This document shows, one piece after another, positions 1 to 64,000 of a stretch of DNA of 64,000 nucleotides. The stretch lies in the IMG/VR virus record IMGVR_UViG_2740892441_000001; one strand, given 5' to 3'. How positions within the stretch are numbered: the stretch's first letter is position 1; each line of letters begins with the position of its first letter. The translations under genes and the position numbers were made by a program. This DNA is from a virus. Lineage: Duplodnaviria; Heunggongvirae; Uroviricota; Caudoviricetes. A model generated the notes under the pieces. The model was not told the origin of the DNA, did not search any database, and saw only the letters and a list, made by a program, of their open reading frames with translations.

Positions 1-9689: not shown

Positions 9690-10409
9690 TTAGACCATCC
9701 CTTTATGGTGTTTTCTTACCTGCGACCAGGCAATGAATCCTGCCACAACAATAGTGGCAATACCGAAGATGATGCGTACTGTATCCCCGCTAGAGATATG
9801 ACCTTGTGCTTTATCCATAGCAGCGGAAACCTGCGGCATAACATCGGCCAGCTGCGCCAGACCAATACCTGCTGTAACAGTTGCGCCTGCGGTTTCTTTA
9901 GTTACAGGAACAGCCTTCACGGTTTTCACCGGCTTAACAACGCCAGCTCGACGCAGACCTTCCTCAATAACTTCTGCCGCATACCAGGTGTTCAGCGTTT
10001 TTAGCGGACCTCGGCCATTCTCGTGGCGAATGATTGCCTCAACCAAAGGTCGAAGGATGTCGTAATCATGCAGATCGATGATCATGTCTGCGGTTACACC
10101 AACGGCTTTAGACACCTCATTAATGTAGGCGTCAGTGTTGTTTTCATTCGGCGGTGCCCAACGTTCAATAACTTCACGAATGGTATCGATACTTGAGCCG
10201 TCTTTTGCGCGACGTTTGTCGTGGTAGGTAATTAGAGTCACCGCCAGCGCACGAATTCCCCAAACAGGGTCTTTAAACGTGCAAAAGCGCGGTTCGTCTG
10301 GATTCGCAACCAGACCTTGCCACGGTGATCCTTTATCAAGATTACCGGGGTTATTATTACGAATGCCTCTCGGAGTCTTCATCCTTGATCTCCTGTTATT
10401 GCAGTCCAC
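9690..10409 (-). CDS. putative cell-wall hydrolase (endolysin candidate) with C-terminal membrane anchor
   Basis: 239-aa ORF between holin candidate and spanins; GIRNNNPGN motif; hydrophobic C-terminal segment. Confidence 0.4.
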   Translation of the reverse strand: MDCNNRRSRMKTPRGIRNNNPGNLDKGSPWQGLVANPDEPRFCTFKDPVWGIRALAVTLITYHDKRRAKDGSSIDTIREVIERWAPPNENNTDAYINEVSKAVGVTADMIIDLHDYDILRPLVEAIIRHENGRGPLKTLNTWYAAEVIEEGLRRAGVVKPVKTVKAVPVTKETAGATVTAGIGLAQLADVMPQVSAAMDKAQGHISSGDTVRIIFGIATIVVAGFIAWSQVRKHHKGMV

Positions 10410-10731
10410 TTTTTACGCCATACGCGGCTAACCCCAAAAGCAGTGCGGTAATAATGAACGACGTTATTTTAGAAACAATGCCGCCAAAGAACCCACTTGA
10501 GATGGAGTCCAACCGGTTAAGGAGTTTGTCCAGATTGGAGTGTTGAATACTATGTTGCGCCGGGGTCATATCACCAAAGTAGGTTTTCAGCTGATCGTTG
10601 ACCTCCTGGCCAATTTCTTCACGTAGCTCTTTACCTAATTTGCCGACAACCTCCCGAGCAACGATCGCGGCAATGCGCTCAACTTGCTCTGTTGTTACGC
10701 CCGCCATCTCGTTCGACATATTTTCCTCCAT
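10396..10731 (-). CDS. holin candidate
   Basis: 111-aa ORF with C-terminal TM segment, first gene of lysis cassette. Confidence 0.4.
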   Translation of the reverse strand: MEENMSNEMAGVTTEQVERIAAIVAREVVGKLGKELREEIGQEVNDQLKTYFGDMTPAQHSIQHSNLDKLLNRLDSISSGFFGGIVSKITSFIITALLLGLAAYGVKSGLQ

Positions 10732-10900
10732 GAAAAGTCAAATCGGGATGGCGGATTTATATCACATTTTATCTTTTTTATATAGGTATGCACTTACCTA
10801 TCTGTAAATAAACTTAAACACCAACAATAAATTACCTCAGAACATCTCTCTTTATATTTATTGCCTTCTTTGCGTAAGCTATATCTCAGTTAATCTTATA

Positions 10901-11200
10901 TTAAATAAAAATATATAATAATGTGCACGCTAAAAGTGGAATCGCAAAATCCATCAGGCTTGCTACATCCCACGCGCGTAGATCAAAACCGCCCCACCAC
11001 GGCATATTCATACGCTTGCCATGACCGAACATTTCAATCCAGCGATATTCTGCCTGGGTGTGTTCCCGCGCAATGAAGAATGTACAACCGGCTATCGACC
11101 CGTAAACCCAGTTCCCGGTAAAAAGACCAATCAGTAGCTGCGCAGCCACAGCACAAAGCGCATGAAGGAAAGGTGTTATATCCATTTTCATCCTACCCAA
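10901..11200 (-). CDS. hypothetical membrane protein
   Basis: 99-aa ORF with two or three hydrophobic segments. Confidence 0.3.
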   Translation of the reverse strand: MGRMKMDITPFLHALCAVAAQLLIGLFTGNWVYGSIAGCTFFIAREHTQAEYRWIEMFGHGKRMNMPWWGGFDLRAWDVASLMDFAIPLLACTLLYIFI

Positions 11201-11227
11201 TAAAACGGGGCGCTCTGCCCCTTGATA

Positions 11228-12268
11228 TTATTTAGACGCAAGCGCCGCCTCAATTGCAGATAATCTTTGTCTTAATTCTGCGTTTTCTTCTTCCAGTGCT
11301 GTTATCCTGTCGTCTGACTCTCTGGCTACCTGAACAAGCAAACCCGTTACGCCTGAGTAATCGACGGTATAGTATCTTTCTCCCTCTTCTCCATCAGACC
11401 CATTGTCCCCGCTCTTGTACTTTATTGTGCTACCAACTGATTCAGGGATTGCATTAAGTGCCTCTTGCGCAATAACGCCAGCATAAGGCATACCATTAGA
11501 CTTGAGACGGTAAGTATACCCATTCATTAATCTGATGCGCTCAGTGGCATTATCAATAACCTGAATGTTTTCTTTAAGATCTCTGTCCGACACCTGGTCG
11601 AATGATGTAGCCTTGCATGGCCCGTTTATCTCAAGCTGATAGGTTTTATCTGGGTTCCTTTGTGCATAAAACAAAAAAAGCCCGCCATCATCCCTAATTT
11701 CATAAACAACTGGACGACTGGAATTTCCCCATAATAACGTCGACACACCAGAATACGCCGTACCTTGCGTGTTTAGTGTCATGGTTGACACATGATTAGC
11801 GTATTTGATTTGTAATGTGTCTGTATTATCAAACTTAATAAGCGCGTTACTTCCCCGCACACCATACGACATGAGACAGTTCCCCATTTTCAGATAACCT
11901 GAAGTACCAGGGAAAATTAAAGTTCCTCCGTAAAGATCACTAAAGTCCCAAAAGATACCTTTTGTTCCATTGTGTGTGACAATCCTTGTCATTGTATCTT
12001 TTGTACCGTCAATATTTTTTCTGGTATATATGTCACTAGAAGCGTTTTCCGTTTCACCAGTCTTATTTGACAAATGCAGCTTACCGCTGAATATAGTTCC
12101 AGTTGTTGGCAATGTTTTTTGATCATAGATTACATTGCAATAACCATTCCATGTTGTTTTATTGTCTACATAAGATTTTGTTGCGTAGCTTCCTTGATCG
12201 TTTTTTAATTTGCTAACGTCGGATTTTAGCGTTTTGATGTCATCAGGAATTACTGTCGATGTAGCCAT
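11228..12268 (-). CDS. tail fibre protein with C-terminal intramolecular chaperone (peptidase S74-like) domain
   Basis: 346-aa ORF; SDRDLKENIQ motif characteristic of self-cleaving chaperone domain; C-terminal coiled coil. Confidence 0.6.
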   Translation of the reverse strand: MATSTVIPDDIKTLKSDVSKLKNDQGSYATKSYVDNKTTWNGYCNVIYDQKTLPTTGTIFSGKLHLSNKTGETENASSDIYTRKNIDGTKDTMTRIVTHNGTKGIFWDFSDLYGGTLIFPGTSGYLKMGNCLMSYGVRGSNALIKFDNTDTLQIKYANHVSTMTLNTQGTAYSGVSTLLWGNSSRPVVYEIRDDGGLFLFYAQRNPDKTYQLEINGPCKATSFDQVSDRDLKENIQVIDNATERIRLMNGYTYRLKSNGMPYAGVIAQEALNAIPESVGSTIKYKSGDNGSDGEEGERYYTVDYSGVTGLLVQVARESDDRITALEEENAELRQRLSAIEAALASK

Positions 12269-12277
12269 TTTTCTTCC

Positions 12278-12559
12278 TCACATCCAGCCACGAAGTTGAT
12301 GCTCAACAGCAACCACGTATTCATCGAATATTGACGGTGTTTTCACATCATTAATGATGCGCACGTTTACAAAATATCCGTCTTCCTTAACACATACCGG
12401 TTCGCCATCTTCAGTCAGTTCTCCGGTTTCTTTGTACACGTTACCTATCACGTCAATAAGAATATCATCCTGCATCGTCTCGTCGTCATAATAGCCAGTG
12501 CTATCCATAAAGGCCGAAAAGTCGGCCCTGTCGGCAAATTTGAGGGTTAAGTCTCGCAT
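12278..12559 (-). CDS. hypothetical protein in tail-fibre cluster
   Basis: 93-aa ORF between two tail-fibre genes. Confidence 0.3.
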   Translation of the reverse strand: MRDLTLKFADRADFSAFMDSTGYYDDETMQDDILIDVIGNVYKETGELTEDGEPVCVKEDGYFVNVRIINDVKTPSIFDEYVVAVEHQLRGWM

Positions 12560-13662
12560 TATATTTTTTCTCCCTGCTGCGCTGCTGTTAATTCCCTGTG
12601 CCAGATACGCAAATTTCGGACGTGCCCGAACAGATGGCGGCTGCCACTGGACGCCTTTCCACCGATAGTGATGAATCCACCAGTGTACTTCTGATTTTGA
12701 TATGCTGAAGTTGTCAATGCCCCGAAAACACCATTGACAACAACTTGCAACCTTCTGTCTTCCGAAAATAAAAAACCAACGATATTATGGCGCTTAGTTC
12801 TTGCAAGAGTACTATTATACTCTTTAATGGCATTTGAGTCGCCGTTTGTGATTATCGCTTTATTACCACGAGTAGCAAAACCAAGGTACATATAACTTTG
12901 ATTTATTATATCTGTGGAATCTCCCGTTGTTGTTATATCCAGAATCCTTGCTCCACCAGTAATATTAGGCATAAAGCCAGGTTCCCATAGTGTATTTACT
13001 TCAACAAGACAACTTATTGCAGGAGTTGACCAGTTTAATTTTACAGGGACAGTAACCATATCACTGGCTCTTGTTGCACCAGTTCCCGACGTAATGATAA
13101 ATGATGACGCATGAGTTCCCTTTTCAAACTGAGGGGTGGTCATCATTATCTGGTCTCCGGCCTGTATGGAACGCCCGTCCGCAGCTATCTCAAAACGAGC
13201 GTGAATACTTTTCGGTTCTGGTGATTTATATGTAAATTCGATGCGTAACCATCCGTTAGCTTCTCTGTATATGACATGATTGACAGCATCCTCACCATTC
13301 GGAATTTTTAATATTTCTCCGGTGCCGCAATCTATATATGACTCAGCAACCAGTGTGTTGCTTGTTCCGTCATCGTTCACATAAGCTACGCGAGGTCTGA
13401 TTAATATATCAGTCCCTTTAACACGGCACGAAAGTGTAACTGATTCATTTGCATCAACACTGATTACACGGGGATAACCACTCGTAATTAATGTCGCCCG
13501 GCCATCCAACGGAGTTCCCGTAACCGTGAATGTTCCATATGTAAACCCATACCCGTCAGTTTCACTAGTCACCGATAATGCAGATTTCAGATAATTCCAT
13601 AAGGATGGTGTATTACTATAATAAAGTGTGTTTGTTCTCTGCCCCTCTATTAACAACCCCAT
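12559..13662 (-). CDS. tail fibre / receptor-binding candidate
   Basis: 367-aa Thr/Ser/Gly-rich beta-type ORF within tail-fibre cluster. Confidence 0.45.
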   Translation of the reverse strand: MGLLIEGQRTNTLYYSNTPSLWNYLKSALSVTSETDGYGFTYGTFTVTGTPLDGRATLITSGYPRVISVDANESVTLSCRVKGTDILIRPRVAYVNDDGTSNTLVAESYIDCGTGEILKIPNGEDAVNHVIYREANGWLRIEFTYKSPEPKSIHARFEIAADGRSIQAGDQIMMTTPQFEKGTHASSFIITSGTGATRASDMVTVPVKLNWSTPAISCLVEVNTLWEPGFMPNITGGARILDITTTGDSTDIINQSYMYLGFATRGNKAIITNGDSNAIKEYNSTLARTKRHNIVGFLFSEDRRLQVVVNGVFGALTTSAYQNQKYTGGFITIGGKASSGSRHLFGHVRNLRIWHRELTAAQQGEKI

Positions 13663-14942
13663 TTTTTCAAATCTGGTTCATCTACAGACGCCACACAAAG
13701 CCCCCCGGATTTATCAATATATGTCGCTTCAGATGCCCGCTTAAACTTAACAATCTTGTCGCCAGGCATTGTTATTTCATCATCACCAATAACAATCTTT
13801 TTATATGATGGCGAAAAGCCCGTAATCATATCCAGTGAATCGTTAAACGGTATCCACACATCAGGCAACGGCTGTAAGACATATTTATACGGCTCCGCAG
13901 CCTGGCTTGCATACTCTCTGGCTGCGTCTTCACTTGCTTTTGCAGCGGTCTGGCTTGCTGCCGATGCTTGCGCCGAGTTCGCAGCCGCAGTCTCGCTCGC
14001 CTTTGCGTTGGTTTCACTGGTTTTTGCAGCTTTTTGACTGTTGGCTGATGCAGTGGCAGAAGCCGCCGCCTCACTTGCAGAACTGGCTGCGGCACTCTCA
14101 CTTTGGGCCGCTGCATCCTGACTGTTTTTCGCCGCAGTTTCGCTGGCTTTGGCATTTGTTTCGCTGGTCTTCGCTGCCGTCTGGCTGGACTTTGCGTTAG
14201 TTTCACTCGTCTTCGCAGCTTTCTGGCTGTTAGCCGCAGCAGTTGCTGATCCGGCAGCTGAAGTCGCAGAACCGGCAGCGGCACTCTCGCTTTCGGCTGC
14301 CGCCGCCTGGCTGTTTTTTGCTGCGGTAGCGGAGTTGGCGGCAGCACTCTGACTCGATTTTGCAGCTACCTCGCTATTTTTCGCATTAGTTTCGCTGGTC
14401 TTTGAAGCTGTCTCACTCGCTTTTGAGTTAGTTTCTGATTTTTTGGCCGCTGTTGCGCTCGCTGCCGCCTCTTTAGCTTTTTGTGCAGCGGTGTTAATTA
14501 TGGGAGTATTTTCTTTATACCATTCTAGGTTCTCATTGTGCTCATTAACGATCTGCGTAAGGGATTTTACGGTTAATTCCGTGCCATCTTCACGCTCAAT
14601 TGTTATTTCATCCACGGCAGTCAGCCAACTACGCATCATTTTTGAATCGGCTGACATGCGAGACATAAGCGCAGTAAAACGAGCACTAAATTGGGTCAAA
14701 TCACCTTCATAGGTCGTAATTATTCTGCACGGAACATTTGTTTGGGTGCTGCCACCGTAGGCTTCAACAAGAGTTAACGAAGTGTCACTCTCGATTGATT
14801 TTATTTCATATAACTTATTATCGGGGCCAATCAATATCATACCTGGAAGGACGCCGTTCGCCGTCACTCCCCAGGCTGTGCCTGTTCCCACTACAGTTTT
14901 ATTTCCTTTAGTGAGATTTATTGTACCTTCCCTGTACCACAT
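13650..14942 (-). CDS. tail fibre protein with Ala/Ser/Thr-rich tandem repeats
   Basis: 430-aa ORF; repeated SETNAK / AAKNSQ peptide units; globular C-terminal domain. Confidence 0.55.
   Translation of the reverse strand: MWYREGTINLTKGNKTVVGTGTAWGVTANGVLPGMILIGPDNKLYEIKSIESDTSLTLVEAYGGSTQTNVPCRIITTYEGDLTQFSARFTALMSRMSADSKMMRSWLTAVDEITIEREDGTELTVKSLTQIVNEHNENLEWYKENTPIINTAAQKAKEAAASATAAKKSETNSKASETASKTSETNAKNSEVAAKSSQSAAANSATAAKNSQAAAAESESAAAGSATSAAGSATAAANSQKAAKTSETNAKSSQTAAKTSETNAKASETAAKNSQDAAAQSESAAASSASEAAASATASANSQKAAKTSETNAKASETAAANSAQASAASQTAAKASEDAAREYASQAAEPYKYVLQPLPDVWIPFNDSLDMITGFSPSYKKIVIGDDEITMPGDKIVKFKRASEATYIDKSGGLCVASVDEPDLKKWGC
13880..14470. repeat. tandem nucleotide repeats encoding the Ala-rich fibre shaft
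   Basis: Repeated units such as gcagtttcgctggctttgg and gcagccgcctcactt visible on plus strand. Confidence 0.6.
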
Positions 14943-15035
14943 TTATCCTTTGCTCCTAGATATGGTGGGCGTTCCATGCCCACCATTAAGTTAGTACCTA
15001 CCTATTTTTACAGAAATGATTATTTTTTTCCACAA

Positions 15036-18000
15036 TCAAAGCCGACCAATCCTAACTCGAAGGACATTATTGTCATCATAAACGTCAATCCTCTGACCAT
15101 TTATAACCAATCTCCCATTGCCGCCACTATTGCCGTTGATCTCAAGCGTTCCATTTTTACCAAATCGCCATCCGGCTCGTCCGCTTACGAAGTTTGTTGA
15201 TTGCAAGTCACCTACCTTTGCATTTGTGATAGTACCATCCTTAATATACGCACCATTCATGTATGCAACGCTGTTTTCGATAACAAATGGTGTGGTGATC
15301 TTTCCGTTAACTGAGTTGACTAGACCAAATCGATCTGCTTGCACCAAAAACTGGGAAAGCCCCGTGGTGTCAATTCCAAGCGCAATACCTGCGACATATT
15401 TTTGCCCACCACTTGTTGACGTTTCCATCTTCAACGTCCACGCGGTTGAAACCTTTTTGTTAGTATCAGCAATAGCAGTTGCCTGCTCTTGAATTGTCGC
15501 TGTATTTCCATCAACTGATGCTTTTAAGGTGTCAATTCGTCCACTTAGAGCATTGTCGGCGTTTGTGCGCACAGTCGCCTCAGACGTAATCGCGGCATTA
15601 ATATCTTTGCTCGTTTGCGCCTGTAGATTAGTGATACTAGAAGCCAAAGCCGAATCAGCGTCAGTTCTGGCTTTCGTCTCTTCTGCTACAGCCGCCTTAA
15701 TATCTTTACCCGTCTGGCTCTTCAATGTGGTTATCTGTTGTGCTAAAGATTCATCAGCAGTTGCTCGGGCAATTTTTTCTTCAGATATAGCTGCACTAAT
15801 ATCGCCTTCAATTTTGGCTTGTAACGATAGTATTTCTTTTGAAAGTGCTTCATCGGCACTAGCTCGTGCCTCTTGTTCACTCACAATTGCGGCAGAAATA
15901 TCATCGTTAATCTTTGATTCAAGTTTGGTGATTCTGCTTGCAATAGCATTATCAGCATCTACACGAGCCGTTGTTTCTTCAGTGATTGAAGCTCTGATAT
16001 CCTCATTTATTTCAGCGCGAATTTCTTCCATTTTCGTAGCCATTGCAGACATATCGTCTGCAAAAGCCTTCTGAGTTGTGGTGATCTTCGCATTACTCAC
16101 CATCTGCTTGTGCTGATCTTCATCCTGACGCAAAGCAAGATCGATGTTTGTTTTAGCCAATGCCTCAATGTTTGTTGTCACTTCGGCACTGGAACGCTCA
16201 ACTTCAGCCACGGTTTTTTTCATTTCTTCAATGGTGGCTAAACTGCTATCTACAGTTGACTTCATCGCCTCGATTTCTTTCGCGTTTGCCAAGTCACCCT
16301 CAACTCGTGCTTCACGTTCCTCCGCGATTAAAGCCGATGAATTGCCAAGTGCTGCATTTGCCGCCTCAACAGCTCCAGCTACAGCTTTGCCCTGCTCTGA
16401 TACAGTTTCCTGCAACTGAATTAAAGCAGCGTTAGAGTTTTCAACTTCCTTAAGAGCGTCTTCCACCTTGCTTACAGTACTGGAAACATCCGTTTTAAGA
16501 TCGTTTTGAGCTTCTTCAAGCCGCCGATCTGTCTCTGTAAACTTGTCATCAAGCTTTTCAGACTTTCATCCATCTGTTCATAGATGGAATCCACCGCCTC
16601 CTGAGATACTTTTGAGTCGATTTCCTCAAGTAAAGCCTGGCCAAGTTCAGAAGACGTAATTTTGCCTGTCAGGAACGACAGTACATCGCGAGTTGTCGCC
16701 TCTGTCCCCAAGTTTGAGTTCGGATGACTTAACATACCTCGCTTGTTCGACGCTCGAACCCAGTAATACCACGTTTCGCTATCCCCAAGACCAGCATGTG
16801 TAAAGGTGGTGCTTGCAGACTCTGCGATCAGTTTCGCTGTATCCAGATTGTTGGTCTGGGATGCGTAAACATTAATGTGATCAAGGTCTACCGAATCTGG
16901 ATTAACCCAATTCAGTATCACATTACGATAGTCTCCAACGGCCGTTAATGACGTTGGGGCATCTGGCGGTGTCATTGTGCCCAGCACCTGATAAACGGTA
17001 CTGATAATCTCTGTTTTTTTACCGTTGAATGAAACCGCATACAACTGGAAGTCGTAGCGTCCATTCTCCGCAACATTAACGATTTCGTATTGCTCTTCGG
17101 TTACACGCGCCGATTGCCAGTTCGATACATTGTTTTCATCAGAACGTCGCCAACTGATCCAATACTCTGGAGATTTCCCTTCCCATGTTGCAGTCAGTTT
17201 TACTGACAGGTTGCCAGGGCTTGAGAGATAAGTCCCTTCGGTGATTTGCAAATTAGACGGCTTGGAGTAAGTCGGGTCCAATACCGTCGTATTCTGCGGG
17301 ATAAGCGTTGCACCATTGTCGATTGCCTCATATTTAGACGGATTGTTCTCAACAGCGGTGATGTCAAAGCTACCCGGCGTTTCCCCCTGCGCGATGTTAA
17401 CGATGCGAACGCGCATAGGTTCGAGATCTGGTTCTGTAATTGTCCAGACACCGTTCAAAACAGGCGTTTCCGCTGACGACAGGGCTTTTGAAAACGTAAC
17501 CTTTGTTATGTTTTCGCCAGTTTCAAGAACATCGCGTTCAACGATTTTGCCTTCCTGATTCAGTATTCGAATAAAGCAGCCGCCTTTGGCTAACGACACA
17601 GGCGCATCGAGTGTGATGCTGTTTTTGGTAAACTCCACAATTCGACCGGAGTTGCGCTTTCCTGCGCGATATTTGTTCTGAATCAGAACGGTTTCACCAG
17701 GCATCAGGAATGACGCATCTAAGCCGGCAGTAAATGTAATTACATCCGACTCCATTCTGGCGGTATATAAAAGCCACAAACCAACTCGGTGAGCCTGCCC
17801 TCGGCTTGTACAGCCAAATGCTACGACTTCTGTCTTACGCTCACCATAACGGCGCATTGCGTCCTGATCTTCAACGTACTCGATGTTTTGCTTATAACCG
17901 TCCTCCTTGTTGTTGTAGGTTACGAGCGCAACGGATGGGCGATCTTTACGCGCAGAACCTTTATAGGTAAACAATCCATCTTTGACGTTAGAGTTGGTAA

Positions 18001-19201
18001 ACATCATTACCGGATCTGATGGGCTATCCTGCATGATGTTAACCATCCCACCAGCCCAAAACACCATGCCGCGGAATGCTCCAGCAATATCCTGAATTAG
18101 TCGGTATGCGTCCTGTCGACTGGTAATCTGCGTATTGATTGCAAAACGTTTCTCTTTGCCACCAAAGCCATCATCAACCTCTTCGTCACAATATCGACCG
18201 ATCTGGTACAGCTGGCCGAGGTCAATCATGGACTCTGATACAAATTGGCCAAGCCATATCGTTCATTCGTTAACAGGTCGAAAAGAATCCAGGCTGGATT
18301 GGATGAAGACAACAGCTTAAAAGTGCCATCCCATACACCATCATAAGTGTTGCTGGCCTCGTTGTAGTTTGACGGCACGCGAATTTTTAATCCACGCACC
18401 AAATACGAACGAGATGGCATGGTGCTGCCGAATTGCTCAGAGTTTACCTTCAATCCAACTAAAACAGAGTTTGGATAGTTCATCGGTGTATCGACAATTT
18501 CCCCGATTGAATCCACCCATGTATCGTTATAGAGATACTGGCTACTGTTATCATCGGTAATACGGACTACACGAACCTTGTATGCGCGTCCAGGCTTAGG
18601 CAGCTTCAGCTCGTAGCTACGGTAATAAACACCTGTCTTCTTTGCAGTTAGCTTAATGCCAACGCTTTTTTCACCTTCTGCGACCACATCTACAAATGTT
18701 GAGTCGCCATTTGCTATCTGGAACTTGTACTCAACGGTTGTACCGTTCGTGTCACCAGTTTTTTTTATCTATGCTTCGCAAAGAAGGAAACTTCATGATG
18801 ACACGAACCCGATCAGCTTCATCGTTATCGATTGAAACCGTTACATAATGCGTTTTTTTTAACTGGATATTGACGGATTTAGGCGTTTCAACGAAATCAA
18901 AGCCAGACATTGGAGTCTGGTCTTGCGAACCGTCGCGAAAATCCCATGTGATTCCGCTGAAGTTGGAGGAACCGTCTTCATTTACAATCGGCAGATCGTC
19001 GATAAAAATAGATCTTGCGCCATTTACCAAGCCGCCAATTACACCTTCCCCAAGAAGATCGAGGATAGCGGCCATTGCACGAGAATTTACGGTATCGTCG
19101 GCTTCAACCGGTGTACGGCTAGAGCTTTTGCTGCTTTTTTTACCACCCGCACCTGCAATAAACAGCGGTAACTTTTTCTTCTTGAACTGTTCCATGTTCA
19201 A
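15036..19201 (-). pseudogene. host-specificity protein J-like central tail fibre, reading frame interrupted at three positions
   Basis: ORFs 18752-19201, 18226-18687, 16472-18229 and 15036-16466 are collinear with a lambda J-type protein (SEQFGS, RYG, YCD..DGFGG, GCTSRGQAHR, YVAGI..LSQFLV) but lie in three different frames. Confidence 0.7.
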
Positions 19202-19213
19202 AAAAATCCTTGT

Positions 19214-19807
19214 TTACATTAGCTGGTCAATCGTGATTGAAGAACTCACAACCTGTGAGCCAACCAGAATTTCCTCGCCATAGATAAGTTGTACTGGGTT
19301 GCCCTGGTTTTCTGTATTTTGAGGGCCGTCGAAATAATAAGAGTTCGAGTTATCTGCCTGTCTCACACTTTCGTTAGTGGCTTGCGGCGATATGATTTGT
19401 GATATACCGCCCATCATCAGTGACAAACCGAGAGGTGCTAAAGCAGGCATCATTACCGCCGATACAACCAACAAAGCGGCCCCTACTACCGTCTGAAACC
19501 ACCCAAAAGCAGATCCGCCGCTCCCTCGCGGAACAGGGGTAATGCGTATTTTGGCAATGTTGTCAGACTGCCCCATCATCTGATATTCACTCTCGTCCAC
19601 AGACCACTTGTGACCCTGTTTATTGGTGATCTGGATGTGGTATCTGTCATAGGTTTTGATGTTGCGCTTCATCCATGCTTTAAACCCAGGCTTGTTAGCC
19701 TCAATTAAATCCAGAGCCTGTTTTGTATTACGCACCTTTAGATGCCAGTGGCGGCCAAAATGTTTGGCCATAGGGCCGCCAAGCTGCACATGAACTAACT
19801 CAGACAC
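19214..19807 (-). CDS. tail assembly protein I-like
   Basis: 197-aa ORF between K-like and J-like genes; hydrophobic central segment. Confidence 0.5.
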   Translation of the reverse strand: MSELVHVQLGGPMAKHFGRHWHLKVRNTKQALDLIEANKPGFKAWMKRNIKTYDRYHIQITNKQGHKWSVDESEYQMMGQSDNIAKIRITPVPRGSGGSAFGWFQTVVGAALLVVSAVMMPALAPLGLSLMMGGISQIISPQATNESVRQADNSNSYYFDGPQNTENQGNPVQLIYGEEILVGSQVVSSSITIDQLM

Positions 19808-20619
19808 GTCTCATCTCCCTTGAGCAAGTCTCTGTGACGCAAGTGATGCGTCGTATGTTTCTGATACATTCCGCCGTAATAAGCACGACAACTAAGGCGG
19901 TCGATCTGGTGATGAAGAATCATTCCATCGCCGATATAAACCGCGCAGTGGTCAGGCATTTTCCCGTATTGGATAAAGAAGATGTCCCCACGTTGAGGTT
20001 CTGTTCCGGGCGCAAGCCGTACCAATCCTTCGTTTCTGTAGTTCTGATCGAGAATGTCGTTATCGCCGGTGTACCACGATGGAATATGCAGGTGTGCGTT
20101 CGGGTTTAGTTCGACGTTAAACTCACGCTTCAAATAGTCCCGACACAACATCCAGCAATCGAATACGCCAAATACATACGGTCTGCCCAGGTATGGCATT
20201 TCGAAACCATCAGGTGTGATCACATTCATCTCGCTAAAATGGAAAGGGGCATCTCCCTCAACATTCTTGCGAATAGCCAGAATCATCCACGGAACTTCCG
20301 TCGCTTCGCAGCCTGCACGATCGGCATCAGATGCTTCTGCTGATTCATCAGTATGTGAATGCCAGATTGCGATAACATCACCCGCATCCTCTGCCGCCAT
20401 AATGTCGTCAACGTGCATTACAAAAGTGTTCTGCGGGTTCTCCGAAACATTCCGCGCTTCCATAAAGCGATATTTGTCGCCATTAGTTCTAACCAGAAAG
20501 CCACACGCTTCATTAGGGTAGCGATTTATGGCGCAGAGATAGATTTGCTGCATAACGTCAGAGCCAAGCTCAGGGATTGCTTTATTACCCATACCGCGTA
20601 GCTCCAATAAATCCGCCAA
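19795..20619 (-). CDS. tail assembly protein K-like (MPN/JAMM + NlpC/P60)
   Basis: 274-aa ORF; JAMM-like HSHTDESAEASD motif; Cys/His C-terminal domain; lambda-like synteny. Confidence 0.6.
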   Translation of the reverse strand: MADLLELRGMGNKAIPELGSDVMQQIYLCAINRYPNEACGFLVRTNGDKYRFMEARNVSENPQNTFVMHVDDIMAAEDAGDVIAIWHSHTDESAEASDADRAGCEATEVPWMILAIRKNVEGDAPFHFSEMNVITPDGFEMPYLGRPYVFGVFDCWMLCRDYLKREFNVELNPNAHLHIPSWYTGDNDILDQNYRNEGLVRLAPGTEPQRGDIFFIQYGKMPDHCAVYIGDGMILHHQIDRLSCRAYYGGMYQKHTTHHLRHRDLLKGDETCLS

Positions 20620-30449: not shown

Positions 30450-31370
30450 TTATTCCTGTGCGGCAGTAACTTCTACAGTTGCTGTCGCTTTGTGGCTACC
30501 ATCTTGGGTAGTAACCTCGATTGTGGCAGTACCAGCCGCAACACCAGTTACAACACCGGTTTCGCTGTCAATCGTTGCAAACTCGGTATTTTTGGATTCC
30601 CAAGTAACGGTTTTATTTGTGGCTCCTGCCGGCTCGACATTTGCGGTCAGCTGAACAGTTTTGTTTGCCTCAACGGTTGTGCTATTTGGGTCGATTTCGA
30701 CGGCGGTAACAGCCACAACAGGCGCAGTTACTTCCACCGTTGCAGTTGCCTTTTTGCTGCCATCTTGGGAAACGATCTCAATCGTCGCAGTGCCAACTTC
30801 TACACCAGTAACGTTCCCGCTCTGGTCTACCGTTGCCTTATCTTCATTTTTTGAAGACCAGGTAACAGCCTTATTCGTCGCATTTGACGGCTGAACATTC
30901 GCTTTCAGACTGACTGATTTCCCTTTCTCAACAGAGGTTGAGTCTGGCGTTACCGTTACGGATTGAACGGCTACCGGATTTACGGTGACTTCCACTGACG
31001 CGGAAAGCTGGGTTTCCTGATCAGTTGCAGTAATTTTTACTTTGCCTGGTGCTACACCAGTTACTAATCCAGTGCCGTTAACGGTTGCAATTTGATCATT
31101 CGCTGACTTCCAGGTGAATGAACTGGCACTCTTACCCATACTAATACCTGCACTAAGTTGAACAGTTTTCCCAACCAAAACTGACGGTGAAGCCGGGGTT
31201 ATGTTTACGGATTGGGAGAGGGGAACCGCCTGCAAACAAGCAGATAGCTGACTTTGTTGCCGCTCGGTTAAAGGTTCATCGGAGATAGAATTGGTAAATC
31301 CGGCGCGGCACATATGCCCCGTAAAATCCGAAAATGCCTCTTCCGTAATCTTCATCTTTTGTTCTGGCAT
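30450..31370 (-). CDS. Ig-like domain protein (capsid decoration candidate)
   Basis: 306-aa ORF with three tandem Ig-like repeats (VTVNP.., TATIE..). Confidence 0.5.
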   Translation of the reverse strand: MPEQKMKITEEAFSDFTGHMCRAGFTNSISDEPLTERQQSQLSACLQAVPLSQSVNITPASPSVLVGKTVQLSAGISMGKSASSFTWKSANDQIATVNGTGLVTGVAPGKVKITATDQETQLSASVEVTVNPVAVQSVTVTPDSTSVEKGKSVSLKANVQPSNATNKAVTWSSKNEDKATVDQSGNVTGVEVGTATIEIVSQDGSKKATATVEVTAPVVAVTAVEIDPNSTTVEANKTVQLTANVEPAGATNKTVTWESKNTEFATIDSETGVVTGVAAGTATIEVTTQDGSHKATATVEVTAAQE

Positions 31371-31383
31371 TTCTTGCTCCTAC

Positions 31384-31411
31384 AAAAAGGGTGGGCGTAT
31401 AGCCCACCCTT
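31384..31411 (-). terminator. rho-independent terminator after capsid gene
   Basis: Stem agggtgggc...gcccaccct followed by T5 on minus strand. Confidence 0.55.
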
Positions 31412-31443
31412 TAACATAGATAATTACTTATCTACTGCACTGA

Positions 31444-32319
31444 TTAAATTTTTACATTGGTCAGTGCAGCGATAGCCTTATCGTGCTTATTCGCCAGAGA
31501 GCAGTACCACTTCACACGGGTACGTACTGCGTCTTTGTTCTGTACAGTGCCAATGTTTTCAACAACGATACCTGCGTTGTCGCCGCCATACAGACCAGTA
31601 ACGCCGTTCTCTTCTGACAGATGCAGGCAGTAGATGCTTGCTTTGCCAGAATCGGTCGGGATGAAGTCGTTGATGATGAACGGAACGCCGTTATGACACA
31701 GCATCGGACGACCGAAGTTCTCCATCATGATTTCAGACGGGCCTACGTTTACTGTACGCAGCAGCGCACGGTAAGCACGCAGGTGCTCTGAACGCATCAT
31801 GATGCAGTCAGCACCAAGATCTTTCACCGCATCGACCAGTTCGTCGAACATAGAGAAAGTCATAGATGCACCGGCGATATCGATCTTCTGATCTGCGTGC
31901 ATCAGGCGTGGAATGCCGTCAAACGCCTTGTTGTTGGAGCTGGAGTCACCCAAAATCAGGTTGCGACGGAACGCACGAGCCAGACCTTTAACTTTCTGAC
32001 GAACCTGAATAGCCAACTGGTTGTTGGTGTCGGCCATAGTGGTCGCCAGGAATTTATCAACGTCTACGTCACCAGCCAGAATACGCAGTTTCGCAACGCA
32101 TTCTTCGAAGGTTGCTGCACCTTCAGGGATGGTGTCGTTAACGTCGATGAAGGTAGCTTCACTCAGCGTTTTTTCACGGTTGTACAGATATGCCTTTGAA
32201 TTAATTTTCATAAAAGGCAGGATGGCAAACAGGTCATCGCGATCGATGATGGTTTCAATCACGCCCTGTTCAAGTTCGTTGTTAGACAGCTTTTCAGCTT
32301 CTTCACGCAGTAATGGCAT
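31444..32319 (-). CDS. major capsid protein candidate
   Basis: 291-aa ORF between scaffold-like and Ig-like genes, followed by strong terminator. Confidence 0.5.
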   Translation of the reverse strand: MPLLREEAEKLSNNELEQGVIETIIDRDDLFAILPFMKINSKAYLYNREKTLSEATFIDVNDTIPEGAATFEECVAKLRILAGDVDVDKFLATTMADTNNQLAIQVRQKVKGLARAFRRNLILGDSSSNNKAFDGIPRLMHADQKIDIAGASMTFSMFDELVDAVKDLGADCIMMRSEHLRAYRALLRTVNVGPSEIMMENFGRPMLCHNGVPFIINDFIPTDSGKASIYCLHLSEENGVTGLYGGDNAGIVVENIGTVQNKDAVRTRVKWYCSLANKHDKAIAALTNVKI

Positions 32320-32344
32320 CTATCAATTCCCTTTGATTTAGATG

Positions 32345-33232
32345 TTACTTAAGTCCAATTTTCCCCAGACCGGAGGCCAACTTATCCATAGTCGACTTGT
32401 TCTTCGGTTGGGATATTGTGTAGGTCGATTTGGAATGTGAGCCTACACCCTGCTTGGCTTCGCTACGCATCAATGCGTCAGCTTCCGGATCTGCCCGCAC
32501 AATGCGTTCAATCGCGGATTCAAACGGCAACGGCTTACCTTCACCGTCAACCAGAACAGCTCGTTCTTTATGACCTGCCGGTTTGTCATAACCCACTACG
32601 CTACCGTCTTCACCCACTTCAAAATGAGAACCGTAGATCACGCGGGCTTTTGCCGGAGTCATCAGAACTTTGTCACGTAGGAAGAGAGAGTTACTGAAGG
32701 AAGTGCCCACGGTCATCTCGACTAATTGAGATTTCAGTGATGCGTTTTCACTTTCCAGTGCTGTATAACGTTCGTCACGCTGTGCCAGCTCTGCCTGGTG
32801 TGCTTCGATCATCTGTTTTTTAACAGCATCGAACTCACCACGACGCTCCAGTTCAGCTTGCTCCGCCTCACGACGTGCATTTTCTGCGGCCTGTTCAGCT
32901 TCTAAAAGCTGGCGAGCACGCGCCGGGTCGATATCACCGTACTGAGCAAGCTGATCGGCCAATGTGCGCTCTTTCTCTTTGCGCTTCATGTTCTCTTTCA
33001 GCAGTTCAGCACCAGCTTTCTTGGTTTTGCGAAGTTCGGCCAGTAACTCTTCATGAGTCATGCCAGCGTATTCGTCATCACCCTTCGGCTGCTCTTTTTG
33101 TTCACCCTGTTTGTCAGGATCTTGTGTACTCTGCTCATTATCAGCAGCTACACCGCCAGCGCCTCCACGCTCATGCGCTTCAGCAACATCCATCAGACCA
33201 CGACGGGCCAAAAGCATTTGCCACAGTTTCAT
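32345..33232 (-). CDS. scaffolding protein candidate
   Basis: 295-aa ORF, Ala/Glu/Gln/Arg-rich coiled-coil centre. Confidence 0.5.
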   Translation of the reverse strand: MKLWQMLLARRGLMDVAEAHERGGAGGVAADNEQSTQDPDKQGEQKEQPKGDDEYAGMTHEELLAELRKTKKAGAELLKENMKRKEKERTLADQLAQYGDIDPARARQLLEAEQAAENARREAEQAELERRGEFDAVKKQMIEAHQAELAQRDERYTALESENASLKSQLVEMTVGTSFSNSLFLRDKVLMTPAKARVIYGSHFEVGEDGSVVGYDKPAGHKERAVLVDGEGKPLPFESAIERIVRADPEADALMRSEAKQGVGSHSKSTYTISQPKNKSTMDKLASGLGKIGLK

Positions 33233-33253
33233 AAAAATTCCCTTTGTTACTTA

Positions 33254-34827
33254 TCACTCGTTCTCTTGAGTAGATGAGTCCCCATTCCCTCGGGGTTGAT
33301 CTTGCCCGCTTTCTTGGGCTGCGTCTTGATCATAAGTAAGTACTGACTTATTTTCAAGGGTATTTAGATCATTTTTTGGCGGAAAATTCAAGAGATCTTT
33401 ATCAAATTCCTTCTTCATCGCCTCAGTGATGTTCGGGAAAATCTTCTCAATCAGCATTTCCATCTGGTGACGACGTACAGAGTCCGGTGCCTGAAGTAAC
33501 GACAGTTTCTCGGCAACAGAAAATTCATCAGTAAGGCCACGAATATCGAAACTTTCTGGATACGCAATTAAAGAGTGGTCTTCGTCCAGATCTACCCCCA
33601 TCCATTTCGCAACCAGTAGCATGATTTGGCGTTCAGCCTTTCCAGACGCTCTGCTTTTGTGACAAGCAAGCTATTTACACGCTGGAAGTCATACATTTTT
33701 GCGGCACCAGATGAGTTATCGATTCCCTGTGCGTTGTCCTGCTTCGTTCGCTCACCAGCTACACCAACTGAATGGTAGATTTCGTTAATCACCGTCTTAA
33801 TCGTAGTGATGATCATCTGAGCTTGTTTCGGGTCTGGTGACAGATAAAACGGCTGGTTTCCACCTTCAGAATCGTAGGTGAAGACTCGCTTTGTGCCCAT
33901 TTCAAGCACTTTAGTGTGGTTTTCATCACCAGGTAAAAGCGACTGTACCGGTATAGCCAACTGGCTAAATGTCTGATCCTGAATAATGGCATCAAGGTTT
34001 GACAGATAGTTTGCAACCGCACGATCAAGATAAGCGATATCATCGATCAACGATGGGCTGAAATACGGTGATTCACTTTCTCCAATACAATCAACAGGAA
34101 ACACAGGAACTACGCCGAGATTATGCTCACCGCTATCCTCTAAAATAACTTTTGCCTGACGGCGACCTGCTCCACCAGCGCCCTTCTTCACTTCCTCACG
34201 GAACAGATACCACTCGTTTTGTGTCCACAGACGATAACGTTGGTATTCCTGACCTGTAGAAGTAAAAGGATCTGCGTCATCACGAGCGACTTCCACAATT
34301 AACGCCCACAACATATTCCCGTCGTCGTCCCATGCCACATCCAGCATTTGCTGAGGTGAAATCCAGTAGGCGTAGGCGCGAGCATCTTTCTTTTTCTCGT
34401 CAGCTACTGACTCAACATCACCACTCATCGTGCTATCGACAACAACCCATATGCGACCGTAAATAGACGACTGCAAATCAATAGCGGCCATAAATGAGTC
34501 AATAGAGGCATTCTGGCGGGTCGCACGTTTCCAGAAATTGCGGATCTGCTCTGGTGCCTCTTCGATATTTCTATGAATGTCTTCTTTAAAGAGATATTTG
34601 TTGATGAGGTTTACCACCTCACGAGTGTGGTTGAAGCGATAAGCACGCTCAACTCGCTCCTTAAACTCCTGATCTCCCTCTTTAAAGTAACGAAAGATAT
34701 TGTCTGTAAACCAACCACGCCCGCCAGCGTAAGTGCTGGCGAGGAAGTCCCAATGTTCTTTTTTCTTTTCGTATTCCGGGTGGCGTCGCGCCACCAGATC
34801 CTTAATTTGTTTGTCGTTCAATTCCAT
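33254..34827 (-). pseudogene. portal protein, reading frame interrupted near codon 410
   Basis: ORFs 33592-34827 and 33254-33622 overlap by 31 nt in different frames and read as one protein with an acidic C-terminal tail. Confidence 0.55.
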
Positions 34828-34853
34828 TTGAATAACCTTAGATAATTACTTAC

Positions 34854-36110
34854 CTATCGAGAACCACCAAGAATAACACGGTTTTTGACTGGATACCTAC
34901 GATGTACTGGATAGCCCAATGCGTCTGCACTATGCTCAATGCCACCTGTCTTATCCATATCTCGTGTTCCAGGCTTGTAGATGACCTTTTCCAGTGAATC
35001 AATCAAATGCTTGCACTTCGGATCGATATACAGCCGGATATCTCCAGATGCGGTCATCAGCATTCGGTTAACAGCATTAACACGATCCGCAATTGGCGGG
35101 TGCTTTTTCGAATAATCGACACGTAAGAATCCCTTCTCTTTGAATATGTCTACGTCAGACTCCCCGCGAGCATGTTGGCGATAAGCACCTGCCGGATCTG
35201 GAAATACCGTTATCTGTGATTTCCAGCGCCAGAAGCGCCTCTCAAGCTCATCACAAACCTCTGCCGTGTTAGAGGAAAAGAGCACCAATTCATCAATTGC
35301 CCATAGCTCACCATTTGGCTGAGGTTGCAAAATTACGGAAGACATCGGGTCAATGTTGAAGTCCTGTCCTACCCATATAGGCAACCGAGGGTTGAACTGA
35401 AGCGGTTTAACATGCACGTTTCGATCGAACGGGTAGTAAACGCGCCCGGACATATTTTCAAAGCTGGCCAGGTACTCCTGAGCGAACGATTTAGGGTCCA
35501 TATCGTTCTTAGCAGCTTCAATTTCCGCCGTAGGCACAAACGGCGAATCAGCAGTTACAAACTGCCAGCTCTTCCACTGTCCCTTTCTTTGCAGCTCTAC
35601 GTTCTGGCCTATAGTCCACAGTTTGTGAAATTCCGAGAAGCCTTTTGGCGTACCAATGATCAGTGCACCGCCGCGTGTCGATGAAAGAGTAGGTCGTAAC
35701 ACCTTGTACCAGGTGTCAGCCTTCATATCCTGAAATTCATCAAGCACTACAAAATGCAACGCTACGCCGCGCAGAGTGTCAGGTTTATCAGCACCTTTGA
35801 GGGCGATCTCCGAACCGTTCTTCAACACGATTGTCATCGTGGTGTCGTTCTTTTTCCTAACCCACTTACGGGGCAGAACTTCCTGTAGATCGTCCCACAA
35901 AATCTGGCGAGCCATCTGGTAAGTAGGAGCGACATACCAGACCCTTTGCTTTTTTTCCTTTGCCGCCGCACGAATAATAGTGGAGATCGACAACCGGGAT
36001 TTTCCCCAGCGTCGACCAGCACAAACAACTTTAAATCGATGCGGAGACTGGAAGACTTTCATCTGTCCAGAATGCAGTTGCACAAGACTGAGCGAGGACG
36101 GGATTGCCAT
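34854..36110 (-). CDS. terminase large subunit
   Basis: 418-aa ORF; Walker A VVCAGRRWGKS; C-terminal nuclease-type acidic residues. Confidence 0.8.
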   Translation of the reverse strand: MAIPSSLSLVQLHSGQMKVFQSPHRFKVVCAGRRWGKSRLSISTIIRAAAKEKKQRVWYVAPTYQMARQILWDDLQEVLPRKWVRKKNDTTMTIVLKNGSEIALKGADKPDTLRGVALHFVVLDEFQDMKADTWYKVLRPTLSSTRGGALIIGTPKGFSEFHKLWTIGQNVELQRKGQWKSWQFVTADSPFVPTAEIEAAKNDMDPKSFAQEYLASFENMSGRVYYPFDRNVHVKPLQFNPRLPIWVGQDFNIDPMSSVILQPQPNGELWAIDELVLFSSNTAEVCDELERRFWRWKSQITVFPDPAGAYRQHARGESDVDIFKEKGFLRVDYSKKHPPIADRVNAVNRMLMTASGDIRLYIDPKCKHLIDSLEKVIYKPGTRDMDKTGGIEHSADALGYPVHRRYPVKNRVILGGSR

Positions 36111-36742
36111 TATTCGTCCTCCCCTTCACTTCCATCATCTGTCGCATCAAATTCGCTTAGAGCTTCTTCTTCCAACGTCTCAAGCAATTCGTCATCGATG
36201 ATTTCAGGCTCGTCGTCTTCCTGACGTAATTTCGCCACCTGGGAAGGCGTAAGCTCACCAAATACCAGGTTCGGAATTTCTTCCTCGTCATTTTCCGCAT
36301 GATCCATGCCCAATGCTTTGGACGAAACTTCAAAGCATTTTGCAAGGGTATTACTGGCTCTCTGTAAGCTCTTGAGAGAACCCTCAATCGCCCCTAAAGG
36401 CTTACCCTCACGTTTGGCCGTAGTGACTTCGACCATCACCATCTGCCCCAACGCATACGCCCAGCCGTCATAACGTGTACGACGTTCTTCTATCTTTTCC
36501 GCACGGGCTTTAGCGCGAAGCTCTGCGTCAGATTTAAGAGACTCACGAACCATCTTCCCAACAGAGTCCGCGCCTTTCTCTAATCCTCGCTTTTTGAAAT
36601 GTCTGGAGAGTGTTTCACGACGAATGCCGTACTCTTCCTCCAGCTTTGAGAGTGTATATTCGCCTGACGTCCATTTGGCTTCAGCTTCGGCCCACTCCGC
36701 TGGTGTCAGGCGAGTTTTTACCTCGTCTTTTTCGACAGTCAT
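36110..36742 (-). CDS. terminase small subunit candidate
   Basis: 210-aa ORF immediately upstream of and overlapping terminase large subunit; acidic C-terminal tail. Confidence 0.5.
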   Translation of the reverse strand: MTVEKDEVKTRLTPAEWAEAEAKWTSGEYTLSKLEEEYGIRRETLSRHFKKRGLEKGADSVGKMVRESLKSDAELRAKARAEKIEERRTRYDGWAYALGQMVMVEVTTAKREGKPLGAIEGSLKSLQRASNTLAKCFEVSSKALGMDHAENDEEEIPNLVFGELTPSQVAKLRQEDDEPEIIDDELLETLEEEALSEFDATDDGSEGEDE

Positions 36743-36782
36743 AGATCCCTCTAAAACACACAGAGCGCGTCCATGCGCTCTA

Positions 36783-36836
36783 AAACAACTTGTTTACTGC
36801 ATCTGCTAACCAACTTGTTTTCTGGTGTGTCTAATT
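36783..36836 (-). promoter_or_regulatory. two tandem copies of conserved motif upstream of terminase small subunit
   Basis: aaacaacttgtttactgcatctgctaaccaacttgttttctggtgtgtctaatta. Confidence 0.4.
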
Positions 36837-36936
36837 AGGTCTGGGCATGTCTTACTAAGCCTGCTTCCGTATATATTTAATAAGTTACTTATTATTTATA
36901 TATACGGAAGCAGGTCTTTAAATAACGTCCCAGACC
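36836..36936. repeat. ~100-bp nested palindrome upstream of terminase small subunit (candidate cos/pac or late operator)
   Basis: Arms ggtctggg / cccagacc and cctgcttccgtatata / tatatacggaagcagg around an AT-rich core taagttactta. Confidence 0.5.
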
Positions 36937-36938
36937 GA

Positions 36939-37205
36939 TTACATCACCAGTAACTTCGCTTTGGCTCGACCTAAAGTGGTTAACCCAAGAGTCCGGCGGT
37001 GATAGCGATTGTCACTGCGTTGGCGCGTATGCCCTTTCTCCACCAGCCCCTTTTTTATCAGAGCGCGAATTGAGAACTGGATACTTTGCTTTGTTGTCTT
37101 GTACGGCAAAACTTCAAGCAATTCGTCCAGATCAAGTAGATGACCTCGCTCATAACCGAGATTGAGCGTTTTGATGATGTCCTTTTGTTTGTCGGTTAAC
37201 GTCAT
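36939..37205 (-). CDS. small DNA-binding protein candidate
   Basis: 88-aa basic ORF with helix-turn-helix-like segment. Confidence 0.35.
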   Translation of the reverse strand: MTLTDKQKDIIKTLNLGYERGHLLDLDELLEVLPYKTTKQSIQFSIRALIKKGLVEKGHTRQRSDNRYHRRTLGLTTLGRAKAKLLVM

Positions 37206-37214
37206 GGCAAATCC

Positions 37215-38105
37215 TTATGCCGGTAAAGCAATTTCTAACGGTTTATCCAAAGGTTGTTTGTCGAATGCCAGCAGTGGCAGCGTGTCAGGCAGTCGACGAC
37301 CAAAGTCAGGGTTTCGATACACACCATACAACGGAGACGTAAAGCTCAGGTTGTGAATGTCCTTGAGCAGCTTCACAATGCTGGCCTCGTCCACCAGACT
37401 GTCGGCAATGTCCTGAATCGTCGTGCCACGATTCCGCCCAGCTTTTGCCAGGGAACTGTTCTTGTGGTAGTCCGCCACCAGATCACGCAGTGCACGGCGA
37501 CGACGTGACTCGCTCATTGCGAACAACTCTTTGACGATCGCCTCGTTATCACCCGGGTCGGAGCGGAAATGGCGCTGGAACACACGCAGTGCACTTTCAT
37601 AGCTCTTCGGTCGCTCAGGGCGGATGAACTTGAACCCTGCTTTCATGGCGAAGGGATTGTATTTGCTCATCGAGGATTGGATCTCAATGATTGGCCGGTC
37701 ATGCATCCTGCTAACCAGGTTAATCATTCGATAAGAGACGCCTACGCCACGGTACTGAGTATCCACAACTGAGCGGCTGATCACCGCAAAGTTGTTATTC
37801 ACGTACCGGCCCCAGTACTGGTTAGCCACGGTGGTATTGGTGGTTGGTTTCAACTTAGGAAACATGCGATGGCGAGGTGCCAGCAGAAGTTTCGGGTAAG
37901 CCATAACCACGACGCCCACCAGACGGTCATCCAGTTCGCAGCGATAGTATGTTGGCGCGAAAGGTTTGCCGTCTGTTTTGTAGTGAAGCGACTTAAGAGC
38001 GTGCCAGTCCTCTACAGTTCCCTTTGTGACAGTCATTCGCTCCAGAAAGTCCAGATGACGCGGAAACTCTTCAGGGCGGTAGCGTTTAATGATGATGTCC
38101 GTCAT
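37215..38105 (-). CDS. GNAT-fold protein with C-terminal extension
   Basis: 296-aa ORF; GNAT-like motif VDTQYRGVGVSYRMI. Confidence 0.4.
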   Translation of the reverse strand: MTDIIIKRYRPEEFPRHLDFLERMTVTKGTVEDWHALKSLHYKTDGKPFAPTYYRCELDDRLVGVVVMAYPKLLLAPRHRMFPKLKPTTNTTVANQYWGRYVNNNFAVISRSVVDTQYRGVGVSYRMINLVSRMHDRPIIEIQSSMSKYNPFAMKAGFKFIRPERPKSYESALRVFQRHFRSDPGDNEAIVKELFAMSESRRRRALRDLVADYHKNSSLAKAGRNRGTTIQDIADSLVDEASIVKLLKDIHNLSFTSPLYGVYRNPDFGRRLPDTLPLLAFDKQPLDKPLEIALPA

Positions 38106-38767
38106 GAATGGACCTCATCATAACTACCATTGTGATATTCCACCTTCACGCGTTCTTTGTAGTGCTTGGTGATCTGCATATCCGGGCGCAGCGCGTTCTT
38201 CAGGTCTTCGTGAGTCGTCGCCACCATTACCGTCGCACCAACCTTTCGAGCGGCACGCTGGAGGTTAGATGCCACAACCTGAGCGGTTACACGGTCTAGA
38301 ACAGCACCGAACTCGTCAGCAGCCCACACTTTAGCGCCTGACTCAATCAGTTTGGCAATCTTGAGACGATATTTCTGACCGTCTGACATTTCAGAAGGCT
38401 TGCGAACAAACAGATATGCATCGTTCAGACCTGCCATAGATAACAACCCAAGCGCATCACTGGTAGTTTTGCCCAGTTGGTCAATGACGTTAACCTCATT
38501 ATCGAAGGTAAAGTCATCAATAGAAGCTACAGAAAGCCCTTCATCCTTCATCTGGCGTTGCAACTCGCGCAACACAACGGATTTACCTGAACCGGATTGG
38601 CCGGTGATGTACACCACATCGCCCTGCTTCACTTCCAGCTCCAGATTGTCGTAAAGCGTCCACTCTTTTTCGTCCAGGCCAAGCCCGAACGACTCAGCGA
38701 TTTCCAACGTGCGCGTGGTTTTATTTACGCGTGTCTGAAACGATACGTTGATGATGTATTTGCTCAT
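38102..38767 (-). CDS. ABC-type ATPase
   Basis: 221-aa ORF; Walker A GQSGSGKS, signature-like SDGQKYR, Walker B VWAADEF, H-loop TTHE. Confidence 0.6.
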   Translation of the reverse strand: MSKYIINVSFQTRVNKTTRTLEIAESFGLGLDEKEWTLYDNLELEVKQGDVVYITGQSGSGKSVVLRELQRQMKDEGLSVASIDDFTFDNEVNVIDQLGKTTSDALGLLSMAGLNDAYLFVRKPSEMSDGQKYRLKIAKLIESGAKVWAADEFGAVLDRVTAQVVASNLQRAARKVGATVMVATTHEDLKNALRPDMQITKHYKERVKVEYHNGSYDEVHS

Positions 38768-39465
38768 GCAGCCATCTCCCCGGAAGAGATCTTCTCCGCA
38801 TATGCCACAAATGCGTCTACCCCGCTTTCTCCCGTCATTTCTTCCATGTGGGCAAGCAAATCACCAACAACAATGGCAGAGCCAGCAGGGAGCGTTTTAA
38901 AGCCCAATACGTCGATAACACGTACTTCTTCCGCTGCAACTTCACGACTGATCTCGGTGTGTTCATCCTTCTGTCGTTTAGTTTCTTCGCCCAGATCGAT
39001 AACTAGCGAGTCGGTGTCCATTTCTTCTGTCATGCTGCCAACGAGAACATTCAACTCCCGCTCTTCAAAGCCGAAAACCTCGATATCGTCCAGAACAAGC
39101 GACTCAAGTTCTTTCTGTAGCTTAATTGCATCGTAATCAATGCTGGCAAGTCGGTTATCTTCAAGGCGCTTCGCACGAACCTCGTCATCACTGAGATCAT
39201 CGCGAACAATAACCGGTACGCGCTCAAGTCCAGCAAAAATTGCAGCCTCACGGCGGCCGTGGCCAGTAATAATTACGTCGTTCTTATCGACCGTAATTGG
39301 CTGGTCAAATCCGCGCTTTTTAATGGCTGCGGCCAGATCTCGGATCTGCTGTTCATCATGCTTTTTGGCATTCATCTCATAGGGAATAAGATCTGCCGGG
39401 TCGCGATATACGATTTCAAACTTTTTGGTCATTACATACACTCCTTGTAGTAGTCGACCAGCCAC
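38764..39465 (-). CDS. ParB/Srx-fold domain protein
   Basis: 233-aa ORF; ITGHGRREAA motif typical of ParB N-terminal domain. Confidence 0.5.
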   Translation of the reverse strand: MAGRLLQGVYVMTKKFEIVYRDPADLIPYEMNAKKHDEQQIRDLAAAIKKRGFDQPITVDKNDVIITGHGRREAAIFAGLERVPVIVRDDLSDDEVRAKRLEDNRLASIDYDAIKLQKELESLVLDDIEVFGFEERELNVLVGSMTEEMDTDSLVIDLGEETKRQKDEHTEISREVAAEEVRVIDVLGFKTLPAGSAIVVGDLLAHMEEMTGESGVDAFVAYAEKISSGEMAA

Positions 39466-40112
39466 ACCAGAGCCTCACCAGCGTTCTCCATTTCATTACC
39501 GGTGTTAATAGCCTGCTCTTTGATGATGTTTTTTATGGTTTCTGCAACACGATCTGACGCATCGAAAGTTACTTTGAAGCGCATGGTCTGATGTTCCGCA
39601 CCCACACGTTCGGTTTTCTCTCGTTTGTCGGTATCGACAGGCTCATCACTACCACGAGACAACGCCTCCAGTGCTTCAAGGTCGATTGCCGCCTCTTTTG
39701 CTAAAACCATCGAGATTTCGTCGTCATACGGGGCGATTTCAGACAGTTGATAGTCAAGTTCTGACTGAATTTCTTCAATGAAGCGTTGCAATGCGATTTG
39801 GTCGTCTTCACCGTATCGCTCGTTGTCCACTAGTGACATCTGTTTAGCTACGACATCGCTAATTTTGCCCACAGAAAGCACCGGAACCGTTGAAATTCCT
39901 TGCTCAATAGCAGCACGCCAGCGATGTTCGCCGCCGAGGATTTCAAAAAATCCATCTTCAAGTTCACGAGCCAAAATTGGCTTAAAAAAGCCCAATTTTT
40001 CGATAGAACCTTTCAGTTTTTCAAAATTCTGCGCACCAACCGAATTGGTGTTCCAGGTATTCGGGCGAAGGTTGGCAACATCAACCTGCAAAATCGTGAT
40101 TTTTACATCCAT
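39432..40112 (-). CDS. ParB/Srx-fold domain protein
   Basis: 226-aa ORF; ILGGEHRWRAA motif. Confidence 0.5.
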   Translation of the reverse strand: MDVKITILQVDVANLRPNTWNTNSVGAQNFEKLKGSIEKLGFFKPILARELEDGFFEILGGEHRWRAAIEQGISTVPVLSVGKISDVVAKQMSLVDNERYGEDDQIALQRFIEEIQSELDYQLSEIAPYDDEISMVLAKEAAIDLEALEALSRGSDEPVDTDKREKTERVGAEHQTMRFKVTFDASDRVAETIKNIIKEQAINTGNEMENAGEALVWLVDYYKECM

Positions 40113-40194
40113 TTTATTGCTACAATCAACTAAGTAATTACTTACTTATTATAATAGCCAAATAACATACAAAAGGCACTAAGGAAAGAGGTTT

Positions 40195-41754
40195 ATGACT
40201 GTTCGGATTGTATCTAACGCAGTAAATGCGCTTATTTCTGGCGCAGATGACAAGGTAAAGCAACTGGTGCAACAGATGTTGAGCTACGAAGTCGAGACTG
40301 GCGACTGGAAAGGCACAAGCACGATGTTCAACTGGAGTAAAAACTCGTTCCCTGCTGGCTTTGCCAAGCCTGTAGCGGCGAACTTGAACAAGGCGGGCAT
40401 CAAATGTGTTCATATCCGCAAAGACAAAGCCCCGGCGCTTGGAAAGCCAAATCCGGCGGTTAACCCATTCCCATACAATCCTGATTATGCGTATCAGGAT
40501 CAGACTGTGGAAACGCTAGTTCGCGAGGGAATGATGATTGCGCAGATCGCTACTGGTGGCGGAAAATCTAATGTTGCCTGCAAAGCAGCTGCACGTATCG
40601 GTCGAATGACATTATTTTTAACAACCCGCTCTGTTCTGATGTTTCAGATGGCCGAAAACTTCCAGAGATCCATCGACTACCGCGCCGAAAATGGCGAACC
40701 GTGGTTAAAAGACCAAAAGGTTGGAGTAATTGGCTCGGGTGAGTTCCAGGTATCGCGACATATCAACGTTGCTACAGTTCAAACTCTTGCAAGTTTCCTC
40801 GAAGAACCACCACGCGATGCAACACCAGATAAGAAAAGCTACCACCTCAAACGTCGGGAGTTGGTGAAACGCTTCCTTTCAAGTGTCTCTCTTCTTATTC
40901 TGGAAGAGGCGCATGAGTCTTCAGGCTCTAATTTCTATGACATTGCCAGATTATGTGCGAACGCAGACTATCGCCTGGCGCTTACGGCAACGCCGTTCAT
41001 GAAGGATTCTACGGAAGCCAACATGCGTCTGATGGCTGTGGCCGGGCGAATTGAAATAAAAGTCACGGAAAAGTACCTGATTGATAAAGGCATTCTGGCA
41101 AAGCCATACTTCCTTTATCATAAAGTTGCCTACAAACCGGACGAGGTCAGAATCAAGGCAGAACTTGCTAACAAACACCTCAATTTTAGAGTAGGTATGA
41201 GCACTGCCTACCAAAAGGCTTATCAGTTGGGGATCGTGTATAATTTGGGACGTAACGAGGCCATTGTGCGCGAAGCATTGCTCTATAAGCAACACTCTCT
41301 CAACTGCATGACTCTGGTTCGTCTTAAACGCCACGGGCAAATCCTGATGGAGATGATGAAGGAGTCCGGTCTTAGAGTTGACTTCATCTATGGGGAATCG
41401 AACCAGGCGACAAGGCAAGCAAAGCTGAACAGTTTAGCGTCTGGTGAAATAGATGTTTTAATAGGCTCGACTATTCTGGATGTCGGTGTTGATGTGCCAA
41501 GCGTTGGTGCGGTCATTCTTGCTGGTGGCGGGAAAGCAGAAGTTGAAATGAGACAACGTGTCGGTCGTGGCTTACGAGCCAAGAAGAATCAGGCAAACGT
41601 GTGTTTTATCACTGATTTCATTGACATTAGCAACAAATACCTGTTGTCTCACTCTTATGAGCGAAAACACATCATCGACACTACACCTGGCTTTGCAGAA
41701 GGTGTATTGCCTATTGATGGCGCATTCGATTTTGGAGTTCTGAAACGAGATTAG
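40195..41754 (+). CDS. superfamily 2 helicase (DEAH-type)
   Basis: 519-aa ORF; motif I ATGGGKSN, motif II LEEAHE, motif III LTATP, motif VI QRVGRGLR. Confidence 0.7.
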   Translation: MTVRIVSNAVNALISGADDKVKQLVQQMLSYEVETGDWKGTSTMFNWSKNSFPAGFAKPVAANLNKAGIKCVHIRKDKAPALGKPNPAVNPFPYNPDYAYQDQTVETLVREGMMIAQIATGGGKSNVACKAAARIGRMTLFLTTRSVLMFQMAENFQRSIDYRAENGEPWLKDQKVGVIGSGEFQVSRHINVATVQTLASFLEEPPRDATPDKKSYHLKRRELVKRFLSSVSLLILEEAHESSGSNFYDIARLCANADYRLALTATPFMKDSTEANMRLMAVAGRIEIKVTEKYLIDKGILAKPYFLYHKVAYKPDEVRIKAELANKHLNFRVGMSTAYQKAYQLGIVYNLGRNEAIVREALLYKQHSLNCMTLVRLKRHGQILMEMMKESGLRVDFIYGESNQATRQAKLNSLASGEIDVLIGSTILDVGVDVPSVGAVILAGGGKAEVEMRQRVGRGLRAKKNQANVCFITDFIDISNKYLLSHSYERKHIIDTTPGFAEGVLPIDGAFDFGVLKRD

Positions 41755-41756
41755 TT

Positions 41757-42035
41757 ATGAGCGAAAAGAAAACAACTTATTGTCAGGTAGCATTGACTGA
41801 TAAGGCCAATGACAAACTGGGAAAATTTCAAATGAAACTAAAAGAAAAAAACATCAAAATGTCCAAGGCTGAAGTTATCAATACCATTCTGGAGACGATG
41901 ACGATGGCTGAATTTGACAAGGTTTCATCTGCCGTTGGCGTCTCTGCTAAGGCTCGTGAAAAAATCATGCGCATCTATGAGAACTCTAATATGACAAAGG
42001 AAGACCTAGAACAAATTCTAAGCAAACTGCCATAA
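41757..42035 (+). CDS. hypothetical small protein
   Basis: 92-aa ORF coupled to helicase stop. Confidence 0.4.
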   Translation: MSEKKTTYCQVALTDKANDKLGKFQMKLKEKNIKMSKAEVINTILETMTMAEFDKVSSAVGVSAKAREKIMRIYENSNMTKEDLEQILSKLP

Positions 42036-42287
42036 CATTTCACATTCCCTCCATCCGCCAATTCCAAGATGTGCTTACTTGTAAAAGGAGCACATCAATT
42101 GATGTGGCAGAGAATGAATTTAATCAAGACAAACATTGAATGATTAATAGACTACGATAGTGTCCAACAGGGCATTCTCATGTGACATTTGTCACATTTT
42201 TAACCGCATAAGTCTCCGGCTGAAAAAAGTTCTTGATTGGCTGAATGATATTTGTAGGCTTATCAATGTTTAGAGCCGGAGGTGTGA

Positions 42288-42830
42288 ATGGGTGTACTTG
42301 ACATTGATAGTAATTACTTAAGTGCAAGGCGAATAAAGGAATGTGTTCATATCTATTGTAAATCAAAGCAGTCTTGTTTAGAAAAGCAGGCGTACCTAAC
42401 ATCTTCTCAAAAAGGAGAGCACAAACTCATCAAATATAAACTAAAGGCTTCGCGCAAAGATCGTTATGAGCACTATATATATGTAAAGGATATTGAAGGC
42501 ACCAAGACAAATTGCGGTATTATCTTTTATCCCTATGATATATCAAGACTGTTCTCCATTATGAAATCCTGTGTCGGCGTAGCTCCAGGTAAATTAGAGT
42601 TGCATTCAAACTTATACGATTACCCAAATGCTCAAAAACAGATAAACGATAGCACTTCGCCCTATGGATTTTCGTTTCTCTTTAAGAATCATCTCGCATT
42701 GAAAGATTTCATCGAAAAATACAATGAAGGAATAATATCAGGCGAATTAAATTTCAACAAAATCTGCGGAGATATAAAAAGGGACGACCTCTTAATAGAT
42801 ATTTACAATAGAATCCAAGTTAACGTGTAA
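42288..42830 (+). CDS. hypothetical protein (AT-rich island)
   Basis: 180-aa ORF, Lys/Ile/Asn-rich. Confidence 0.4.
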   Translation: MGVLDIDSNYLSARRIKECVHIYCKSKQSCLEKQAYLTSSQKGEHKLIKYKLKASRKDRYEHYIYVKDIEGTKTNCGIIFYPYDISRLFSIMKSCVGVAPGKLELHSNLYDYPNAQKQINDSTSPYGFSFLFKNHLALKDFIEKYNEGIISGELNFNKICGDIKRDDLLIDIYNRIQVNV

Positions 42831-42857
42831 CCATCCATTAATCATAGCCAGACAAAT

Positions 42858-43277
42858 ATGAAAGTAACAAACCTAATTATTCTGACACTAGCCACATCAC
42901 TAATTGGGTGTTCATCTTCATCTATATCTGTTTCAAAGGCAAAGTATGCGCCTCAAAGCAGAATATTTAAATATCAAACACCACATGAGTCTAGTCTAAC
43001 AATAGTTAGAGACAAAGGGCTGGTTGGTTCTGGATGTAACGCTTCCATATTCATCAATGGAGAAACGGCAGCAAAATTGGAACCTGGTGAAAAAGCAACT
43101 TTCTATCTTAATGAAGGAGATTGGATCGTTGGGACATCAATTGAAAGTTCAGGTCTTTGCGCATTTAACCCCTCTAGGATGGAGCGAGAAATAAAACTAA
43201 AGCAAGGCGACGCGAAAACATATCGGGTTTTCACTACCTGGGATGGTACAATGGATATATTGCCAACCACTTTATAA
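42858..43277 (+). CDS. lipoprotein
   Basis: 139-aa ORF; signal peptide with lipobox LIGC. Confidence 0.5.
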   Translation: MKVTNLIILTLATSLIGCSSSSISVSKAKYAPQSRIFKYQTPHESSLTIVRDKGLVGSGCNASIFINGETAAKLEPGEKATFYLNEGDWIVGTSIESSGLCAFNPSRMEREIKLKQGDAKTYRVFTTWDGTMDILPTTL

Positions 43278-43806
43278 TGATATGACGACGAAAGACATCA
43301 CCTACGGTGTGCCAGCAGAAGTCTGGCCTCGAGATTACACTAACGTTGAAAAACTACTGATGTTCTGGCGCAGAGAACAAATTCCTGTAAGGGCCACTCT
43401 AGAAGATGGCCAGGCGTTTTGCATGTACGTTTATGGCCTCATGCCATCTCGTAACAAAGTTGACCTTTGCCCAGCCCCTTTTGACAAAGAAAATCGTATA
43501 AGGCTCCCACTTGAACGCATTAGTACAATTGAATCAGGTGTGGTTGACAGTATCGCTCACGATTTCAAAGGTCGATTAACAGTTCACCCTGATTATGTCG
43601 ATAATCGGCCATCACGCCGCGATTTTTTTGCTATTTGCAACCAAGCCTATAAAGCAAACAAATCTATAAGGGTGTACATGGCGGATGGCCGTGAAATTGA
43701 GGGGGTGTCAGCAGGCGCAGATGCTTGTCAGGTTACACTACGTGTCGAGAACGGTAGAAAAATAGTTATTTTGTTCGATTGGGTTGAACGAATTTTGCCT
43801 TTTTGA
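43243..43806 (+). CDS. hypothetical protein
   Basis: 187-aa ORF; true start may be the internal Met about 40 nt downstream. Confidence 0.4.
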   Translation: MVQWIYCQPLYNDMTTKDITYGVPAEVWPRDYTNVEKLLMFWRREQIPVRATLEDGQAFCMYVYGLMPSRNKVDLCPAPFDKENRIRLPLERISTIESGVVDSIAHDFKGRLTVHPDYVDNRPSRRDFFAICNQAYKANKSIRVYMADGREIEGVSAGADACQVTLRVENGRKIVILFDWVERILPF

Positions 43807-43809
43807 GTT

Positions 43810-44118
43810 ATGAAATCGATATTGTTACCACCATTATTTTTACTTTGCTCAGTTGCAGCAAATGCAATGGACTATAAGCCTGTCATTCAGTCGCTGATGA
43901 ATGACGTGTGCTCAACGTCTCAGAATGTATCAGTTTGCATGTATCAATTTTCGGCAGCCGTAAAAGCAGGAAAAGCGATAGGTGAGAATGTGGAACTGTG
44001 TAAGAAAGTGGCAAATGAAGAACGAGCAATGTTGGATTGCGAATCTAGCGAGTCATCGGCACAGTTCGTTGATGCGCTATTTGACACCAATCGTAAGGCT
44101 GTAGAGTCTGTCCAATAA
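43810..44118 (+). CDS. small secreted protein
   Basis: 102-aa ORF; signal peptide ending AANA; four Cys. Confidence 0.45.
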   Translation: MKSILLPPLFLLCSVAANAMDYKPVIQSLMNDVCSTSQNVSVCMYQFSAAVKAGKAIGENVELCKKVANEERAMLDCESSESSAQFVDALFDTNRKAVESVQ

Positions 44119-44399
44119 ATCTATAAGGTTAATAACCGGCTAAGTCCGGTTATTATTTTTCACATCACTTCTTTATATCTATAAATCAAACAACCTAAAT
44201 ATATAAGGTCGAAAGCCGGAATCGATTATTTATTTAGGGAACACCTTCGACGATCTCGCTTTTATTTCTAGGACTTTCATCCCTGCAAAAAAATTTAAAA
44301 AAACACTTGCAATCTTTTTTCGCGTATCGATAATTGAACTCGTCGAAAGCGAAGATGCTAACGACAATAAATTTTAAATTTACATAAGGAAAAATTATC

Positions 44400-45050
44400 A
44401 TGGCTAACATTATCATTTCTAAAAAATCCATCATTGAAGCTGCTTCCATTGTATCCGACGAGCTGCGCGAAAAAGCAGATCTGGCAACTCAAACATATAA
44501 CGAACATTATAAAAATGGTACGCACACTAAAGCAGACAAAGCAAATATGCAAGCTGCGACCACTAAACTTGCTTACTTCATCAACAACGTTGTAAACGCT
44601 GTTGAAGACGAAAAATTATGCTCTGTTTTCTACTATGCGATTAAAGCAAGCAAACAAGCGCCAGAAGTATTTTTCCGTGATGCAATGACTAATAGTTATT
44701 CACTGGAAAAACTGGTTTATCTGGTTAAATCTATTAAAGCTGGTAAATGCGTTTATTCCGTCGCTGATATGTCAGGATCTCGTGTATTCGCTTTAATCGA
44801 TATGATTAACGACGAGATCGACACGTTCACCAATGGCGCTGTTTTCGATTTAATGAATGAAGCTAAAAAAGCGTGTGAGATTAAATTGGACGCTGGCTAT
44901 ACTCAAGCCAACCAGTTGATCAATCTTTGCGAACGTCTCGGACTTGTTGAAAAAGTCAAAGGAGCTGGGAGCGCAAAAGCTGGTACTCAGCAATATCGCT
45001 TTATCAAGAATGATTTCTACAATTATCTAGCTGATGCTTTCAAAGCGTAA
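44400..45050 (+). CDS. hypothetical protein
   Basis: 216-aa ORF with good SD (AAGGAAAAA); followed by hairpin. Confidence 0.45.
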   Translation: MANIIISKKSIIEAASIVSDELREKADLATQTYNEHYKNGTHTKADKANMQAATTKLAYFINNVVNAVEDEKLCSVFYYAIKASKQAPEVFFRDAMTNSYSLEKLVYLVKSIKAGKCVYSVADMSGSRVFALIDMINDEIDTFTNGAVFDLMNEAKKACEIKLDAGYTQANQLINLCERLGLVEKVKGAGSAKAGTQQYRFIKNDFYNYLADAFKA

Positions 45051-45097
45051 TTAATGGAATCAAGCGCCCACTATGGGCGCTTTAAAGGAGCTTTAAA

Positions 45098-45301
45098 ATG
45101 GTCAGCTATGACAAGATCCGCGCGGAATATCGCGCAAAGTATCGCGCTTACAAACTGGAATTAATCGATGATTTGATCGCGCAACGCGACCAATTAAATT
45201 TTACGTTTTCTGATTTGCTTAACAGCAAGCGAGATTGCAAGCGCAAACGTGAATATTTACGTTTAAGCGCATTAATCGGAAAACTTCAAAATTCTATTTA
45301 A
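45098..45301 (+). CDS. hypothetical small protein
   Basis: 67-aa ORF with SD AAAGGAG. Confidence 0.35.
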   Translation: MVSYDKIRAEYRAKYRAYKLELIDDLIAQRDQLNFTFSDLLNSKRDCKRKREYLRLSALIGKLQNSI

Positions 45302-45321
45302 TTTTTTTAAGGAGCTTAATC

Positions 45322-45549
45322 ATGTTTGTTCTTATCGCTGGCGTTAACGTCCACAATGAATATTGTGTTAATGATATTGCTGGGATCGCTGGTTACGCTG
45401 GATCTGTTGAGCTTATAGATGAAACGACGCGCAAAATTGACTTATTGAGCGACCAGGAGCGAAAAAAAGCAGACGTGAACGACGCTGATATATTTTTAAT
45501 GTTAAAAGCGTTTGTAGAAATGGGATTTGAAATCAGTTTACATAAATAA
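45322..45549 (+). CDS. hypothetical small protein
   Basis: 75-aa ORF with SD AAGGAG; followed by terminator. Confidence 0.35.
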   Translation: MFVLIAGVNVHNEYCVNDIAGIAGYAGSVELIDETTRKIDLLSDQERKKADVNDADIFLMLKAFVEMGFEISLHK

Positions 45550-45554
45550 AATCG

Positions 45555-45579
45555 AGCGCCCACTATGGGCGCTTTTTTC
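45555..45579 (+). terminator. rho-independent terminator
   Basis: Hairpin agcgcccactatgggcgct plus T6; same hairpin also at about 45063-45081. Confidence 0.6.
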
Positions 45580-45600
45580 GTTTCCAATACTCCCACCATA

Positions 45601-45627
45601 ACGCGCCATCATTGGCGCGTTTTTTAT
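45601..45627 (+). terminator. rho-independent terminator
   Basis: Hairpin acgcgccatcattggcgcgt plus T6. Confidence 0.55.
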
Positions 45628-45984
45628 TGTCTTTAACTCACTCCAACAACATAAAAATAAGCGCCAAAATAACGCCATAGACGCGATTTTATATCCTCGC
45701 CAGTACATACCCATTACTTAACACATTAACGCGCTTAAAACGCGTTATATTGCGCTATAGAGTATGGTTAATCGTTGGCTTTTAGTCTTGCTTTATGATC
45801 CGCGTTTATTTGTCGGCGCGGATCGGCATTTTGTTTTGTTCCGTATCCGCTCGCGTATTATGTGCGCGTGATTTTTCACATAATCACACCACTTAATCAC
45901 GTATGTGATTATGCTACGAAAGAAATCTGGATGTCTCAGGCGACGAAAGTCATCATAATTTTCCCCGCTCACCTGTCCGACAAC

Positions 45985-46160
45985 CGCTGGTTGGATTCAA
46001 CCAGCTTCCCGATGTTTTTTCTATATAAAGGCGAATGCAGCCGTTTCCCGAAAAAATCCTGGCCGTTTCCCGTCGGCTCATGAATGCGTTCCTCGCCGTT
46101 TCTGAAAATTTCCCTGCGGCAGCTGGTGGCTATAGAGAAAGGGCCGTTTCTGGCCCTCTT
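45985..46160. repeat. iteron-like array (GCCGTTTCC units)
   Basis: About five direct copies: cagccgtttcccgaaaa, ggccgtttcccgtcgg, cgccgtttctgaaaa, gggccgtttctggccc. Confidence 0.55.
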
Positions 46161-46165
46161 CTCAG

Positions 46166-46648
46166 TTACACGCCATCAAGGATGTGGATGCGGTTGCTTG
46201 CGTATACATTCAGCATAAAGTTAGCGCAAAACAGTTTCCATGTATCAACGCCAGCGGTATACGTAATGTTTTTGCATTTAATCGCATTGTTGGCGATCCG
46301 CATCCCCTGCGATACTGCTTCATCGTCGGAAAATTTGAACGACGATTGAGTTTTAATCCAGACAGAAATCTGCGTAGCGAACTCAATCAGCTTGGACTGG
46401 CAGAATCGCCCGGAGCGCACCGGAAAGACGAACGTTCCGAATCCAGAATTTACCACATACGCTTTCTCAAATACCCGCGAGTAACGACGATTGCCAATGA
46501 TGTCGCGTGCAATAATGCATTTTTCTTGTGCTGACAGTTCTACCGTCTCATTGTCGCGCCATGCACCAAGTACTCGTTTTTCAATGTCAGAGAACGTTAC
46601 AGCGATATTGCCATGTGCGGGTGCGTTTACAGTAGCGATAAAATTCAT
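46166..46648 (-). CDS. hypothetical protein
   Basis: 160-aa ORF preceded by conserved promoter-like motif. Confidence 0.45.
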   Translation of the reverse strand: MNFIATVNAPAHGNIAVTFSDIEKRVLGAWRDNETVELSAQEKCIIARDIIGNRRYSRVFEKAYVVNSGFGTFVFPVRSGRFCQSKLIEFATQISVWIKTQSSFKFSDDEAVSQGMRIANNAIKCKNITYTAGVDTWKLFCANFMLNVYASNRIHILDGV

Positions 46649-46669
46649 GATTATTTCCTTATCGTAAAT

Positions 46670-46702
46670 AACAAATTGTTTTCTTGTTGGTGTTAATTAT
46701 CG
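46670..46702 (-). promoter_or_regulatory. conserved early promoter/operator motif
   Basis: aacaaattgttttcttgttggtgttaattatcg, one of at least 9 near-identical copies upstream of minus-strand genes. Confidence 0.5.
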
Positions 46703-46735
46703 TTGTACGAATAAGGCGTCAAAGTGGAAAGTTGC

Positions 46736-46826
46736 GGTAGCCGGACGGGAACAGGTGGGTTTTTCGGTTGCCTGGAGGTAAGAGGTTGGTGTTTTTAGCC
46801 TGCGGGAAACAGGATGGTCATTTAAG
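46736..46826. repeat. three direct ~30-bp repeats
   Basis: tagccggacgggaacaggtgggttttt / ggttgcctggaggtaagaggttggtgttttt / agcctgcgggaaacaggatggtcattt. Confidence 0.45.
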
Positions 46827-46852
46827 GCCACCAATGCTGGTGGCCTTAGTCT

Positions 46853-47134
46853 TTAGTGGAGCAGACCGATGTCGATGGTATCCCCTGAATCCCCCACACG
46901 GATCATCAGCATGGCGAAGGCGTTTAGTGGATAACTGGCGTGCCATTCAGGGAAGCGGTCATCTCGCATGAAGTCGGCAATGTCGTAAACGCAGCCCTCA
47001 AAGTGGAAGAATCGCGTGCTTACCTGCTCGTCATATTCCACATGATCCATTTCTTGCTGTTCTGTTTCCGGCAAGTCCAGCCATGATTCAAGGAATACAT
47101 TTTGTGCTTTAGGGGTAATGGTGAAATCAGTCAT
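46853..47134 (-). CDS. hypothetical protein
   Basis: Start moved to MTDFTITPK (AGGA SD). Confidence 0.4.
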   Translation of the reverse strand: MTDFTITPKAQNVFLESWLDLPETEQQEMDHVEYDEQVSTRFFHFEGCVYDIADFMRDDRFPEWHASYPLNAFAMLMIRVGDSGDTIDIGLLH

Positions 47135-47154
47135 GAGCATATCCTCACTGCGTA

Positions 47155-47186
47155 AACATATTGTTTTCTTGTTGGTGTAATTATCG
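47155..47186 (-). promoter_or_regulatory. conserved early promoter/operator motif
   Basis: acatattgttttcttgttggtgtaattatcgc. Confidence 0.45.
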
Positions 47187-47326
47187 CAGTGTAGATAAGG
47201 CATAAAAGAAGTTAATACAGGCTGAATACACAAGAAAGGTTCTGGAAGTTGATAGCCAGGTTTCAAACTAACCTTCGGTTATTAAAAGTCATTTAAGACC
47301 ACCAATGCTGGTGGCCTTAATAATTA

Positions 47327-47862
47327 TCGCCCGATTACGCTAAGGATCTTTTCCTCAACTGATTTGTTGTTGCGACTAAACTGCCTTGCGTATCTGATGA
47401 CAGAAGAGGCGTTTTGCTTTCTGACCATCTCGGCTCTTTCCTTCAGGCGTTTCTTGAAATCGCCCATATTTACCACCAGGCGCAGAACGTCAGTCTGTTA
47501 TTGTGAAAGTCGTAATTATTAATCAGCTCTTCTACAAGTGCTTTCAACTCCCCCACGTCACGCCAGTAATCTTCGTCATAATCCATGCTGCCAAAGTAAA
47601 AACCTCCAGTCGGCTCGAACTCATCCTGAGTAGGCAGAAGGGCTTCGCAATTACTCTCGTTGAGACGAATCAGAGTAGCCTTTAGAGCGCAAAGATCATT
47701 CTTTGTAATTTCTAAAAATTTAAAACTATCAACTTTGCCTACGTTCCGATTCACCCACCCAACAAGCGCATTAAACTTATAAAAATAGCCTACTTCCTTT
47801 CTGGCTGCTTCGTTATTCAGATCGTTTTTTGGCTGCGTCTCGATATAGATATCAAGTCCCAT
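47327..47862 (-). pseudogene. hypothetical protein, frame interrupted near 47470-47500
   Basis: 130-aa ORF 47470-47862 is followed by a 47-codon ORF in another frame that stays open across the stop; one added base gives a continuous ~176-aa frame. Confidence 0.35.
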
Positions 47863-47947
47863 GATGGTTTCCTTATTAAGTATTAAGTTGCTTCAGTGAA
47901 AGCATTTTCACAAATCAGATAAGGCAGAAAACAAATTATTATCGGGC

Positions 47948-47977
47948 ATAAGAAAATGGCGCGGTTTACGCGCCATT
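47948..47977 (-). terminator. rho-independent terminator
   Basis: Hairpin aaatggcgcg..cgcgccattt followed by T-rich tract on minus strand. Confidence 0.5.
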
Positions 47978-47986
47978 TAAAGAGGA

Positions 47987-48382
47987 TTAAGCGAATACGC
48001 TTTCAGGGATTAAGGTATCAGCAGGAATGCCGGATGTAATACGCAGACCGTACTGGCCAATCCAGGTGGTGCTGGTGTTCAGGCTGGAGGCGAATACGGA
48101 ATTAACCATATTCATCATGGTTTCAAACACCTCTTCATCAACCTGGCGGAAGTAGTTCTCGATTTTCAGCAGCAGCGGGTCAGTTGCATCGAGAATGGAC
48201 TGGTATTGAGTCGCGTACTCGCCGCCGGAGGCATCACCTTTACGCACGATCGTACTGGCCTGTACTTCGGCACCAGTTTCGGTGTTGTACGTAACAACGG
48301 TGATTTTTGCCACATTCTTACCTTCGGCGGTTTCAGAGGCATAGTAAACATCAACTGTCAGTTTTTCGCGTTTAACGGTCAT
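47987..48382 (-). CDS. hypothetical protein
   Basis: Start moved to MTVKREK (GGAGAG SD). Confidence 0.45.
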   Translation of the reverse strand: MTVKREKLTVDVYYASETAEGKNVAKITVVTYNTETGAEVQASTIVRKGDASGGEYATQYQSILDATDPLLLKIENYFRQVDEEVFETMMNMVNSVFASSLNTSTTWIGQYGLRITSGIPADTLIPESVFA

Positions 48383-48442
48383 TTCACTCTCCGTAGTGTA
48401 TTGGTTATTTTTATATTCTATGATCGTAAGTATGTACTTACA

Positions 48443-48474
48443 AAACAAAAAAGCCCCGTAAGGATGGCGGGGCT
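48443..48474 (-). terminator. rho-independent terminator
   Basis: Hairpin agccccg..cggggct followed by T-run on minus strand. Confidence 0.55.
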
Positions 48475-48508
48475 GTCGTACTGTCGACTAATTACCACTT
48501 GCACATTA

Positions 48509-48820
48509 TCAGGCTATTGCCATCACTGATGCTCTCTGAATCTCTTGCTGGGCCACGCGGTTAACTTCCATCAAAGCCAGTTCGAGCTGATGTTCCGGCC
48601 ACATTCTTTGAAACGCCATCCAGCCTTTTCCACGCTGGCGGCGAACATTCATTACATAACGAGTAAAGGTGTTTTTATCGAAAGACACCGCTGTTTCACG
48701 GAACAGACGAATAGAGGTTCCATTGGCAACGATGTCCAGCAAAGTTAATTGAGCAACCAGCGCAGGCTTCTCTTTTCTCTTCTGGTCTTTGTCCAGACCA
48801 AGAACCAATGATTTTTTCAT
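48509..48820 (-). CDS. hypothetical protein
   Basis: Start moved to MKKSLVLG (GGAG SD). Confidence 0.4.
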   Translation of the reverse strand: MKKSLVLGLDKDQKRKEKPALVAQLTLLDIVANGTSIRLFRETAVSFDKNTFTRYVMNVRRQRGKGWMAFQRMWPEHQLELALMEVNRVAQQEIQRASVMAIA

Positions 48821-48832
48821 CACAACTCCGTA

Positions 48833-48870
48833 AACAACTTGTTTTCTCAATGGCGTAAATAATACCAGTA
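48833..48870 (-). promoter_or_regulatory. conserved early promoter/operator motif
   Basis: aacaacttgttttctcaatggcgtaaataatacc. Confidence 0.45.
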
Positions 48871-48973
48871 AGAAAACGGCTACAAAGCATATTGATCAGG
48901 TGCATGAGCGATATGCAGGTTCTTCCCTGCGGCTATAGAGAAATTAAGCCAGCAATGCTGGCTTTGGTTGGGG

Positions 48974-49303
48974 TTACTCGAATACTTCAAGAAACTCCTG
49001 AACGTCCCAATGCTGGACGAGGTGAAGATAGACCTTAGAAATCACGTCATTTTCGCTATCGCATGTGAAGTAGTACTTCTGGCTGCGGTTGTATGTGTCC
49101 ACACAAAATTCGCTCATATCCATAAAGTCAGCATCTTCACCCATGTCGCAAATCATCAAAGCAGGTGCGTCATCACGAGTCATCAGCTCAAGCACCCACC
49201 GCGAATTGATCAGAGTGGAAGACCAACCTTCTAACTCATAAAACTGATCAAACTCTTTTTGAGTTAATTTCTTGATTTGGTTGATGTCGATATTTGCAAA
49301 CAT
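48974..49303 (-). CDS. hypothetical acidic protein
   Basis: 109-aa ORF preceded by conserved motif at about 49317-49350. Confidence 0.45.
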   Translation of the reverse strand: MFANIDINQIKKLTQKEFDQFYELEGWSSTLINSRWVLELMTRDDAPALMICDMGEDADFMDMSEFCVDTYNRSQKYYFTCDSENDVISKVYLHLVQHWDVQEFLEVFE

Positions 49304-49659
49304 AAATCAATCCTTAAACAACATGTTTTCTTATTGGTGTTATTATCGCAATAACGCATAGGCGAAAAAGGATTTTATTCCGGTGAATGTGGTTTTGGCA
49401 GTGAGTTTTCAGGTTCAGTACCGAGTACACTTTTTACATTATTCTGATTTAGTAGCCGAAGGTGGCTGGTGGGCAGAATAATCATCTCCCCGAAAACCTA
49501 CTGAAATCGATTGTGACCCGCTGACTGTCTGGCACAATTACGCTGTAGTTGGGCATTCAGAGGGAATCCAGCGGTAAGTAAGTTCGCCTGCACGTGAGCG
49601 CCTCTCTTCTTCCCGCACATTACAGGTGGATAGCCGCAACTCTCCCTCTCGCTATACCG

Positions 49660-49805
49660 GTACGCCGCCGTTCCTGAACCGGCATCGAGCCTTTTCCCGA
49701 AATCCACACAGGCAACTCGACCGTTTCCCTGAAAACCTCCAGCCGTTCCCCGAAGGCAACCCAGCCGTTTCTGTAGCGGGATGCAGCCTTTTCCCTGTAT
49801 GGACC
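49660..49805. repeat. iteron-like array (CCGTTTCC / CCTTTTCC units, six copies at ~20-30 bp spacing)
   Basis: gccgttcctgaacc, gccttttcccgaaatcc, accgtttccctgaaaacc, agccgttccccgaagg, agccgtttctgtagcgg, gccttttccctgtatgg. Confidence 0.55.
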
Positions 49806-50399
49806 GAAGGCTGACCGTAGGGGTGTTACGGGGGATAAAATCAGTAGTTGAATAAATACGAAAAAGGAGGCGACACCCCTCCTTCCCTCCCCACTTATAC
49901 ATACCTGGCTTCTTCGCTATGCATGTTGTGTTTTCTTCGTGTTTTATCTGTTTCAACCTCTCTATAGGCGTTAATGCTCACTCCTTCCAGAACGTTCTAT
50001 ACGGCAACTATTTCTGTTGGTGAATTGGGTGTGTTGTTTTCTCTGTCGGTGTATGTGGTTTCGTTCGTTTTGCGGTGGTTCTTCTATAGGGTGTTCTCGT
50101 CGTTTTGGTGATTGTTCTTCTCCGTCTATGGAGTAATGGCAGGTGGGCGATTCCTTTCGTTATTGTGTTTGAGTTGTTTGTCTGGAGTGCGTGAAGGGCT
50201 TTTGTAGTTATTCGTGTATTGGGTAATGGCGTTTCCCGTGATTGTTCTGTTTCGTGTCTTTTGGGATTGAAGAATCCTTGCGGTAACAGGCTTCGTTGGG
50301 GTTTCAGTGATTCTGGTGTTTCTTCGCTGTTTGGGTAATGGCGTGTCGTGGGTATCGCGCGTATGAATGTTTTCGGATTGCCTGTGAAAGTTAGGTTGG

Positions 50400-50465
50400 T
50401 TGTCCGGTAGCCTGGGAAGAAGAGGTGGGTCTTTTCGGTAGCCTGCCATAAAGAGGTTGGTTGTT
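50400..50465. repeat. direct repeat pair in GT-skewed noncoding tract
   Basis: cggtagcctgggaagaagaggtgggtctttt / cggtagcctgccataaagaggttggttgttttt. Confidence 0.45.
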
Positions 50466-50866
50466 TTTGGGAATGGCATATGCGTTATTTAGTTGTTTTG
50501 TTATGCCTGAAAATAAGTTGTTTATATGGTTATGTAACGCAACGGGAACGATTTTGAGCGTGTGTTTTTGTTGGTAGTGTGTTGGGTCGTCTGTGGTGAA
50601 AATTGGACGCTGTGGCGCTGTCTGCTGCGTAGGATTGCGGGTATAAGAAGTAATGTGTGAAAACGTCAATTTTTTAGACCAAATCGGGTGAAAGCGTTGA
50701 CGTTTCGTTGATCTGTTATTCAGTTGTTTTCTTGTTTGTATAAACAACTATAACCTATTGATATTTAAGGGTGTGATTGCAGGTATGGAAGGGGAGTAGT
50801 GGCGATCAACGGATTCTTATAGAAAAGAATCAAATTGTGACCGCCATTATCAATAAGTTGCAACCG

Positions 50867-51436
50867 TTAGTTGTTCAGATAAACATTTGGAACACGGACG
50901 TAGAAGTTCCTGTCACCGGTAAGTTCCAGAGTAATGTTAATGTCATTACCATTGTCTAGTGTAGCCGTTGCTCTATAGAACTTATCCGTCACCTTGTCCT
51001 CTATTGTCACCTTCATACATTTTGGTGCAGTCGAACCGTTATTCTCTTTCAGAATAGTTGTCACGAGAGGGCAGGCTGCTTCTTCAAGAGCAACCTCGTC
51101 CTTGTGTGGGATGCCGATGAAGATAATCCAAGCCAGCGACGCAACGATTATGATAAATGGCACTCTGCTGCCTTTTGTAATAGTCGCGCGCTTCCAGAGA
51201 TAGACAGGCAGGAGGAATACCCCCCATAGAATTGAAGGTGGTTCACAGCCAGACTCCGATAGAGCCATTCTGTCAGCTACTAACAAACCGATGGTAGTTA
51301 CACCCCCAATTATAATAGCGTAATTGGTATACTCTTCCGGCAATACTCCAAAGAAGAAAGGCATGAACGCTAGAATCCACGCATAAATGTTATTCAGAGG
51401 TTTTGTTTGTTGGTTCTGGGTTTCCATCACATCCAT
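50867..51436 (-). CDS. hypothetical membrane protein
   Basis: 189-aa ORF with several TM helices in N-terminal half. Confidence 0.4.
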   Translation of the reverse strand: MDVMETQNQQTKPLNNIYAWILAFMPFFFGVLPEEYTNYAIIIGGVTTIGLLVADRMALSESGCEPPSILWGVFLLPVYLWKRATITKGSRVPFIIIVASLAWIIFIGIPHKDEVALEEAACPLVTTILKENNGSTAPKCMKVTIEDKVTDKFYRATATLDNGNDINITLELTGDRNFYVRVPNVYLNN

Positions 51437-51588
51437 TCCATCACATAAAAATCGCTTTTATATATTATCAATTTTCTCACTTGTATAACCTAAATACGCA
51501 TCCGTTTATCAATCCACCTTCCACAAACATCAGCTTTGGCTATGAAAAATGACAATCTCAAAGTGAAACCATTATCATAGGATAACGA

Positions 51589-51774
51589 TTAGATGAGATG
51601 GTCTAATTCATCATCTATCATCGCTTTAACACTTGAGTCATTAACCCCGTATTGATTTATGAGCCGTTTCAGCTCCGGTGAAAACTGAAGGTAGATATCG
51701 TGGGCGTTTTTCACTGTAGGTTCAACGCCACGCATTTCAAGCGCCTTTAGTAGATATGAGTCTTCTTTAAGCAT
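51589..51774 (-). CDS. hypothetical small protein
   Basis: 61-aa ORF. Confidence 0.3.
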   Translation of the reverse strand: MLKEDSYLLKALEMRGVEPTVKNAHDIYLQFSPELKRLINQYGVNDSSVKAMIDDELDHLI

Positions 51775-51810
51775 AAATTCTCCGTTATCTAGTATGAAGC
51801 GATTGCCGGA

Positions 51811-52119
51811 TTACCATTGCCAGCACTCAAGCCCTTCAACGACCGGTGCGCCACAATCAAAATGTACAGAGTCAAAGCCTACATCAAGTACTTTCTGAAT
51901 GTTCGCAATCGCGCCCTCGGATATACCATATCGACGCAACTCATCTTTCCAGTCATCGTCCTGTAACCCGGCGTGGACAATGCAACCGTACTCAATTTGT
52001 GAAACCCAATCCAGCTCATTGCTTGCGATCATGAATCGGCGAGCATCTTCCTCTGATGTATGAGATGAGCTGATCAATGCCACCTGGTAGGCTTGGGTAA
52101 TGTTCAACATTTCAACCAC
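51811..52119 (-). CDS. hypothetical protein
   Basis: 102-aa ORF preceded by conserved motif. Confidence 0.4.
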   Translation of the reverse strand: MVEMLNITQAYQVALISSSHTSEEDARRFMIASNELDWVSQIEYGCIVHAGLQDDDWKDELRRYGISEGAIANIQKVLDVGFDSVHFDCGAPVVEGLECWQW

Positions 52120-52123
52120 TCCG

Positions 52124-52188
52124 AAACAATTTGTTTTCTTATGTGGCTTATTATCTCAATCAACAAAAGGCAGAAAACAAATTGTTTT
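52124..52188 (-). promoter_or_regulatory. conserved early promoter/operator motif (two half-copies)
   Basis: aaacaatttgttttcttatgtggcttattatc and aaaaggcagaaaacaaattgtttt. Confidence 0.45.
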
Positions 52189-52271
52189 AGGGTTTGTTAA
52201 AGTCAGAAGGGATTGTGTCTATATGAAAATGCCCAGCGTATTGCCGGGCATTGTGAAGAATGGTTGCTTAA

Positions 52272-54305
52272 TTACTTAACCTGGTGGCCAGGTTTAGCAC
52301 CAGCATCCGGGCTTAACAGGAAGATGTCTTTCCCGCCGGGGCCAGCAGCCATCACCATGCCTTCGGAGATACCGAAACGCATTTTACGCGGAGCCAGGTT
52401 AGCCACCATAATGGTGTGACGGCCAATCAGTGCCTGTGGGTCTGGATAAGCGGAACGGATGCCTGAGAAGACATTGCGTTTTTCACCGCCGAGATCCAGC
52501 GTCAGGCGCAGCAGTTTGTCAGAACCTTCAACAAAGTCTGCGTTTTCGATCAGCGCCACGCGCAGGTCAACTTTGGCAAAGTCGTCAAAGGTGATGGTTT
52601 CCTGAATCGGGTCGTCTGCCAGCGGGCCAGTAACTGGCGCGGCAGTAGCTTTCACTTCTTCTTTAGACGCTTCCACCAATGCTTCCACCTGTTTCATGTC
52701 GATACGGTTATACAGTGCTTTGAACGGATTCACTTTATGGCCCAGCAGCGGTTGCTGGATACCATCCCAGGTCAGTTCTGTATTCAGGAATGCTTCTGCA
52801 CGTTCAGTCAGTTTCGGCAGTACCGGCTTCAGGTACGTCATCAGCACGCGGAACAGGTTAATGCCCATAGAGCAAATCGCCTGCAGATCGGCATCGCGTC
52901 CTTCCTGCTTCGCCACCACCCACGGAGCCTGTTCATCGACATAGCGGTTAGCCAGGTCAGCCAATGCCATGATTTCACGGATAGCTTTACCAAATTCGCG
53001 GCTTTCCCATGCTTCGCCAATCACTTCAGCGGCATCAGTAAAGGTTTTGTACAGTTGCGAGTCAGCCAGTTCGCTTGCCAGCACGCCGTCAAAACGCTTG
53101 TTGATAAAGCCTGCATTACGGGAGGCCAGGTTAACCACTTTGTTCACGATATCGGCATTCACGCGCTGAACGAAATCCTCCAGGTTGAGATCGATATCAT
53201 CAATGCGCGAAGAGAGTTTCGCAGTGTAGTAGTAACGCAGGCTGTCGGCGTCAAAATGATTCATCCAGGTGCTGGCTTTAATAAAGGTGCCGCGAGACTT
53301 GGACATCTTCGCGCCGTTCACCGTCACATAGCCGTGAACAAACAGGTTGGTCGGCTTGCGGAAGTTGCTGCCTTCCAGCATGGCAGGCCAGAACAGGCTG
53401 TGGAAGTAAACGATATCTTTACCGATGAAGTGGTACAGCTCGGCGGTGGAGTCTTTCTTCCAGTATTCATCGAAGCTGGTAGTGTCGCCGCGCTTGTCGC
53501 ACAGATTCTTGAAGGAACCCATGTAGCCAATCGGTGCGTCCAGCCAGACGTAGAAATATTTACCCGGCGCGTTCGGAATTTCAAAACCGAAGTAAGGTGC
53601 GTCGCGGGAGATATCCCACTGTTGCAGACCAGATTCAAACCACTCCTGCATTTTGTTTGCCACCTGCTCCTGCAACGCACCGCTGCGGGTCCATGCCTGC
53701 AACATTTCGCTGAAAGAGGGCAGATCAAAGAAGAAGTGTTCAGAATCACGCATTACCGGCGTAGCGCCAGAAACTACCGATTTCGGCTCAATCAGTTCAG
53801 TCGGGCTGTAGGTCGCGCCGCAAACTTCACAGTTATCGCCGTATTGATCTGGCGCTTTACATTTCGGACAGGTGCCTTTCACAAAACGATCCGGCAGGAA
53901 CATGCCTTTTTCCGGGTCGTACAACTGAGAGATAGTGCGGTTTTTAATAAAACCGTTCTCTTTCAGGCGAGTATAGATAAGCTCAGACAGCTGGCGGTTC
54001 TCTTCGCTGTGCGTCGAGTGATAGTTGTCATAGCTGATGTTAAAGCCTGCGAAATCAGTCTGGTGTTCCTGGCTCATTTCGCCAATCATCTGTTCCGGTG
54101 TGATACCAAGCTGCTGTGCTTTCAGCATGATCGGCGTACCGTGGGCATCGTCGGCGCAGATGAAGTTGACCTCGTGGCCGCGCATTCGCTGGTAACGGAC
54201 CCAGACATCAGCCTGGATGTGCTCCAGCATATGGCCGAGGTGGATTGAGCCGTTAGCGTACGGCAGCGCGCACGTCACCAGAATTTTCTTCGCGACTTGG
54301 GTCAT
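52272..54305 (-). CDS. metG: methionine--tRNA ligase
   Basis: 677-aa protein from [25 protein letters not shown] (HLGH, KMSKS motifs, C-terminal tRNA-binding domain); matches E. coli MetG as I recall it; the 43-codon N-terminal extension in the ORF track is rejected. Confidence 0.95.
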
Positions 54306-54462
54306 AGTAGGCATTACTTCTTTGTAGTGAAAAGGGGCTTGATAGTAACAAAATGGCCTTATGTCTGCCATGTGATAACAGCATTTCTCATAAATGATTA
54401 AATGTCGTAGCTGGAGTACACTACAAGGCGACAATTGCGCAAATTAAAATAAAGGAGACGGG

Positions 54463-55563
54463 ATGAGCGAGTCCAAATCGCCGGATGCCCTGAGAGCAAT
54501 GGTAGCCGGTACGCTGGCTAATTTTCAGCACCCAACCCTGAAGCACAACCTGACTACGCTTAAAGCGTTACACCATGTTGCGTTGATGGATGACACACTG
54601 CATGTCGAACTAATCATGCCTTTCGTGTGGAATAAGCCTTTTGAAGACCTGAAAGAGCAATGTAGTGGTGATCTGCTCCGTATCACTGGCGCAAAGGCTA
54701 TCGACTGGAAGCTGTCGTACAACATTGCCACGCTTAAGCGCGTCAAAAACCAACCAGGCATTAATGGCGTTAAGAACATCATCGCCGTCAGCTCAGGCAA
54801 GGGCGGTGTAGGCAAATCGTCCACAGCAGTAAACTTGGCACTGGCGTTGGCTGCTGAAGGTGCGAAAGTTGGTATTTTGGATGCCGATATCTACGGTCCA
54901 TCAATTCCAACCATGCTGGGTGCGGAAAACCAACGTCCAACCTCACCGGACGGTACTCACATGGCACCTATCATGTCTCATGGCCTGGCAACCAACTCTA
55001 TTGGTTATCTGGTCACCGACGACAATGCAATGGTGTGGCGTGGACCGATGGCCAGCAAGGCGTTAATGCAGATGTTGCAGGAAACTCTATGGCCTGATCT
55101 GGACTATCTCGTTCTCGATATGCCGCCGGGCACTGGTGATATTCAATTGACGCTGGCGCAGAACATTCCTGTAACTGGTGCTGTTGTGGTAACTACGCCG
55201 CAAGATATCGCGCTGATCGATGCGAAGAAAGGCATTGTGATGTTCGAAAAAGTCGAAGTGCCGGTACTGGGTATCGTCGAAAACATGAGTGTGCATATTT
55301 GCAGTAACTGCGGTCATCACGAGCCAATTTTTGGCACCGGTGGCGCACAGAAGCTGGCCGAGAAATACAACACGCAGTTGTTAGGCCAAATGCCACTTCA
55401 TATCTCTCTTCGTGAAGATCTGGATAACGGAACACCAACCGTTATTAGTCGTCCAGATAGCGAATTTACGGCTATTTATCGTGACCTCGCAGATCGCGTT
55501 GCTGCCCAAATGTATTGGCAAGGTGAAGTAATACCTGGCGAAATCGCATTCCGCGCAGTGTGA
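54463..55563 (+). CDS. apbC: Fe-S cluster carrier ATPase ApbC/Mrp
   Basis: 366-aa ORF; deviant Walker A SGKGGVGKSS; CxxC motif; divergent from metG as in enterobacterial chromosomes. Confidence 0.95.
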   Translation: MSESKSPDALRAMVAGTLANFQHPTLKHNLTTLKALHHVALMDDTLHVELIMPFVWNKPFEDLKEQCSGDLLRITGAKAIDWKLSYNIATLKRVKNQPGINGVKNIIAVSSGKGGVGKSSTAVNLALALAAEGAKVGILDADIYGPSIPTMLGAENQRPTSPDGTHMAPIMSHGLATNSIGYLVTDDNAMVWRGPMASKALMQMLQETLWPDLDYLVLDMPPGTGDIQLTLAQNIPVTGAVVVTTPQDIALIDAKKGIVMFEKVEVPVLGIVENMSVHICSNCGHHEPIFGTGGAQKLAEKYNTQLLGQMPLHISLREDLDNGTPTVISRPDSEFTAIYRDLADRVAAQMYWQGEVIPGEIAFRAV

Positions 55564-55564
55564 T

Positions 55565-55592
55565 AAAAAGGTGGTGCAATGCACCACCTAAA
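55565..55592 (-). terminator. hairpin shared by the convergent apbC and umuD'-like genes
   Basis: aggtggtgcaatgcaccacct, flanked by an A/T run. Confidence 0.45.
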
Positions 55593-55600
55593 CAGTTCTC

Positions 55601-55990
55601 CTACATCACAGGACAATCATCAAACTCGCCACTTCTTGCGTCGTTGATAATGTGAGTGATCACACCAAACACGGCATTGCTGCCCGTGCATCCATCATCA
55701 TCCTTTGGCAATGCTTCCTTCTTACCAGTTCTTAAATCCTCCAGATGCTGACGTGGATACTTCCGGTATCTTTTTACGCGATATTCCCCATCCAGAGCAC
55801 ATACAAGAAGAGATCCATCAACAGGAGTGAGTGAGGAATCGACCACCAGCAATGCACCCTGCAATATTCCCTCACGATGATGACTATCAGCCGCCCTCAT
55901 GAAGTAGGTCGCTGAAGGATGTCTAATTATCTGCTGATCAAGAGAAATACGGCTCTCTGCATAATCCGCCGCAGGAGATGGGAAGCCCAT
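55601..55990 (-). CDS. UmuD'-like (HumD-type) S24 peptidase-fold protein
   Basis: 129-aa ORF starting MGFPSPAADY, i.e. at the position of the UmuD Cys24-Gly25 cleavage site; Ser/Lys dyad context retained (DSH, VKR); GAGGTG SD. Confidence 0.8.
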   Translation of the reverse strand: MGFPSPAADYAESRISLDQQIIRHPSATYFMRAADSHHREGILQGALLVVDSSLTPVDGSLLVCALDGEYRVKRYRKYPRQHLEDLRTGKKEALPKDDDGCTGSNAVFGVITHIINDARSGEFDDCPVM

Positions 55991-56008
55991 AGCGTTTTCA
56001 CCTCAAAA

Positions 56009-56028
56009 TACTGTTTATATATACAGTA
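56009..56028. promoter_or_regulatory. LexA (SOS) box
   Basis: TACTGTTTATATATACAGTA about 20 nt upstream of the umuD'-like start. Confidence 0.75.
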
Positions 56029-56160
56029 TACATGAAAGAAACCCACTTAGTGCAACCGATCGAGACTCTTCACCAAACAAAAATATTTTTCTCAAATAAG
56101 AAAAGGCAGAAAACAAATTGTTTAAGGCCACTAGTTGTGGCCTTAATGGGGGAGGGGTGC

Positions 56161-56685
56161 TTATTGGCTATGGCTAAAAATCAAATGAGACACTTCATGT
56201 GGTTGTAGCTCGTCAAGATCCGGGGCCACAAAACCTTTTCCGAAAGACTTCACAAGTGATTCACCAGCCGCATCATTGTCACCTATTACGCGAAAGTCAT
56301 ACGGCAGCATTGCCAGTTGACGACGTAATCCTGCTGAGAAAGTCGAACCTAACAGCGCCCACGAATTTCCGCCCGCGTTGTGCACTGCTGCACTTTTAAA
56401 AATCGACTCAGTTATCCATATCGGTCCATCTTTTAAAGGAAGATAGGTTCCCCATAGTAGCTGTCTGCCGTGCGCTCGTGTGAAATACCGGGCCATCTTC
56501 GGATTGCTATGCTGCTTAGGAGCGCCTGGTCTGTATGTCTGATACCCGGCCAACATCCCATCAAACCTGTATAGAGGGAACGTAACAACTCCTTCGCTTT
56601 CATCGATCCACTGTCTATATGGATGCACATCATGGCGGTAGTTGCGAGTTAGCAAATGAGCTTCCAGCTTTCCAAATTTGGTCAT
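56161..56685 (-). CDS. hypothetical protein
   Basis: Start moved to MTKFGK (GAGGGA SD). Confidence 0.4.
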   Translation of the reverse strand: MTKFGKLEAHLLTRNYRHDVHPYRQWIDESEGVVTFPLYRFDGMLAGYQTYRPGAPKQHSNPKMARYFTRAHGRQLLWGTYLPLKDGPIWITESIFKSAAVHNAGGNSWALLGSTFSAGLRRQLAMLPYDFRVIGDNDAAGESLVKSFGKGFVAPDLDELQPHEVSHLIFSHSQ

Positions 56686-56698
56686 AACTTCGCATCCC

Positions 56699-57553
56699 TC
56701 ATAACACTTCCCATTTATCACCATATTTCTCCATAGCTCTTAGCCAGTAAACATGGCCACTAGGCATAGTGATGTGAGGCTCGCCAAACTCTTCTCCATG
56801 CACATCAAAGATGTCCCCAACAGAGAATTGGGGGATTTCTACGCCGTTTTCACCTATATGCGTAATTCGTATACGTTTCGGTTGAAATTGTCCACCTTTG
56901 AGCGAGTTGTTCACTGCTCTGGCAATTTTCTCCCGCAATTGCTGCGTTACGTGGTACTGAACCGCAATATCCCGCAACTCGTTCACCAGTTCTCTAATCT
57001 GGTGATCTTTAAGCTCATTATTTGGGTGATGGGCAACAACTCTGGTTAATTCACCCTTGTCTTTTGCTCTTACGTATGCAGCTCTTGTGCATTCGACCCA
57101 TGTATTACCGCCTACATTAACTTCGTAGATTAGGCTGGACTTATCTGTCAATTCGGAACAAATACGGGCCGTGGTCTGGCAACTAGAGCATTCGCAGTTA
57201 TCGCGGAAACCGTGGTCTACTGGCTGCGGTTTCACATCATCAACTTTTTCTACCCTATTGGAATTTAAATACTTCGAAGCCTTGCTATGCCAATCGCTGG
57301 TTTTAGGATCTTGTCCATCCATCAAACGCCAGGCTTCAGCGATTAACTCATAACTAGTGACTGTAGCTTCCTGCGCATCACCAATAAGTCGTGTAATCTC
57401 TCTTTCAAGCCGACCGCCTAGCTCTGTTTTAGTGCAATGTTCTGACCAATCGCCAGCCTCAAGCAGCGCGAGAATGCTTAAAATATCGTCCAATAGAACG
57501 GTAGTATTATCGACTTCCTTCTGAAACTCACCGGCTACTGATTTATGCATCAT
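56699..57553 (-). CDS. hypothetical protein
   Basis: 284-aa ORF with cysteine cluster CECSSC in the middle. Confidence 0.4.
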   Translation of the reverse strand: MMHKSVAGEFQKEVDNTTVLLDDILSILALLEAGDWSEHCTKTELGGRLEREITRLIGDAQEATVTSYELIAEAWRLMDGQDPKTSDWHSKASKYLNSNRVEKVDDVKPQPVDHGFRDNCECSSCQTTARICSELTDKSSLIYEVNVGGNTWVECTRAAYVRAKDKGELTRVVAHHPNNELKDHQIRELVNELRDIAVQYHVTQQLREKIARAVNNSLKGGQFQPKRIRITHIGENGVEIPQFSVGDIFDVHGEEFGEPHITMPSGHVYWLRAMEKYGDKWEVL

Positions 57554-57852
57554 TCGTCATCCTCATCCGAGTCATCCTCATCACAGGATGAGAGTAGTGG
57601 GTTAGTCATTCGCCCTACTTGAGTGGCGTAGCCACGCCGACAGAGATTGCGCAGCACACTGTATATTTCGAACATCTCGGTTCGTTCATCGCCAACATCA
57701 AGCTCAGATGCTATAGCGTGGCATTCAGTCGCGAGAGCCGATATTTTCTGAAATAACTCTGCTTTATTCACTCTTAGACTCCTGCGGAGGTTCTGGTAGC
57801 GGCATCCAGTGAGTTGCTTGCTCAATACCATTACCCGGCTTAATCGTTGCAT
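57550..57852 (-). CDS. hypothetical protein
   Basis: 100-aa ORF with acidic C-terminal tail. Confidence 0.3.
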   Translation of the reverse strand: MQRLSRVMVLSKQLTGCRYQNLRRSLRVNKAELFQKISALATECHAIASELDVGDERTEMFEIYSVLRNLCRRGYATQVGRMTNPLLSSCDEDDSDEDDE

Positions 57853-58498
57853 CTCCGCGCCGAAAGGTGCTTCCGGTATAGCGTGCGGAGCATATTAGCG
57901 GTTCAACCAGAGAGCTATCGAAATTCACCGAAATAAGCACGTTCTGGCCCTTTTCAGGCATTCGCTCACTACAGCTTATCCAACCATCCGGAGTTACCGG
58001 ATTGTTGCCAGCCTCATACGCGACCCTTATCCAGTGCATAAGCATTTCAGTACTTACACATCCACAATCAACATCAATTTTGTCATGCTGCTGTTCCAGC
58101 CATTGCTCAAAAGTTAACTTGTAAGTTTGGCTTACAGGTTTGGCTTCCAGTTCTGCTATGTGATTTTTGGCTGATTCCAACTCAATCGACAATTTTTCCA
58201 ACTGCTCTTTATGATTTTTATATTCCTGATATGCGTGCCAAGACTGACCTTTGCGCACACTATCAGTGATATCAGCAACCTGCTCTGGTGTTAGCGTGGT
58301 CAGTGGCTGTGCTGGAAAAATCATCACTTGCCCGGCATCCCAATCAAAACCCGCCTGAATTGACTGAACCTCAACTGATGGTGTTGAACCGATGCGACCA
58401 GGCGAATGAACAACGATCGTTACATCCATATCGCGACGATGGCTGTGGTTGTTGGACAAAATACGATTCACCGACTCAGAAAATTTGGAAAATTTCAT
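57764..58498 (-). CDS. DUF551-like prophage protein
   Basis: Start moved to MKFSKF (AGAGGGG SD); C-terminal [13 protein letters not shown] segment. Confidence 0.45.
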
Positions 58499-58821
58499 GC
58501 TGACCCCTCTTTCTCTCCCCGGATAATTCTGTTGCACACATCCACACACTCGTCGCAGATGAAAACGGCGTCCCCAGCAATTAACTTTTTGACGGCGTAC
58601 TGGGATTTGTTGCAGAAGCTGCAACAAAGTGTTCGCCTGGCTGATAAGGATGGAGCGCCAGATGTCAGCCGCTCCATATCGTTCTTGCGACGCAATATCA
58701 CACGGCTGAACTCAACCAGTTTCTCCGGGGATATCTCCTCCTCCTCCGTAGCGAGCGTCTCTAGTCGTTCGAGTATGTGGAAGGCTTTTTCCTGGGTAAT
58801 TGCAGAATGCGATGTGGTCAT
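58495..58821 (-). CDS. ClpX N-terminal zinc-binding-domain-like protein
   Basis: Start moved to MTTSHS (GGAGAG SD); C-terminal [28 protein letters not shown] resembles the ClpX C4 zinc ribbon. Confidence 0.5.
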
Positions 58822-58822
58822 C

Positions 58823-59434
58823 TCACTCTCCTTTGATGCGAATGCCAGGGGCGCGTGGCACATTAACTTCCACGATGCGCACTGTTGGTTTGTACATCTC
58901 AATCGCTGTCAGCCAGTCAGCTCCTGTCATGCGCTTTTCCGCATCGCCATTAGTCCACTGAACCGGTACACCAATAGCCTTCATCGCGATTTCTATTTCC
59001 CCGGCAATGGCGCTTTTTCCGCAACCAGTAAAACCAGATACAACGACCAGAACTTCACCTTTGGCTGGTTTTATTTCCCGTGCTTCCAGTTCTGCAATGC
59101 GCTTACTTCCATCCGAGATAACGCCCTCGTAATACTCACGCTGCTCGTTGAGTTTTGATTTTGCCAACTCCAGTTGTTTTGTTAGTTCTGCAATACGACA
59201 AACATCGTTGATACGCGTTTCCTCTAATGCGTTGCTCTCATCCAGTAGCGCCAGCACGGTTTCTGGTCCGGCCAGAAATTTGAAGGCGTTGAGGGCATCA
59301 ATATCAACACCGCTATCTTTAAGTTCCTGTTCGCTTATCAGATCATCATCAACTGGCAACATTAACAGGCGTTCCATTGCCGGAATTGCACGCTCTGCCG
59401 CCTCACGCAGTGCCTGATAGTCAATCTTGCTCAC
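58823..59434 (-). CDS. Ea22-like coiled-coil protein with P-loop
   Basis: 203-aa ORF; N-terminal coiled coil; [12 protein letters not shown]alker A-like motif. Confidence 0.4.

Positions 59435-64000: not shown

What the first reader, a model, noticed from the sequence alone, without database searches (positions are those of the whole stretch)
15036..19201. J-like central tail fibre gene broken into four ORFs by three single-base frame changes
The four ORFs are collinear with a lambda J-type protein but sit in three frames. The first break is in a T8 run at about 18759-18766; removing one base fuses ..SIDKK to TGDTNGTTVEYKF... The second, near 18226-18231, and the third, near 16563-16567, each need one added base. 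Opposite indel directions at short homopolymers argue for sequencing or assembly error rather than programmed frameshifting; true pseudogenisation of a decaying prophage is the alternative.
Basis: seen in the sequence. Interest (0 to 1): 0.55.

Follow-up and report, generated by a model that had tools for sequence, protein, structure and literature searches.

The report
Sequencing-error frameshifts in tail-tip gene J
The lambda-J-type tail-tip gene of this E. coli-group phage-plasmid looks broken into four pieces, but the three one-base breaks are almost certainly Ion Torrent sequencing errors in a 2015-era draft assembly, so the finding is ordinary.

Summary
Four minus-strand ORFs (15036-19201) in three frames together make one lambda-J-type tail-tip gene. 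More than 30 relatives carry it as a single 4161-nt ORF.

Alignment places the lesions at:
- an extra A in an A8 run (18759-18766; relatives have A7);
- a missing C/G at 18254 (CC against CCC);
- a missing C/G at 16553 (G against GG).

Once repaired, the gene has no internal stop, is 99.1-99.7% identical in protein to relatives, and has pN/pS of 0.03-0.05. No relative shares any of the three indels.

The same kind of lesion (one extra base in A/T runs of 6-7; one missing base in G/C runs of 2-3) also splits the portal, tape-measure, DNA-ligase, side-fibre and TacA antitoxin genes in this window. No real gene has a nonsense substitution.

The window is contig JUDX01000018.1 of E. coli RCE03, sequenced on Ion Torrent PGM and assembled with MIRA. 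Its authors state that artificial frameshifts remain in these assemblies. Published PGM systematic errors are "insertions of A/T or deletions of C/G", mostly in 2-3-mers.

It is neither programmed frameshifting nor long-term decay. Interest is low.

The parts
15036..19195 (-). Whole tip attachment protein J (TipJ / central tail fibre) gene of an SSU5/pLF82-like phage-plasmid. It is 4160 nt as written and 4161 nt (1386 codons plus stop) in relatives.
   Evidence: Relatives annotate one CDS here. The repaired protein has FNIII-A_GpJ, Phage-tail_3, fn3 and Phage_Tail_Tip domains and matches lambda gpJ 8iyk_J with E=7e-125.
18752..19195 (-). Fragment 1: the J N-terminus as far as the first half of the FNIII-A domain. 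It ends ...SIDKKNW*.
18759..18766 (-). Lesion 1: an A8 run on the gene strand (T8 on +), one base too many. All relatives have A7.
   Evidence: 18 IMG/VR and 9 metagenome matches are all the 26-nt A7 allele.
18226..18758 (-). Fragment 2: the rest of FNIII-A and the following segment. The frame is open from 18768.
18254..18255 (-). Lesion 2: one base missing. The window has CC on + (GG on the gene strand), where the closest relatives have CCC: TATGG-CTTGG against TATGGGCTTGG (or TATGGCCTTGG in more distant relatives).
16472..18253 (-). Fragment 3: the Phage-tail_3 hub domain and fn3 domains.
16553..16553 (-). Lesion 3: one base missing. The window has a single G on + where relatives have GG (gene strand AAAAG-CTTG against AAAAGCCTTG).
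15036..16552 (-). Fragment 4: a long alpha-helical, repeat-rich shaft and the C-terminal Phage_Tail_Tip domain.
33637..33638 (-). Same lesion class outside J: CC against CCC, which splits the portal gene into 415 + 138 codons.
   Evidence: Unique among 8 relatives. No portal product is on record for this contig (L047).
26017..26018 (-). Same lesion class: GG against GGG, which splits the tape-measure gene into 104 + 1425 codons.
2016..2017 (-). Same lesion class: GG against GGG, which cuts about 31 N-terminal codons off the ATP-dependent DNA ligase gene.
13675..13676 (-). Same lesion class: CC against CCC on the gene strand, which splits the side/spike fibre gene (12559-14942) into 430 + 367 aa.
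   Evidence: Three independent assemblies have CCC, and with it the frame reads through VDEPRFEKMGLLIEGQ.
8481..8487 (+). Same lesion class: A7 against A6 (GAAAAA in relative B) at codons 5-6 of the tacA antitoxin gene, giving MSALKKAAHRFEINR*. The adjacent 173-aa GNAT toxin gene is intact.
2656..2662 (.). Same lesion class in intergenic DNA: A7 against A6. Further window-unique 1-base losses lie at about 9299 and about 21728 (a hairpin loop).

Best explanation
The gene is an ordinary, functional lambda-J-type tip attachment protein / central tail fibre gene of an SSU5/pLF82-like phage-plasmid. In the organism it is most likely a single 1386-codon ORF. The three frame changes are consensus errors of the Ion Torrent PGM / MIRA draft assembly the window comes from (E. 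coli RCE03, contig JUDX01000018.1).

The inferred mechanism is flow-space miscalling. One over-called A in an A7 run and two under-called C/G in 2-3-base runs survived into the consensus because they are systematic 'high-frequency indel' errors that coverage does not average out.

What is shown: the position and uniqueness of the lesions, selection on the repaired gene, the window-wide signature, the identity of the source record and its platform, and the published error profile. What is inferred: that the reads or flows miscalled at exactly these positions.
For: 1. Uniqueness. The closest relatives span 4167 bases where the window has 4166. None of the 6 close plasmids or SSU5, and none of 18 IMG/VR contigs where the site is covered, has any of the three indels. 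27 of 27 environmental or viral matches at site 1 carry A7.

2. No decay. The repaired ORF has no internal stop and is 99.1-99.7% identical in protein to relatives. pN/pS is 0.03-0.05, against 0.027 between two intact relatives. There are only 3 window-unique substitutions (2 synonymous, 1 non-synonymous) beside 3 unique frameshifts. Of the 51 long ORFs of relative A projected onto the window, none that matches an annotated gene carries a nonsense substitution. Five unannotated ORFs (four antisense, one off-frame) do, which serves as an internal control.

3. Window-wide signature. Eleven window-unique 1-base indels occur, about 1 per 4.4 kb. All 7 G/C events are deletions in runs of 2-3, and none of the 117 G/C runs of 4 or more was hit. 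All 3 A/T homopolymer events are insertions in A6/A7 runs. Fisher p = 0.024. They break the portal, tape-measure, ligase, side-fibre and tacA antitoxin genes.

4. Provenance. Locus L047 (GCA_001630835.1, JUDX01000018.1) is identical to window 32288-52830 at the same coordinates. PMC5517970 gives JUDX00000000 as RCE03, sequenced on Ion Torrent PGM and assembled with MIRA 4.0. [quoted passage not shown]

5. Error profile. PMC3623719 reports that PGM high-frequency indels are 'most commonly insertions of A/T or deletions of C/G', and that 82% of the strand-asymmetric ones lie in homopolymers of length 2-3.
Against: - No reads were inspected, so none of the three sites is proven wrong individually.
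- A7 to A8 is also the most plausible natural slippage mutation.
- J carries slightly more indels than the rest-of-window rate predicts (0.74 expected, 3 seen, P = 0.039).
- All the coding frameshifts lie in window 1-34000 and none in the conserved blocks beyond.
- Independent short-read assemblies do carry frameshifts in the neighbouring side-fibre gene, so real frameshifts occur in this element family.
- Phage-plasmids are known to degrade into plasmids.
Confidence: 0.9

Rival explanations
1. Genuine, very recent pseudogenisation. The RCE03 phage-plasmid really carries these 1-base indels, for example after passage in a mismatch-repair-deficient host. It would then be a defective element maintained only as a plasmid, with J, portal, tape measure and other genes inactivated.
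For: Phage-plasmids forming defective elements are described in the literature (abstract of PMC12977533 listed). Relatives have a pseudogenised side-fibre gene, and three short-read assemblies each carry their own frameshift in that fibre gene. All the lesions are frameshifts in phage genes that a plasmid lifestyle does not need, apart from the ligase and tacA.
Against: - There is no relaxation of selection (pN/pS 0.03-0.05) and no nonsense substitution in any real gene.
- There are as many unique frameshifts as unique substitutions in J.
- G/C indels avoid all 117 runs of 4 or more and sit in runs of 2-3. That is the opposite of replication slippage: the probability is 0.007 to 2e-6 if the rate rises 5-10 fold per extra base, though only 0.14 at 3-fold.
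- Direction depends on base type, as in PGM errors.
- The antitoxin is broken next to an intact toxin.
- The platform and the authors' own caveat explain everything.
Confidence: 0.07
2. Recoding. The gene is expressed as one protein through programmed ribosomal frameshifting and/or transcriptional slippage, for example RNA polymerase slippage on the A8 run, perhaps acting as a phase-variable switch of tail-tip production.
For: A8 is a homopolymer on which transcriptional slippage is conceivable (established knowledge; not tested here). An A_AAA_AAC heptamer lies in the zero frame at site 1.
Against: - Site 1 needs a +1/-2 shift, not the -1 shift that heptamer would give.
- Sites 2 and 3 have no X_XXY_YYZ motif in the overlap and no homopolymer longer than 2.
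- Three successive recoding events would be needed for one protein.
- No homologue has the split arrangement, whereas programmed frameshifts are conserved.
Confidence: 0.01
3. Mixed case. The two G/C deletions are artefacts, but the A7 to A8 expansion is a real polymorphism in RCE03, possibly heterogeneous among the three colonies merged into the 'meta-assembly'.
For: A7 runs are natural slippage hotspots. The assembly merges reads from three colonies. At 19200, an A7 against A6 difference is shared with relative B and is therefore a real polymorphism.
Against: 0 of 27 environmental relatives and 0 of 7 plasmid/phage relatives have A8. Two other A6 to A7 expansions unique to the window (2656, 8481) show the same over-call pattern, one of them in an antitoxin gene.
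Confidence: 0.02

Closest known systems
Bacteriophage lambda tip attachment protein J (gpJ; PDB 8IYK/8K35)
   Same: The N-terminal about 840 residues align end to end (query 19-860 against gpJ 3-836, E=7e-125). The Pfam order is the same: FNIII-A_GpJ, Phage-tail_3, fn3, then the C-terminal tip-fibre domain. The gene neighbourhood is also the same: tape measure, M-like, L, C40 peptidase (K-like), I-like tail assembly protein, then J, then side fibre.
   Different: It is 1386 aa against 1132 aa, with a roughly 350-residue alpha-helical, repeat-rich shaft between the fn3 region and the tip domain. As deposited, the reading frame is interrupted three times.
Intact orthologues in SSU5-like phage-plasmids (SSU5_020 AFL46947.1; WP_282502976.1 and WP_338704778.1 of E. 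marmotae plasmids; WP_310984888.1 of pMTY12368_pLF82)
   Same: Same gene at the same locus: 77.6% nucleotide identity to SSU5, 98.7-99.1% to the closest plasmids, and 99.5-99.7% protein identity after repair.
   Different: All of them are single uninterrupted 4158-4161-nt CDSs. The window differs by +1, -1 and -1 base.
Ion Torrent PGM high-frequency indel (HFI) errors (Bragg et al. 2013, PMC3623719)
   Same: Single-base events: insertions of A/T and deletions of C/G, predominantly in 2-3-base homopolymers, reproducible enough to survive into a consensus. The window shows 7/7 G/C deletions in runs of 2-3 and 3/3 A/T homopolymer insertions, and the assembly is PGM/MIRA.
   Different: The A/T insertions here are in long A6-A7 runs, where the paper says under-calls usually dominate ordinary flow errors. 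Strand asymmetry of the reads could not be examined.
Programmed -1 frameshift of lambda tail assembly chaperones G/GT
   Same: A frame change within a siphovirus tail gene cluster.
   Different: The G/GT shift lies upstream of the tape measure gene, uses a conserved slippery heptamer and is conserved across phages. Here there is no slippery motif at two of the three sites, and the split is absent from all homologues.

Membership tests
TipJ / lambda gpJ tail-tip family | FNIII-A_GpJ plus Phage-tail_3 hub domains at the N-terminus | tested here: met
   The repaired protein scores FNIII-A_GpJ 1-126/126 at 103 bits and Phage-tail_3 at 123 bits. The fragments show the same domains split across ORFs.
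TipJ / lambda gpJ tail-tip family | Sequence homology to structurally characterised gpJ | tested here: met
   8iyk_J E=7e-125 over residues 19-860; F2-pyocin tail fibre E=9e-157.
TipJ / lambda gpJ tail-tip family | C-terminal tip fibre / receptor-binding domain | tested here: met
   PF09327 Phage_Tail_Tip, 143 bits, residues 1234-1368.
TipJ / lambda gpJ tail-tip family | Position after TMP-M-L-K-I in the tail module | tested here: met
   The annotation of relative L001 runs tape measure, tail protein, minor tail protein L, C40 peptidase, tail assembly protein, then TipJ. The window ORFs at 19214-21316 match these.
TipJ / lambda gpJ tail-tip family | Single uninterrupted ORF | tested here: not met
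   As deposited there are four ORFs in three frames. The feature is met only after removing 1 base and adding 2.
Programmed ribosomal frameshift / recoding site | Slippery motif in the zero frame appropriate to the required shift | tested here: not met
   There is no X_XXY_YYZ at sites 2 and 3. The heptamer at site 1 would give -1, but +1 is required.
Programmed ribosomal frameshift / recoding site | Two-frame arrangement conserved in homologues | tested here: not met
   None of the 7 plasmid/phage relatives or the 18 IMG/VR relatives has the split.
Programmed ribosomal frameshift / recoding site | Downstream stimulatory RNA structure | not tested
   Not pursued, because the two preceding features failed.
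Genuine pseudogene (decaying prophage / phage-plasmid) | Relaxed selection (pN/pS approaching 1) or nonsense substitutions | tested here: not met
   pN/pS is 0.03-0.05. There are no premature stops from substitution in any real gene of the window.
Genuine pseudogene (decaying prophage / phage-plasmid) | Lesions confirmed by accurate reads or shared by independent isolates | tested here: not met
   No independent sequence shares them. Read-level confirmation is not possible with these tools.
Ion Torrent PGM consensus indel artefact | Sequence produced on that platform | tested here: met
   The window is identical to part of JUDX01000018.1. JUDX00000000 is RCE03, sequenced on Ion Torrent PGM and assembled with MIRA 4.0.
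Ion Torrent PGM consensus indel artefact | A/T insertions and C/G deletions, mostly in 2-3-mers, single base | tested here: met
   7/7 G/C deletions in runs of 2-3; 3/3 A/T homopolymer insertions; all 1 base.
Ion Torrent PGM consensus indel artefact | Lesions scattered over unrelated, selected genes and intergenic DNA alike | tested here: met
   Ligase, fibre, J (three times), tape measure, portal, tacA and three intergenic sites.
Ion Torrent PGM consensus indel artefact | Disagreement between reads/flows, or with an accurate platform, at the sites | not testable with these tools

The most novel reading that the evidence does not exclude
The indels are real. The RCE03 element would then be a phage-plasmid caught immediately after a burst of 1-base frameshifts that simultaneously killed its tail tip, portal, tape measure, ligase and side fibre. 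That would be a snapshot of a phage-plasmid turning into a plain plasmid, before any other sign of decay has accumulated.
Probability: 0.06. Interest if true: 0.3.

Novelty: not a real feature. Interest (0 to 1): 0.06.

Why it matters
It matters mainly as quality control. This contig should not be used to infer pseudogenes, defective phage-plasmids or recoding, and gene or pseudogene counts from Ion Torrent-era drafts of this study are inflated. The same check can be reused: ask whether the lesion is unique, whether selection is intact, and whether the indel signature is window-wide. The underlying gene is a normal, well-understood J-type tail-tip protein.

Tried and rejected
- Programmed frameshifting or transcriptional slippage: rejected, because there are no suitable motifs and the split is not conserved.
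- Long-term pseudogene decay: rejected by pN/pS and the absence of nonsense mutations.
- Exact-product look-ups for the truncated ORFs: ORF3 (585 aa) and the 430-aa fibre fragment are not on record anywhere, so no independent assembly reproduces the breaks.
- I first took the 430 + 367 aa side-fibre split for a natural two-gene arrangement, because the 367-aa product exists in three other assemblies. Alignment showed that those copies are broken at different positions and all have CCC where the window has CC, so the window's break is again its own. The look-up was biased towards broken copies.
- I suspected a further lesion in a 139-aa gene missing from the L047 gene table. The gene is intact in the window, so the table is simply incomplete.
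- Scans for sites 2 and 3 with two-allele patterns found nothing in genome contigs and viral contigs respectively, because of flanking polymorphism. They were uninformative.
- tRNA and Rfam scans of the window found nothing.
Full report
**What is there.** On the minus strand, four ORFs occupy 18752-19201, 18226-18687, 16472-18229 and 15036-16466. Stop-codon maps show they lie in frames 2, 0, 2 and 1. The junctions therefore need, in order, one base removed, one added and one added. The Pfam hits are collinear with a single J-type protein. FNIII-A_GpJ is cut in two (profile 1-44 in ORF1, 71-126 in ORF2). Phage-tail_3 and fn3 lie in ORF3, and Phage_Tail_Tip lies in ORF4.

**What the element is.** The region matches SSU5-like phage-plasmids of Escherichia, Salmonella and Klebsiella. 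Within E. coli complete genomes it is found only on plasmids: 231 places in 226 genomes and none on a chromosome. The closest records are two Escherichia marmotae plasmids at 99.0-99.1% identity. In every annotated relative the region is one CDS of 4158-4161 nt, called TipJ family phage tail tip protein, phage tail protein or host specificity protein J. It sits after the tape measure, minor tail protein L, C40 peptidase and tail assembly protein genes, and before a side-fibre gene.

**Exact lesions.** The window was aligned with three relatives, and then with two complete plasmids and 18 IMG/VR contigs. The alignments show exactly three gaps in J and no others:
- an extra A in an A8 run (18759-18766; relatives have A7);
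- one base missing at 18254-18255 (CC on the + strand, against CCC);
- one base missing at 16553 (G, against GG).

The start codon used by relatives is the ATG at 19195.

**The repaired gene.** Removing one base and adding two gives a 1386-codon ORF with no internal stop. Its junction peptides are identical to those of relatives, and its protein identity to six relatives is 99.1-99.7%. It has a full-length FNIII-A_GpJ match at 103 bits, against 30 and 50 bits for the two fragments. It aligns to lambda gpJ (8iyk_J) over residues 19-860 with E=7e-125. The 'lambda J-type' label is correct.

**Test for old decay.** pN/pS between the repaired window gene and six relatives is 0.03-0.05, indistinguishable from 0.027 between two intact relatives. 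The window has only three unique substitutions in J (two synonymous, one not), but three unique frameshifts. Window-wide, I projected the window onto 51 long ORFs of relative A with indels neutralised. No ORF that corresponds to an annotated gene has a premature stop. Five ORFs that do not correspond to annotated genes do (four antisense, one off-frame inside the fibre gene), which shows the test has power. Long-term pseudogenisation is excluded. The lesions are either very recent or not real.

**Test for shared alleles.** A pattern accepting both A7 and A8 found 18 IMG/VR and 9 metagenome contigs, all with A7. All 18 IMG/VR contigs lack the other indels wherever those sites are covered. The exact truncated products are not on record in a collection of 153 billion gene positions.

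**Test for recoding.** No X_XXY_YYZ heptamer lies in the zero frame in the overlaps at sites 2 and 3. The A_AAA_AAC heptamer at site 1 would promote a -1 shift, whereas a +1 shift is needed. With no conservation of the split in any homologue, programmed frameshifting is rejected.

**The window-wide pattern.** Comparison with two complete relatives shows further window-unique 1-base indels in otherwise 97-99% identical DNA:

| Window position | Change | Location |
|---|---|---|
| 2016 | GG against GGG | DNA ligase |
| 2656 | A7 against A6 | intergenic |
| 8481 | A7 against A6 | tacA antitoxin, codon 6 |
| 9299 | one base lost | intergenic |
| 21728 | one base lost | hairpin loop |
| 26017 | GG against GGG | tape measure |
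| 33637 | CC against CCC | portal |

The ORFs are indeed split: tape measure into 104 + 1425 codons, portal into 415 + 138, and ligase loses its N-terminus. The portal lesion is unique among eight relatives. The side-fibre gene is split by a CC-against-CCC difference at about 13675, relative to three independent assemblies. The tacA frameshift leaves an intact GNAT toxin beside a 15-residue antitoxin stub, an arrangement that selection should not tolerate.

In all there are eleven events, about one per 4.4 kb. All seven G/C events are deletions in runs of 2-3, and none of the 117 G/C runs of four or more is affected. All three A/T homopolymer events are insertions in runs of 6-7. The Fisher test for direction against base type gives p = 0.024. 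If slippage rates rise 5-10 fold per extra base, the chance that none of seven G/C indels falls in a run of four or more is 0.007 to 2e-6, though only 0.14 at 3-fold. This is not the spectrum of replication slippage.

**Provenance.** A look-up of an intact 180-aa protein returned contig JUDX01000018.1 of GCA_001630835.1, with the gene at record positions 42288-42830, the same as in the window. That locus is base-for-base identical to window 32288-52830. Its gene table has no portal product.

The accession belongs to E. coli RCE03 from a Crohn's disease patient (PMC5517970). The strain was sequenced on Ion Torrent PGM (318 chip, 200-bp kit) and assembled with MIRA 4.0 from reads of three colonies. 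[quoted passage not shown]

The reference study of PGM errors (PMC3623719) describes high-frequency indels that appear 'most commonly as insertions of A/T or deletions of C/G'. It also reports that 82% of the strand-asymmetric ones fall in homopolymers of length two to three and are dominated by C and G deletions. I had tabulated the signature before I identified the platform, and it fits.

**Conclusion.** The J gene is an ordinary member of a well-known family.

Several points leave residual doubt:
- No reads were examined.
- A7 to A8 is also a plausible natural mutation.
- J has slightly more hits than the rest-of-window rate predicts (0.74 expected, 3 seen, P = 0.039), although it is one of the two largest targets.
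- Real frameshifts do occur in the neighbouring fibre gene in other assemblies.

The most novel reading not excluded is a phage-plasmid freshly disabled by a burst of frameshifts. I give that about 6%.

Noticed in passing
window 12559-14942 (-); loci L013, L014, L015: The side/spike fibre gene is split in the window by its own CC-against-CCC lesion at about 13675. Three independent assemblies with near-identical sequence (one NCBI assembly, GCA_031954565.1, and two Logan assemblies of SRA runs) are each broken at a different nearby site: a G missing at 13751 in two of them, and G5 against G6 at 13701 in the third. Relative NZ_CP124469.1 has this gene annotated as a pseudogene. The exact-product look-up is biased towards broken copies, but recurrent real inactivation of the side fibre in these phage-plasmids is possible.
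   Followed up: partly
whole window; literature: The host 'E. coli' RCE03 is described by its authors as more distant from E. coli LF82 than E. fergusonii is. The closest plasmid relatives (99.0-99.1%) are from Escherichia marmotae. The strain is probably E. marmotae (cryptic clade V) rather than E. coli.
   Followed up: no
window 8470-9269 (+): A TacA/TacT-type toxin-antitoxin module (DUF1778 antitoxin plus GNAT acetyltransferase toxin). The antitoxin is frameshifted at codon 6 by an A6-to-A7 change while the toxin is intact. This is most likely another sequencing error, and it works as a useful internal plausibility check.
   Followed up: yes
window 52272-55563: The phage-plasmid carries full-length metG (methionine--tRNA ligase, about 680-720 aa) and apbC (iron-sulfur carrier) genes, as its relatives do. 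Against relative A, apbC shows 37 nucleotide differences and 0 amino-acid differences, and metG shows 84 and 7, so both are under very strong constraint on a mobile element.
   Followed up: no
window about 16590-16620 (gene nt about 2577-2612): A mosaic boundary inside J. Many relatives (phage Cyrano, Klebsiella phage-plasmids, 14 of 18 IMG/VR contigs) match only the first about 2580-2612 nt (hub and fn3 part) at 93-97%, then diverge in the shaft and tip part. This is consistent with exchange of host-range modules. It lies about 40-60 nt upstream of lesion 3 but is unrelated to it, because relatives that share the whole gene read straight through.
   Followed up: partly
window 19200-19206: An A7 against A6 difference just upstream of the J start codon is shared with the E. 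marmotae relative B. It is therefore a genuine polymorphism and not an error, so not every homopolymer difference in the window is an artefact.
   Followed up: yes
window 34000-64000: No frameshifting indels were detected in the conserved coding blocks of the second half of the window (for example 38135-42039 and 60264-63998 have 0 gaps). All the coding lesions lie in 1-34000. This may reflect differences in coverage or correction along the contig. It is unexplained.
   Followed up: no

What the first reader, a model, noticed from the sequence alone, without database searches (positions are those of the whole stretch)
36836..36936. Large nested palindrome upstream of the terminase small subunit, with a second degenerate copy at 7030-7100
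Outer arms ggtctggg/cccagacc and inner arms cctgcttccgtatata/tatatacggaagcagg surround an AT-rich core. Its position just 5' of the packaging genes suits a cos/pac site or late-operon control element; the copy near parA could link partition and packaging or be a second regulator binding site.
Basis: partly seen in the sequence, partly recalled or inferred. Interest (0 to 1): 0.5.

Follow-up and report, generated by a model that had tools for sequence, protein, structure and literature searches.

The report
Three-copy palindromic boundary element in phage-plasmid
The large palindrome upstream of the terminase genes is real. It is one of three conserved copies that sit at the junctions between the three big gene blocks of SSU5-like phage-plasmids, so it looks like a transcription boundary or regulator docking site rather than a unique DNA-packaging (cos) site.

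Summary
The nested palindrome at 36838-36936 is confirmed (DNA fold z = -9.4), and so is the second copy (arms 7039-7093, whole unit about 7015-7115). The window is an SSU5/pHCM2-type phage-plasmid. Complete relatives carry three copies at fixed syntenic places: A (gp88 -> terS), B (parA/p119 plus cargo -> p249/DnaB/primase) and C (Dam -> p76; outside this window). These bound three co-directional gene blocks. The 14-bp arms CCTGCTTCYGTATA are 92-99% identical across genera and across the three copies. The flanks are about 50% identical between copies. The core is A+T-rich and varies in length. The virulent Pseudomonas phage nickie, a distant relative, has an analogous three-copy palindrome at the same positions, so the element is not a plasmid centromere. 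Only the SSU5 record ends support a cos site. The Cyrano ends follow a convention, draft assemblies do break inside this palindrome, and a relative's termini were called long direct terminal repeats (DTRs). At copy B, published RNA-seq shows expression falling about 9-fold across the palindrome. B and C are followed by T-runs, and the two mismatches in window copy B become G.U pairs in the sense RNA. Best reading (about 40%): a sequence-specifically recognised terminator or insulator gate. Main rival: lytic replication origins. No published description was found in the held literature.

The parts
36838..36936 (.). Copy A of the nested palindromic boundary element (whole unit)
   Evidence: Present upstream of terS in 71 of 72 SSU5-type loci, centred 122-146 bp before the start codon.
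36838..36845 (.). Copy A outer arm GGTCTGGG (partner CCCAGACC at 36929-36936)
   Evidence: Partly conserved in copies B and C.
36860..36875 (.). Copy A inner arm CCTGCTTCCGTATATA
   Evidence: Arm positions 1-14 carry about 2 bits each across 64 unique sequences.
36876..36898 (.). Copy A core, A+T only, itself quasi-palindromic. The SSU5 and Cyrano GenBank records open here (between 36876 and 36878).
   Evidence: Core length varies from 20 to 25 bp and mean A+T is 89% across relatives.
36899..36914 (.). Copy A inner arm TATATACGGAAGCAGG
36929..36936 (.). Copy A outer arm CCCAGACC, 2 nt from the stop codon of gp88
7015..7115 (.). Copy B of the element (whole unit, with partial outer arms GTTCTGG at 7015-7021 and CCAGACC at 7109-7115)
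7039..7093 (-). Copy B inner palindrome. The two DNA mismatches become G.U pairs in the sense (minus-strand) RNA.
   Evidence: RNA fold -26.3 kcal/mol, z -7.9, against a DNA plus-strand fold of -7.6.
7027..7038 (-). T-run tail (UCUUUUAAAAGA) directly after the copy B hairpin in the sense direction
   Evidence: T-rich tails follow B copies in nearly all lineages, with a mean of 5.8 T in 9 nt.
36110..36742 (-). Putative small terminase subunit, first gene downstream of copy A
   Evidence: phrog_867 'DNA binding domain'. Annotated TerS in Cyrano.
34854..36110 (-). Large terminase subunit
   Evidence: Pfam Terminase_6N, Terminase_3 and Terminase_6C. Best PDB match is the Thermus phage P74-26 TerL ATPase, 4zni.
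36939..37205 (-). gp88, an 88-aa probable winged-helix protein and last gene before copy A. Candidate binder.
   Evidence: Weak Sta1/Lrs14 hits. 31% identical to nickie gp154 in the same position.
7483..8151 (-). Type Ib ParA ATPase
   Evidence: Pfam AAA_31, MipZ, CbiA and ParA
7124..7483 (-). p119, probable ribbon-helix-helix (RHH) partner of ParA and last gene before copy B in this window
   Evidence: Weak RHH hit to the aCcr1 family; phrog_5111
6182..6931 (-). p249, first gene downstream of copy B, followed by a DnaB-like helicase (4798-6138) and a primase-like ORF (3523-4788)

Best explanation
The palindrome is copy A of a roughly 100-bp boundary element of SSU5-type phage-plasmids. Each genome carries three copies (A and B in this window, C just outside it).

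Position. Each copy fills the short gap between the stop codon of the last gene of one co-directional gene block and the first gene of the next:
- accessory/early-like block -> A -> packaging, head, tail, lysis and par;
- that block -> B -> p249, DnaB, primase, polymerase, recombination and nucleotide metabolism;
- that block -> C.

Proposed mechanism. The inverted 14-bp arms around an A+T-rich spacer are transcribed into a long hairpin. The RNA is essentially the same whichever strand is read. The hairpin ends or insulates the upstream transcription unit. At B, and at C in relatives, it is followed by a U-run and acts as an intrinsic terminator. This shields lytic genes from read-through, for example from the par/cargo operon that is expressed in the lysogen.

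The arm sequence, and not only its pairing, is held constant in all three copies and across genera. I therefore infer that a phage-encoded factor recognises the hairpin or its DNA sequence-specifically. That factor could be an antiterminator or another regulator. Candidates are the adjacent winged-helix gp88, the terS product and the ParB-like proteins. On this reading the three sites would work as regulated gates between blocks.

Shown: the anatomy, copy number, synteny, conservation pattern, T-runs, and the expression drop across B in a close relative.
Inferred: termination at these hairpins, the existence of a specific binding factor, and gating.
For: - Three copies at fixed positions. PhiR41_1 has copies at 13435-13487, 45582-45636 and 75115-75169. 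Of 105 palindromes in IMG/VR loci, 33 are A, 36 are B and 36 are C, each with the same neighbours.
- Tight packing after the upstream gene. The stop codon of the upstream gene lies 2-10 nt from the outer arm. The centre lies 122-148 bp before the next start codon.
- Arms conserved as sequence. Arms are 92-99% identical within and between copy classes. Flanks are 73-84% identical within a class (54% for the cargo-disrupted left flank of B) and about 50% between classes. Arm positions carry about 2 bits each.
- T-runs. The sense-strand tail is T-rich after B (5.8 of 9) and C (5.5 of 9) but not after A (3.1 of 9).
- Cyrano/pLF82 lysogen RNA-seq. Normalised counts are parA 50, the p119 homologue 89 and CYRAN_30 55, then the p249 homologue 6, which is background. 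Palindrome B followed by TCTTTTAAAG is the only hairpin in that 194-bp gap.
- Copy B as RNA. Both mismatches in window copy B are G.U pairs in the sense RNA (-26.3 kcal/mol). The sense RNA is the more stable in 18 of 21 unique B sequences.
- Cargo placement. Cargo genes are inserted upstream of B and are expressed with the par operon.
- More distant relatives. Morganella-type relatives carry a canonical GC hairpin with a T-run at the B position.
Against: - Copy A has no U-run, and a separate canonical terminator-like hairpin lies 60-80 bp downstream of it.
- The nickie copies lack U-runs, and nickie site 3 does not fold at all (z +0.97). This points to arm recognition on DNA rather than to an RNA hairpin.
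- C copies are on average more stable as antisense RNA.
- A plain terminator does not need a conserved arm sequence or an A+T-rich spacer.
- No 3'-end mapping exists, and no binding protein has been identified.
- The RNA-seq drop at B is gene-level and comes from a relative, not from this element.
Confidence: 0.4

Rival explanations
1. Lytic replication origins. Each copy would be an origin in which an initiator binds the two inverted arms and melts the A+T-rich spacer. The design resembles herpes simplex oriS/oriL, and the use of several dispersed origins resembles SPP1 oriL/oriR.
For: - Conserved inverted arms flank an A+T-rich spacer of 20-25 bp; mean A+T is 89%, and it is 100% in copy A of this window.
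- One copy lies directly upstream of the p249-DnaB-primase cluster in both SSU5-type phages and nickie.
- The element is conserved in a virulent relative, so it serves a lytic-cycle function.
- The copies are spaced about a third of the genome apart.
- Arms conserved as sequence fit recognition by a protein.
- Nickie site 3 keeps the arms without any hairpin.
Against: - GC skew shows no inflection at any copy, though this test is weak in a genome transcribed in one direction.
- The tight position after stop codons, the constant distance to the next start codon and the T-runs at B and C are not expected of origins.
- pMT1, which is maintained only as a plasmid, keeps a perfect copy A.
Confidence: 0.25
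2. Packaging recognition or cleavage site at copy A (a cos site, a pac site or a DTR boundary). Copies B and C would then be non-functional or differently used relatives.
For: - The linear SSU5 record begins and ends inside the core of copy A.
- The position just upstream of terS is typical of cos sites (established knowledge from lambda and HK97).
- Copy A alone lacks a T-run and alone has extra repeats between it and terS.
Against: - Three near-identical copies per genome.
- The joined SSU5 ends restore an intact 55-bp palindrome, with no duplicated or missing bases.
- Cyrano is a re-annotated plasmid opened at the same point as SSU5, with which the authors compare it, so its ends are not independent evidence.
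- A draft contig starts inside the core of copy B, so assembly breaks do occur inside this palindrome.
- The nickievirus Nican01 was called 'DTR (long)', not cos.
- I could not obtain the SSU5 genome paper, so I do not know how its ends were defined.
Confidence: 0.13
3. Programmed hairpin or break sites. The palindromes extrude as hairpins or cruciforms and are cut by the phage's own SbcCD-like nuclease. This creates ends that start T4-style recombination-dependent replication.
For: - Cyrano is annotated with SbcC-like, SbcD-like, UvsX/RecA, UvsY, gp32-like, UvsW and RuvC genes.
- Nickie has RecA, exonucleases, RuvC and a Gam-like end protector.
- The design, a near-perfect palindrome with an A+T centre, favours extrusion.
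- The SSU5 record breaks inside the core.
Against: - The case is purely circumstantial.
- Nickie site 3 cannot form a hairpin.
- A palindrome of 55-100 bp is short for efficient SbcCD cleavage (my own knowledge of the E. coli work).
- Nothing here was tested.
Confidence: 0.07
4. Dispersed partition centromeres, like the sopC-type sites scattered in phage-plasmid N15, bound by the ParA/p119 system.
For: - In this window copy B lies 8 nt after the p119 stop codon, next to parA.
- Dispersed centromeres that also affect late genes are known for N15 (my own knowledge; I did not check it against a paper here).
Against: - In many relatives cargo genes separate par from copy B, and the palindrome stays with p249.
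- pMT1 uses a different ParAB system and keeps a perfect copy A.
- Phage nickie is virulent, has no parA annotated and has the same three-site layout.
- p119 looks like an RHH protein. RHH centromere binders usually bind short iterated repeats (established knowledge).
Confidence: 0.04
5. Selfish miniature palindromic repeat (MITE, Correia or REP-like) with no function for the phage.
For: About 100 bp, terminal inverted repeats, no coding capacity, an intergenic location and an IHF-like near-match in the core.
Against: - The same three syntenic positions are occupied in more than 100 loci, with no presence/absence polymorphism.
- Analogous sites with a different sequence occupy the same positions in nickie.
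- No extra copies occur elsewhere in the genomes examined.
Confidence: 0.04

Closest known systems
Lambda-type cos site (cosQ-cosN-cosB upstream of the small terminase gene)
   Same: It lies just upstream of terS, has partial two-fold symmetry and has an IHF-like near-match in the A+T core. One phage record (SSU5) opens inside it.
   Different: There are three copies per genome. The SSU5 junction shows no overhang signature. A relative with a homologous terminase was called long-DTR. No end mapping exists.
Intrinsic terminators and repeated regulatory stem-loop cassettes of phages (for example the PeSL promoter/stem-loop cassettes of T4-type phages; recalled from memory, not checked here)
   Same: It is a repeated intergenic stem-loop at module boundaries. 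B and C are followed by U-runs, and expression drops across B.
   Different: The stem is much longer (16 bp plus 7 bp). The arm sequence is conserved across genera. The spacer is A+T-rich. There are exactly three syntenic copies. No promoter consensus was found next to it.
Lambda nut / HK022 put type sequence-specific RNA hairpins at the start of long operons
   Same: A sequence-conserved hairpin recurs at the head of each long co-directional gene block. This would explain conservation of the arm sequence and not only of the pairing.
   Different: No antiterminator has been identified. The hairpin is far larger than boxB. The transcription start sites are unknown. The link is an inference only.
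Herpes simplex oriS/oriL and SPP1 oriL/oriR (palindromic or multi-copy viral origins)
   Same: Inverted binding sites flank an A+T-rich spacer, several dispersed copies exist, and one copy adjoins replication genes.
   Different: No initiator is known and no replication mapping exists. The position hard against stop codons and the T-runs are not features of origins.
Dispersed centromere or operator palindromes (N15 sopC-like sites; RK2 KorB operators)
   Same: A few identical palindromes are scattered through a plasmid or phage genome upstream of operons.
   Different: The element does not track the partition system (pMT1, nickie, cargo insertions). The arms are separated by 24-29 bp instead of forming a compact 13-16-bp palindrome.
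Bacterial palindromic intergenic repeats (Correia elements, RIP/BIME, ERIC)
   Same: Similar size, terminal inverted repeats and an A+T/IHF-like centre, with terminator or mRNA-end effects when transcribed.
   Different: The positions are fixed and syntenic rather than scattered. The element has co-evolved within one phage lineage.

Membership tests
cos site (cohesive-end packaging site) | Virion DNA ends map to the site with a defined overhang | tested here: inconclusive
   The SSU5 record ends fall in the core of copy A, but the junction is seamless. The Cyrano ends are a convention. An assembly break occurs inside copy B in a draft genome. No end-mapping data are held.
cos site (cohesive-end packaging site) | A single recognition and cleavage site per genome | tested here: not met
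   Complete relatives carry three near-identical copies, and this window carries two.
cos site (cohesive-end packaging site) | Terminase lineage that makes cohesive ends | tested here: inconclusive
   Pfam Terminase_6N/3/6C hits and the best PDB hit, the P74-26 TerL ATPase, do not indicate the end type. The nickievirus Nican01 was called 'DTR (long)' by PhageTerm, while a TerL tree placed the nickievirus psageB1 with 3' cos phages.
Intrinsic (Rho-independent) terminator | Stable stem-loop followed at once by a U-run on the transcribed strand | tested here: met
   Met for copy B in this window (RNA fold -26.3 kcal/mol, then UCUUUU) and for B and C across lineages. Not met for copy A, whose tail has 3.1 T in 9 nt.
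Intrinsic (Rho-independent) terminator | Lies after the last gene of a transcription unit, and transcript level falls across it | tested here: met
   The stop codons lie 2-10 nt from the outer arm. In the Cyrano lysogen RNA-seq, counts fall from 55 to 6 across copy B. This is gene-level evidence from a relative. There is no information for A or C, because both flanks are silent.
Plasmid partition centromere (parS/parC; N15-type dispersed sites) | Co-inherited with, and specific to, the partition protein pair | tested here: not met
   pMT1 has a different ParAB and keeps copy A. Nickie has no parA annotated and keeps three sites. Cargo separates par from copy B.
Plasmid partition centromere (parS/parC; N15-type dispersed sites) | Bound by the centromere-binding protein | not testable with these tools
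   Needs EMSA or ChIP with p119.
Viral or plasmid replication origin with a DNA-unwinding element | A+T-rich unwinding element flanked by repeated initiator sites | tested here: met
   Met at sequence level only: an A+T-rich core of 20-25 bp between conserved inverted 14-bp arms.
Viral or plasmid replication origin with a DNA-unwinding element | Replication starts there and an initiator binds | not testable with these tools
   GC skew is uninformative. The p249 fold search gave no significant match.
MITE / REP-like mobile palindromic repeat | Variable insertion positions and presence/absence among related genomes | tested here: not met
   All 105 copies fall into three syntenic contexts. Copy A is present in 71 of 72 terS loci, and the one exception is a truncated contig.
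Protelomerase target (telRL-type palindrome of linear phage-plasmids) | A protelomerase gene and hairpin telomeres | tested here: not met
   No protelomerase appears in the annotations of PhiR41_1 or Cyrano. The relatives are circular records.

The most novel reading that the evidence does not exclude
The three palindromes are the lytic-cycle replication start sites of a large, clinically widespread group of phage-plasmids. They could be true origins melted between the inverted arms. Alternatively they could be programmed hairpin or break sites processed by the phage's own SbcCD/UvsX-type machinery to start recombination-dependent replication. Either way the multi-palindrome design would be conserved from enterobacterial phage-plasmids to virulent Pseudomonas phages.
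Probability: 0.3. Interest if true: 0.75.

Novelty: new variant of a known kind. Interest (0 to 1): 0.45.

Why it matters
SSU5/pHCM2/pMT1-type phage-plasmids are common in clinical Escherichia, Klebsiella, Enterobacter, Salmonella and Yersinia. In PLSDB, 800 records match this element. These plasmids carry resistance and virulence cargo, yet little of their control circuitry is described in the literature held here.

A three-copy, sequence-conserved element at the junctions of the genome's three gene blocks gives a concrete handle on several questions:
- how lytic genes are kept silent next to genes expressed in the lysogen;
- where cargo can insert and still be expressed;
- where lytic replication or packaging may start.

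There is also a practical point. The palindrome breaks assemblies and has set the 'ends' of reference records. Those ends should not be read as physical termini.

Tried and rejected
- Cyrano record ends. I first took the SSU5 and Cyrano ends as two independent mappings of virion ends. I rejected this because Cyrano is the re-annotated plasmid pLF82.
- Literature. Searches for SSU5 with cohesive ends, cos, PhageTerm or palindromes found nothing relevant. The SSU5 genome note and Gilcrease & Casjens 2018 are not held.
- Rfam. No family matched anywhere in the window.
- Promoters. The sigma-70 scan found no promoter-like site at A or at Cyrano B and only weak 9/12 matches near window B and C. By eye I found no correctly spaced sigma-54, T4 MotA-box or LexA-box pattern. 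The arm CTGTATATA resembles half a LexA box, but the halves are about 37 bp apart.
- G.U strand-bias test for an RNA hairpin. The bias favours the sense strand at B, is neutral at A and is reversed at C, so there is no uniform signal.
- GC skew. The profile is monotonic and uninformative.
- Genome-contig scan with a TerS alignment. It returned only 4 close relatives.
- Stenotrophomonas phage BUCTxx99. It has only a weak 9-nt inverted repeat upstream of terS, and I did not pursue it.
- pMT1 having a single copy. This proved trivial, because the B and C regions are deleted there.

Full report
**Observation**

- The outer arms GGTCTGGG (36838-36845) and CCCAGACC (36929-36936) enclose the inner arms.
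- The inner arms are CCTGCTTCCGTATATA (36860-36875) and its exact complement (36899-36914).
- Between the inner arms lies a 23-bp core made only of A and T. The core is itself nearly palindromic.
- As single-stranded DNA the 103-nt unit folds at -28.3 kcal/mol, against -6.9 +/- 2.3 for shuffles (z -9.4). The 55-mer gives z -11.
- The 16-mer arm occurs four times in the window at up to 3 mismatches, only at this locus and at 7039-7093. The expected count is 0.27, and none of 100 shuffles reaches four.
- The second copy has two mismatches in one arm and partial outer arms, so the whole unit spans about 7015-7115.

**What the window is**

The window is 98-99% identical around the locus to Escherichia phage-plasmids CMS-2020a and PhiR41_1, and about 80-88% identical to the Klebsiella members and to Salmonella phage SSU5. 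This is the SSU5/pHCM2 group.

Almost all genes in the window run on the minus strand.
- Copy A lies between the stop codon of an 88-aa probable winged-helix protein (gp88, 36939-37205) and the putative small terminase (36110-36742). The small terminase abuts the large terminase (34854-36110).
- Copy B lies between p119, a probable RHH partner of a type Ib ParA (7124-7483 and 7483-8151), and p249 (6182-6931). A DnaB-like helicase and a primase-like ORF follow p249.

**A three-copy family at fixed positions**

The complete relative PhiR41_1 has three copies, at 13.4, 45.6 and 75.1 kb. By alignment, the third copy would lie near window coordinate 69,000, just outside the window.

A scan of IMG/VR with the arm sequence returned 120 loci. 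Of these, 105 carried the full palindrome. A tblastn classification of the flanks put every one into one of three contexts:
- A: gp88 -> palindrome -> terS/terL (33 copies).
- B: parA/p119, often with extra cargo genes -> palindrome -> p249/DnaB/primase (36 copies).
- C: Dam methylase -> palindrome -> p76/RNase H (36 copies).

In all three contexts the upstream gene ends 2-10 nt before the outer arm, and the centre lies 122-148 bp before the next start codon. Copy A is present in 71 of 72 SSU5-type terS loci, and the one exception is a truncated contig.

On the annotated maps the three sites divide the almost wholly co-directional genome into three blocks:
- an accessory or early-like block (C to A);
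- packaging, head, tail, lysis and par (A to B);
- replication, recombination and nucleotide metabolism (B to C).

PLSDB holds 800 plasmids with the element, from Klebsiella, Escherichia, Enterobacter, Yersinia, Salmonella, Citrobacter and Cronobacter.

**Conservation pattern**

- The 14-bp arms CCTGCTTCYGTATA are 92-99% identical within each copy class and between classes.
- The 60-bp flanks are 73-84% identical within a class (54% for the cargo-disrupted left flank of B) and about 50% between classes.
- Arm positions carry about 2 bits each across 64 unique sequences.
- The core stays A+T-rich (mean 89%) but varies in sequence and in length (20-25 bp).
- The outer arms (G)GTCTGG and CCAGAC(C) recur in all three classes, and cargo insertions next to B lie outside the 100-bp unit.
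- Only position 9 varies often (C-G 16, T-G 36, C-A 8, T-A 4). This shows some compensation, but mostly invariance.

This is stronger than a purely structural constraint would give, and it points to sequence-specific recognition. Gene conversion among the copies may also contribute.

**Distant relatives**

- The virulent Pseudomonas phage nickie shares the synteny. Its TerS is 33% identical, its gp154 matches gp88 at 31%, and its gp118 matches p249 at 26%.
- Nickie has an analogous three-copy inverted-repeat element with different arms (CTCTTTCCCT / AGGGAAGAG) around an A+T-rich spacer. The copies lie upstream of terS (7201-7263), upstream of gp118/DnaB (41058-41134) and upstream of gp031 (98098-98160).
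- The third nickie site keeps the arms but cannot fold (z +0.97).
- Other nickie-group contigs have CTGCTTT(T)CCC arms at the terS site, which resemble the SSU5 arms.
- A phage-plasmid whose p249 is 64% identical keeps the CCTGCTTCTGTATA arms.
- Morganella-type relatives (48-50% identical) carry at the B position a different A+T-rich palindrome plus a canonical GC hairpin with a T-run.
- pMT1 of Yersinia pestis keeps a perfect copy A but has lost the B and C regions altogether.

The element is therefore an old feature of the phage backbone and is not tied to the plasmid partition module.

**Is it the cos or pac site?**

The only support is that the linear SSU5 record opens inside the core of copy A. 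Against it:
- Cyrano opens 1 bp away, but it is plasmid pLF82 re-annotated and compared with SSU5. It is not independent evidence.
- The joined SSU5 ends restore an intact 55-bp palindrome, with nothing duplicated or lost.
- In one draft genome a contig starts inside the core of copy B, and a sister contig ends 60 bp beyond it. Assemblers therefore do break inside this palindrome.
- A unique packaging site is hard to reconcile with three near-identical copies.
- For nickieviruses, PhageTerm called Nican01 'DTR (long)', although a TerL tree placed psageB1 with 3' cos phages.

I keep a packaging role for copy A at about 13%.

**Is it a centromere?**

Copy B stays with p249 when cargo is inserted after p119. 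pMT1 and nickie also argue against a centromere. I put this at about 4%.

**Evidence on what it does**

- T-runs. In the sense direction the tail after the hairpin is T-rich at B (5.8 T of 9) and C (5.5) in nearly all lineages, but not at A (3.1).
- Copy B as RNA. The two 'degenerate' positions of window copy B are G.U pairs in the sense RNA. That RNA folds at -26.3 kcal/mol (z -7.9) and is followed by UCUUUU. The sense RNA is the more stable in 18 of 21 unique B sequences.
- No uniform strand bias. A shows no bias, and C shows the opposite bias.
- Expression across B. Published gene-level RNA-seq of the Cyrano lysogen gives parA 50, the p119 homologue 89 and the cargo gene CYRAN_30 55. The p249 homologue is at 6, which is background. 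Palindrome B is the only hairpin in the 194-bp gap.

Copy B therefore behaves as the terminator or insulator between genes expressed in the lysogen and the silent lytic replication genes. Cargo inserted upstream of it is expressed with the par operon. At A and C both flanks are silent in the lysogen, so these data say nothing about them.

**Best explanation and rivals**

My best explanation (about 40%) is a boundary 'gate'. The hairpin closes the upstream transcription unit, and its conserved arm sequence is the target of a phage-encoded factor. The factor could be an antiterminator or another regulator, and gp88 next to copy A is the obvious candidate.

The anatomy, the conservation and the expression drop are shown. 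Termination at the hairpin, the existence of the factor and the gating are inferred.

The main rival (about 25%) is that the three sites are lytic replication origins.
- In favour: inverted arms around an A+T-rich spacer, one copy beside the replication genes, conservation in a virulent relative, and the non-folding nickie site 3.

A more speculative variant (about 7%) notes that these phages encode SbcCD-like, UvsX/Y/W, gp32-like and RuvC proteins. They might cut extruded palindromes to start recombination-dependent replication.

**Novelty**

No Rfam family matches. No paper in the held library describes the element. I rate it a new variant of a known kind, namely a repeated regulatory or terminator palindrome. 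There is a real chance (about 30%) that it is instead a multi-origin or break-site system, which would be more surprising.

Noticed in passing
window 6158-6170, 8187-8199, 36783-36795, 36808-36820, 46669-46681, 47154-47166, 48832-48844, 49316-49328, 50511-50523, 52124-52136, 52175-52187, 56111-56123: A second, unrelated dispersed palindrome, AAACAA-N-TTGTTT. It gives 27 strand matches at up to 2 mismatches against 3.4 expected, and no shuffle of 100 reaches that. Most sites lie 4-65 bp upstream of minus-strand start codons, including parA, the DnaB-like gene and terS, which has two sites. In PhiR41_1 the sites end 13-42 bp before annotated starts. The motif looks like the operator or promoter element of a global regulator. 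It is the only motif shared by the parA and terS upstream regions.
   Followed up: partly
window 36761-36782 (minus strand): A GC hairpin (GAGCGC-atggac-GCGCTC) followed by UGUGUGUUUU lies directly before the terS ribosome-binding site and downstream of the two 13-bp palindromes. It is conserved in SSU5, with a compensating change. This suggests that the late operon is controlled by a leader terminator and antitermination.
   Followed up: partly
window 7124-7483 (minus strand): p119, the gene after parA, gives a weak ribbon-helix-helix hit (aCcr1 family). It is probably the ParG-like centromere-binding partner of the type Ib ParA. Its Cyrano homologue is annotated 'RelE/ParE putative toxin', which looks like a mis-annotation.
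   Followed up: partly
Between p119 and copy B in relatives (for example L006 34232-34999; Cyrano CYRAN_30, L225 1132-1935): The gap between the par operon and palindrome B is a hotspot for variable cargo genes. This window has none there. In the Cyrano lysogen the cargo gene is expressed at the level of the par operon.
   Followed up: partly
window 37215-41754: A conserved gene cluster lies upstream of terS: a divergent DEAD/UvsW-type helicase, two ParB N-terminal-domain proteins, a small ABC-type ATPase, an 'ABC ATPase/acetyltransferase'-annotated protein and gp88. The same order occurs in Pseudomonas phage nickie and Stenotrophomonas phage BUCTxx99. Its function is unknown. It may be linked to packaging or to the palindromes.
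   Followed up: no
L064 1-39 and L127 8397-8451 (IMG/VR genome 2602041547): One draft contig starts inside the core of copy B, and another ends 60 bp past the same palindrome. This shows that the element breaks short-read assemblies. It is relevant to how the SSU5 and Cyrano record 'ends' should be read.
   Followed up: yes
window 8501-8740 and 8748-9269 (plus strand): A small ORF pair lies next to parA. Its counterpart position in Cyrano is annotated as an antitoxin and a KacT-type acetyltransferase toxin, and that pair is strongly expressed in the lysogen. I did not test the identity of the window ORFs.
   Followed up: no
[not shown]
   Followed up: partly

What the first reader, a model, noticed from the sequence alone, without database searches (positions are those of the whole stretch)
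37215..40112. Operon of two ParB/Srx-fold proteins, a small ABC-type ATPase and a GNAT-fold protein just upstream of the terminase genes
Four co-oriented, translationally coupled genes: ParB-like (ILGGEHRWRAA), ParB-like (ITGHGRREAA), ABC ATPase (GQSGSGKS, SDGQKYR, VWAADEF) and a 296-aa GNAT-like protein. I do not recognise this combination as a characterised system. Candidate roles are DNA modification before packaging, packaging-site recognition, or anti-defence.
Basis: inference. Interest (0 to 1): 0.65.

Follow-up and report, generated by a model that had tools for sequence, protein, structure and literature searches.

The report
Phage ParB–ABC ATPase–GNAT module beside terminase
An SSU5-like phage-plasmid carries a conserved five-gene operon (two ParB-like proteins, an ABC ATPase, a GNAT acyltransferase and a small DNA-binding protein) that recurs next to the DNA-packaging genes of unrelated viruses of bacteria and archaea; it most likely adds an acyl mark to phage DNA, but nobody has tested this.

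Summary
Window 37215-40112 (minus strand) holds four translationally coupled genes: ParB-A, ParB-B, an ABC ATPase and a 296-aa protein whose model is a GNAT fold. A fifth gene, an 88-aa winged-helix protein, belongs to the same operon.

The window is an E. coli SSU5/pHCM2-type phage-plasmid. The order helicase | ParB ParB ABC GNAT wHTH TerS TerL portal is invariant in 28 loci from Gamma- and Alphaproteobacteria. It also occurs in the Pseudomonas Nickievirus phage hairong.

The ABC and GNAT genes are a split form of the widespread fused "ABC ATPase with predicted acetyltransferase" family (COG2401). Single-ParB plus fused ABC-GNAT pairs lie just upstream of unrelated terminases in Streptococcus, Gordonia, Leptospira and Pasteurella phages. 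In archaeal-type proviruses the fused gene directly follows TerL.

These ParB-likes are not the partition system; a ParA-type module lies 30 kb away.

The best reading is a ParB-assisted, ATP-dependent acylation of phage DNA before packaging. This was predicted computationally by Iyer et al. (2013, 2021), and I found no experimental test. Confidence is about 0.45. The family is known; this is a split, double-ParB variant of it. Interest is moderate to high.

The parts
39432..40112 (-). ParB-A: ParB/Srx (ParB-CTPase fold) protein, 226 aa, with a canonical-like Box II motif GGEHRWRAA. It is an extra ParB specific to the SSU5/Nickievirus-type lineage.
   Evidence: PF02195 E 3e-13 and phrog_723 E 1e-78. 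Matches Spo0J/ParB/Noc chains in the PDB, E 3e-9. The GG.HR and DN motifs are invariant in 27 homologues. No HTH Pfam domain was detected.
38764..39435 (-). ParB-B: ParB-CTPase-fold protein, 223 aa from the ATG (the longest ORF starts at GTG 39465), with a GHGR Box II variant. It is the counterpart of the single ParB partner found in other phages.
   Evidence: PF02195 E 1.5e-8; phrog_930 E 8e-113; phrog_498 (ParB-fused DNA methyltransferase) E 5e-32; PADLOC MTase_II PDLC03229 E 3e-17. AF2 model pLDDT 84; Foldseek top hits are Noc, ParB and KorB. The 315.4 and Pmp13 partner ParBs match ParB-B (E 4e-26, 7e-20) better than ParB-A. PYxxNxKxH, GHGR and DN are invariant.
38102..38767 (-). Soluble ABC-type ATPase (nucleotide-binding domain only), 221 aa. 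It is the N-terminal half of a split COG2401-type ABC-GNAT enzyme.
   Evidence: PF00005 E 6e-13 and phrog_293 E 6e-59. Walker A, signature SDGQK, Walker B DE and the H-loop are invariant in 27 homologues. 52-63% identity even in Alphaproteobacteria. Homologous to the N-terminal domain of the fused family.
37215..38105 (-). GNAT-fold acyltransferase, 296 aa: GNAT core of about 160 residues (approx. 1-160) plus a ~130-residue helical C-terminal extension. It is the C-terminal half of the split ABC-GNAT enzyme.
36939..37205 (-). 88-aa winged-helix-like protein, the fifth gene of the operon.
   Evidence: phrog_900 E 2e-45. Weak Sta1/Lrs14 wHTH hits, E 0.003. Found directly after the GNAT gene in most of the 28 loci, sometimes with a 4-nt overlap.
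36838..36936 (.). Palindromic element of about 100 bp between the operon and the TerS-like gene. It has perfect 17-nt arms (CCTGCTTCCGTATATAT) and an inner TAAGTTACTTA palindrome. Its role is unknown: operator, centromere-like site or packaging site.
   Evidence: A second copy lies at 7039-7093 beside the ParA-type module. The linear SSU5 and Cyrano records start about 9 nt from its centre.
36761..36782 (-). Intrinsic-terminator-like hairpin just upstream of the TerS-like start codon.
   Evidence: This is a consensus match only, and the number of such matches in the region was not above the shuffled expectation.
40113..40194 (.). Divergent intergenic region of 82 bp between ParB-A and the UvsW-like helicase. 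It contains the palindrome TAAGTAATTACTTA (40131-40144) and is the likely promoter/operator region of the operon.
   Evidence: TAAGT-N0-6-ACTTA occurs 6 times in the window against 0.37 expected.
40195..41754 (+). Divergently transcribed SF2 (UvsW/ResIII-type) helicase, a conserved neighbour of the operon.
   Evidence: PF04851, PF00270 and PF00271. Present in the same position in every locus that extends far enough (27 of 28).
34854..36742 (-). TerS-like DNA-binding protein (36110..36742) and the large terminase (34854..36110). These form the downstream packaging module that the operon always precedes.
   Evidence: phrog_867; PF03237, PF17289 and phrog_2; synteny.

Best explanation
The operon most likely encodes a post-replicative DNA base-acylation system that marks phage DNA before it is packaged.

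Shown here: the ABC ATPase and the GNAT protein are the two halves of one enzyme, because they are fused in that order in thousands of relatives.

Inferred mechanism:
- The ABC domains dimerise around ATP and use binding and hydrolysis to engage DNA or present a base.
- The GNAT domain transfers an acyl group from an acyl-CoA to an exocyclic amine of a base, in the manner of phage Mu Mom.
- ParB-B, whose domain type is otherwise fused to phage DNA methyltransferases, loads on or primes the DNA and activates or targets the enzyme. Phage ParB-likes do this for 5mYOX thymine dioxygenases, and DpdB does it for DpdA.
- ParB-A is a lineage-specific second clamp, and the 88-aa wHTH protein is a site-specific or regulatory subunit.
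- Placement immediately upstream of the terminase genes times or co-localises the modification with concatemer packaging, and the mark protects injected DNA from host nucleases.

The target being DNA, the acyl donor, the modified base and the protective role are all inferred.
For: 1. Rosetta-stone fusion. A profile of the 296-aa family finds 864 relatives. Many of those outside the SSU5-like lineage are 440-560-aa proteins with the GNAT part at about residues 200-480, and the sampled ones carry PF00005 at the N-terminus, some also with weak Acetyltransf_1/7/10 hits. A search with the fused-family profile returned 2065 proteins at E <= 1e-10 among the candidates scored. The fused protein P0159 aligns to both window-type genes in the close relatives PhiR41_1 and Cyrano (97-98% identical DNA), E 1e-60.

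2. The enzyme looks active. ABC catalytic motifs are invariant. The GNAT fold and a motif-A-like RGxGxS are present.

3. Link to DNA.
- ParB-CTPase-fold partners are translationally coupled to the ABC-GNAT gene in five unrelated phage lineages: S. pyogenes 315.4, Gordonia Shatter, Rhodococcus/Gordonia Jace, Leptospira LE4 and Pasteurella Pmp13.
- ParB-B matches the ParB domain of ParB-methyltransferase fusions.
- PolB-ABC-GNAT fusions sit in a viral replication module.
- The best viral structural neighbour of the GNAT model is a Mom protein, and REase-fused proteins follow in the list.

4. Acyl-handling neighbours.
- Jace: aspartate decarboxylase plus a CoA-transferase III.
- Shatter and a Porphyromonas phage: a formyltransferase domain.
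- A Fredinandcohnia prophage: Amidoligase_2.
- 315.4: an ASCH domain. The ASCH protein YqfB hydrolyses N4-acetylcytidine (abstract of PMC6972931, listed).

5. Precedents. ParB-like proteins activate phage 5mYOX DNA dioxygenases (PMC13229309). DpdB is a ParB-like ATPase that works with DpdA (PMC12839542).

6. Prior prediction. Iyer et al. predicted a GNAT coupled to an ABC ATPase to make an acyl DNA base modification (PMC7824862).

7. Core status. The order is invariant in 28 loci, with the ABC gene as conserved as TerL.
Against: - There is no direct evidence that the substrate is DNA. No modified base has been reported for SSU5-like phages in the papers I could search.
- Most characterised GNATs act on proteins or small molecules, and the top PDB matches are of that kind.
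- The Mom similarity is weak (Foldseek E 2e-4, TM 0.33-0.47) and no Mom profile matched.
- The ABC domain resembles transporter-type NBDs rather than the Rad50/UvrA/MutS classes.
- In 80 archaeal-type viral loci, ParB is absent (1 of 80). It is also absent beside the gene in the Bacteroidota and T4-like phages examined. ParB is therefore not obligatory.
- The recurring link is to the terminase, which fits a packaging role equally well.
- Some neighbours (formyltransferase, ASCH; a MetRS gene elsewhere in the window and a tRNA-Met near the module in phage hairong) would also fit an RNA or aminoacyl-tRNA target.
Confidence: 0.45

Rival explanations
1. Packaging accessory. The ParB-likes, the wHTH protein and the ABC-GNAT enzyme act on the packaging reaction itself. 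They could mark or remodel the pac/cos region for TerS/TerL, or acylate terminase, portal or capsid proteins or DNA-condensing polyamines.
For: - The ABC-GNAT gene lies within about 0.6-3 kb upstream of terminase genes in SSU5-likes, 315.4, Shatter, LE4, Pmp13, Jace and a Fredinandcohnia prophage.
- It directly follows TerL in about 50 of 80 archaeal-type loci; the TerL family is present in 55 of them.
- The TerLs of seven of these lineages (Jace's TerL was not compared) are not detectably related to one another, so the adjacency recurs independently.
- A large palindrome lies between the operon and TerS, and the SSU5 and Cyrano records start there.
Against: - A separate TerS-like gene exists in the window and in Pmp13.
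- Some phages carry the gene in replication modules or alone, far from a terminase: Nonlabens P12024S, pT24, VmeM-32 and the PolB fusions.
- Orphan DNA methyltransferases of temperate phages sit in the same pre-terminase position (my own knowledge), so position alone does not separate packaging from pre-packaging modification.
- The record starts may simply follow a terminase-first convention.
Confidence: 0.17
2. A non-DNA target. The enzyme is an ATP-dependent acyltransferase acting on RNA, aminoacyl-tRNA or a host or phage protein, for host takeover or counter-defence. The ParB-likes would serve only as NTP-dependent regulators.
For: - Phage GNATs that acetylate host proteins are known, for example Rac of phiKMV-like phages (cited in PMC7824862).
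- TmcA-type enzymes couple an ATPase to a GNAT to acetylate tRNA (my own knowledge).
- Neighbours include formyltransferase-domain and ASCH proteins. The phage-plasmid carries metG, and phage hairong has a tRNA-Met gene near its module.
- ParB-fold proteins can be enzymes or scaffolds without any DNA role (PMC12704722).
Against: - The partner ParB type is the one fused to DNA methyltransferases.
- PolB fusion and helicase adjacency point to DNA.
- metG is 14 kb away; in the search of this region it was seen only in the E. coli-type relatives.
- The set is a deeply conserved core module rather than a variable accessory island.
Confidence: 0.2
3. Plasmid partition or maintenance. The two ParB-likes are the centromere-binding proteins of the phage-plasmid, as their database names suggest.
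For: - Annotated as ParB or chromosome partitioning protein in several records.
- Both have the ParB N-terminal fold with conserved NTP-binding motifs.
- A copy of the palindrome next to the operon also lies beside the ParA-type module.
Against: - No HTH or centromere-binding domain was detected.
- There is no adjacent ParA. A separate small ParA-type ATPase with its own 119-aa partner lies at 7124-8151 next to a DnaB-like helicase.
- The same module occurs in integrated prophages and in phages annotated without plasmid functions: 315.4, Shatter, LE4, Pmp13 and Nickievirus hairong.
Confidence: 0.03
4. Transcriptional control. The ParB-likes act as KorB-like NTP-gated DNA clamps that, with the wHTH protein, regulate the late (packaging and structural) operon. 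ABC-GNAT would be a co-regulated passenger.
For: - Foldseek hits include KorB.
- TAAGT..ACTTA palindromes are enriched, and two of them flank the operon.
- The operon sits at the early/late boundary, with a terminator-like hairpin before TerS.
Against: - Translational coupling and the repeated ParB to ABC-GNAT pairing across phyla argue for one machine.
- The ABC and GNAT genes are more conserved than the ParBs.
Confidence: 0.05

Closest known systems
COG2401-type 'ABC-type ATPase fused to a predicted acetyltransferase domain' (MK0520-like). This is the GNAT+ABC system that Iyer et al. (NAR 2013; Viruses 2021) predicted to be a DNA acyl-modification system.
   Same: Same two domains in the same order. 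There is clear sequence homology across both halves, and the ABC motifs and GNAT motif A are conserved. The family also occurs in phages such as Tenacibaculum pT24, the example named in PMC7824862.
   Different: Here the enzyme is split into two overlapping genes. The GNAT half carries a ~130-residue helical C-terminal extension. The operon adds two ParB-likes and a wHTH protein. The family's biochemical activity is only predicted.
ParB-dependent phage DNA modifiers: 5mYOX clade E thymine dioxygenase with its cognate ParB, DpdA with DpdB, and ParB-methyltransferase fusions.
   Same: A short ParB-CTPase-fold protein without an obvious DNA-binding domain is encoded next to, and co-oriented with, a nucleic-acid-modifying enzyme in phages. 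ParB-B matches the ParB domain of the MTase fusions.
   Different: The catalytic partner is an ABC-GNAT acyltransferase, not a dioxygenase, transglycosylase or methylase. There are two different ParBs here. Dependence of the enzyme on ParB is untested.
Phage Mu Mom (GNAT-fold DNA adenine methylcarbamoylase).
   Different: There is no sequence-level membership. Mom works without an ATPase or a ParB partner. The structural similarity is only marginally better than to generic GNATs.
TmcA/NAT10 ATP-dependent RNA cytidine acetyltransferases.
   Same: The logic is the same: an NTPase coupled to a GNAT to acetylate a nucleic-acid base (my own knowledge).
Canonical ParABS partition ParB / Noc / KorB.
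   Same: N-terminal CTPase fold with Box II and Box III residues.
   Different: No HTH domain was detected, there is no adjacent ParA, and the module occurs in non-plasmid phages.

Membership tests
COG2401 ABC-ATPase/GNAT family | ABC nucleotide-binding domain with Walker A, signature, Walker B and H-loop | tested here: met
   PF00005 E 6e-13. All motifs are invariant in 27 homologues.
COG2401 ABC-ATPase/GNAT family | GNAT-fold domain following the ABC domain | tested here: met
COG2401 ABC-ATPase/GNAT family | Sequence homology to fused family members over both domains | tested here: met
   Profile hits to fused proteins, E 1e-27 to 1e-14, with PF00005 at the N-terminus. P0159 aligns across both genes of close relatives of the window, E 1e-60.
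COG2401 ABC-ATPase/GNAT family | Both domains in a single polypeptide | tested here: not met
   Two separate overlapping ORFs in the window and in the 27 other SSU5-like loci. Some relatives have small genes inserted between them.
COG2401 ABC-ATPase/GNAT family | Acyl transfer to a DNA base (the predicted activity) | not testable with these tools
   This is only a published prediction (PMC7824862). I found no experiment.
Canonical partition ParB (ParABS) | ParB N-terminal CTPase domain with a GxxRxxA motif | tested here: met
   ParB-A has GGEHRWRAA. ParB-B has the variant GHGRREAA.
Canonical partition ParB (ParABS) | Central HTH centromere-binding domain and C-terminal dimerisation domain | tested here: not met
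   Only PF02195 was detected in both proteins. The ParB-B model shows helices after residue 100 with no match beyond the ParB/Noc N-terminal region.
Canonical partition ParB (ParABS) | Encoded next to a cognate ParA | tested here: not met
   The neighbours are a helicase and an ABC ATPase. The ParA-type gene is at 7483..8151 with its own 119-aa partner.
ParB-assisted DNA modification pairs (5mYOX-ParB, DpdAB, ParB-MTase) | Short ParB-fold protein adjacent to and co-oriented with a modifying enzyme in a phage | tested here: met
   Window, plus 315.4, Shatter, LE4, Pmp13 and Jace.
ParB-assisted DNA modification pairs (5mYOX-ParB, DpdAB, ParB-MTase) | Enzyme activity depends on the cognate ParB | not testable with these tools
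   This needs co-expression or in vitro assays of the kind reported in PMC13229309.
Mom-type DNA acyltransferase | Sequence or structure membership in the Mom clade of GNATs | tested here: inconclusive
TmcA/NAT10 RNA acetyltransferase | Helicase-type ATPase (TmcA_N/DUF699-like) fused to a GNAT | tested here: not met
ABC transporter | Membrane permease partner or fused transmembrane domain | tested here: not met
   None of the five operon genes or their neighbours has a transporter membrane domain in Pfam. No dedicated transmembrane prediction was run. Homologues are fused to a GNAT, not to a TMD.

The most novel reading that the evidence does not exclude
The ABC-GNAT enzyme is a terminase-linked, ATP-dependent DNA acyltransferase shared by tailed viruses of bacteria and archaea, and it installs a class of N-acyl base modifications not yet seen in any genome.

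In some phages the donor would be custom-made: beta-alanyl-CoA from PanD plus a CoA-transferase in Jace, or formylated or amidoligase-extended groups elsewhere.

ParB-CTPase clamps would act as the DNA-loading subunits. In SSU5-type phage-plasmids a two-ParB plus wHTH version would target the mark relative to specific palindromic sites.
Probability: 0.3. Interest if true: 0.8.

Novelty: new variant of a known kind. Interest (0 to 1): 0.6.

Why it matters
If the prediction holds, this would be a new chemical type of DNA modification. It would also be a second experimentally grounded case of ParB-fold proteins acting as partners of DNA-modifying enzymes.

The system sits in phage-plasmids that are common in clinical Enterobacteriaceae, some of which carry resistance genes.

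The module is widespread. The profile search found 864 proteins related to the 296-aa GNAT half, and the fused-family profile returned 2065. It occurs in phages of at least five bacterial phyla and in archaeal-type proviruses.

It is a core gene set of a roughly 100-kb phage lineage, and it is experimentally tractable in E. coli K-12 with PhiR41_1, Cyrano or SSU5. Such modifications affect restriction evasion, sequencing and cloning of phage DNA, and can yield enzymes for biotechnology.

Even if the target is not DNA, the repeated, independent placement beside unrelated terminases is an unexplained regularity of phage genome organisation.

Tried and rejected
- **Plasmid partition reading: rejected.** The evidence is set out under the partition rival explanation.
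- **Chromosomal junction: rejected.** metG and mrp at 52-55.6 kb suggested a junction with the chromosome, but these genes are part of the phage-plasmid in PhiR41_1 and Cyrano.
- **Sequence searches for the 296-aa protein: nothing found.** Pfam, NCBIfam, PADLOC and PDB sequence searches gave no hit. Only structure and profile searches resolved it.
- **First viral-contig scan with the GNAT profile:** it returned almost only near-identical SSU5-likes.
- **Scan with the fused protein P0180:** it found nothing.
- **ParB in the archaeal-type fused family:** absent in 79 of 80 loci. ParB is therefore not universal to the family.
- **Link to nicked-DNA phages (PMC11780129):** that paper concerns tf-like phages, not this module.
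- **Iyer et al. 2013 (NAR 41:7635):** the paper could not be read. I cite its claim only as quoted in PMC7824862.
- **Searches for COG2401, MK0520, ABC-GNAT and N4-acetyl-deoxycytidine in phages:** no relevant paper was found.
- **TAAGT..ACTTA palindromes as one common operator:** the motif is enriched, but the spacings differ (1 to 4 nt), so I do not claim a single binding site.


Full report
**What is in the window**

The region 36.9-40.1 kb holds five co-oriented minus-strand genes:
- ParB-A, 39432..40112, 226 aa.
- ParB-B, 38764..39435 from the ATG, 223 aa. The longest ORF starts at GTG 39465.
- An ABC ATPase, 38102..38767, 221 aa.
- A 296-aa protein, 37215..38105.
- An 88-aa protein, 36939..37205.

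The first three junctions are TAATG, ATGA and ATGA overlaps, each preceded by a Shine-Dalgarno-like sequence. The fifth gene follows after 9 nt.

Pfam gives ParB_N for both ParB-likes (E 3e-13 and 1.5e-8) and ABC_tran for the ATPase (E 6e-13). It gives nothing for the 296-aa and 88-aa proteins. All five proteins belong to well-populated PHROG families.

**Identity of the element**

The DNA is 97-98% identical to Escherichia phages CMS-2020a, PhiR41_1 and Cyrano, and 79-84% identical to Klebsiella relatives and Salmonella phage SSU5. It is therefore an SSU5/pHCM2-type phage-plasmid. The metG and mrp-like genes at 52-55.6 kb belong to the element.

The Cyrano annotation calls the 296-aa gene [quoted passage not shown]. 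The ST13-OXA48phi12.3 record uses an equivalent name.

**The 296-aa protein is a GNAT**

An alignment of 29 homologues shows a conserved SRxVVDTxYRGxGxSYR motif, which resembles the acyl-CoA-binding motif A of GNATs.

The last ~130 residues form a helical extension. Neither the sequence search nor the listed fold matches account for it.

**ABC and GNAT are one split enzyme**

A profile search over 1.8 billion representative proteins found 864 relatives. Many of those outside the SSU5-like lineage are 440-560-aa proteins with the GNAT-like part at residues ~200-480.

Every larger fused relative scanned carries ABC_tran upstream of the GNAT-like part, and several have weak Acetyltransf hits in the C-terminal part. 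Their consensus matches the window's ABC protein motif for motif. The fused-family profile returned 2065 proteins at E <= 1e-10 among the candidates scored. Many come from Bathyarchaeia, Nitrososphaerota and Thermoproteota assemblies, and JGI names them "ABC-type ATPase with predicted acetyltransferase domain".

The fused protein P0159 aligns to both window-type genes in two pieces in the close relatives PhiR41_1 and Cyrano, E 1e-60. The ABC catalytic motifs are invariant in 27 homologues.

Unusual variants include PolB-ABC-GNAT fusions inside a viral replication module, an intein in the ABC domain, and a TFIIB fusion.

**Conservation of the set**

I examined 28 loci from Gamma- and Alphaproteobacteria, mostly on contigs of about 90-150 kb. 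The order is invariant: helicase(-) | ParB-A, ParB-B, ABC, [0-3 small inserts], GNAT, wHTH, TerS-like, TerL, portal.

At the deepest comparisons the identities are:
- ABC 52-63%
- TerL 52-64%
- GNAT 36-49%
- ParB-A and ParB-B 31-48%.

The Pseudomonas Nickievirus phage hairong has the same arrangement. This is a core module, not a variable island.

**The same pairing in unrelated phages**

A tblastn search with a fused member found 67 phage records. Their annotated contexts are as follows.

| Phage | Arrangement |
|---|---|
| S. pyogenes 315.4 | ParB_N, ABC(-GNAT), ASCH, DUF5681, TerL, portal |
| Gordonia Shatter | gene 1 ParB-like, gene 2 ABC-GNAT, gene 3 formyltransferase domain, terminase |
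| Leptospira LE4 | ParB-like, ABC-GNAT, three small genes, TerL |
| Pasteurella Pmp13 | ParB-like, ABC-GNAT, TerS, TerL |
| Rhodococcus/Gordonia Jace | ParB-like, ABC-GNAT, aspartate decarboxylase, CoA-transferase III, then TerS 2.9 kb on |

A Fredinandcohnia prophage has ABC-GNAT, Amidoligase_2, an 88-aa gene, a putative TerL and a portal.

The single ParB of 315.4 and of Pmp13 resembles ParB-B far more than ParB-A.

The TerLs of seven of these lineages are not detectably similar to one another. Jace's TerL was not compared.

In 80 IMG/VR loci of the ~480-aa fused type, a conserved block of tail genes ends with TerL followed by ABC-GNAT as the last gene. ParB is present in only one of these loci. 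Cellular contexts in Nitrososphaerota match this provirus layout.

There are exceptions with no terminase or ParB nearby: Nonlabens P12024S, Tenacibaculum pT24, Vibrio VmeM-32 and a Porphyromonas phage.

**The ParB-likes are not the partition system**

- Neither protein has a detectable HTH domain.
- ParB-B models as a ParB/Noc/KorB-type N-domain followed by helices.
- ParB-B matches the ParB domain of phage ParB-methyltransferase fusions best (phrog_498 E 5e-32; PADLOC MTase_II E 3e-17).
- The window has a separate small ParA-type ATPase (7483..8151), with a 119-aa partner and a DnaB-like helicase next to it.
- The module occurs in integrated prophages and in phages annotated without plasmid functions.

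**Literature**

Iyer et al. [quoted passage not shown] They cite their 2013 NAR paper and give pT24 as the example. I could not read the 2013 paper.

Phage ParB-like proteins that lack an obvious DNA-binding domain activate cognate 5mYOX thymine dioxygenases. DpdB is a ParB-like ATPase that works with DpdA. The ParB-CTPase fold is fused to methyltransferases in phages, and one ParB-acetyltransferase fusion binds GTP.

**Interpretation**

Shown here:
- A split ABC-GNAT enzyme with intact catalytic motifs.
- Tight coupling to ParB-fold proteins.
- Core status in the lineage.
- Repeated placement beside unrelated terminases.
- Acyl- or amine-handling neighbour genes in other phages.

Inferred:
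- The substrate is DNA.
- ATP and ParB are used to engage it.
- The mark is installed before packaging and protects the DNA.

I give this reading 0.45. The rivals are a direct packaging role (0.17), a non-DNA target (0.20), transcriptional control (0.05) and partition (0.03).

**Surroundings of the operon**

A ~100-bp palindrome at 36838-36936 separates the operon from the TerS-like gene. A second copy sits beside the ParA-type module. A terminator-like hairpin precedes the TerS-like start codon. TAAGT..ACTTA palindromes are enriched in the window, 6 found against 0.37 expected, and two of them flank the operon.

**Verdict**

The enzyme family and its predicted role are already in the literature, so this is a split, double-ParB variant of a known but uncharacterised kind. 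The interest lies in the open biochemistry, the breadth of the family, and a tractable E. coli system.

Noticed in passing
window 36838-36936 and 7039-7093: A ~100-bp palindromic element with perfect 17-nt arms (CCTGCTTCCGTATATAT) occurs twice. One copy lies between the operon and the TerS-like gene. The other lies just downstream of a ParA-type operon. The two copies are 78% identical over about 130 nt. The GenBank records of SSU5 and Cyrano start about 9 nt from the centre of the first copy. It could be a centromere-like site, an operator or a packaging site.
   Followed up: partly
window 7124-8151 (minus strand), with 4798-6138: A candidate type-Ib partition module: a 222-aa ParA/MipZ/VirC1-type ATPase (7483..8151) and a 119-aa partner with no Pfam match (7124..7483). 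It sits next to a DnaB-like helicase (4798..6138).
   Followed up: partly
window 7062, 27842, 33337, 36881, 40131, 48427: Palindromes of the form TAAGT-N(0-6)-ACTTA occur 6 times, against 0.37 expected from shuffles. Several are intergenic, including the helicase/ParB-A divergent region. The spacings differ, so a single binding protein is not established.
   Followed up: partly
window ~33639 (portal gene, 33254-34827, minus strand): The portal gene is split into ORFs of 411 and 122 aa by a 1-nt deletion relative to 99%-identical relatives (GGAAAGGGCTG becomes GGAAA-GGCTG). This is either a homopolymer sequencing error or an inactivating frameshift that would make the element defective as a phage.
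   Followed up: partly
window 52272-55563: The phage-plasmid carries a full-length methionyl-tRNA synthetase gene (metG-like, 720-aa ORF) and a divergent Mrp/ApbC-type P-loop NTPase gene, at higher GC than the surrounding sequence. Both are also present in PhiR41_1 and Cyrano.
   Followed up: partly
L129 5059-6170 (phage Jace), L125 1805-2452 (Shatter), L211 4523-4996 (Porphyromonas phage), L121 7567-8418 (Fredinandcohnia prophage), L124 5981-6358 (315.4): The gene directly after the ABC-GNAT gene is repeatedly an acyl- or amine-handling enzyme. Jace has aspartate decarboxylase plus a CoA-transferase III. Two unrelated phages (Shatter and the Porphyromonas phage) have a formyltransferase domain. 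The Fredinandcohnia prophage has Amidoligase_2, and 315.4 has an ASCH domain. This suggests custom acyl donors or multi-step modification.
   Followed up: partly
L112 8001-11783 (IMG/VR contig); proteins P0207, P0178, P0163, P0154: Unusual architectures in the family. One is a 1260-aa family-B DNA polymerase fused to ABC-GNAT, set in a replication module with a 5'-3' exonuclease, a primase-helicase, RecA and an SbcC-like protein. Others have an intein with LAGLIDADG inserted in the ABC domain, or a C-terminal TFIIB repeat.
   Followed up: partly
L131-L210 (IMG/VR), L120, L122, L123: In archaeal-type proviruses the fused ABC-GNAT gene is the last gene of a conserved tail-to-TerL block. It often lies within 1.5 kb of the contig or provirus end. 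In Nitrososphaerota genomes a staphylococcal-nuclease-domain gene follows it.
   Followed up: partly
L089 10944-13193, L095 11024-13540, L103 10709-13487: The TerL ORFs of some relatives (Xenorhabdus hominickii, Novosphingobium, Chelativorans) are 590-840 aa, compared with about 420 aa elsewhere. This may reflect an intein or another insertion.
   Followed up: no
L002 7094-7645; L003 6961-7999; L213 4458-4817: Small variable genes are inserted between the ABC and GNAT genes in some lineages: a 183-aa protein in Klebsiella phages, Phage_gp49_66 and RyR-domain proteins in an Ectothiorhodospira element, and a 119-aa protein in phage hairong. The split enzyme evidently tolerates cargo between its halves.
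   Followed up: no

What the first reader, a model, noticed from the sequence alone, without database searches (positions are those of the whole stretch)
42040..45590. AT-rich plus-strand accessory island encoding a lipoprotein, a secreted Cys-containing protein and several unknowns
Base composition drops sharply relative to flanking DNA, orientation is opposite to the rest of the element, and the genes have their own SDs and two identical terminator hairpins (about 45063-45081 and 45555-45573). Envelope-targeted small proteins in such islands often mediate superinfection exclusion or similar functions.
Basis: partly seen in the sequence, partly recalled or inferred. Interest (0 to 1): 0.55.

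Follow-up and report, generated by a model that had tools for sequence, protein, structure and literature searches.

The report
Phage-plasmid slot with orphan FljA-like repressor

Summary
Window 42040-45590 has the lowest GC of any same-sized stretch in the window (0.388 vs 0.468). It lies in a plus-strand block, and the two identical hairpins are exactly where stated.

It is not one island. The window is an SSU5/pHCM2-type phage-plasmid, 100% identical here to E. coli plasmid pEC00678_4. Only 42.04-44.12 kb varies among relatives. p216, p67 and p75 and their hairpins are backbone. The duplicated hairpin brackets a small p67/p75 cassette.

The main "unknown" (43282-43806) is a strong member of the FljA family (Pfam Flag1_repress, E=1e-83). 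Its model is two tandem Sm/Hfq-like domains, which fits an RNA-binding translational repressor. It has no partner flagellin or invertase and is about 35% identical to canonical FljA.

It is present and syntenic in all 18 relatives examined. It is intact in 822 of 831 plasmids, 341 of them from Klebsiella, and is under purifying selection there. Its conserved role is therefore probably not flagellin-specific.

The lipoprotein (distantly DUF2846-like) and the four-Cys periplasmic protein are the true variable cargo. Nothing links them to known exclusion or defence families.

Verdict: ordinary slot, moderately interesting core gene, function untested.

The parts
40195..41754 (+). DEAD/DEAH-box helicase. 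First gene of the plus-strand block, backbone, outside the finding's coordinates.
   Evidence: Pfam ResIII, DEAD and Helicase_C. 90-99% aa identity in main-clade relatives and 72% in PP2.
41757..42035 (+). p92, a conserved small backbone protein of unknown function (phrog_1466). Already AT-rich (GC 0.38).
   Evidence: The left recombination breakpoint lies at 42011-42097.
42036..42287 (.). IG1, the intergenic region upstream of the cargo operon. It contains two palindromes: CACATCAATTGATGTG (42091-42106) and ATGTGAC-ATTT-GTCACAT (42180-42197).
   Evidence: Segment 42135-42261 is 78-81% identical upstream of cargo genes in Cyrano, PhiR41_1 and the APEC plasmid. No confident promoter was found.
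42288..42830 (+). p180, a variable cytoplasmic protein of unknown function (phrog_31250). Lowest GC of the genes (0.346). Strong Shine-Dalgarno site (GGAGG).
   Evidence: Among fetched relatives it is found only in the APEC plasmid (72%), with faint 24-28% matches in two others. No Pfam, PADLOC or PDB match.
42858..43277 (+). Lipoprotein, 139 aa. Lipobox L-I-G-C with Cys18 and Ser at +2. Invariant Cys60 and Cys101. Conserved C-terminal LPTTL. Variable cargo.
43282..43806 (+). FljA-family protein, 174 aa. The ATG at 43282 is the same start PGAP uses in the identical plasmid record. Predicted tandem Sm/Hfq-like RNA-binding protein. Core gene of the phage-plasmid group, but its alleles are shuffled among relatives.
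43810..44118 (+). sec102, a small secreted (periplasmic) protein. Signal peptide with predicted cleavage after ANA at residue 19. Four invariant Cys (34, 43, 64, 77). A precise insertion between the FljA-like stop codon and IG2. Variable cargo.
   Evidence: phrog_9536. Alignment including 24-26% identical Klebsiella and APEC paralogues. Hydrophobic N-terminus. Insertion boundaries.
44130..44155 (+). Intrinsic terminator ending the cargo/FljA-like operon (AATAACCGG-CTAAGT-CCGGTTATT followed by a T-run).
   Evidence: -12.6 kcal/mol, z -4.3. 0-2 substitutions across the main clade and replaced by a different hairpin in PP2.
44156..44399 (+). IG2, the backbone regulatory region of p216. Conserved boxes (TATATAAGG, TTTATTTAGGGAACACCTTCGA, TTTCTAGGACTTT). 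Promoter TTGCAA-16-GATAAT at 44307-44334. About 60-nt leader with a small hairpin (GUCG-AA-AGC...GCU-AA-CGAC).
   Evidence: The boxes and promoter are conserved even in PP2. The leader hairpin alone is not significant (z -1.45).
44400..45050 (+). p216, a universal backbone protein of unknown function (phrog_1513). Always the next backbone gene after FljA-like.
   Evidence: No Pfam or PDB match.
45063..45081 (+). Left copy of the invariant hairpin. No U-tract; followed directly by the Shine-Dalgarno site of p67.
45098..45301 (+). p67, a small hydrophilic protein (phrog_6145). The 'MIT/CorA transporter' label in SSU5 and PHROGs is spurious. Variably present.
   Evidence: no hydrophobic segment.
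45322..45549 (+). p75, a small protein of unknown function (phrog_1585). Variably present.
45555..45573 (+). Right copy of the invariant hairpin, with a U-tract. This is the functional intrinsic terminator of the p216 operon. A second terminator follows at 45600-45621.

Best explanation
The stretch is the right-hand part of a 5.4-kb rightward gene block (helicase to p75) of an SSU5/pHCM2-type phage-plasmid. It contains two transcription units.

Unit 1 (42.29-44.16 kb) runs p180, lipoprotein, FljA-like, sec102. The last three genes are translationally coupled and the unit ends at a conserved terminator. It sits in a recombination-prone slot where p180, the lipoprotein and sec102 are exchangeable cargo.

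Unit 2 (44.3-45.6 kb) runs p216, p67, p75 and is backbone. It has its own conserved promoter and leader. Its terminator is an invariant hairpin that has been duplicated around the optional p67/p75 cassette.

The functional centrepiece is the FljA-family protein. I infer that it is a sequence-specific RNA-binding translational repressor built from two Sm/Hfq-like domains, and that, like FljA, it binds an mRNA leader and blocks translation.

This gene has no partner flagellin. It is a syntenic core gene of the whole phage-plasmid group, and it stays intact and under purifying selection in elements living in non-flagellate Klebsiella. Its conserved target is therefore most likely not flagellin mRNA alone. 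The likelier target is an RNA of the phage-plasmid itself (the adjacent p216 operon is the obvious candidate) or a host mRNA common to all Enterobacterales. Repression of fliC in E. coli or Salmonella would then be a possible side activity.

Shown: anatomy, family membership, predicted fold, distribution and selection. Inferred: RNA binding, repression and the identity of the target.

The lipoprotein and the four-Cys periplasmic protein are envelope cargo genes of unknown function.
For: Identity of the element: 92-94% to Escherichia phages CMS-2020a, PhiR41_1 and Cyrano, 80% to SSU5, and 100% to E. coli plasmid pEC00678_4. In complete E. coli genomes this DNA occurs in 229 of 5426 genomes, always on plasmids.

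Slot and backbone: the gene-family map of 15 relatives and the breakpoints at 42011-42097 and at 43007 or 44116.

Operon structure: gaps of 27, 4 and 3 nt between the coupled genes, Shine-Dalgarno sites, terminators and promoter.

FljA family: Pfam PF03614 E=1e-83 over the full profile; 40% identity, E=3e-41, to a chromosomal fljA lying directly downstream of a flagellin gene in Atlantibacter.

Known FljA mechanism: it blocks translation of fliC mRNA, and a plasmid carrying fljA(z66) made motile E. coli non-motile (PMC2652032).

Not flagellin-specific: no flagellin and no Hin-like invertase in the 64 kb. The gene is in 831 plasmids, 822 of them full-length: Klebsiella 341, Escherichia 229, Enterobacter 92, Yersinia 62 (all listed hits Y. 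pestis), Salmonella 60. It is syntenic even in the very divergent Klebsiella clade PP2, where it is the only gene between p92 and p216. dN/dS is 0.08-0.28 in the main clade and 0.10-0.14 within PP2, with no relaxation in Klebsiella-borne lineages.
Against: - No RNA target has been identified.
- No fliC-leader-like sequence occurs in the window, but the FljA operator is not defined well enough to search properly.
- The test for co-variation between FljA-like alleles and the p216 leader was inconclusive: rho 0.76, no better than the 0.91 seen for the neighbouring upstream spacer.
- The p216 leader hairpin is not significant on its own (z -1.45).
- Phage-plasmids may move between motile and non-motile hosts, so purifying selection measured on Klebsiella-borne copies does not strictly exclude a flagellin target.
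- Y. pestis pFra is nearly identical to SSU5 here (97% aa, dS 0.07) and so carries little weight.
- The Sm fold is a prediction; no structure of any FljA-family protein exists.
- That K. pneumoniae lacks flagella is textbook knowledge and was not tested here.
Confidence: 0.45

Rival explanations
1. Lysogenic conversion of motility. The FljA-like protein does what FljA does: it binds the host fliC mRNA leader, blocks flagellin translation and makes the carrier cell non-flagellate. That would save energy, hide a major antigen and remove the receptor of flagellum-dependent phages. On this reading the island is a host-manipulation module, and its presence in Klebsiella reflects host switching or a second target.
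For: Full-length family membership. The N-terminal motif DITYG..AEVWPRDY and the C-terminal RVYM.DGR.IEG / FDWV.RI blocks are shared with canonical FljA. Canonical FljA works across species, and without a usable partner flagellin it abolishes motility in E. coli (PMC2652032). E. coli flkB/fljA homologues repress E. coli fliC (PMC3378880). The gene sits next to envelope cargo genes. pHCM2 and SSU5 annotators gave it the flagellin-repressor name.
Against: It forms a separate deep clade, 31-41% identical to canonical FljA, which is as far as it is from the second phage-plasmid clade. It has no partner flagellin or invertase. It is most abundant and intact in Klebsiella plasmids, and dN/dS there is as low as elsewhere. 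It is a syntenic core gene rather than cargo. No paper in the searched library reports a motility effect of pHCM2/SSU5-type elements.
Confidence: 0.3
2. One reading: a horizontally acquired accessory island whose envelope proteins (the lipoprotein and the secreted Cys protein) mediate superinfection exclusion or a similar anti-phage function, with the other genes as passengers.
For: The lipoprotein and sec102 are clearly envelope-targeted. They are variably present among near-identical relatives and lie in the lowest-GC region. Small phage lipoproteins such as T5 Llp and phi80 Cor are classic exclusion factors (my own knowledge).
Against: There is no similarity to any exclusion or defence family: Pfam, PHROG function, PADLOC and NCBIfam are all negative. 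The lipoprotein belongs to a very large family of about 140-aa proteins that is distantly DUF2846-like, not to a recognised phage exclusion family. Half of the proposed island is conserved backbone. There are no mobility genes, tRNA or flanking repeats. The most divergent relatives lack both envelope genes.
Confidence: 0.12
3. The FljA-like protein is an ordinary DNA-binding transcriptional regulator, as PGAP labels it, controlling the neighbouring promoter(s). The palindromes in IG1 or the conserved boxes in IG2 would be its operators.
Against: No helix-turn-helix or other DNA-binding domain appears in Pfam or in the model; the whole protein is taken up by two Sm-like barrels. Characterised family members act after transcription, with fliC mRNA present but not translated (PMC2652032).
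Confidence: 0.08

Closest known systems
FljA (Salmonella fljBA operon), FljA(z66) of linear plasmid pBSSB1, and FlkB of E. coli flk islets: post-transcriptional repressors of phase-1 flagellin
   Same: Same Pfam family (PF03614) over the full length and about the same size (174 vs 174-179 aa). Shared N-terminal DITYG..AEVWPRDY and C-terminal RVYM.DGR.IEG...FDWV.RI motifs. The same mode of action, binding an mRNA leader to block translation, is presumed.
   Different: A separate deep clade, 31-41% identical, whereas canonical members are 55-98% identical to each other. It is not downstream of a flagellin gene and has no invertase or excisable islet. It sits in a fixed backbone position of a phage-plasmid next to a helicase and p216. 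It is common in hosts without flagella. NCBI names the canonical clade 'phase 1 flagellin transcriptional repressor' but this clade only 'transcriptional regulator'.
Hfq and other bacterial Sm-like RNA-binding proteins
   Different: Two Sm domains are fused in one chain. Sequence identity to Hfq is only 11-20%. No evidence was obtained here for ring assembly or general chaperone activity. Family members studied so far act as specific repressors, not global chaperones.
Cargo ('moron') slots and variable plasmid-like modules of phage-plasmids (P1, N15 and SSU5 groups)
   Same: A recombination hot spot between conserved backbone genes, with its own regulatory signals and terminator. Low GC. Envelope-targeted small proteins. 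Content differs among otherwise 95%-identical relatives.
   Different: The slot is built around a gene that is never lost (FljA-like) but whose alleles are exchanged: 68-97% aa among E. coli relatives whose helicase and p216 are 97.5-99% identical.
Phage and plasmid exclusion lipoproteins (T5 Llp, phi80/N15 Cor, lambda Bor, TraT, TrbK)
   Same: A small lipoprotein with a classical lipobox, encoded by a mobile element.
   Different: No sequence or profile similarity for the window protein. One of 51 distant relatives gave a chance-level TrbK hit, E=0.0076. The family is distantly DUF2846-like. The fold search was uninformative.

Membership tests
FljA / Pfam PF03614 Flag1_repress | Full-length match to the family profile above the curated threshold | tested here: met
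   279.6 bits against a cutoff of 24, E=1.1e-83, profile positions 1-170 of 170. PHROG 1444, E=1e-99.
FljA / Pfam PF03614 Flag1_repress | Lies immediately downstream of, and is co-transcribed with, an alternative flagellin gene (fljB, flkA or fljB-z66) | tested here: not met
   The upstream gene is a lipoprotein. No flagellin is found anywhere in the 64 kb (best tblastn E=0.13). The canonical arrangement was seen for comparison in Atlantibacter.
FljA / Pfam PF03614 Flag1_repress | Expression switched by an invertase (hin, pinR) or by an excisable islet | tested here: not met
   No Hin-like serine recombinase in the window (best E=0.078; the query sequence was recalled from memory). No tRNA or flanking repeats.
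FljA / Pfam PF03614 Flag1_repress | Same clade as the experimentally characterised repressors (orthology) | tested here: not met
   The NJ tree gives three deep clades. The window protein is 34-40% identical to named Salmonella, E. coli, Citrobacter and Atlantibacter FljA.
FljA / Pfam PF03614 Flag1_repress | Binds the fliC mRNA leader and blocks its translation | not testable with these tools
   Needs motility, FliC western, reporter-fusion or RNA-binding assays. No fliC-leader-like sequence occurs in the window.
Sm / Hfq-like fold | N-terminal helix followed by a five-stranded, strongly bent antiparallel sheet | tested here: met
Sm / Hfq-like fold | Ring-shaped oligomer that binds RNA | not testable with these tools
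   No multimer prediction or experiment was available.
Bacterial lipoprotein (Lol pathway) | Signal peptide ending in a lipobox [LVI][ASTVI][GAS]C | tested here: met
   MKVTNLIILTLATSLIGC, with Cys18 invariant in 10 homologues and Ser at +2.
Known exclusion lipoproteins (Llp, Cor, Bor, TraT, TrbK) | Profile or sequence similarity to the family | tested here: not met
   No Pfam, NCBIfam or PADLOC hit for the window protein at E<=0.1.
DUF2846 (PF11008) | Match to the Pfam profile | tested here: inconclusive
   The window protein itself does not match. Of 51 relatives found by the profile search, 10 do, best E=2e-5.
Anti-phage defence systems (PADLOC) | Any gene of the stretch matches a defence-system model | tested here: not met
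   No hit for any cargo gene. Only the helicase outside the stretch gives generic helicase-type hits.
Horizontally acquired genomic island | Deviant composition, presence/absence among close relatives, and mobility signatures (integrase, tRNA, direct repeats) | tested here: inconclusive
   Composition criterion met. Presence/absence is met for p180, the lipoprotein and sec102, but not for FljA-like, p216 or IG2. No mobility signatures were found.
Rho-independent terminator | GC-rich hairpin followed by a U-tract | tested here: met
   Met for 45555-45573, 44130-44155 and 45600-45621. Not met for the left copy at 45063-45081, which has the hairpin but only UUU before AAAGGAG.

The most novel reading that the evidence does not exclude
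FljA-family proteins are primarily phage-plasmid proteins. On this reading they are tandem-Sm, sequence-specific translational repressors that control an operon of the element itself, such as p216 (maintenance or the lysis-lysogeny decision). They may act through the conserved leader or through the strangely invariant GCGCCCACUAUGGGCGC hairpin. The famous Salmonella and E. coli flagellar phase-variation repressor would then be a domesticated offshoot of this mobile-element regulator.
Probability: 0.2. Interest if true: 0.75.

Novelty: new variant of a known kind. Interest (0 to 1): 0.48.

Why it matters
SSU5/pHCM2/pMT1-type phage-plasmids are common. This stretch is in about 4% of complete E. 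coli genomes and in hundreds of Klebsiella, Enterobacter, Salmonella and Y. pestis plasmids, and some of these elements carry resistance genes. Almost nothing is known about how they are regulated.

A universally conserved FljA-like RNA-binding repressor is a concrete handle. If it silences flagellin, carriage would change motility, antigenicity and phage susceptibility of the host. If it regulates the element itself, it would be a new kind of post-transcriptional control in phage-plasmids, and it would change how the origin of a textbook phase-variation regulator is understood. Both outcomes can be tested with simple genetics.

Tried and rejected
- fliC-leader-like target in the window: best local score 27, against shuffles with mean 26.5 and max 31, so nothing.
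- Co-variation of FljA-like alleles with the p216 leader: the leader diverges where alleles differ, but no more specifically than the adjacent spacer (rho 0.76 vs 0.91, n=15 pairs). Linkage explains it.
- Sequence search of solved structures for p216, p180, sec102 and the FljA profile: nothing.
- PADLOC and NCBIfam for all genes: nothing meaningful.
- Rfam at E<=1 and tRNA scan: only sub-threshold chance hits, no tRNA.
- Literature: no paper in the library links FljA with SSU5, pHCM2, pMT1 or phage-plasmids, or with an Sm/Hfq fold. The primary FljA mechanism papers (PMC1347349, PMC1544088) and pBSSB1 (AM419040) were not available.
- The idea that low GC marks recent acquisition: rejected, because the backbone genes p92, p216 and p75 are as AT-rich as the cargo.
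- The idea that the two hairpins delimit the island: rejected.
- The genome-wide locus search returned only 8 loci because its peptide patterns were narrow. It missed Salmonella fljA, which was recovered later by a profile search.

Full report
**1. What the window is**

The 64-kb window is part of an SSU5/pHCM2-type phage-plasmid. The region 41700-46200 matches Escherichia phages CMS-2020a, PhiR41_1 and Cyrano at 91-94% and Salmonella phage SSU5 at 80%. The cargo part is 100% identical to E. coli plasmid pEC00678_4 (NZ_OP378623.1, 109 kb). Among 5426 complete E. coli genomes, related DNA is present in 229, always on plasmids and never on a chromosome.

**2. The observation**

Composition:
- 42040-45590 has GC 0.388 against 0.468 for the rest of the window.
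- Only 0.3% of same-length windows are as low, and the minimum lies at 42001.
- The dip starts near 41550 and is uneven:

| Segment | GC |
|---|---|
| p180 | 0.346 |
| Spacer IG2 | 0.313 |
| Lipoprotein | 0.39 |
| p216 | 0.389 |
| FljA-like | 0.45 |
| sec102 | 0.42 |

Orientation: the plus-strand block runs from the helicase (40195) to p75 (45549), in an otherwise minus-strand window.

Hairpins:
- The 19-mer AGCGCCCACTATGGGCGCT is at exactly 45063-45081 and 45555-45573 and nowhere else.
- Both copies fold stably, at -15.1 and -15.5 kcal/mol.
- Only the right copy has a U-tract. The left one runs straight into the ribosome-binding site of p67.

Shine-Dalgarno sites: present for p180, p216, p67 and p75. 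The lipoprotein, FljA-like and sec102 genes start 27, 4 and 3 nt after the previous stop codon, so they are probably translationally coupled.

**3. Anatomy from comparison with relatives**

I mapped the window's proteins onto 15 relatives from E. coli, Salmonella, Y. pestis, Klebsiella, Kluyvera, Buttiauxella and a metagenome bin. I added three more loci of a second, very divergent Klebsiella clade, which I call PP2.

The backbone order is always: ParB, ParB, helicase, p92, [variable genes], FljA-like, [sec102 or not], IG2, p216, [p67 or not], [p75 or not], then p160 on the other strand.

- FljA-like is present in every relative, and p216 in every relative whose contig extends that far (L024 ends just after the FljA-like gene). 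In PP2, FljA-like is the only gene between p92 and p216.
- The lipoprotein is in 9 of the first 15. p180 is in one other, plus two faint matches. sec102 is in three.
- Against E. coli relatives whose flanks are about 95% identical, the breakpoints are 42011-42097 on the left and 43007 or 44116 on the right.
- sec102 is a precise insertion between the FljA-like stop codon and IG2.

So only 42.04-44.12 kb is variable. IG2, p216, p67, p75 and the hairpins are backbone. Backbone genes such as p92, p216 and p75 are as AT-rich as the cargo, so low GC is a property of this module and not a sign of recent acquisition.

**4. The hairpins**

- The 17-nt core GCGCCCACTATGGGCGC is identical, loop included, in all relatives. 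That includes PP2, where p216 is only about 50% identical at the protein level.
- The other two terminators of the region drift normally. One is replaced by a different hairpin in PP2, and the other has 1-5 substitutions.
- Relatives without p67 and p75 (Buttiauxella and two PP2 loci) have one copy directly after p216, with the tail TTTTTTCGTTTC.
- In the main clade, relatives with a cassette have two copies bracketing it. One PP2 locus (L022) has two copies only 43 bp apart with no cassette between them.
- In PhiR41_1 the left copy has its loop inverted.

The 'two identical terminators' are therefore one backbone terminator duplicated around a small optional cassette. Why its sequence is so strictly conserved is unexplained.

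**5. The key gene**

The 187-aa ORF at 43243-43806 has its real start at ATG 43282, giving 174 aa, as annotated by PGAP in the identical plasmid. It matches Pfam PF03614 (Flag1_repress, the FljA family) with E=1e-83 over the whole profile.

Characterised FljA proteins prevent translation of fliC mRNA. A plasmid carrying fljA(z66) made a motile E. coli non-motile (PMC2652032). E. coli flkB acts the same way (PMC3378880).

The window protein differs from those in several defining respects:
- There is no flagellin gene and no Hin-type invertase in the 64 kb.
- In a tree it falls in a clade made of phage-plasmid copies. That clade is 31-41% identical to the canonical chromosomal clade and equally far from the PP2 clade.
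- A chromosomal homologue in Atlantibacter shows the canonical layout of flagellin followed by fljA, and is 40% identical to the window protein.

**6. Predicted fold**

- An AlphaFold2 model built on 20 homologues is confident (pLDDT 83, pTM 0.81). It consists of two tandem units, each a helix followed by five strands.
- Pfam also gives a weak Hfq hit on the C-terminal half.
- No FljA-family structure has been solved, and no paper in the searched library connects FljA with the Sm fold.

A tandem Sm architecture fits the known post-transcriptional action of FljA. It argues against the RefSeq label 'transcriptional regulator'.

**7. Is flagellin the target?**

A protein-level search of 72,556 plasmids finds the gene in 831, full-length in 822. 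The hosts are:

| Host genus | Plasmids |
|---|---|
| Klebsiella | 341 |
| Escherichia | 229 |
| Enterobacter | 92 |
| Yersinia (all listed hits Y. pestis) | 62 |
| Salmonella | 60 |
| Citrobacter | 27 |

K. pneumoniae and its close relatives are non-flagellate, and Y. pestis is non-motile (textbook knowledge, not tested here).

Selection:
- dN/dS is 0.08-0.28 in every measurable pair of the main clade, including the Klebsiella copies.
- It is 0.10-0.14 within the Klebsiella-borne PP2 clade, where synonymous divergence exceeds 1.
- So the gene is maintained by selection in elements of hosts that have no flagellin mRNA.
- It also evolves faster than its neighbours (helicase 0.03, ParB 0.04-0.07, p216 0.08).
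- Its alleles are shuffled. E. coli relatives with 98-99% identical helicases and 97.5-99% identical p216 carry FljA-like alleles that are 68-97% identical.

I conclude that the conserved function is probably not flagellin-specific. The caveat is that these elements may move between motile and non-motile hosts. The Y. pestis copy is too recent to be informative (97% identical to SSU5, dS 0.07).

**8. Search for an intrinsic target**

- IG2 contains blocks conserved even between the two phage-plasmid clades: TATATAAGG, TTTATTTAGGGAACACCTTC, TTTCTAAGACTTT, and a promoter (CTTGC..., then TCGATAAT).
- The predicted leader of about 60 nt has a small hairpin with one G-C to A-U compensatory change between lineages. 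That hairpin is not significant on its own (z -1.45).
- The leader is the most divergent piece of IG2 among E. coli relatives. It tracks the FljA-like allele (rho 0.76), but the upstream spacer tracks it at least as well (rho 0.91), so linkage is a sufficient explanation.
- No fliC-leader-like sequence is present in the window.

The p216 operon remains only a candidate target.

**9. The envelope proteins**

Lipoprotein:
- It has a classical lipobox (Cys18), Ser at +2, two further invariant Cys and a conserved C-terminus.
- It first looked confined to these plasmids. A profile search of 1.8 billion representatives then found 1158 related clusters of about 140-aa proteins.
- Of 51 sampled relatives, 10 match DUF2846, a family of unknown function.
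- Its model is a beta-sandwich of moderate confidence with no informative structural neighbour.

sec102:
- It has a signal peptide and four invariant Cys, conserved down to 24-26% identical paralogues in Klebsiella and in a second tandem copy in an APEC plasmid.

None of p180, the lipoprotein or sec102 matches any exclusion, defence or virion family. Superinfection exclusion is possible but has no support beyond cellular location.

**10. Verdict**

The slot itself is an ordinary variable module of a common phage-plasmid. What deserves follow-up is its fixed centrepiece: an orphan FljA-family protein, predicted to be tandem-Sm, that is a core gene of the whole SSU5/pHCM2/pMT1 group.

| Reading | Probability |
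|---|---|
| RNA-binding translational repressor whose conserved target is not limited to flagellin | about 0.45 |
| Mainly a host flagellin silencer | about 0.3 |
| DNA-binding regulator | about 0.08 |

The presence of the gene has been annotated for years (pHCM2 'repressor of fliC', SSU5_121). The points I could not find in the literature are its core status, its maintenance in non-flagellate hosts, the three-clade family structure and the fold. I therefore rate it a new variant of a known kind, of moderate interest.

Noticed in passing
window 45064-45080 and 45556-45572; also L001-L025: The hairpin GCGCCCACTATGGGCGC is identical, loop included, in every relative, even in the PP2 clade where the adjacent p216 is only about 50% identical at the protein level. 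Neighbouring terminators drift normally. In PhiR41_1 one copy has its loop inverted. This is much stronger conservation than termination alone needs.
   Followed up: partly
window 44156-44340 (IG2): The non-coding boxes TATATAAGG, TTTATTTAGGGAACACCTTCGA and TTTCTAGGACTTT, and the promoter TTGCAA-16-GATAAT, are conserved across both phage-plasmid clades. No binding protein has been assigned to them.
   Followed up: partly
window 42091-42106 and 42180-42197 (IG1): Two operator-like palindromes, CACATCAATTGATGTG and ATGTGAC-ATTT-GTCACAT, lie upstream of the cargo operon. They share the half-site ATGTG/CACAT.
   Followed up: no
window 50000-50750: The plus strand is strikingly G/T-rich here (GC skew +0.34, AT skew -0.31). 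Words like GGGTAATGGCG recur near 50130, 50223 and 50333, but no tandem repeat is found by TRF. This may be an iteron or origin region.
   Followed up: partly
window 45098-45301 (p67): The label 'MIT family metal ion transporter CorA', used for this protein in SSU5 and in PHROG 6145, is spurious. The protein is 67 aa, hydrophilic, and has no membrane segment.
   Followed up: yes
window 45574-46165: A stretch of about 600 bp without a convincing gene lies between the convergent p75 and p160 genes. It carries three more terminator-like hairpins (45600-45621, 45796-45825, 45852-45868).
   Followed up: no
L021, L022, L024, L025 (Klebsiella plasmids): A second, deeply divergent phage-plasmid clade (PP2) carries the FljA-like gene in a minimal slot: helicase, small ORF, FljA-like, p216, with no envelope genes. 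Its FljA-like protein is 30-38% identical to main-clade proteins (31-36% to the window protein).
   Followed up: yes
L007 4682-4978 and 5054-5353 (E. coli APEC plasmid): Two tandem, divergent paralogues of the four-Cys secreted protein follow the FljA-like gene.
   Followed up: partly
L020 (Y. pestis pFra) and L011: The plague plasmid pFra/pMT1 carries the same lipoprotein plus FljA-like pair as Salmonella phage SSU5. The FljA-like proteins are 97% identical (dS 0.07).
   Followed up: partly
protein P0077: A protein labelled Gemella morbillorum has an FljA-like N-terminal half fused to unrelated sequence. It is probably an assembly chimera or contaminant.
   Followed up: no

What the first reader, a model, noticed from the sequence alone, without database searches (positions are those of the whole stretch)
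45985..46160. Iteron-like array of GCCGTTTCC units between the plus-strand island and the minus-strand small-gene block
About five direct repeats with ~20-35 bp spacing in noncoding DNA that also holds two terminator hairpins and inverted repeats (aatcacgtatgtgatt). Candidate replication origin, incompatibility locus or packaging-protein binding array.
Basis: seen in the sequence. Interest (0 to 1): 0.5.

Follow-up and report, generated by a model that had tools for sequence, protein, structure and literature searches.

The report
Paired protein-binding repeat arrays, phage-plasmid
The repeats are real and conserved: with a twin array 3.6 kb away they bracket a variable gene block in SSU5/pHCM2/pMT1-type phage-plasmids, they look like docking sites for a still unknown protein, they are not the sites of the plasmid's RepA initiator, and they may mark a second (lytic-phase) replication locus.

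Summary
GCCGTTTCC units lie at 46040, 46062, 46095 and 46143, with a degenerate copy near 46001. No cluster larger than 2 appeared in 300 shuffles. The 46143 copy is the loop and 3' arm of a minus-strand terminator and is out of helical phase.

A second, more regular array B lies at 49667-49794: six units, mostly 22 bp apart, same orientation. The window is an SSU5/pLF82/pHCM2/pMT1-type phage-plasmid. Both arrays keep position, orientation and a ~10-bp core (CRGGAAACGGC) in 72-79 of 84 related loci, including phage SSU5 and Y. pestis pMT1. Spacers vary in sequence but not in length. Spacings fit whole helical turns, and no RNA covariation was found. This fits protein-binding DNA.

The arrays are not RepA iterons. 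repA lies about 35 kb away with its own iterons. RepA and its iterons differ between the E. coli and Klebsiella clades while the array cores do not. No lambda-O-like initiator was found, and the arrays are far from the par operon and terS.

The binder and the function are unproven. My best guess (0.35) is a RepA-independent bipartite replication locus. A looping operator and a centromere are close rivals.

The parts
46040..46054 (+). Array A, unit A1 (GCCGTTTCCCGAAAA; on the minus strand TTTTCGGGAAACGGC)
   Evidence: The core is invariant in 15 representatives of all clades.
46062..46077 (+). Array A, unit A2 (GCCGTTTCCCGTCGGC, a GCCG-N8-CGGC form), 22 bp from A1
   Evidence: The A1-A2 spacing of 22 bp is constant and the 45-bp A2-A1 core is almost invariant.
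46095..46119 (+). Array A, unit A3 (GCCGTTTCTGAAAA) plus an adjoining half unit (TTTCCCTGCGG), 33 bp from A2
   Evidence: It is conserved, while the 17-bp spacer towards A2 varies in sequence but not in length.
46001..46011 (+). Degenerate fifth unit (CAGCTTCCCG; CGGGAAGCTG on the minus strand), about 39 bp from A1
   Evidence: A CGGGAG/CGGGAA block is conserved at this place in other clades. This is weak evidence.
46012..46029 (.). Short A+T-rich patch next to A1 (ATGTTTTTTTCTATATAAA)
   Evidence: Counterparts in other clades are TTTATGTAGAAAAC and GAAAAATTTGTATAGA. At about 18 bp it is too short to be called an unwinding element.
46122..46129 (+). Chi sequence GCTGGTGG inside array A
   Evidence: CCACCAGC is kept on the minus strand in most clades.
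46135..46163 (-). Intrinsic terminator of gene 46166-46648. Its loop and 3' arm form the fourth 'repeat' (46143-46151).
   Evidence: -17.7 kcal/mol, z -4.25. Compensatory stem changes between clades. The spacing of 46-48 bp to A3 is out of helical phase.
49667..49794 (+). Array B: six units (49667, 49689, 49720, 49742, 49764, 49786) with spacings 22/31/22/22/22, in the same orientation as array A
   Evidence: It is present 1.5-4.2 kb from array A in 72 of 84 loci examined (83 related loci plus this window) and in SSU5 and pKPHS1. It shares with array A the double unit GGrAACGGC-6 bp-TTTTCrGGGAAACGG.
49861..49887 (-). Minus-strand intrinsic terminator immediately 5' (in the minus direction) of array B
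   Evidence: It is conserved in other clades.
49920..50760 (-). About 850 nt of C/A-rich, G/T-poor unannotated sequence leading into that terminator
   Evidence: GC skew +0.4 to +0.5 and AT skew down to -0.6 on the + strand. PGAP calls no gene in 49303-50867. The composition is conserved in 69 loci (median A+C 66% versus 51% background).
45554..45621 (+). Two tandem + strand intrinsic terminators that close the noncoding region on its left side
   Evidence: -15.5 and -15.7 kcal/mol, z -4.2 and -4.9.
45880..45913 (.). This is a different motif from the array units.
   Evidence: TGTGATTATGTGAAT is kept in most non-Klebsiella clades.
46166..46648 (-). 160-aa gene (phrog_1641) that always directly precedes array A
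44400..45050 (+). 216-aa gene (phrog_1513): helical bundle plus a C-terminal winged helix-turn-helix. Candidate binder only.
   Evidence: It is present in 80 of 83 loci. Binding to the arrays was not tested.

Best explanation
Shown: array A is one half of a conserved pair of direct-repeat arrays. Array A has 3 good units plus 1-2 degenerate ones. Array B, 3.6 kb away in the same orientation, has 6 units. Each unit has a ~10-bp core (CRGGAAACGGC on the minus strand). The units are spaced by whole helical turns (mostly 22 bp), so they lie on one face of the DNA. Each array sits just behind an intrinsic terminator. Array A is additionally closed off by two terminators on the other strand, so both arrays lie in DNA shielded from incoming transcription. 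The arrays do not belong to the plasmid initiator RepA.

Inferred: an element-encoded, sequence-specific protein that is conserved across the whole SSU5/pHCM2/pMT1 family binds the units cooperatively and builds a wrapped nucleoprotein complex. Complexes on A and B can pair and loop out the 1.5-4 kb accessory gene block between them. The nearest candidate for the protein is the 216-aa winged-helix protein encoded 1 kb to the left; it has an invariant putative recognition helix. The 249-aa protein upstream of the DnaB-like helicase is another candidate.

Most likely role (inferred, not shown): a RepA-independent replication locus. This would be the origin, or an origin-plus-enhancer pair, used by the element's own replisome (DnaB-like helicase, primase, Pol III alpha) in lytic growth. 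It would resemble the bipartite iteron origins P4 ori/crr and R6K gamma/alpha/beta, and it would also act as an incompatibility or titration determinant.
For: The arrays are non-random: no shuffle gave a cluster above 2.

They are conserved. Arrays were found at fixed positions and in fixed orientation in 72-79 of 84 loci examined (83 related loci plus this window), and in SSU5, pKPHS1 and pMT1. The cores are invariant and the spacers vary at constant length.

The spacings 22 (233 times), 31, 33/34 and 44 bp fit whole helical turns.

There is no RNA covariation beyond the terminator and no Rfam hit.

Terminators flank the arrays.

RepA iterons are different and lie elsewhere, and they change between clades while the arrays do not.

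In an IMG/VR scan for GGAAACGG-N14-GGAAACGG, most of the unrelated loci I inspected that carry 3 or more phased units looked like replication-origin iterons. They were gene-internal arrays followed by a GATC/AT-rich block, or arrays beside a Rep-like ORF. Unit A2 (GCCGACGGGAAACGGC) matches their GCCGAATGGAAACGGC at 14 of 16 positions.

The element encodes its own helicase, primase and polymerase, so a second origin is expected.

A conserved winged-helix protein is encoded beside the region.
Against: No initiator gene adjoins either array, whereas iteron origins normally sit inside or next to their initiator gene.

No lambda-O-like protein is detectable anywhere in the plasmid.

There are no DnaA boxes or GATC clusters. 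The A+T-rich patches are only about 18-30 bp long.

Transcription converges on array A, which is more typical of a terminus or a passive cis site than of an origin.

The winged-helix candidate has no array unit in its own promoter, and nothing links it physically to the arrays.

The 160-aa neighbour has no recognisable DNA-binding fold.

No replication, binding or coverage data were available.
Confidence: 0.35

Rival explanations
1. Looping operator or silencer. A regulator binds array B (upstream of the small-gene block) and array A (an auxiliary site downstream of it). It loops the 3.6 kb between them and represses or insulates the accessory block, as lambda CI does between OL and OR, or as auxiliary lac/gal/ara operators do.
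For: Array B lies between a terminator and the first gene of a co-directional block.

The two arrays bracket exactly the variable block.

Genes of this block are among those expressed in the Cyrano lysogen (CYRAN_109; PMC9928086).

P2-type repressors are known to use direct repeats 22 bp apart (own knowledge).
Against: The arrays do not overlap a recognisable promoter. The only sigma-70-like match in front of the block is about 270 bp beyond array B.

Array A has no gene downstream of it.

Six phased sites are many for an operator.

The putative master repressor of Cyrano (CYRAN_45) is encoded elsewhere.
Confidence: 0.2
2. Centromere-like partition or pairing sites for a plasmid segregation system. 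This could be the type Ib ParA/RHH pair at 7127-8151 or an unrecognised system. Two repeat clusters would flank an operon, as in pB171 parC1/parC2.
For: The repeats are phased and lie in transcription-shielded DNA at the 3' end of an operon.

The element has a small ParA (NF041546, 5e-33) and an RHH-like partner with no obvious repeat array next to them.

The arrays are kept in plasmid-only derivatives: pMT1 and the 62-kb E. albertii plasmid.
Against: The par operon is 38 kb away, and neither of its flanks carries the unit.

Yersinia pMT1-type plasmids keep array A but do not appear among the genera listed for the 797 plasmid records encoding the RHH protein, where at most single records could be hidden under 'and 5 more'.

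No NTPase gene is linked to the arrays.
Confidence: 0.15
3. Conserved recombination anchors. The arrays and their shared flanks are mainly homology patches, helped by Chi, at which accessory gene cassettes are exchanged between related phage-plasmids. No dedicated binding protein would be involved.
For: Gene content between the arrays is highly variable. The distance from B to A ranges from 1.5 to 4.2 kb, and block genes are present in only 34-77 of 83 loci.

Megablast homology to distant relatives starts exactly at array A.

Chi lies inside array A, and four + strand Chi sites lie between 46122 and 49465.

A mosaic junction is visible in the region flanking array A (L007).
Against: Homology anchors do not need helical phasing, a constant spacer length with free spacer sequence, or invariance of a 10-bp core repeated 4-6 times.

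Direct repeats flanking a block would favour its deletion.
Confidence: 0.08
4. Repeated RNA motif. The arrays are transcribed and act as a small RNA or protein sponge, for example for the FljA-like RNA-binding protein encoded at 43243-43806.
For: An FljA-like protein (PF03614, 1e-83) is encoded 2.3 kb away. The motif is repeated and sequence-conserved.
Against: There is no Rfam match.

Consensus folds are weak with essentially no covariation on either strand.

The arrays lie directly behind terminators, and no convincing promoter or terminator delimits a transcript.
Confidence: 0.05
5. RepA-related control locus (incA-like handcuffing sites) or a terminase pac site.
For: In the E. coli clade only, a CTATAGAGA string inside array A resembles the RepA iteron core.
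Against: The unit is unrelated to the RepA iterons of either clade and does not change when RepA does. The CTATAGAGA string is not conserved.

For pac: the arrays lie 9-13 kb from terS/terL, and there are two of them in direct orientation.
Confidence: 0.04

Closest known systems
Iteron arrays of Rep_3/IncFIB-type plasmid replicons (P1 oriR + incA, RepFIB, R6K, RK2)
   Same: Direct repeats with a period of about 22 bp, 3-6 per array. Two arrays lie in one orientation a few kb or less apart. The cores are conserved and the spacers are free.
   Different: The unit is unrelated to the iterons of this element's own RepA. No initiator gene is adjacent. No DnaA boxes or GATC sites are present. The conserved core is about 10 bp rather than 17-22 bp.
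Gene-internal origins of a lambda-O-like replication protein family, found here in IMG/VR contigs (e.g. L173 4369-5358, L111 512-1612)
   Same: The same core (GGAAACGGC), the same GCCG-N8-CGGC form (14 of 16 positions identical to unit A2), and the same 22-bp period with 5 copies.
   Different: Those arrays lie inside the initiator gene and are followed by a GATC/AT-rich block. Here the arrays are intergenic, no such block follows, and no homologue of that protein exists in the plasmid.
Bipartite origins: phage-plasmid P4 ori/crr and plasmid R6K gamma with alpha/beta (own knowledge, not tested)
   Same: Two clusters of the same initiator-binding repeat lie several kb apart and cooperate by looping.
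   Different: In P4 and R6K the initiator is known and is encoded between or next to the clusters. Here the binder is unknown and the intervening genes are variable accessory genes.
Plasmid centromeres made of direct repeats (pB171 parC1/parC2, R1 parC, pSK41 parC, tubC) (own knowledge)
   Same: Phased short direct repeats in one or two clusters, bound by small RHH or winged-helix proteins, and flanking an operon.
   Different: No partition NTPase is linked to the arrays. The only par operon is 38 kb away and has no such repeats. Array A persists in Yersinia plasmids that appear to lack that par system.
Lambda OL/OR long-range repressor looping (own knowledge)
   Same: Two clusters of 3 or more sites, spaced about 23 bp, lie 2-4 kb apart and flank genes expressed in the lysogen.
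   Different: Lambda operators are palindromic and overlap promoters. These units are asymmetric, lie in direct orientation and do not overlap recognisable promoters.

Membership tests
RepA (IncFIB/Rep_3) iteron origin or inc locus of this plasmid | The repeat sequence is the same as the iterons next to repA | tested here: not met
   The repA-flanking iterons are (A/T)(A/T)CCACTATAGAGAG in the E. coli clade and TATGCTGTCAGCGGT in the Klebsiella clade. The array unit is GCCGTTTCC.
RepA (IncFIB/Rep_3) iteron origin or inc locus of this plasmid | The arrays lie next to the rep gene | tested here: not met
   repA is at 1-1056 of NZ_AP027904.1. The arrays are at about 75.0 and 78.7 kb of that record.
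RepA (IncFIB/Rep_3) iteron origin or inc locus of this plasmid | The repeats co-vary with initiator specificity | tested here: not met
   RepA is 51.5% identical between the clades and has different iterons, yet the array cores are identical.
RepA (IncFIB/Rep_3) iteron origin or inc locus of this plasmid | DnaA boxes and an A+T-rich unwinding element lie beside the iterons | tested here: not met
   TTATCCACA boxes are present at the repA origin. None lie beside array A or B, and the AT patches there are only 18-30 bp.
Lambda-O-type origin | Phased repeats of about 22 bp with a GCCG-N8-CGGC / GGAAACGGC core | tested here: met
Lambda-O-type origin | The repeats lie inside the initiator gene, and an O-like protein is present | tested here: not met
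   The arrays are intergenic. phmmer, hmmsearch and hhalign with the O-like family find nothing in the whole plasmid, with best E values of 0.05-0.2 that arise from translated repeats.
Type Ib partition centromere (ParA + RHH) | The repeats adjoin the par operon or recur in its promoter | tested here: not met
   The par operon lies at 7127-8151. Its flanks lack the unit in both the E. coli and Klebsiella clades.
Type Ib partition centromere (ParA + RHH) | The centromere and its binding protein co-occur | tested here: not met
   55 Yersinia plasmids match the query region that contains array A (array read directly in pMT1). Yersinia is not among the genera listed for the 797 plasmids encoding the RHH protein, where at most single records could be hidden under 'and 5 more'.
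Type Ib partition centromere (ParA + RHH) | The repeats are bound by the centromere-binding protein and stabilise a plasmid in cis | not testable with these tools
   This needs EMSA and stability assays.
Terminase pac/cos recognition site | The site lies in or next to the small terminase gene, as a single locus | tested here: not met
   terS/terL are at 34854-36742. The arrays lie 9-13 kb away, and there are two of them.
Intrinsic terminator (for the 46143 copy only) | A G+C-rich hairpin followed by a U-tract, at a gene end, with compensatory changes | tested here: met
Structured or sponge RNA | Covarying base pairs or a match to a known RNA family | tested here: not met
   There is no Rfam hit at E<=1 except an unrelated 23-bit match. 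Outside the terminator, 1 of 26 and 1 of 23 predicted pairs show a double change.

The most novel reading that the evidence does not exclude
Arrays A and B, each shielded by terminators, form a previously unrecognised insulated bipartite cis-element. Array B has an additional conserved 850-nt C/A-rich leader that cannot fold and resembles a Rho-loading (rut) site. The element would be used by a new DNA-binding protein of this family: the 216-aa bundle-plus-winged-helix protein, or the novel-fold 160-aa protein. It would be either the long-sought lytic origin of SSU5-type phage-plasmids or a new kind of pairing/partition system. It would be shared by Y. pestis pMT1, S. Typhi pHCM2-type plasmids and hundreds of clinical E. 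coli, Klebsiella and Enterobacter plasmids, and would be a universal incompatibility determinant across their different RepA types.
Probability: 0.15. Interest if true: 0.75.

Novelty: new variant of a known kind. Interest (0 to 1): 0.5.

Why it matters
SSU5/pHCM2/pMT1-type phage-plasmids are common. A match was found in 246 of 5,426 complete E. coli genomes and in 723 PLSDB plasmids from Klebsiella, Escherichia, Enterobacter, Yersinia and Salmonella. They carry resistance genes, for example dfrA51 in the reference plasmid.

Their plasmid replicon (RepA) is typed routinely. The literature held here contains nothing on how lytic replication starts or on what controls the variable accessory block.

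A cis-element that stays invariant across all RepA types would give three things:
- a direct handle for mapping the lytic origin or the regulator;
- a candidate cross-clade incompatibility determinant;
- a conserved target for curing or detecting these elements.

Tried and rejected
1. RepA iterons. Rejected. Different motifs sit beside repA in two clades.

2. Known RNA family or structured RNA. No Rfam hit and no covariation on either strand of array A or of the 320-nt region beyond it.

4. A lambda-O-like initiator. None is found in the plasmid.

5. The 249-aa protein upstream of the DnaB-like helicase as a recognisable initiator. It has no Pfam, PHROG-function, NCBIfam or PDB relatives, even with a 23-sequence profile.

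6. The type Ib ParA/RHH pair as partner. Its distribution and its flanking DNA do not fit.

7. A link between the TAATCACA palindromes and the par promoter. The TGTGATT-N10-AATCACA operator upstream of parA in the E. coli clade is not kept in the Klebsiella clade, and the Klebsiella clade also lacks the motif near array A. This remains a loose lead.

8. Autoregulation of the 216-aa winged-helix gene through the unit. Its promoter region has no unit.

9. Literature. Nothing in the held library describes these arrays. A 2026 preprint on phage-plasmid copy number was not held. The supplement of PMC6735626 was not held.

10. The Foldseek afdb50 library was unavailable.

Full report
**What the window is.** Window 45000-47500 matches Escherichia phage Cyrano (pLF82) at 96.6%. 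It matches E. coli, Klebsiella, Enterobacter, Salmonella and Yersinia plasmids at lower identity. A match occurs in 246 of 5,426 complete E. coli genomes, always on plasmids, and in 723 PLSDB plasmids. The window therefore comes from an SSU5/pLF82/pHCM2/pMT1-type phage-plasmid. PGAP annotation of a 96%-identical plasmid (NZ_AP027904.1) shows tail, capsid and terminase genes, a DnaB-like helicase, a primase and Pol III alpha. It also shows repA at record position 1-1056, about 35 kb from the finding and outside the window.

**Check of the observation.** GCCGTTTCC with at most 1 mismatch lies on the + strand at 46040, 46062, 46095 and 46143. A degenerate copy lies near 46001 and a half unit at 46109-46119.
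- In 300 dinucleotide-preserving shuffles, no same-strand cluster larger than 2 occurred within 130 bp.
- The 46143 copy is the loop and 3' arm of the minus-strand terminator of gene 46166-46648 (-17.7 kcal/mol, z -4.25). That stem changes in a compensatory way between clades.
- Its spacing to the next unit is 46-48 bp, which is out of helical phase. All other spacings fit whole turns. I therefore count three firm units plus one or two degenerate ones.
- Two good + strand terminators lie at 45554-45574 and 45600-45621.

**A second array.** The same unit recurs at 49667, 49689, 49720, 49742, 49764 and 49786 on the same strand, with spacings 22/31/22/22/22. No further array occurs in the window or in the rest of the reference plasmid. 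Arrays A and B share a double unit (GGrAACGGC, 6 bp, TTTTCrGGGAAACGG), so they are paralogous. Read on the minus strand, each array starts just after an intrinsic terminator (46135-46163 and 49861-49887).

**Conservation.** I collected 83 related loci through the 160-aa gene next to array A: 77 from IMG/VR and 6 from GTDB genomes, the latter from Kluyvera, Buttiauxella, Yersinia and a MAG. With the window itself this makes 84 loci examined.
- Array A was found directly after that gene in 79 of these 84 loci, at +18, +66, +99 and +121 from its stop.
- Array B was found in 72 of them, 1.5-4.2 kb away, always in the same orientation.
- Phage SSU5, Klebsiella pKPHS1 and Y. pestis pMT1 have array A. 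SSU5 and pKPHS1 also have array B.
- In an alignment of 15 representatives, the 45 bp that span A2 and A1 are almost invariant. The 17-bp spacer between A3 and A2 is free in sequence but fixed in length.
- Over 184 distinct unit contexts, the information lies in a ~10-bp core, CRGGAAACGGC. The spacings are 22 (233 times), 31, 33/34 and 44-48 bp.
- Consensus folding of either strand gives weak energies and essentially no covariation outside the terminator. Rfam gives nothing.
- This is the signature of a protein-binding DNA array with sites on one face of the helix, not of an RNA.

**Not RepA.** In the E. coli clade, repA is flanked by CCACTATAGAGAG-type iterons with TTATCCACA boxes. In a Klebsiella-clade plasmid, RepA is only 51.5% identical and uses nine TATGCTGTCAGCGGT iterons. 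The GGAAACGGC arrays are identical in both clades. The arrays therefore do not follow RepA specificity. They are neither the plasmid origin nor a RepA-titrating control locus.

**Other partners tested.**
- A scan of IMG/VR for two units 22 bp apart returned many contigs unrelated to the window. Most of the arrays I inspected there looked like origin-type iterons. In particular, one family of arrays lies inside a gene and is followed by a GATC/AT-rich block, as in the lambda O gene. Their iteron, GCCGAATGGAAACGGC, matches unit A2 at 14 of 16 positions.
- No homologue of that protein family is present in the plasmid, so this is a resemblance and not membership.
- The window encodes a small ParA and an RHH-like partner (7127-8151). 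Their flanks lack the unit. Yersinia plasmids keep array A but do not appear among the genera listed for plasmids encoding the RHH protein.
- The 160-aa neighbour folds confidently but has no structural relative.
- The 249-aa protein in the 'initiator position' upstream of the helicase has no recognisable relatives.

**Context that bears on function.**
- Array A lies in a 540-bp noncoding region on which transcription converges. The region is closed by terminators on both strands, so there is no downstream gene for it to regulate.
- Array B lies behind a terminator that ends an unannotated stretch of about 850 nt. The minus strand of this stretch is C/A-rich and G/T-poor, and the composition is conserved in 69 loci. 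Such an RNA could hardly fold and would be a good Rho substrate. That last point is my inference.
- Both arrays are thus shielded from transcription, as cis-acting origins and centromeres often are.
- The genes between the arrays vary between relatives. At least one of them is expressed in the Cyrano lysogen (PMC9928086).

**Verdict.** I regard as well supported (about 0.85) that these are paired, helically phased docking arrays for a conserved element-encoded protein, and that they are independent of RepA. The function is not established.

| Reading | Weight | Main argument for | Main argument against |
|---|---|---|---|
| RepA-independent replication locus (lytic origin, or origin plus enhancer) | 0.35 | 22-bp phased direct repeats are overwhelmingly origin iterons; the element has its own replisome; bipartite iteron origins exist (P4 ori/crr, R6K; own knowledge) | No adjacent initiator, no clear unwinding element, convergent transcription at array A |
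| Looping operator or silencer of the accessory block | 0.20 | The arrays bracket exactly the variable block | No overlap with a recognisable promoter |
| Centromere or pairing site | 0.15 | Transcription-shielded arrays at the 3' end of an operon | The par operon is 38 kb away and lacks the unit |
| Recombination anchors | 0.08 | Variable content between the arrays; Chi inside array A | Does not explain phasing or core invariance |
| RNA motif | 0.05 | FljA-like RNA-binding protein encoded nearby | No covariation and no delimited transcript |
| RepA control locus or pac site | 0.04 | General resemblance to iterons | Motifs differ; far from terS |

The held literature describes only the repA-proximal iterons of this family (PMC6735626). 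These arrays therefore appear to be undescribed.

Noticed in passing
window 49920-50760 (minus strand), ending at terminator 49861-49887: An unannotated stretch of about 850 nt whose minus strand is C/A-rich and G/T-poor (GC skew +0.4 to +0.5 and AT skew down to -0.6 on the + strand). The composition is conserved in 69 related loci. The ORFs listed there look like artefacts of a T-poor strand. It could be an unstructured long RNA or a Rho-loading zone.
   Followed up: partly
window 46122, 46836, 47307, 49465 (+ strand): Four Chi sequences (GCTGGTGG) in one orientation lie within or beside the block bracketed by the arrays. One lies inside array A and is conserved in most clades. The window has 15 Chi sites in all, against about 2 expected.
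   Followed up: partly
window 7127-8151 (minus strand): A type Ib partition pair that PGAP labels only 'AAA family ATPase' and 'hypothetical'. It consists of a 222-aa ParA (NF041546, 5e-33) and an overlapping 119-aa protein with an RHH-like segment. The 119-aa protein is 90-100% conserved in Escherichia, Klebsiella, Enterobacter and Salmonella plasmids. Yersinia is not among the genera listed for it.
   Followed up: partly
It resembles the WATCACW heptads bound by the omega RHH protein (own knowledge). The parA copy is not kept in the Klebsiella clade, so the link is uncertain.
   Followed up: partly
window 43243-43806 (+): A homologue of FljA, the post-transcriptional repressor of phase-1 flagellin (PF03614, 1e-83). 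It has a weak Hfq-like hit in its C-terminal part (E 0.006). It is conserved in 77 of 83 related loci.
   Followed up: no
window 45600-45980 and the homologous stretch in other clades: The noncoding region beyond array A is as conserved as coding DNA. It is full of short ACGCG/CACGTC-type motifs and small palindromes. No ORF is conserved and no RNA covariation was found.
   Followed up: partly
[not shown]
   Followed up: yes
window 44400-45050 (+): The 216-aa protein (phrog_1513) models as a long helical bundle plus a C-terminal winged helix-turn-helix. It is a conserved, unannotated putative DNA-binding protein.
   Followed up: yes
L173 4369-5358, L111 512-1612 and about 20 further IMG/VR loci: A family of 320-366-aa phage proteins with no Pfam match. 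Each gene contains five 22-bp iterons (GCCGAATGGAAACGGC) followed by a GATC/AT-rich block. This looks like a lambda-O-type initiator with an internal origin.
   Followed up: partly
L004 14520-14810 and 14930-15240 (NZ_AP027904.1, upstream of repA): The RepA origin region appears duplicated. There are two blocks, each with TTATCCACA-type boxes, GATC-rich repeats and 5-6 CCACTATAGAGAG iterons. More iterons lie downstream of repA.
   Followed up: no
L007 (JAEWTL010000044.1): A contig labelled 'MAG: Bacillota bacterium' encodes the 160-aa protein at 99% identity to this E. coli phage-plasmid. This is probably a binning error.
   Followed up: no
L210 (CP043251.1, Escherichia albertii, 62 kb): A deletion derivative in which no virion genes are annotated in the 50 kb inspected. 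It keeps repA, the par pair, the replisome genes and the whole array-bracketed region.
   Followed up: partly
window 52272-54434 and 54463-55563: The element carries a full-length methionyl-tRNA synthetase gene and an ApbC/Mrp-type P-loop ATPase gene next to the region studied.
   Followed up: no

What the first reader, a model, noticed from the sequence alone, without database searches (positions are those of the whole stretch)
46670..46702. Conserved 30-35 bp promoter/operator motif with near-palindromic core AACAAATTGTTTT repeated at least 12 times
Copies lie upstream of the helicase, parA, terminase small subunit and most small early-type genes (about 6158, 8186, 36783, 46670, 47155, 48833, 49317, 52124; half-sites at 47921, 52165, 56101, 60284). 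The core could bind a dimeric repressor and the motif may define an element-wide regulon. It occurs on both sides of metG-apbC.
Basis: seen in the sequence. Interest (0 to 1): 0.55.

Follow-up and report, generated by a model that had tools for sequence, protein, structure and literature searches.

The report
Shared dyad in phage-plasmid early promoters
About a dozen promoters of an SSU5-like phage-plasmid carry the same short palindrome (AAAACAA-N-TTGTTT) at the same place, which most likely lets one still unidentified regulator switch the element's early/lytic genes together.

Summary
The window is an SSU5-like phage-plasmid, about 95% identical to Escherichia phage Cyrano, and metG-apbC is its own cargo. 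The dyad AAAACAA-N-TTGTT(T) occurs 13 times against 0.35 expected, plus 3-4 lone AGAAAACAA arms. All copies are intergenic, and none occurs on any of 5,426 E. coli chromosomes.

Eight copies lie about 12 nt after a GATAAT-like -10 box and 18-27 nt before the start codon, so the dyad centre is near +13. Four copies are inverted and overlap the -35 region, near -38. One promoter has both, 51 bp apart. The terS leader carries two.

Orthologous promoters in Salmonella, Klebsiella and divergent relatives keep both arms while the central base and the spacers drift. In published LF82 RNA-seq, 14 of 15 dyad-bearing Cyrano operons are at background in the lysogen.

The best reading is a dispersed operator of an element-wide early/lytic regulon.

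The main rival is an RNA-level leader operator for the element's FljA-family protein, which I model as Hfq-like. The Salmonella fliC leader shares CAAGTTGT...TAAGGA with the dyad leaders.

The cassettes also coincide with mosaic recombination junctions. I rate this a new member of a known kind.

The parts
46668..46682 (-). Dyad S4 (AAAACAATTTGTTAT), the copy in the finding. It lies 13 nt after GATAAT (46696-46701). Its centre at 46675 is 27 nt before the ATG (46648) of a 160-aa gene.
46696..46722 (-). Putative core promoter of S4. It reads either TTGACG (46717-46722), 15 nt, GATAAT (46696-46701), or TTGACG, 17 nt, TAATTA. The -35 and -10 blocks are conserved in orthologues while the spacer drifts.
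   Evidence: The consensus promoter scan did not call it.
6157..6171 (-). Dyad S1, 26 nt before the ATG of the DnaB-like helicase (4798-6138).
8186..8200 (-). Dyad S2, 42 nt before the ATG of parA (7483-8151). This operon is the only dyad-bearing one expressed in the lysogen.
36807..36821 (-). Dyad S3a (AAAACAAGTTGGTTA) in the terS leader, downstream of a late-promoter-like box.
36782..36796 (-). Dyad S3b (TAAACAAGTTGTTTT). It abuts the conserved terminator-like hairpin at 36762-36781, which precedes the terS SD and ATG (36742).
47153..47167 (-). Dyad S5 (AAAACAATATGTTTA), 12 nt after GATAAT and 26 nt before the ATG at 47134.
47928..47942 (+). Dyad S6, inverted ('type B'). On the + strand it reads AGAAAACAAATTATT. 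It overlaps the -35 region of the promoter of the - strand gene 47470-47862 and follows the hairpin at 47956-47976.
48831..48845 (-). Dyad S7, 18 nt before the ATG at 48820.
49315..49329 (-). Dyad S8 (AAAACATGTTGTTTA), 19 nt before the ATG at 49303.
52123..52137 (-). Dyad S9-proximal, 12 nt after GATAAT and 20 nt before the ATG (52110) of a DUF5983-type gene.
52174..52188 (+). Dyad S9-distal (type B), overlapping the -35 region of the same promoter. It is 51 bp centre-to-centre from S9-proximal.
56110..56124 (+). Dyad S10 (type B). It lies next to the hairpin at 56124-56144, 127 nt upstream of the umuD-like gene, which has its own LexA box.
60293..60307 (+). Dyad S11-distal (type B), next to the hairpin at 60307-60327. 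It overlaps the -35 region of the promoter for gene 59909-60238.
60250..60258 (-). A lone AGAAAACAA arm at the promoter-proximal position of the S11 promoter (TGtGAAAAT, 12 nt, AAAACAAC, GGAG, ATG).
43282..43806 (+). FljA-family (PF03614) protein with predicted tandem Hfq-like Sm domains. It is the candidate trans-factor for the RNA-level reading. Membership in the system is inferred, not shown.

Best explanation
The motif is the common cis-regulatory core of the early/middle, lytic-cycle promoters of an SSU5-like phage-plasmid.

Each cassette is a sigma-70-like promoter with a GATAAT-type -10 box and a TTgacGCCTT-type -35 region. It carries a 13-15 bp dyad, AAAACAA-N-TTGTTT(T), in one of two places. 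The dyad is centred either at about +13, between the -10 box and the Shine-Dalgarno sequence, or at about -38, over the -35 region. Some promoters have both, 51 bp apart.

I think the dyad is most likely an operator. An element-encoded regulator present in the plasmid-prophage state would bind it and block RNA polymerase binding or promoter escape. This would hold about 11 operons in this window, and about 15 in the whole element, off together until induction.

What is shown:
- the dyad exists, is strongly enriched and sits at fixed positions;
- it is conserved across relatives;
- it is restricted to these plasmids.

What is taken from published data: the downstream genes are silent in lysogens.

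What is inferred:
- the transcription start sites;
- that binding occurs at the DNA level;
- that the effect is repression;
- the identity of the regulator, which remains unknown.

Because the cassettes are near-identical, they also serve as recombination joints for swapping small gene cassettes between relatives.
For: - Enrichment: 13 hits against 0.35 expected, 8 against 0.16 and 15 against 1.03.
- Location: 11 of 13 centres fall in non-coding DNA (P about 7e-9).
- Geometry: in 41 non-redundant promoter-proximal copies from the family, GATAAT lies at -25 to -20 from the dyad centre. AG-AAAACAA and TTGTTT are near-invariant, and the central base is free (A14, C9, G11, T7). The centre-to-ATG distance is 18-27 nt at six sites.
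- Distal copies overlap the -35 region, with 51 bp between the two copies at 52130 and 52181.
- Phylogenetic footprint: in orthologous promoters, with proteins 32-100% identical, the -35 block, the -10 block and both arms persist while spacers and the centre change. In the most divergent group the full dyad has moved from the proximal to the distal position of the same promoter.
- Specificity: 454 matches in 242 of 5,426 complete E. coli genomes, all on plasmids of about 106-131 kb and none on a chromosome.
- Expression: in LF82(Cyrano) RNA-seq, the first genes behind 14 of 15 dyad sites read 5.7-25.5 against a background median of 9.8. The lysogeny-expressed operons (toxin-antitoxin genes, repA, CYRAN_43/45, CYRAN_117/118, apbC) lack the dyad.
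- RNA structure: the leaders are no more structured than shuffles (z from -0.24 to +1.62), and no Rfam family matches.
Against: - No cognate DNA-binding protein was found.
  - The annotated HTH repressor (CYRAN_45) has a different palindrome in its own control region.
  - The ParG-like RHH protein keeps its DNA-reading strand in a Moellerella relative that lacks the dyad.
  - The putative RHH CYRAN_117 modelled poorly (pLDDT 53), and its putative reading residues vary.
- The conserved motif is asymmetric. AG lies 5' of one arm and T-a-(a/c)-GG lies 3' of the other, and these flanks are kept in both orientations. A symmetric homodimer site does not predict this.
- The right arm is more degenerate than the left, and lone left arms occur.
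- The promoters were not called by the consensus scan, because their -35 match or spacing is weak. Transcription start sites are unknown.
- parA carries the dyad yet is expressed 5-9 times above background in the lysogen.
Confidence: 0.5

Rival explanations
1. The motif is an RNA-level leader operator. It works in the mRNA, where the sequence AGAAAACAA-N-UUGUUUAAGG ends 0-10 nt before or within the Shine-Dalgarno sequence. The element's FljA-family protein, a predicted tandem Hfq-like Sm protein, binds it. Binding blocks translation initiation or destabilises about a dozen mRNAs, in the way FljA acts on the fliC leader or T4 RegA acts on early T4 mRNAs. At terS, binding next to the leader hairpin could instead modulate termination.
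For: - A full-length PF03614 match (E = 1.1e-83), with a weak Hfq hit in the C-terminal half.
- The AF2 model has pLDDT 80.5 and shows two alpha-plus-five-beta repeats. All top Foldseek hits are Hfq, with TM-score normalised to the target of 0.66-0.84 and rmsd 1.1-2.6 A.
- The gene is present in every dyad-bearing group examined, at 33-99% identity. It is expressed in lysogens.
- FljA-type repressors prevent fliC mRNA translation, as stated in PMC2652032.
- The Salmonella/Citrobacter fliC leader reads AACATCAAGTTGTAATTGATAAGGAAAAGATC-ATG. It shares CAAGTTGT and TAAGGA, at the same place before the start codon, with AAAACAAGTTGTTTAAGGAG.
- The motif is strand-asymmetric, A-rich and then U-rich, and unstructured.
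Against: - Four of 13 copies lie upstream of the -35 region in the opposite orientation. They would appear in RNA only if the + strand or read-through is transcribed.
- An exact reverse-complement core with a free centre is what DNA-binding dimers produce. A single-strand RNA binder does not need it.
- The E. coli K-12 fliC leader has no such sequence.
- The Moellerella relative keeps a divergent FljA-like gene (hmmsearch E = 2e-12) without the dyad.
- The protein may simply be a moron that silences host flagellin.
- The 8-mer match was noticed post hoc.
Confidence: 0.25
2. There is no dedicated trans-factor. The repeat is a spreading promoter/leader cassette: an UP-like or -35 A/T tract, an A-rich initial transcribed sequence and an unstructured translation-enhancing leader. 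It is kept similar by descent and gene conversion, and its main consequence is to provide homology for cassette shuffling. This would resemble the PeSL promoter-stem-loop cassettes of T4-type phages.
For: - Homology-block boundaries between the window (45-61.5 kb) and 14 relatives fall within 60 bp of a dyad in 9 of 39 boundary clusters, against about 2.5 expected (permutation P about 0.0015). Two more (three in all, one also near a dyad) fall on the GGCCAC hairpins.
- Type-B copies sit directly after terminator-like hairpins, giving a hairpin-plus-promoter arrangement.
- Conservation extends over about 70 bp, including positions with no obvious role.
- The distal left arm resembles a proximal UP subsite. 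This last point rests on my own knowledge.
- The leaders are unstructured.
Against: - The central base and the neighbouring spacers drift while both arms stay fixed, even between elements whose proteins are only 32-45% identical. The dyad also changes position relative to the same promoter. Both point to selection on the dyad itself rather than shared descent.
- A translation enhancer or initial transcribed sequence does not need reverse-complement symmetry.
- The same 20-mer is kept in both orientations.
Confidence: 0.15
3. The dyad is a binding site for a conserved host protein, for example IHF or another nucleoid-associated or global regulator of Enterobacteriaceae. That would explain why the dyad is invariant across elements whose own regulators have diverged.
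For: - The dyad is identical in E. coli, Salmonella, Klebsiella, Enterobacter and Citrobacter elements, while candidate element regulators diverge to 33-35% identity.
- It is missing from the Morganellaceae (Moellerella) relative.
- T-centred copies resemble the lambda H' IHF core ATCAATTTGTTG. This rests on my own knowledge.
Against: - No dyad matches WATCAANNNNTTR exactly, and only 2 of 13 match with one mismatch.
- No copy of the extended motif occurs on any E. coli chromosome. A host regulon site would be expected there.
- I know of no E. coli regulator with this consensus (from memory, not tested).
Confidence: 0.05

Closest known systems
Phage-plasmid P1 C1 repressor and its dispersed operators
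   Same: Both are plasmid prophages in which one short operator recurs at many promoters around the genome, so that many lytic operons are held off together.
   Different: - The P1 operator is an asymmetric 17-mer, ATTGCTCTAATAAATTT. No match with up to 3 mismatches occurs in this window.
- No C1-like protein was identified here.
- Here the core is a dyad, and its binder is unknown.
Cluster A mycobacteriophage stoperators (L5 gp71 type)
   Same: Many copies of one 13-bp-class site lie in short intergenic regions, mostly downstream of promoters in leaders. They give genome-wide silencing in the lysogen.
   Different: - Stoperators are asymmetric, lie in one orientation relative to transcription, and act by blocking elongation.
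- Here the core is palindromic.
- One third of the copies are inverted and overlap the -35 region.
- The host, the phage type and the proteins are unrelated.
Global plasmid regulons: RK2 KorA/KorB operators and pSM19035 omega heptads
   Same: Short palindromic or repeated operators at many backbone promoters co-ordinate plasmid functions. In this window parA also carries the site, and a ParG/omega-like RHH protein is encoded right after parA.
   Different: - The ParB-like genes of this element are silent in the lysogen.
- The RHH protein's reading strand is unchanged in a relative that lacks the dyad.
- The target set here is mainly lytic/early phage genes.
PeSL (promoter-early stem-loop) cassettes of T4-type phages
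   Same: Repeated cassettes of a hairpin plus an early promoter flank small early genes and coincide with mosaic junctions.
   Different: As far as I recall, PeSLs are described as sigma-70 early promoters with a stem-loop and no internal dyad operator. Here the dyad is the most conserved part.
FljA acting on the fliC leader; T4 RegA translational operators
   Same: The cis element sits just before the Shine-Dalgarno sequence of the target mRNAs. An FljA-family protein is encoded in the element. The Salmonella fliC leader shares CAAGTTGT...TAAGGA with the dyad leaders. RegA likewise controls many early mRNAs.
   Different: - Binding is untested.
- FljA is known for a single host target, not a multi-operon phage regulon.
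- The type-B copies are not in the sense leader.
lac O1-type promoter-proximal operators (centred near +11)
   Same: The position of the proximal dyad is similar (about +13, inferred), and an auxiliary site lies about 5 helical turns away at one promoter.
   Different: The sequences and proteins are unrelated. The start sites here are inferred from the -10 box only.

Membership tests
Sigma-70-type promoter | A -10 hexamer with A at position 2 and T at position 6, at a fixed distance from the element. | tested here: met
   GATAAT, GAAAAT or TATTAT lies 12-13 nt upstream of the dyad at 6 of 8 proximal sites in the window. The family matrix gives G23, A25, T26, A32, A27, T39 of 41. The helicase, terS and parA copies have weaker boxes (TCTAAT, CCTAAT, TATATC).
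Sigma-70-type promoter | A -35 hexamer 16-18 bp upstream of the -10 box. | tested here: inconclusive
   A conserved TTgacGCCTT block exists, but its spacing to GATAAT is 15-16 bp, or 17 bp to TAATTA. The consensus scan did not list these promoters.
Sigma-70-type promoter | A mapped transcription start. | not testable with these tools
   No TSS data are held. The published RNA-seq was available only as per-gene counts.
Dimeric-repressor operator | Dyad symmetry with an unconstrained centre. | tested here: met
   AAACAA / TTGTTT are 88-100% conserved at positions -6 to -1 and +1 to +6. The centre is A14, C9, G11, T7.
Dimeric-repressor operator | Symmetry extending over the whole conserved site. 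| tested here: not met
   AG at -9/-8 (40 of 41) has no mirror CT at +8/+9 in proximal copies. The 3' flank T-a-(a/c)-GG is kept in both orientations.
Dimeric-repressor operator | A cognate protein that binds the site. | not testable with these tools
   Candidates were examined only by sequence and model. None is convincing.
P1 C1 operator family | A match to ATTGCTCTAATAAATTT. | tested here: not met
   0 matches with up to 3 mismatches.
Stoperator (cluster A mycobacteriophages) | An asymmetric site in a single orientation relative to transcription. | tested here: not met
   The core is palindromic, and 4 of 13 copies are inverted relative to the downstream gene.
PeSL-like mobile promoter cassette | A stem-loop followed by an early promoter, repeated, at mosaic boundaries. 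| tested here: met
   Hairpins lie directly upstream of S6, S10 and S11. 9 of 39 homology-boundary clusters fall within 60 bp of a dyad (P about 0.0015). This concerns how the cassette behaves, not sequence membership.
Host repetitive element (REP/BIME/ERIC-type) | Many copies on host chromosomes. | tested here: not met
   0 chromosomal places in 5,426 E. coli genomes; all 454 places are on plasmids.
Known structured RNA family | An Rfam covariance-model match, or folding stronger than shuffles. | tested here: not met
   No hit at gathering score over the whole window. Leader z-scores run from -0.24 to +1.62.
FljA (PF03614) regulator and its leader target | A family-member protein encoded in the element. 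| tested here: met
   E = 1.1e-83 over profile positions 1-170 of 170. The fold is Hfq-like.
FljA (PF03614) regulator and its leader target | A target dyad immediately 5' of the SD, resembling the fliC leader. | tested here: inconclusive
   CAAGTTGT and TAAGGA are shared with the Salmonella/Citrobacter fliC leader but not with the E. coli K-12 leader. The binding site of FljA on fliC could not be read from the papers held.
IHF site | A match to WATCAANNNNTTR. | tested here: not met
   No dyad matches exactly; 2 of 13 match with one mismatch.

The most novel reading that the evidence does not exclude
The dyad is the RNA operator of a phage-plasmid regulon run by an Hfq-like, tandem-Sm FljA-family protein. 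This protein, so far known only as the repressor of one host flagellin mRNA, would bind AGAAAACAA-N-UUGUUUAAGG at the ribosome-binding site of a dozen early mRNAs and at the terS leader hairpin.

The inverted 'type B' copies would then be transcribed divergently as short RNAs ending in the nearby hairpins. Because the core is self-complementary, these RNAs could pair with, or compete for, every leader. In effect they would form a palindromic-seed sRNA/decoy layer.
Probability: 0.2. Interest if true: 0.75.

Novelty: new member of a known kind. Interest (0 to 1): 0.45.

Why it matters
SSU5-like phage-plasmids are common. This promoter cassette alone is found in 242 of 5,426 complete E. coli genomes. 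They also occur in Salmonella (pHCM2 and SSU5 itself), Klebsiella and Enterobacter, and they can carry resistance genes.

How they control lysis versus plasmid maintenance is essentially uncharacterised. In the papers I could search I found no description of this motif.

A single conserved cis element that marks about 15 operons gives a direct experimental handle:
- a bait for pulling down the master regulator;
- a predicted regulon map;
- a way to build constitutively lytic or locked-lysogenic variants.

If the binder turns out to be the Hfq-like FljA-family protein, it would show a flagellin repressor family acting as a global post-transcriptional phage regulator.

The coincidence of the cassettes with mosaic junctions also suggests how these elements swap small accessory genes.

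Tried and rejected
- **Host repeat.** Rejected: there are no chromosomal copies.
- **Known RNA family or stable RNA structure.** Rejected.
- **P1 C1 operator and IHF consensus.** No match.
- **CYRAN_45, the annotated 'putative repressor' outside the window.** Its own control region carries a different palindrome, GGTAAGTGCTTACC, and no dyad. It diverges to 43-70% identity between elements that share the dyad. It is an unlikely binder.
- **The 92-aa protein at 41757-42035 (CYRAN_117), 12 times background in the lysogen.**
  - Its sequence looks RHH-like by eye.
  - The AF2 model is poor (pLDDT 53.5).
  - PDB profile hits are noise.
  - Only 17 homologues were found.
  - Its putative DNA-facing residues vary among dyad-bearing elements.
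  - It remains unresolved.
- **The ParG-like RHH protein after parA (7124-7483).** Its DNA-reading strand is invariant, but it is equally invariant in the Moellerella plasmid, which lacks the dyad. It is probably a local par operator or centromere binder.
- **The 88-aa winged-helix-like protein (36939-37205).** Its recognition helix is unchanged in Moellerella, and it sits beside the late-promoter-like repeats. It is more likely a late-promoter factor.
- **The ParB-like pair (38764-40112) as KorB analogues.** They are silent in the lysogen.
- **E. coli K-12 fliC leader.** It contains no dyad.
- **The exact-pattern scan of viral contigs.** It gave mostly single chance hits plus SSU5-like contigs with several hits each. 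No second, unrelated phage family with clustered copies was seen.
- **The consensus promoter scan.** It did not call these promoters.
- **FljA-like homologues in the phage collection.** They occur only in SSU5-like phages, so no independent co-occurrence test was possible.
- **The two key FljA papers.** They are not held.
- **Co-variation test with the Moellerella plasmid.** It was informative only in part. The dyad is gone except for remnants, but all candidate regulators persist in diverged form.

Full report
**What the window is.** Region 45500-53000 is 95% identical to Escherichia phage Cyrano (the plasmid prophage pLF82) and to other roughly 108-kb E. coli 'phages'. It is about 70% identical to Salmonella phage SSU5. 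The metG-apbC pair at 52272-55563 is 98% identical to copies on E. coli plasmids of 109-115 kb and only 80-90% identical to the chromosomal genes. The whole window is therefore one SSU5-like phage-plasmid, and metG-apbC is its cargo. Annotated relatives supply the gene map. Most genes are on the - strand. A + strand block at 40.2-45 kb holds a UvsW-like helicase, a 92-aa protein, a lipoprotein and an FljA-family protein.

**The observation.**
- The core AACAAATTGTTTT with at most 1 mismatch occurs 13 times against 0.35 expected.
- AACAANTTGTT occurs exactly 8 times against 0.16.
- The arm AGAAAACAA occurs 15 times against 1.03.
- Its four 'half-sites' are in fact the flank of full dyads in inverted orientation.
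- 11 of 13 dyad centres fall in the 12.5% of the window left non-coding by a crude ORF map (P about 7e-9).

**Anatomy of the proximal ('type A') copies.** Read in the direction of the - strand genes, eight copies follow one plan:
- a -35-like block TTgacGCCTT;
- a GATAAT-type -10 box;
- 12-13 nt of the form (a)ACACCAAyAAG;
- the dyad AAAACAA-N-TTGTT;
- T-A-AGGAG (the Shine-Dalgarno sequence);
- ATG.

The dyad centre is 18-27 nt before the start codon at six sites, 42 nt at parA, and 47 and 72 nt at terS. If transcription starts about 7 nt after the -10 box, the centre is at about +13. That start position is an inference.

**Anatomy of the distal ('type B') copies.** Four copies (47928-47942, 52174-52188, 56110-56124, 60293-60307) are inverted and overlap the -35 region, with the centre near -38. 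Three of them sit immediately after a terminator-like hairpin. The promoter of the DUF5983-type gene has both a distal and a proximal dyad, 51 bp apart. The promoter at 60.3 kb has a distal dyad plus a proximal lone arm.

**The motif is asymmetric beyond its core.** A matrix from 41 non-redundant proximal copies in the family shows the following:
- AG at -9/-8 in 40 of 41 copies;
- both arms 88-100% conserved;
- a free central base (A14, C9, G11, T7);
- asymmetry beyond position +6.

Distal copies keep the same asymmetric 20-mer, AG-AAAACAA-N-TTGTT-T-a-(a/c)-GG, on the opposite strand.

**Conservation and distribution.**
- A whole-genome census of Cyrano gives about 16 sites. They lie before terS, parA, the helicase, a cobT-like gene, CYRAN_58, nrdB, tciA-like, CYRAN_87 and 93, and the small genes CYRAN_101-111.
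- SSU5 and many IMG/VR SSU5-like contigs carry the same arrangement.
- In alignments of orthologous promoters, anchored on the downstream protein at 32-100% identity, the -35 block, the -10 box and both dyad arms are kept. Spacers, the centre base and the stretch between dyad and SD drift or carry indels.
- In the most divergent group (L016/L072), the full dyad has moved to the distal position of the same promoter, leaving a proximal half-site. That argues for selection on the dyad itself.
- A syntenic Moellerella phage-plasmid (NZ_CP093251) lacks the dyad. It has one chance copy in 108 kb and a few degenerate remnants.
- The 76-bp promoter fragment matches 454 places in 242 of 5,426 complete E. 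coli genomes. All are on plasmids and none is on a chromosome.
- No Rfam family matches anywhere in the window.
- Six leaders fold no better than shuffles, with z from -0.24 to +1.62.

**Expression context.** Per-gene RNA-seq counts for Cyrano in LF82 lysogens come from the supplementary table of PMC9928086.
- The first genes behind 14 of 15 dyad sites are at or near the prophage background: 5.7-25.5 against a median of 9.8.
- parA is the exception at about 50, with its operon partners at 55-89.
- The well-expressed lysogenic genes have no dyad. These are the toxin-antitoxin pairs, repA, CYRAN_43/45, CYRAN_117/118 and apbC.
- The same paper reports ciprofloxacin induction of Cyrano.

This pattern fits a motif that marks promoters kept off in the plasmid state.

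**Mechanism I favour (confidence about 0.5).** The dyad is an operator. It overlaps the start or early transcribed region, or the -35 region, of autonomous sigma-70-like promoters. It is bound by an element-encoded regulator, and it gives a dispersed regulon in the manner of P1 C1 operators, cluster-A stoperators or plasmid Kor/omega networks.
- Shown: existence, enrichment, geometry, conservation and plasmid specificity.
- Taken from published data: silence in lysogens.
- Inferred: start sites, binding, the sign of regulation and the level (DNA).

**The search for the binder failed.**
- The annotated HTH repressor CYRAN_45, which lies outside the window, has another palindrome in its own control region.
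- The ParG-like RHH protein after parA keeps its reading strand in Moellerella, where the dyad is absent.
- The 88-aa winged-helix-like protein likewise keeps its recognition helix there. It sits beside a different repeat, so it is more likely a late-promoter factor.
- The 92-aa lysogeny-expressed protein looks RHH-like but modelled poorly and varies at putative reading positions.
- The ParB-like genes are silent in lysogens.

**Main rival (about 0.25): an RNA-level operator.** The + strand block encodes a full-length FljA-family protein (PF03614, E = 1e-83).
- Its AF2 model (pLDDT 80.5) consists of two alpha-plus-five-beta repeats. All top Foldseek hits are Hfq.
- FljA-type proteins prevent translation of fliC mRNA, as stated in PMC2652032.
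- The Salmonella/Citrobacter fliC leader retrieved here reads ...AACATCAAGTTGTAATTGATAAGGAAAAGATC-ATG. It shares CAAGTTGT and TAAGGA, at the same place before the start codon, with AAAACAAGTTGTTTAAGGAG.
- The strand asymmetry of the motif, its A-rich-then-U-rich make-up and its contact with the SD fit an RNA target.

Several points count against this reading:
- the inverted distal copies are not in the sense leader;
- exact reverse-complement symmetry is not needed by a single-strand RNA binder;
- the E. coli K-12 fliC leader has no such element;
- Moellerella keeps a divergent FljA-like gene without the dyad;
- the sequence match was noticed after the fact.

**Other rivals.**
- A cassette without a trans-factor (about 0.15). 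Homology-block boundaries between this window and 14 relatives fall within 60 bp of a dyad in 9 of 39 boundary clusters, against about 2.5 expected (P about 0.0015). Two more (three in all, one also near a dyad) fall on the GGCCAC hairpins. The cassettes therefore do act as recombination joints, like PeSLs of T4-type phages. I treat this as a secondary consequence, because the dyad is more conserved than its surroundings.
- A host factor such as IHF (about 0.05). This is weakly suggested by the invariance of the motif, but the IHF consensus is not met and no chromosomal copies exist.

**Novelty.** Text searches for SSU5-type regulation and for the motif sequences themselves returned nothing relevant. 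The library is incomplete, so this is absence of evidence only. I file the finding as a new member of a known kind: a dispersed operator and promoter cassette of a temperate element. It has an open possibility of being a new variant if the Hfq-like FljA protein is the effector.

Noticed in passing
window 7039-7053(-)/7079-7093(+) and 36860-36874(-)/36900-36914(+): A second repeat family forms divergent pairs of TAAATATATACGGAAGCAGG (late-promoter-like, with a TATAAATA-like box). One pair lies between the par operon genes and one lies upstream of terS. The Moellerella relative has an analogous motif, ATTATATAAATACTATGGGAGCTAGG, about 9 times at syntenic places.
   Followed up: partly
window 36762-36781 (- strand): A conserved terminator-like hairpin, AGAGCGC-atggac-GCGCTCT followed by GTGTGTTTT, sits inside the terS leader. 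It lies directly after the second dyad and just before the SD and ATG (36742). This suggests that late-operon entry is controlled by termination or antitermination.
   Followed up: partly
window 56009-56028: A perfect LexA box, TACTGTATATATAAACAGTA, lies upstream of the umuD-like S24 peptidase gene (55601-55990). The Cyrano orthologue is about 15 times background in the lysogen.
   Followed up: partly
window 43282-43806 (+): The FljA-family 'repressor of phase-1 flagellin' is predicted to be a tandem Sm protein whose domains superpose on Hfq (TM-score normalised to the target 0.66-0.84). I did not find a structural description of this family in the material available to me.
   Followed up: yes
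window 7124-7483 (-): The 119-aa protein after parA was annotated 'RelE/ParE putative toxin' in Cyrano. It has a basic tail followed by a beta-alpha-alpha pattern typical of ParG/omega-type RHH centromere-binding proteins. Its KSRTMSLED strand is invariant across relatives.
   Followed up: partly
window 8259-8282: A 24-bp palindrome, TGTGATTgccAATTGttAATCACA, lies upstream of parA. It is a candidate par operator or centromere element distinct from the dyad.
   Followed up: no
window 46822-46849 and 47293-47320: An inverted pair of near-identical hairpins, TTAAGGCCACC....GGTGGCCTTA, brackets a roughly 440-bp segment (46850-47290). That segment is present or absent among relatives, and both hairpins are recurrent homology boundaries.
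   Followed up: partly
L004 (Cyrano) 42575-42825, outside the window: The control region of the HTH 'putative repressor' CYRAN_45 carries GGTAAGTGCTTACC and related half-sites. It is probably a separate local operator. The neighbouring CYRAN_43 is expressed about 720 times above background in the lysogen, and its function is unknown.
   Followed up: partly
window 49400-50860: This stretch has only low-complexity, doubtful ORFs and two lone AGAAAACAA arms (50034-50042, 50724-50732). It also holds a TTGTTTATACAAACAA inverted repeat. It is possibly non-coding or regulatory.
   Followed up: no
L161/L162 (Moellerella plasmid NZ_CP093251) about 78427-78448 and 85859-85904: Inverted pairs of the 12-mer ATCAACCACACA / TGTGTGGTTGAT lie upstream of nrdA and of another early gene. 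They may be the functional counterpart of the dyad in that lineage.
   Followed up: no
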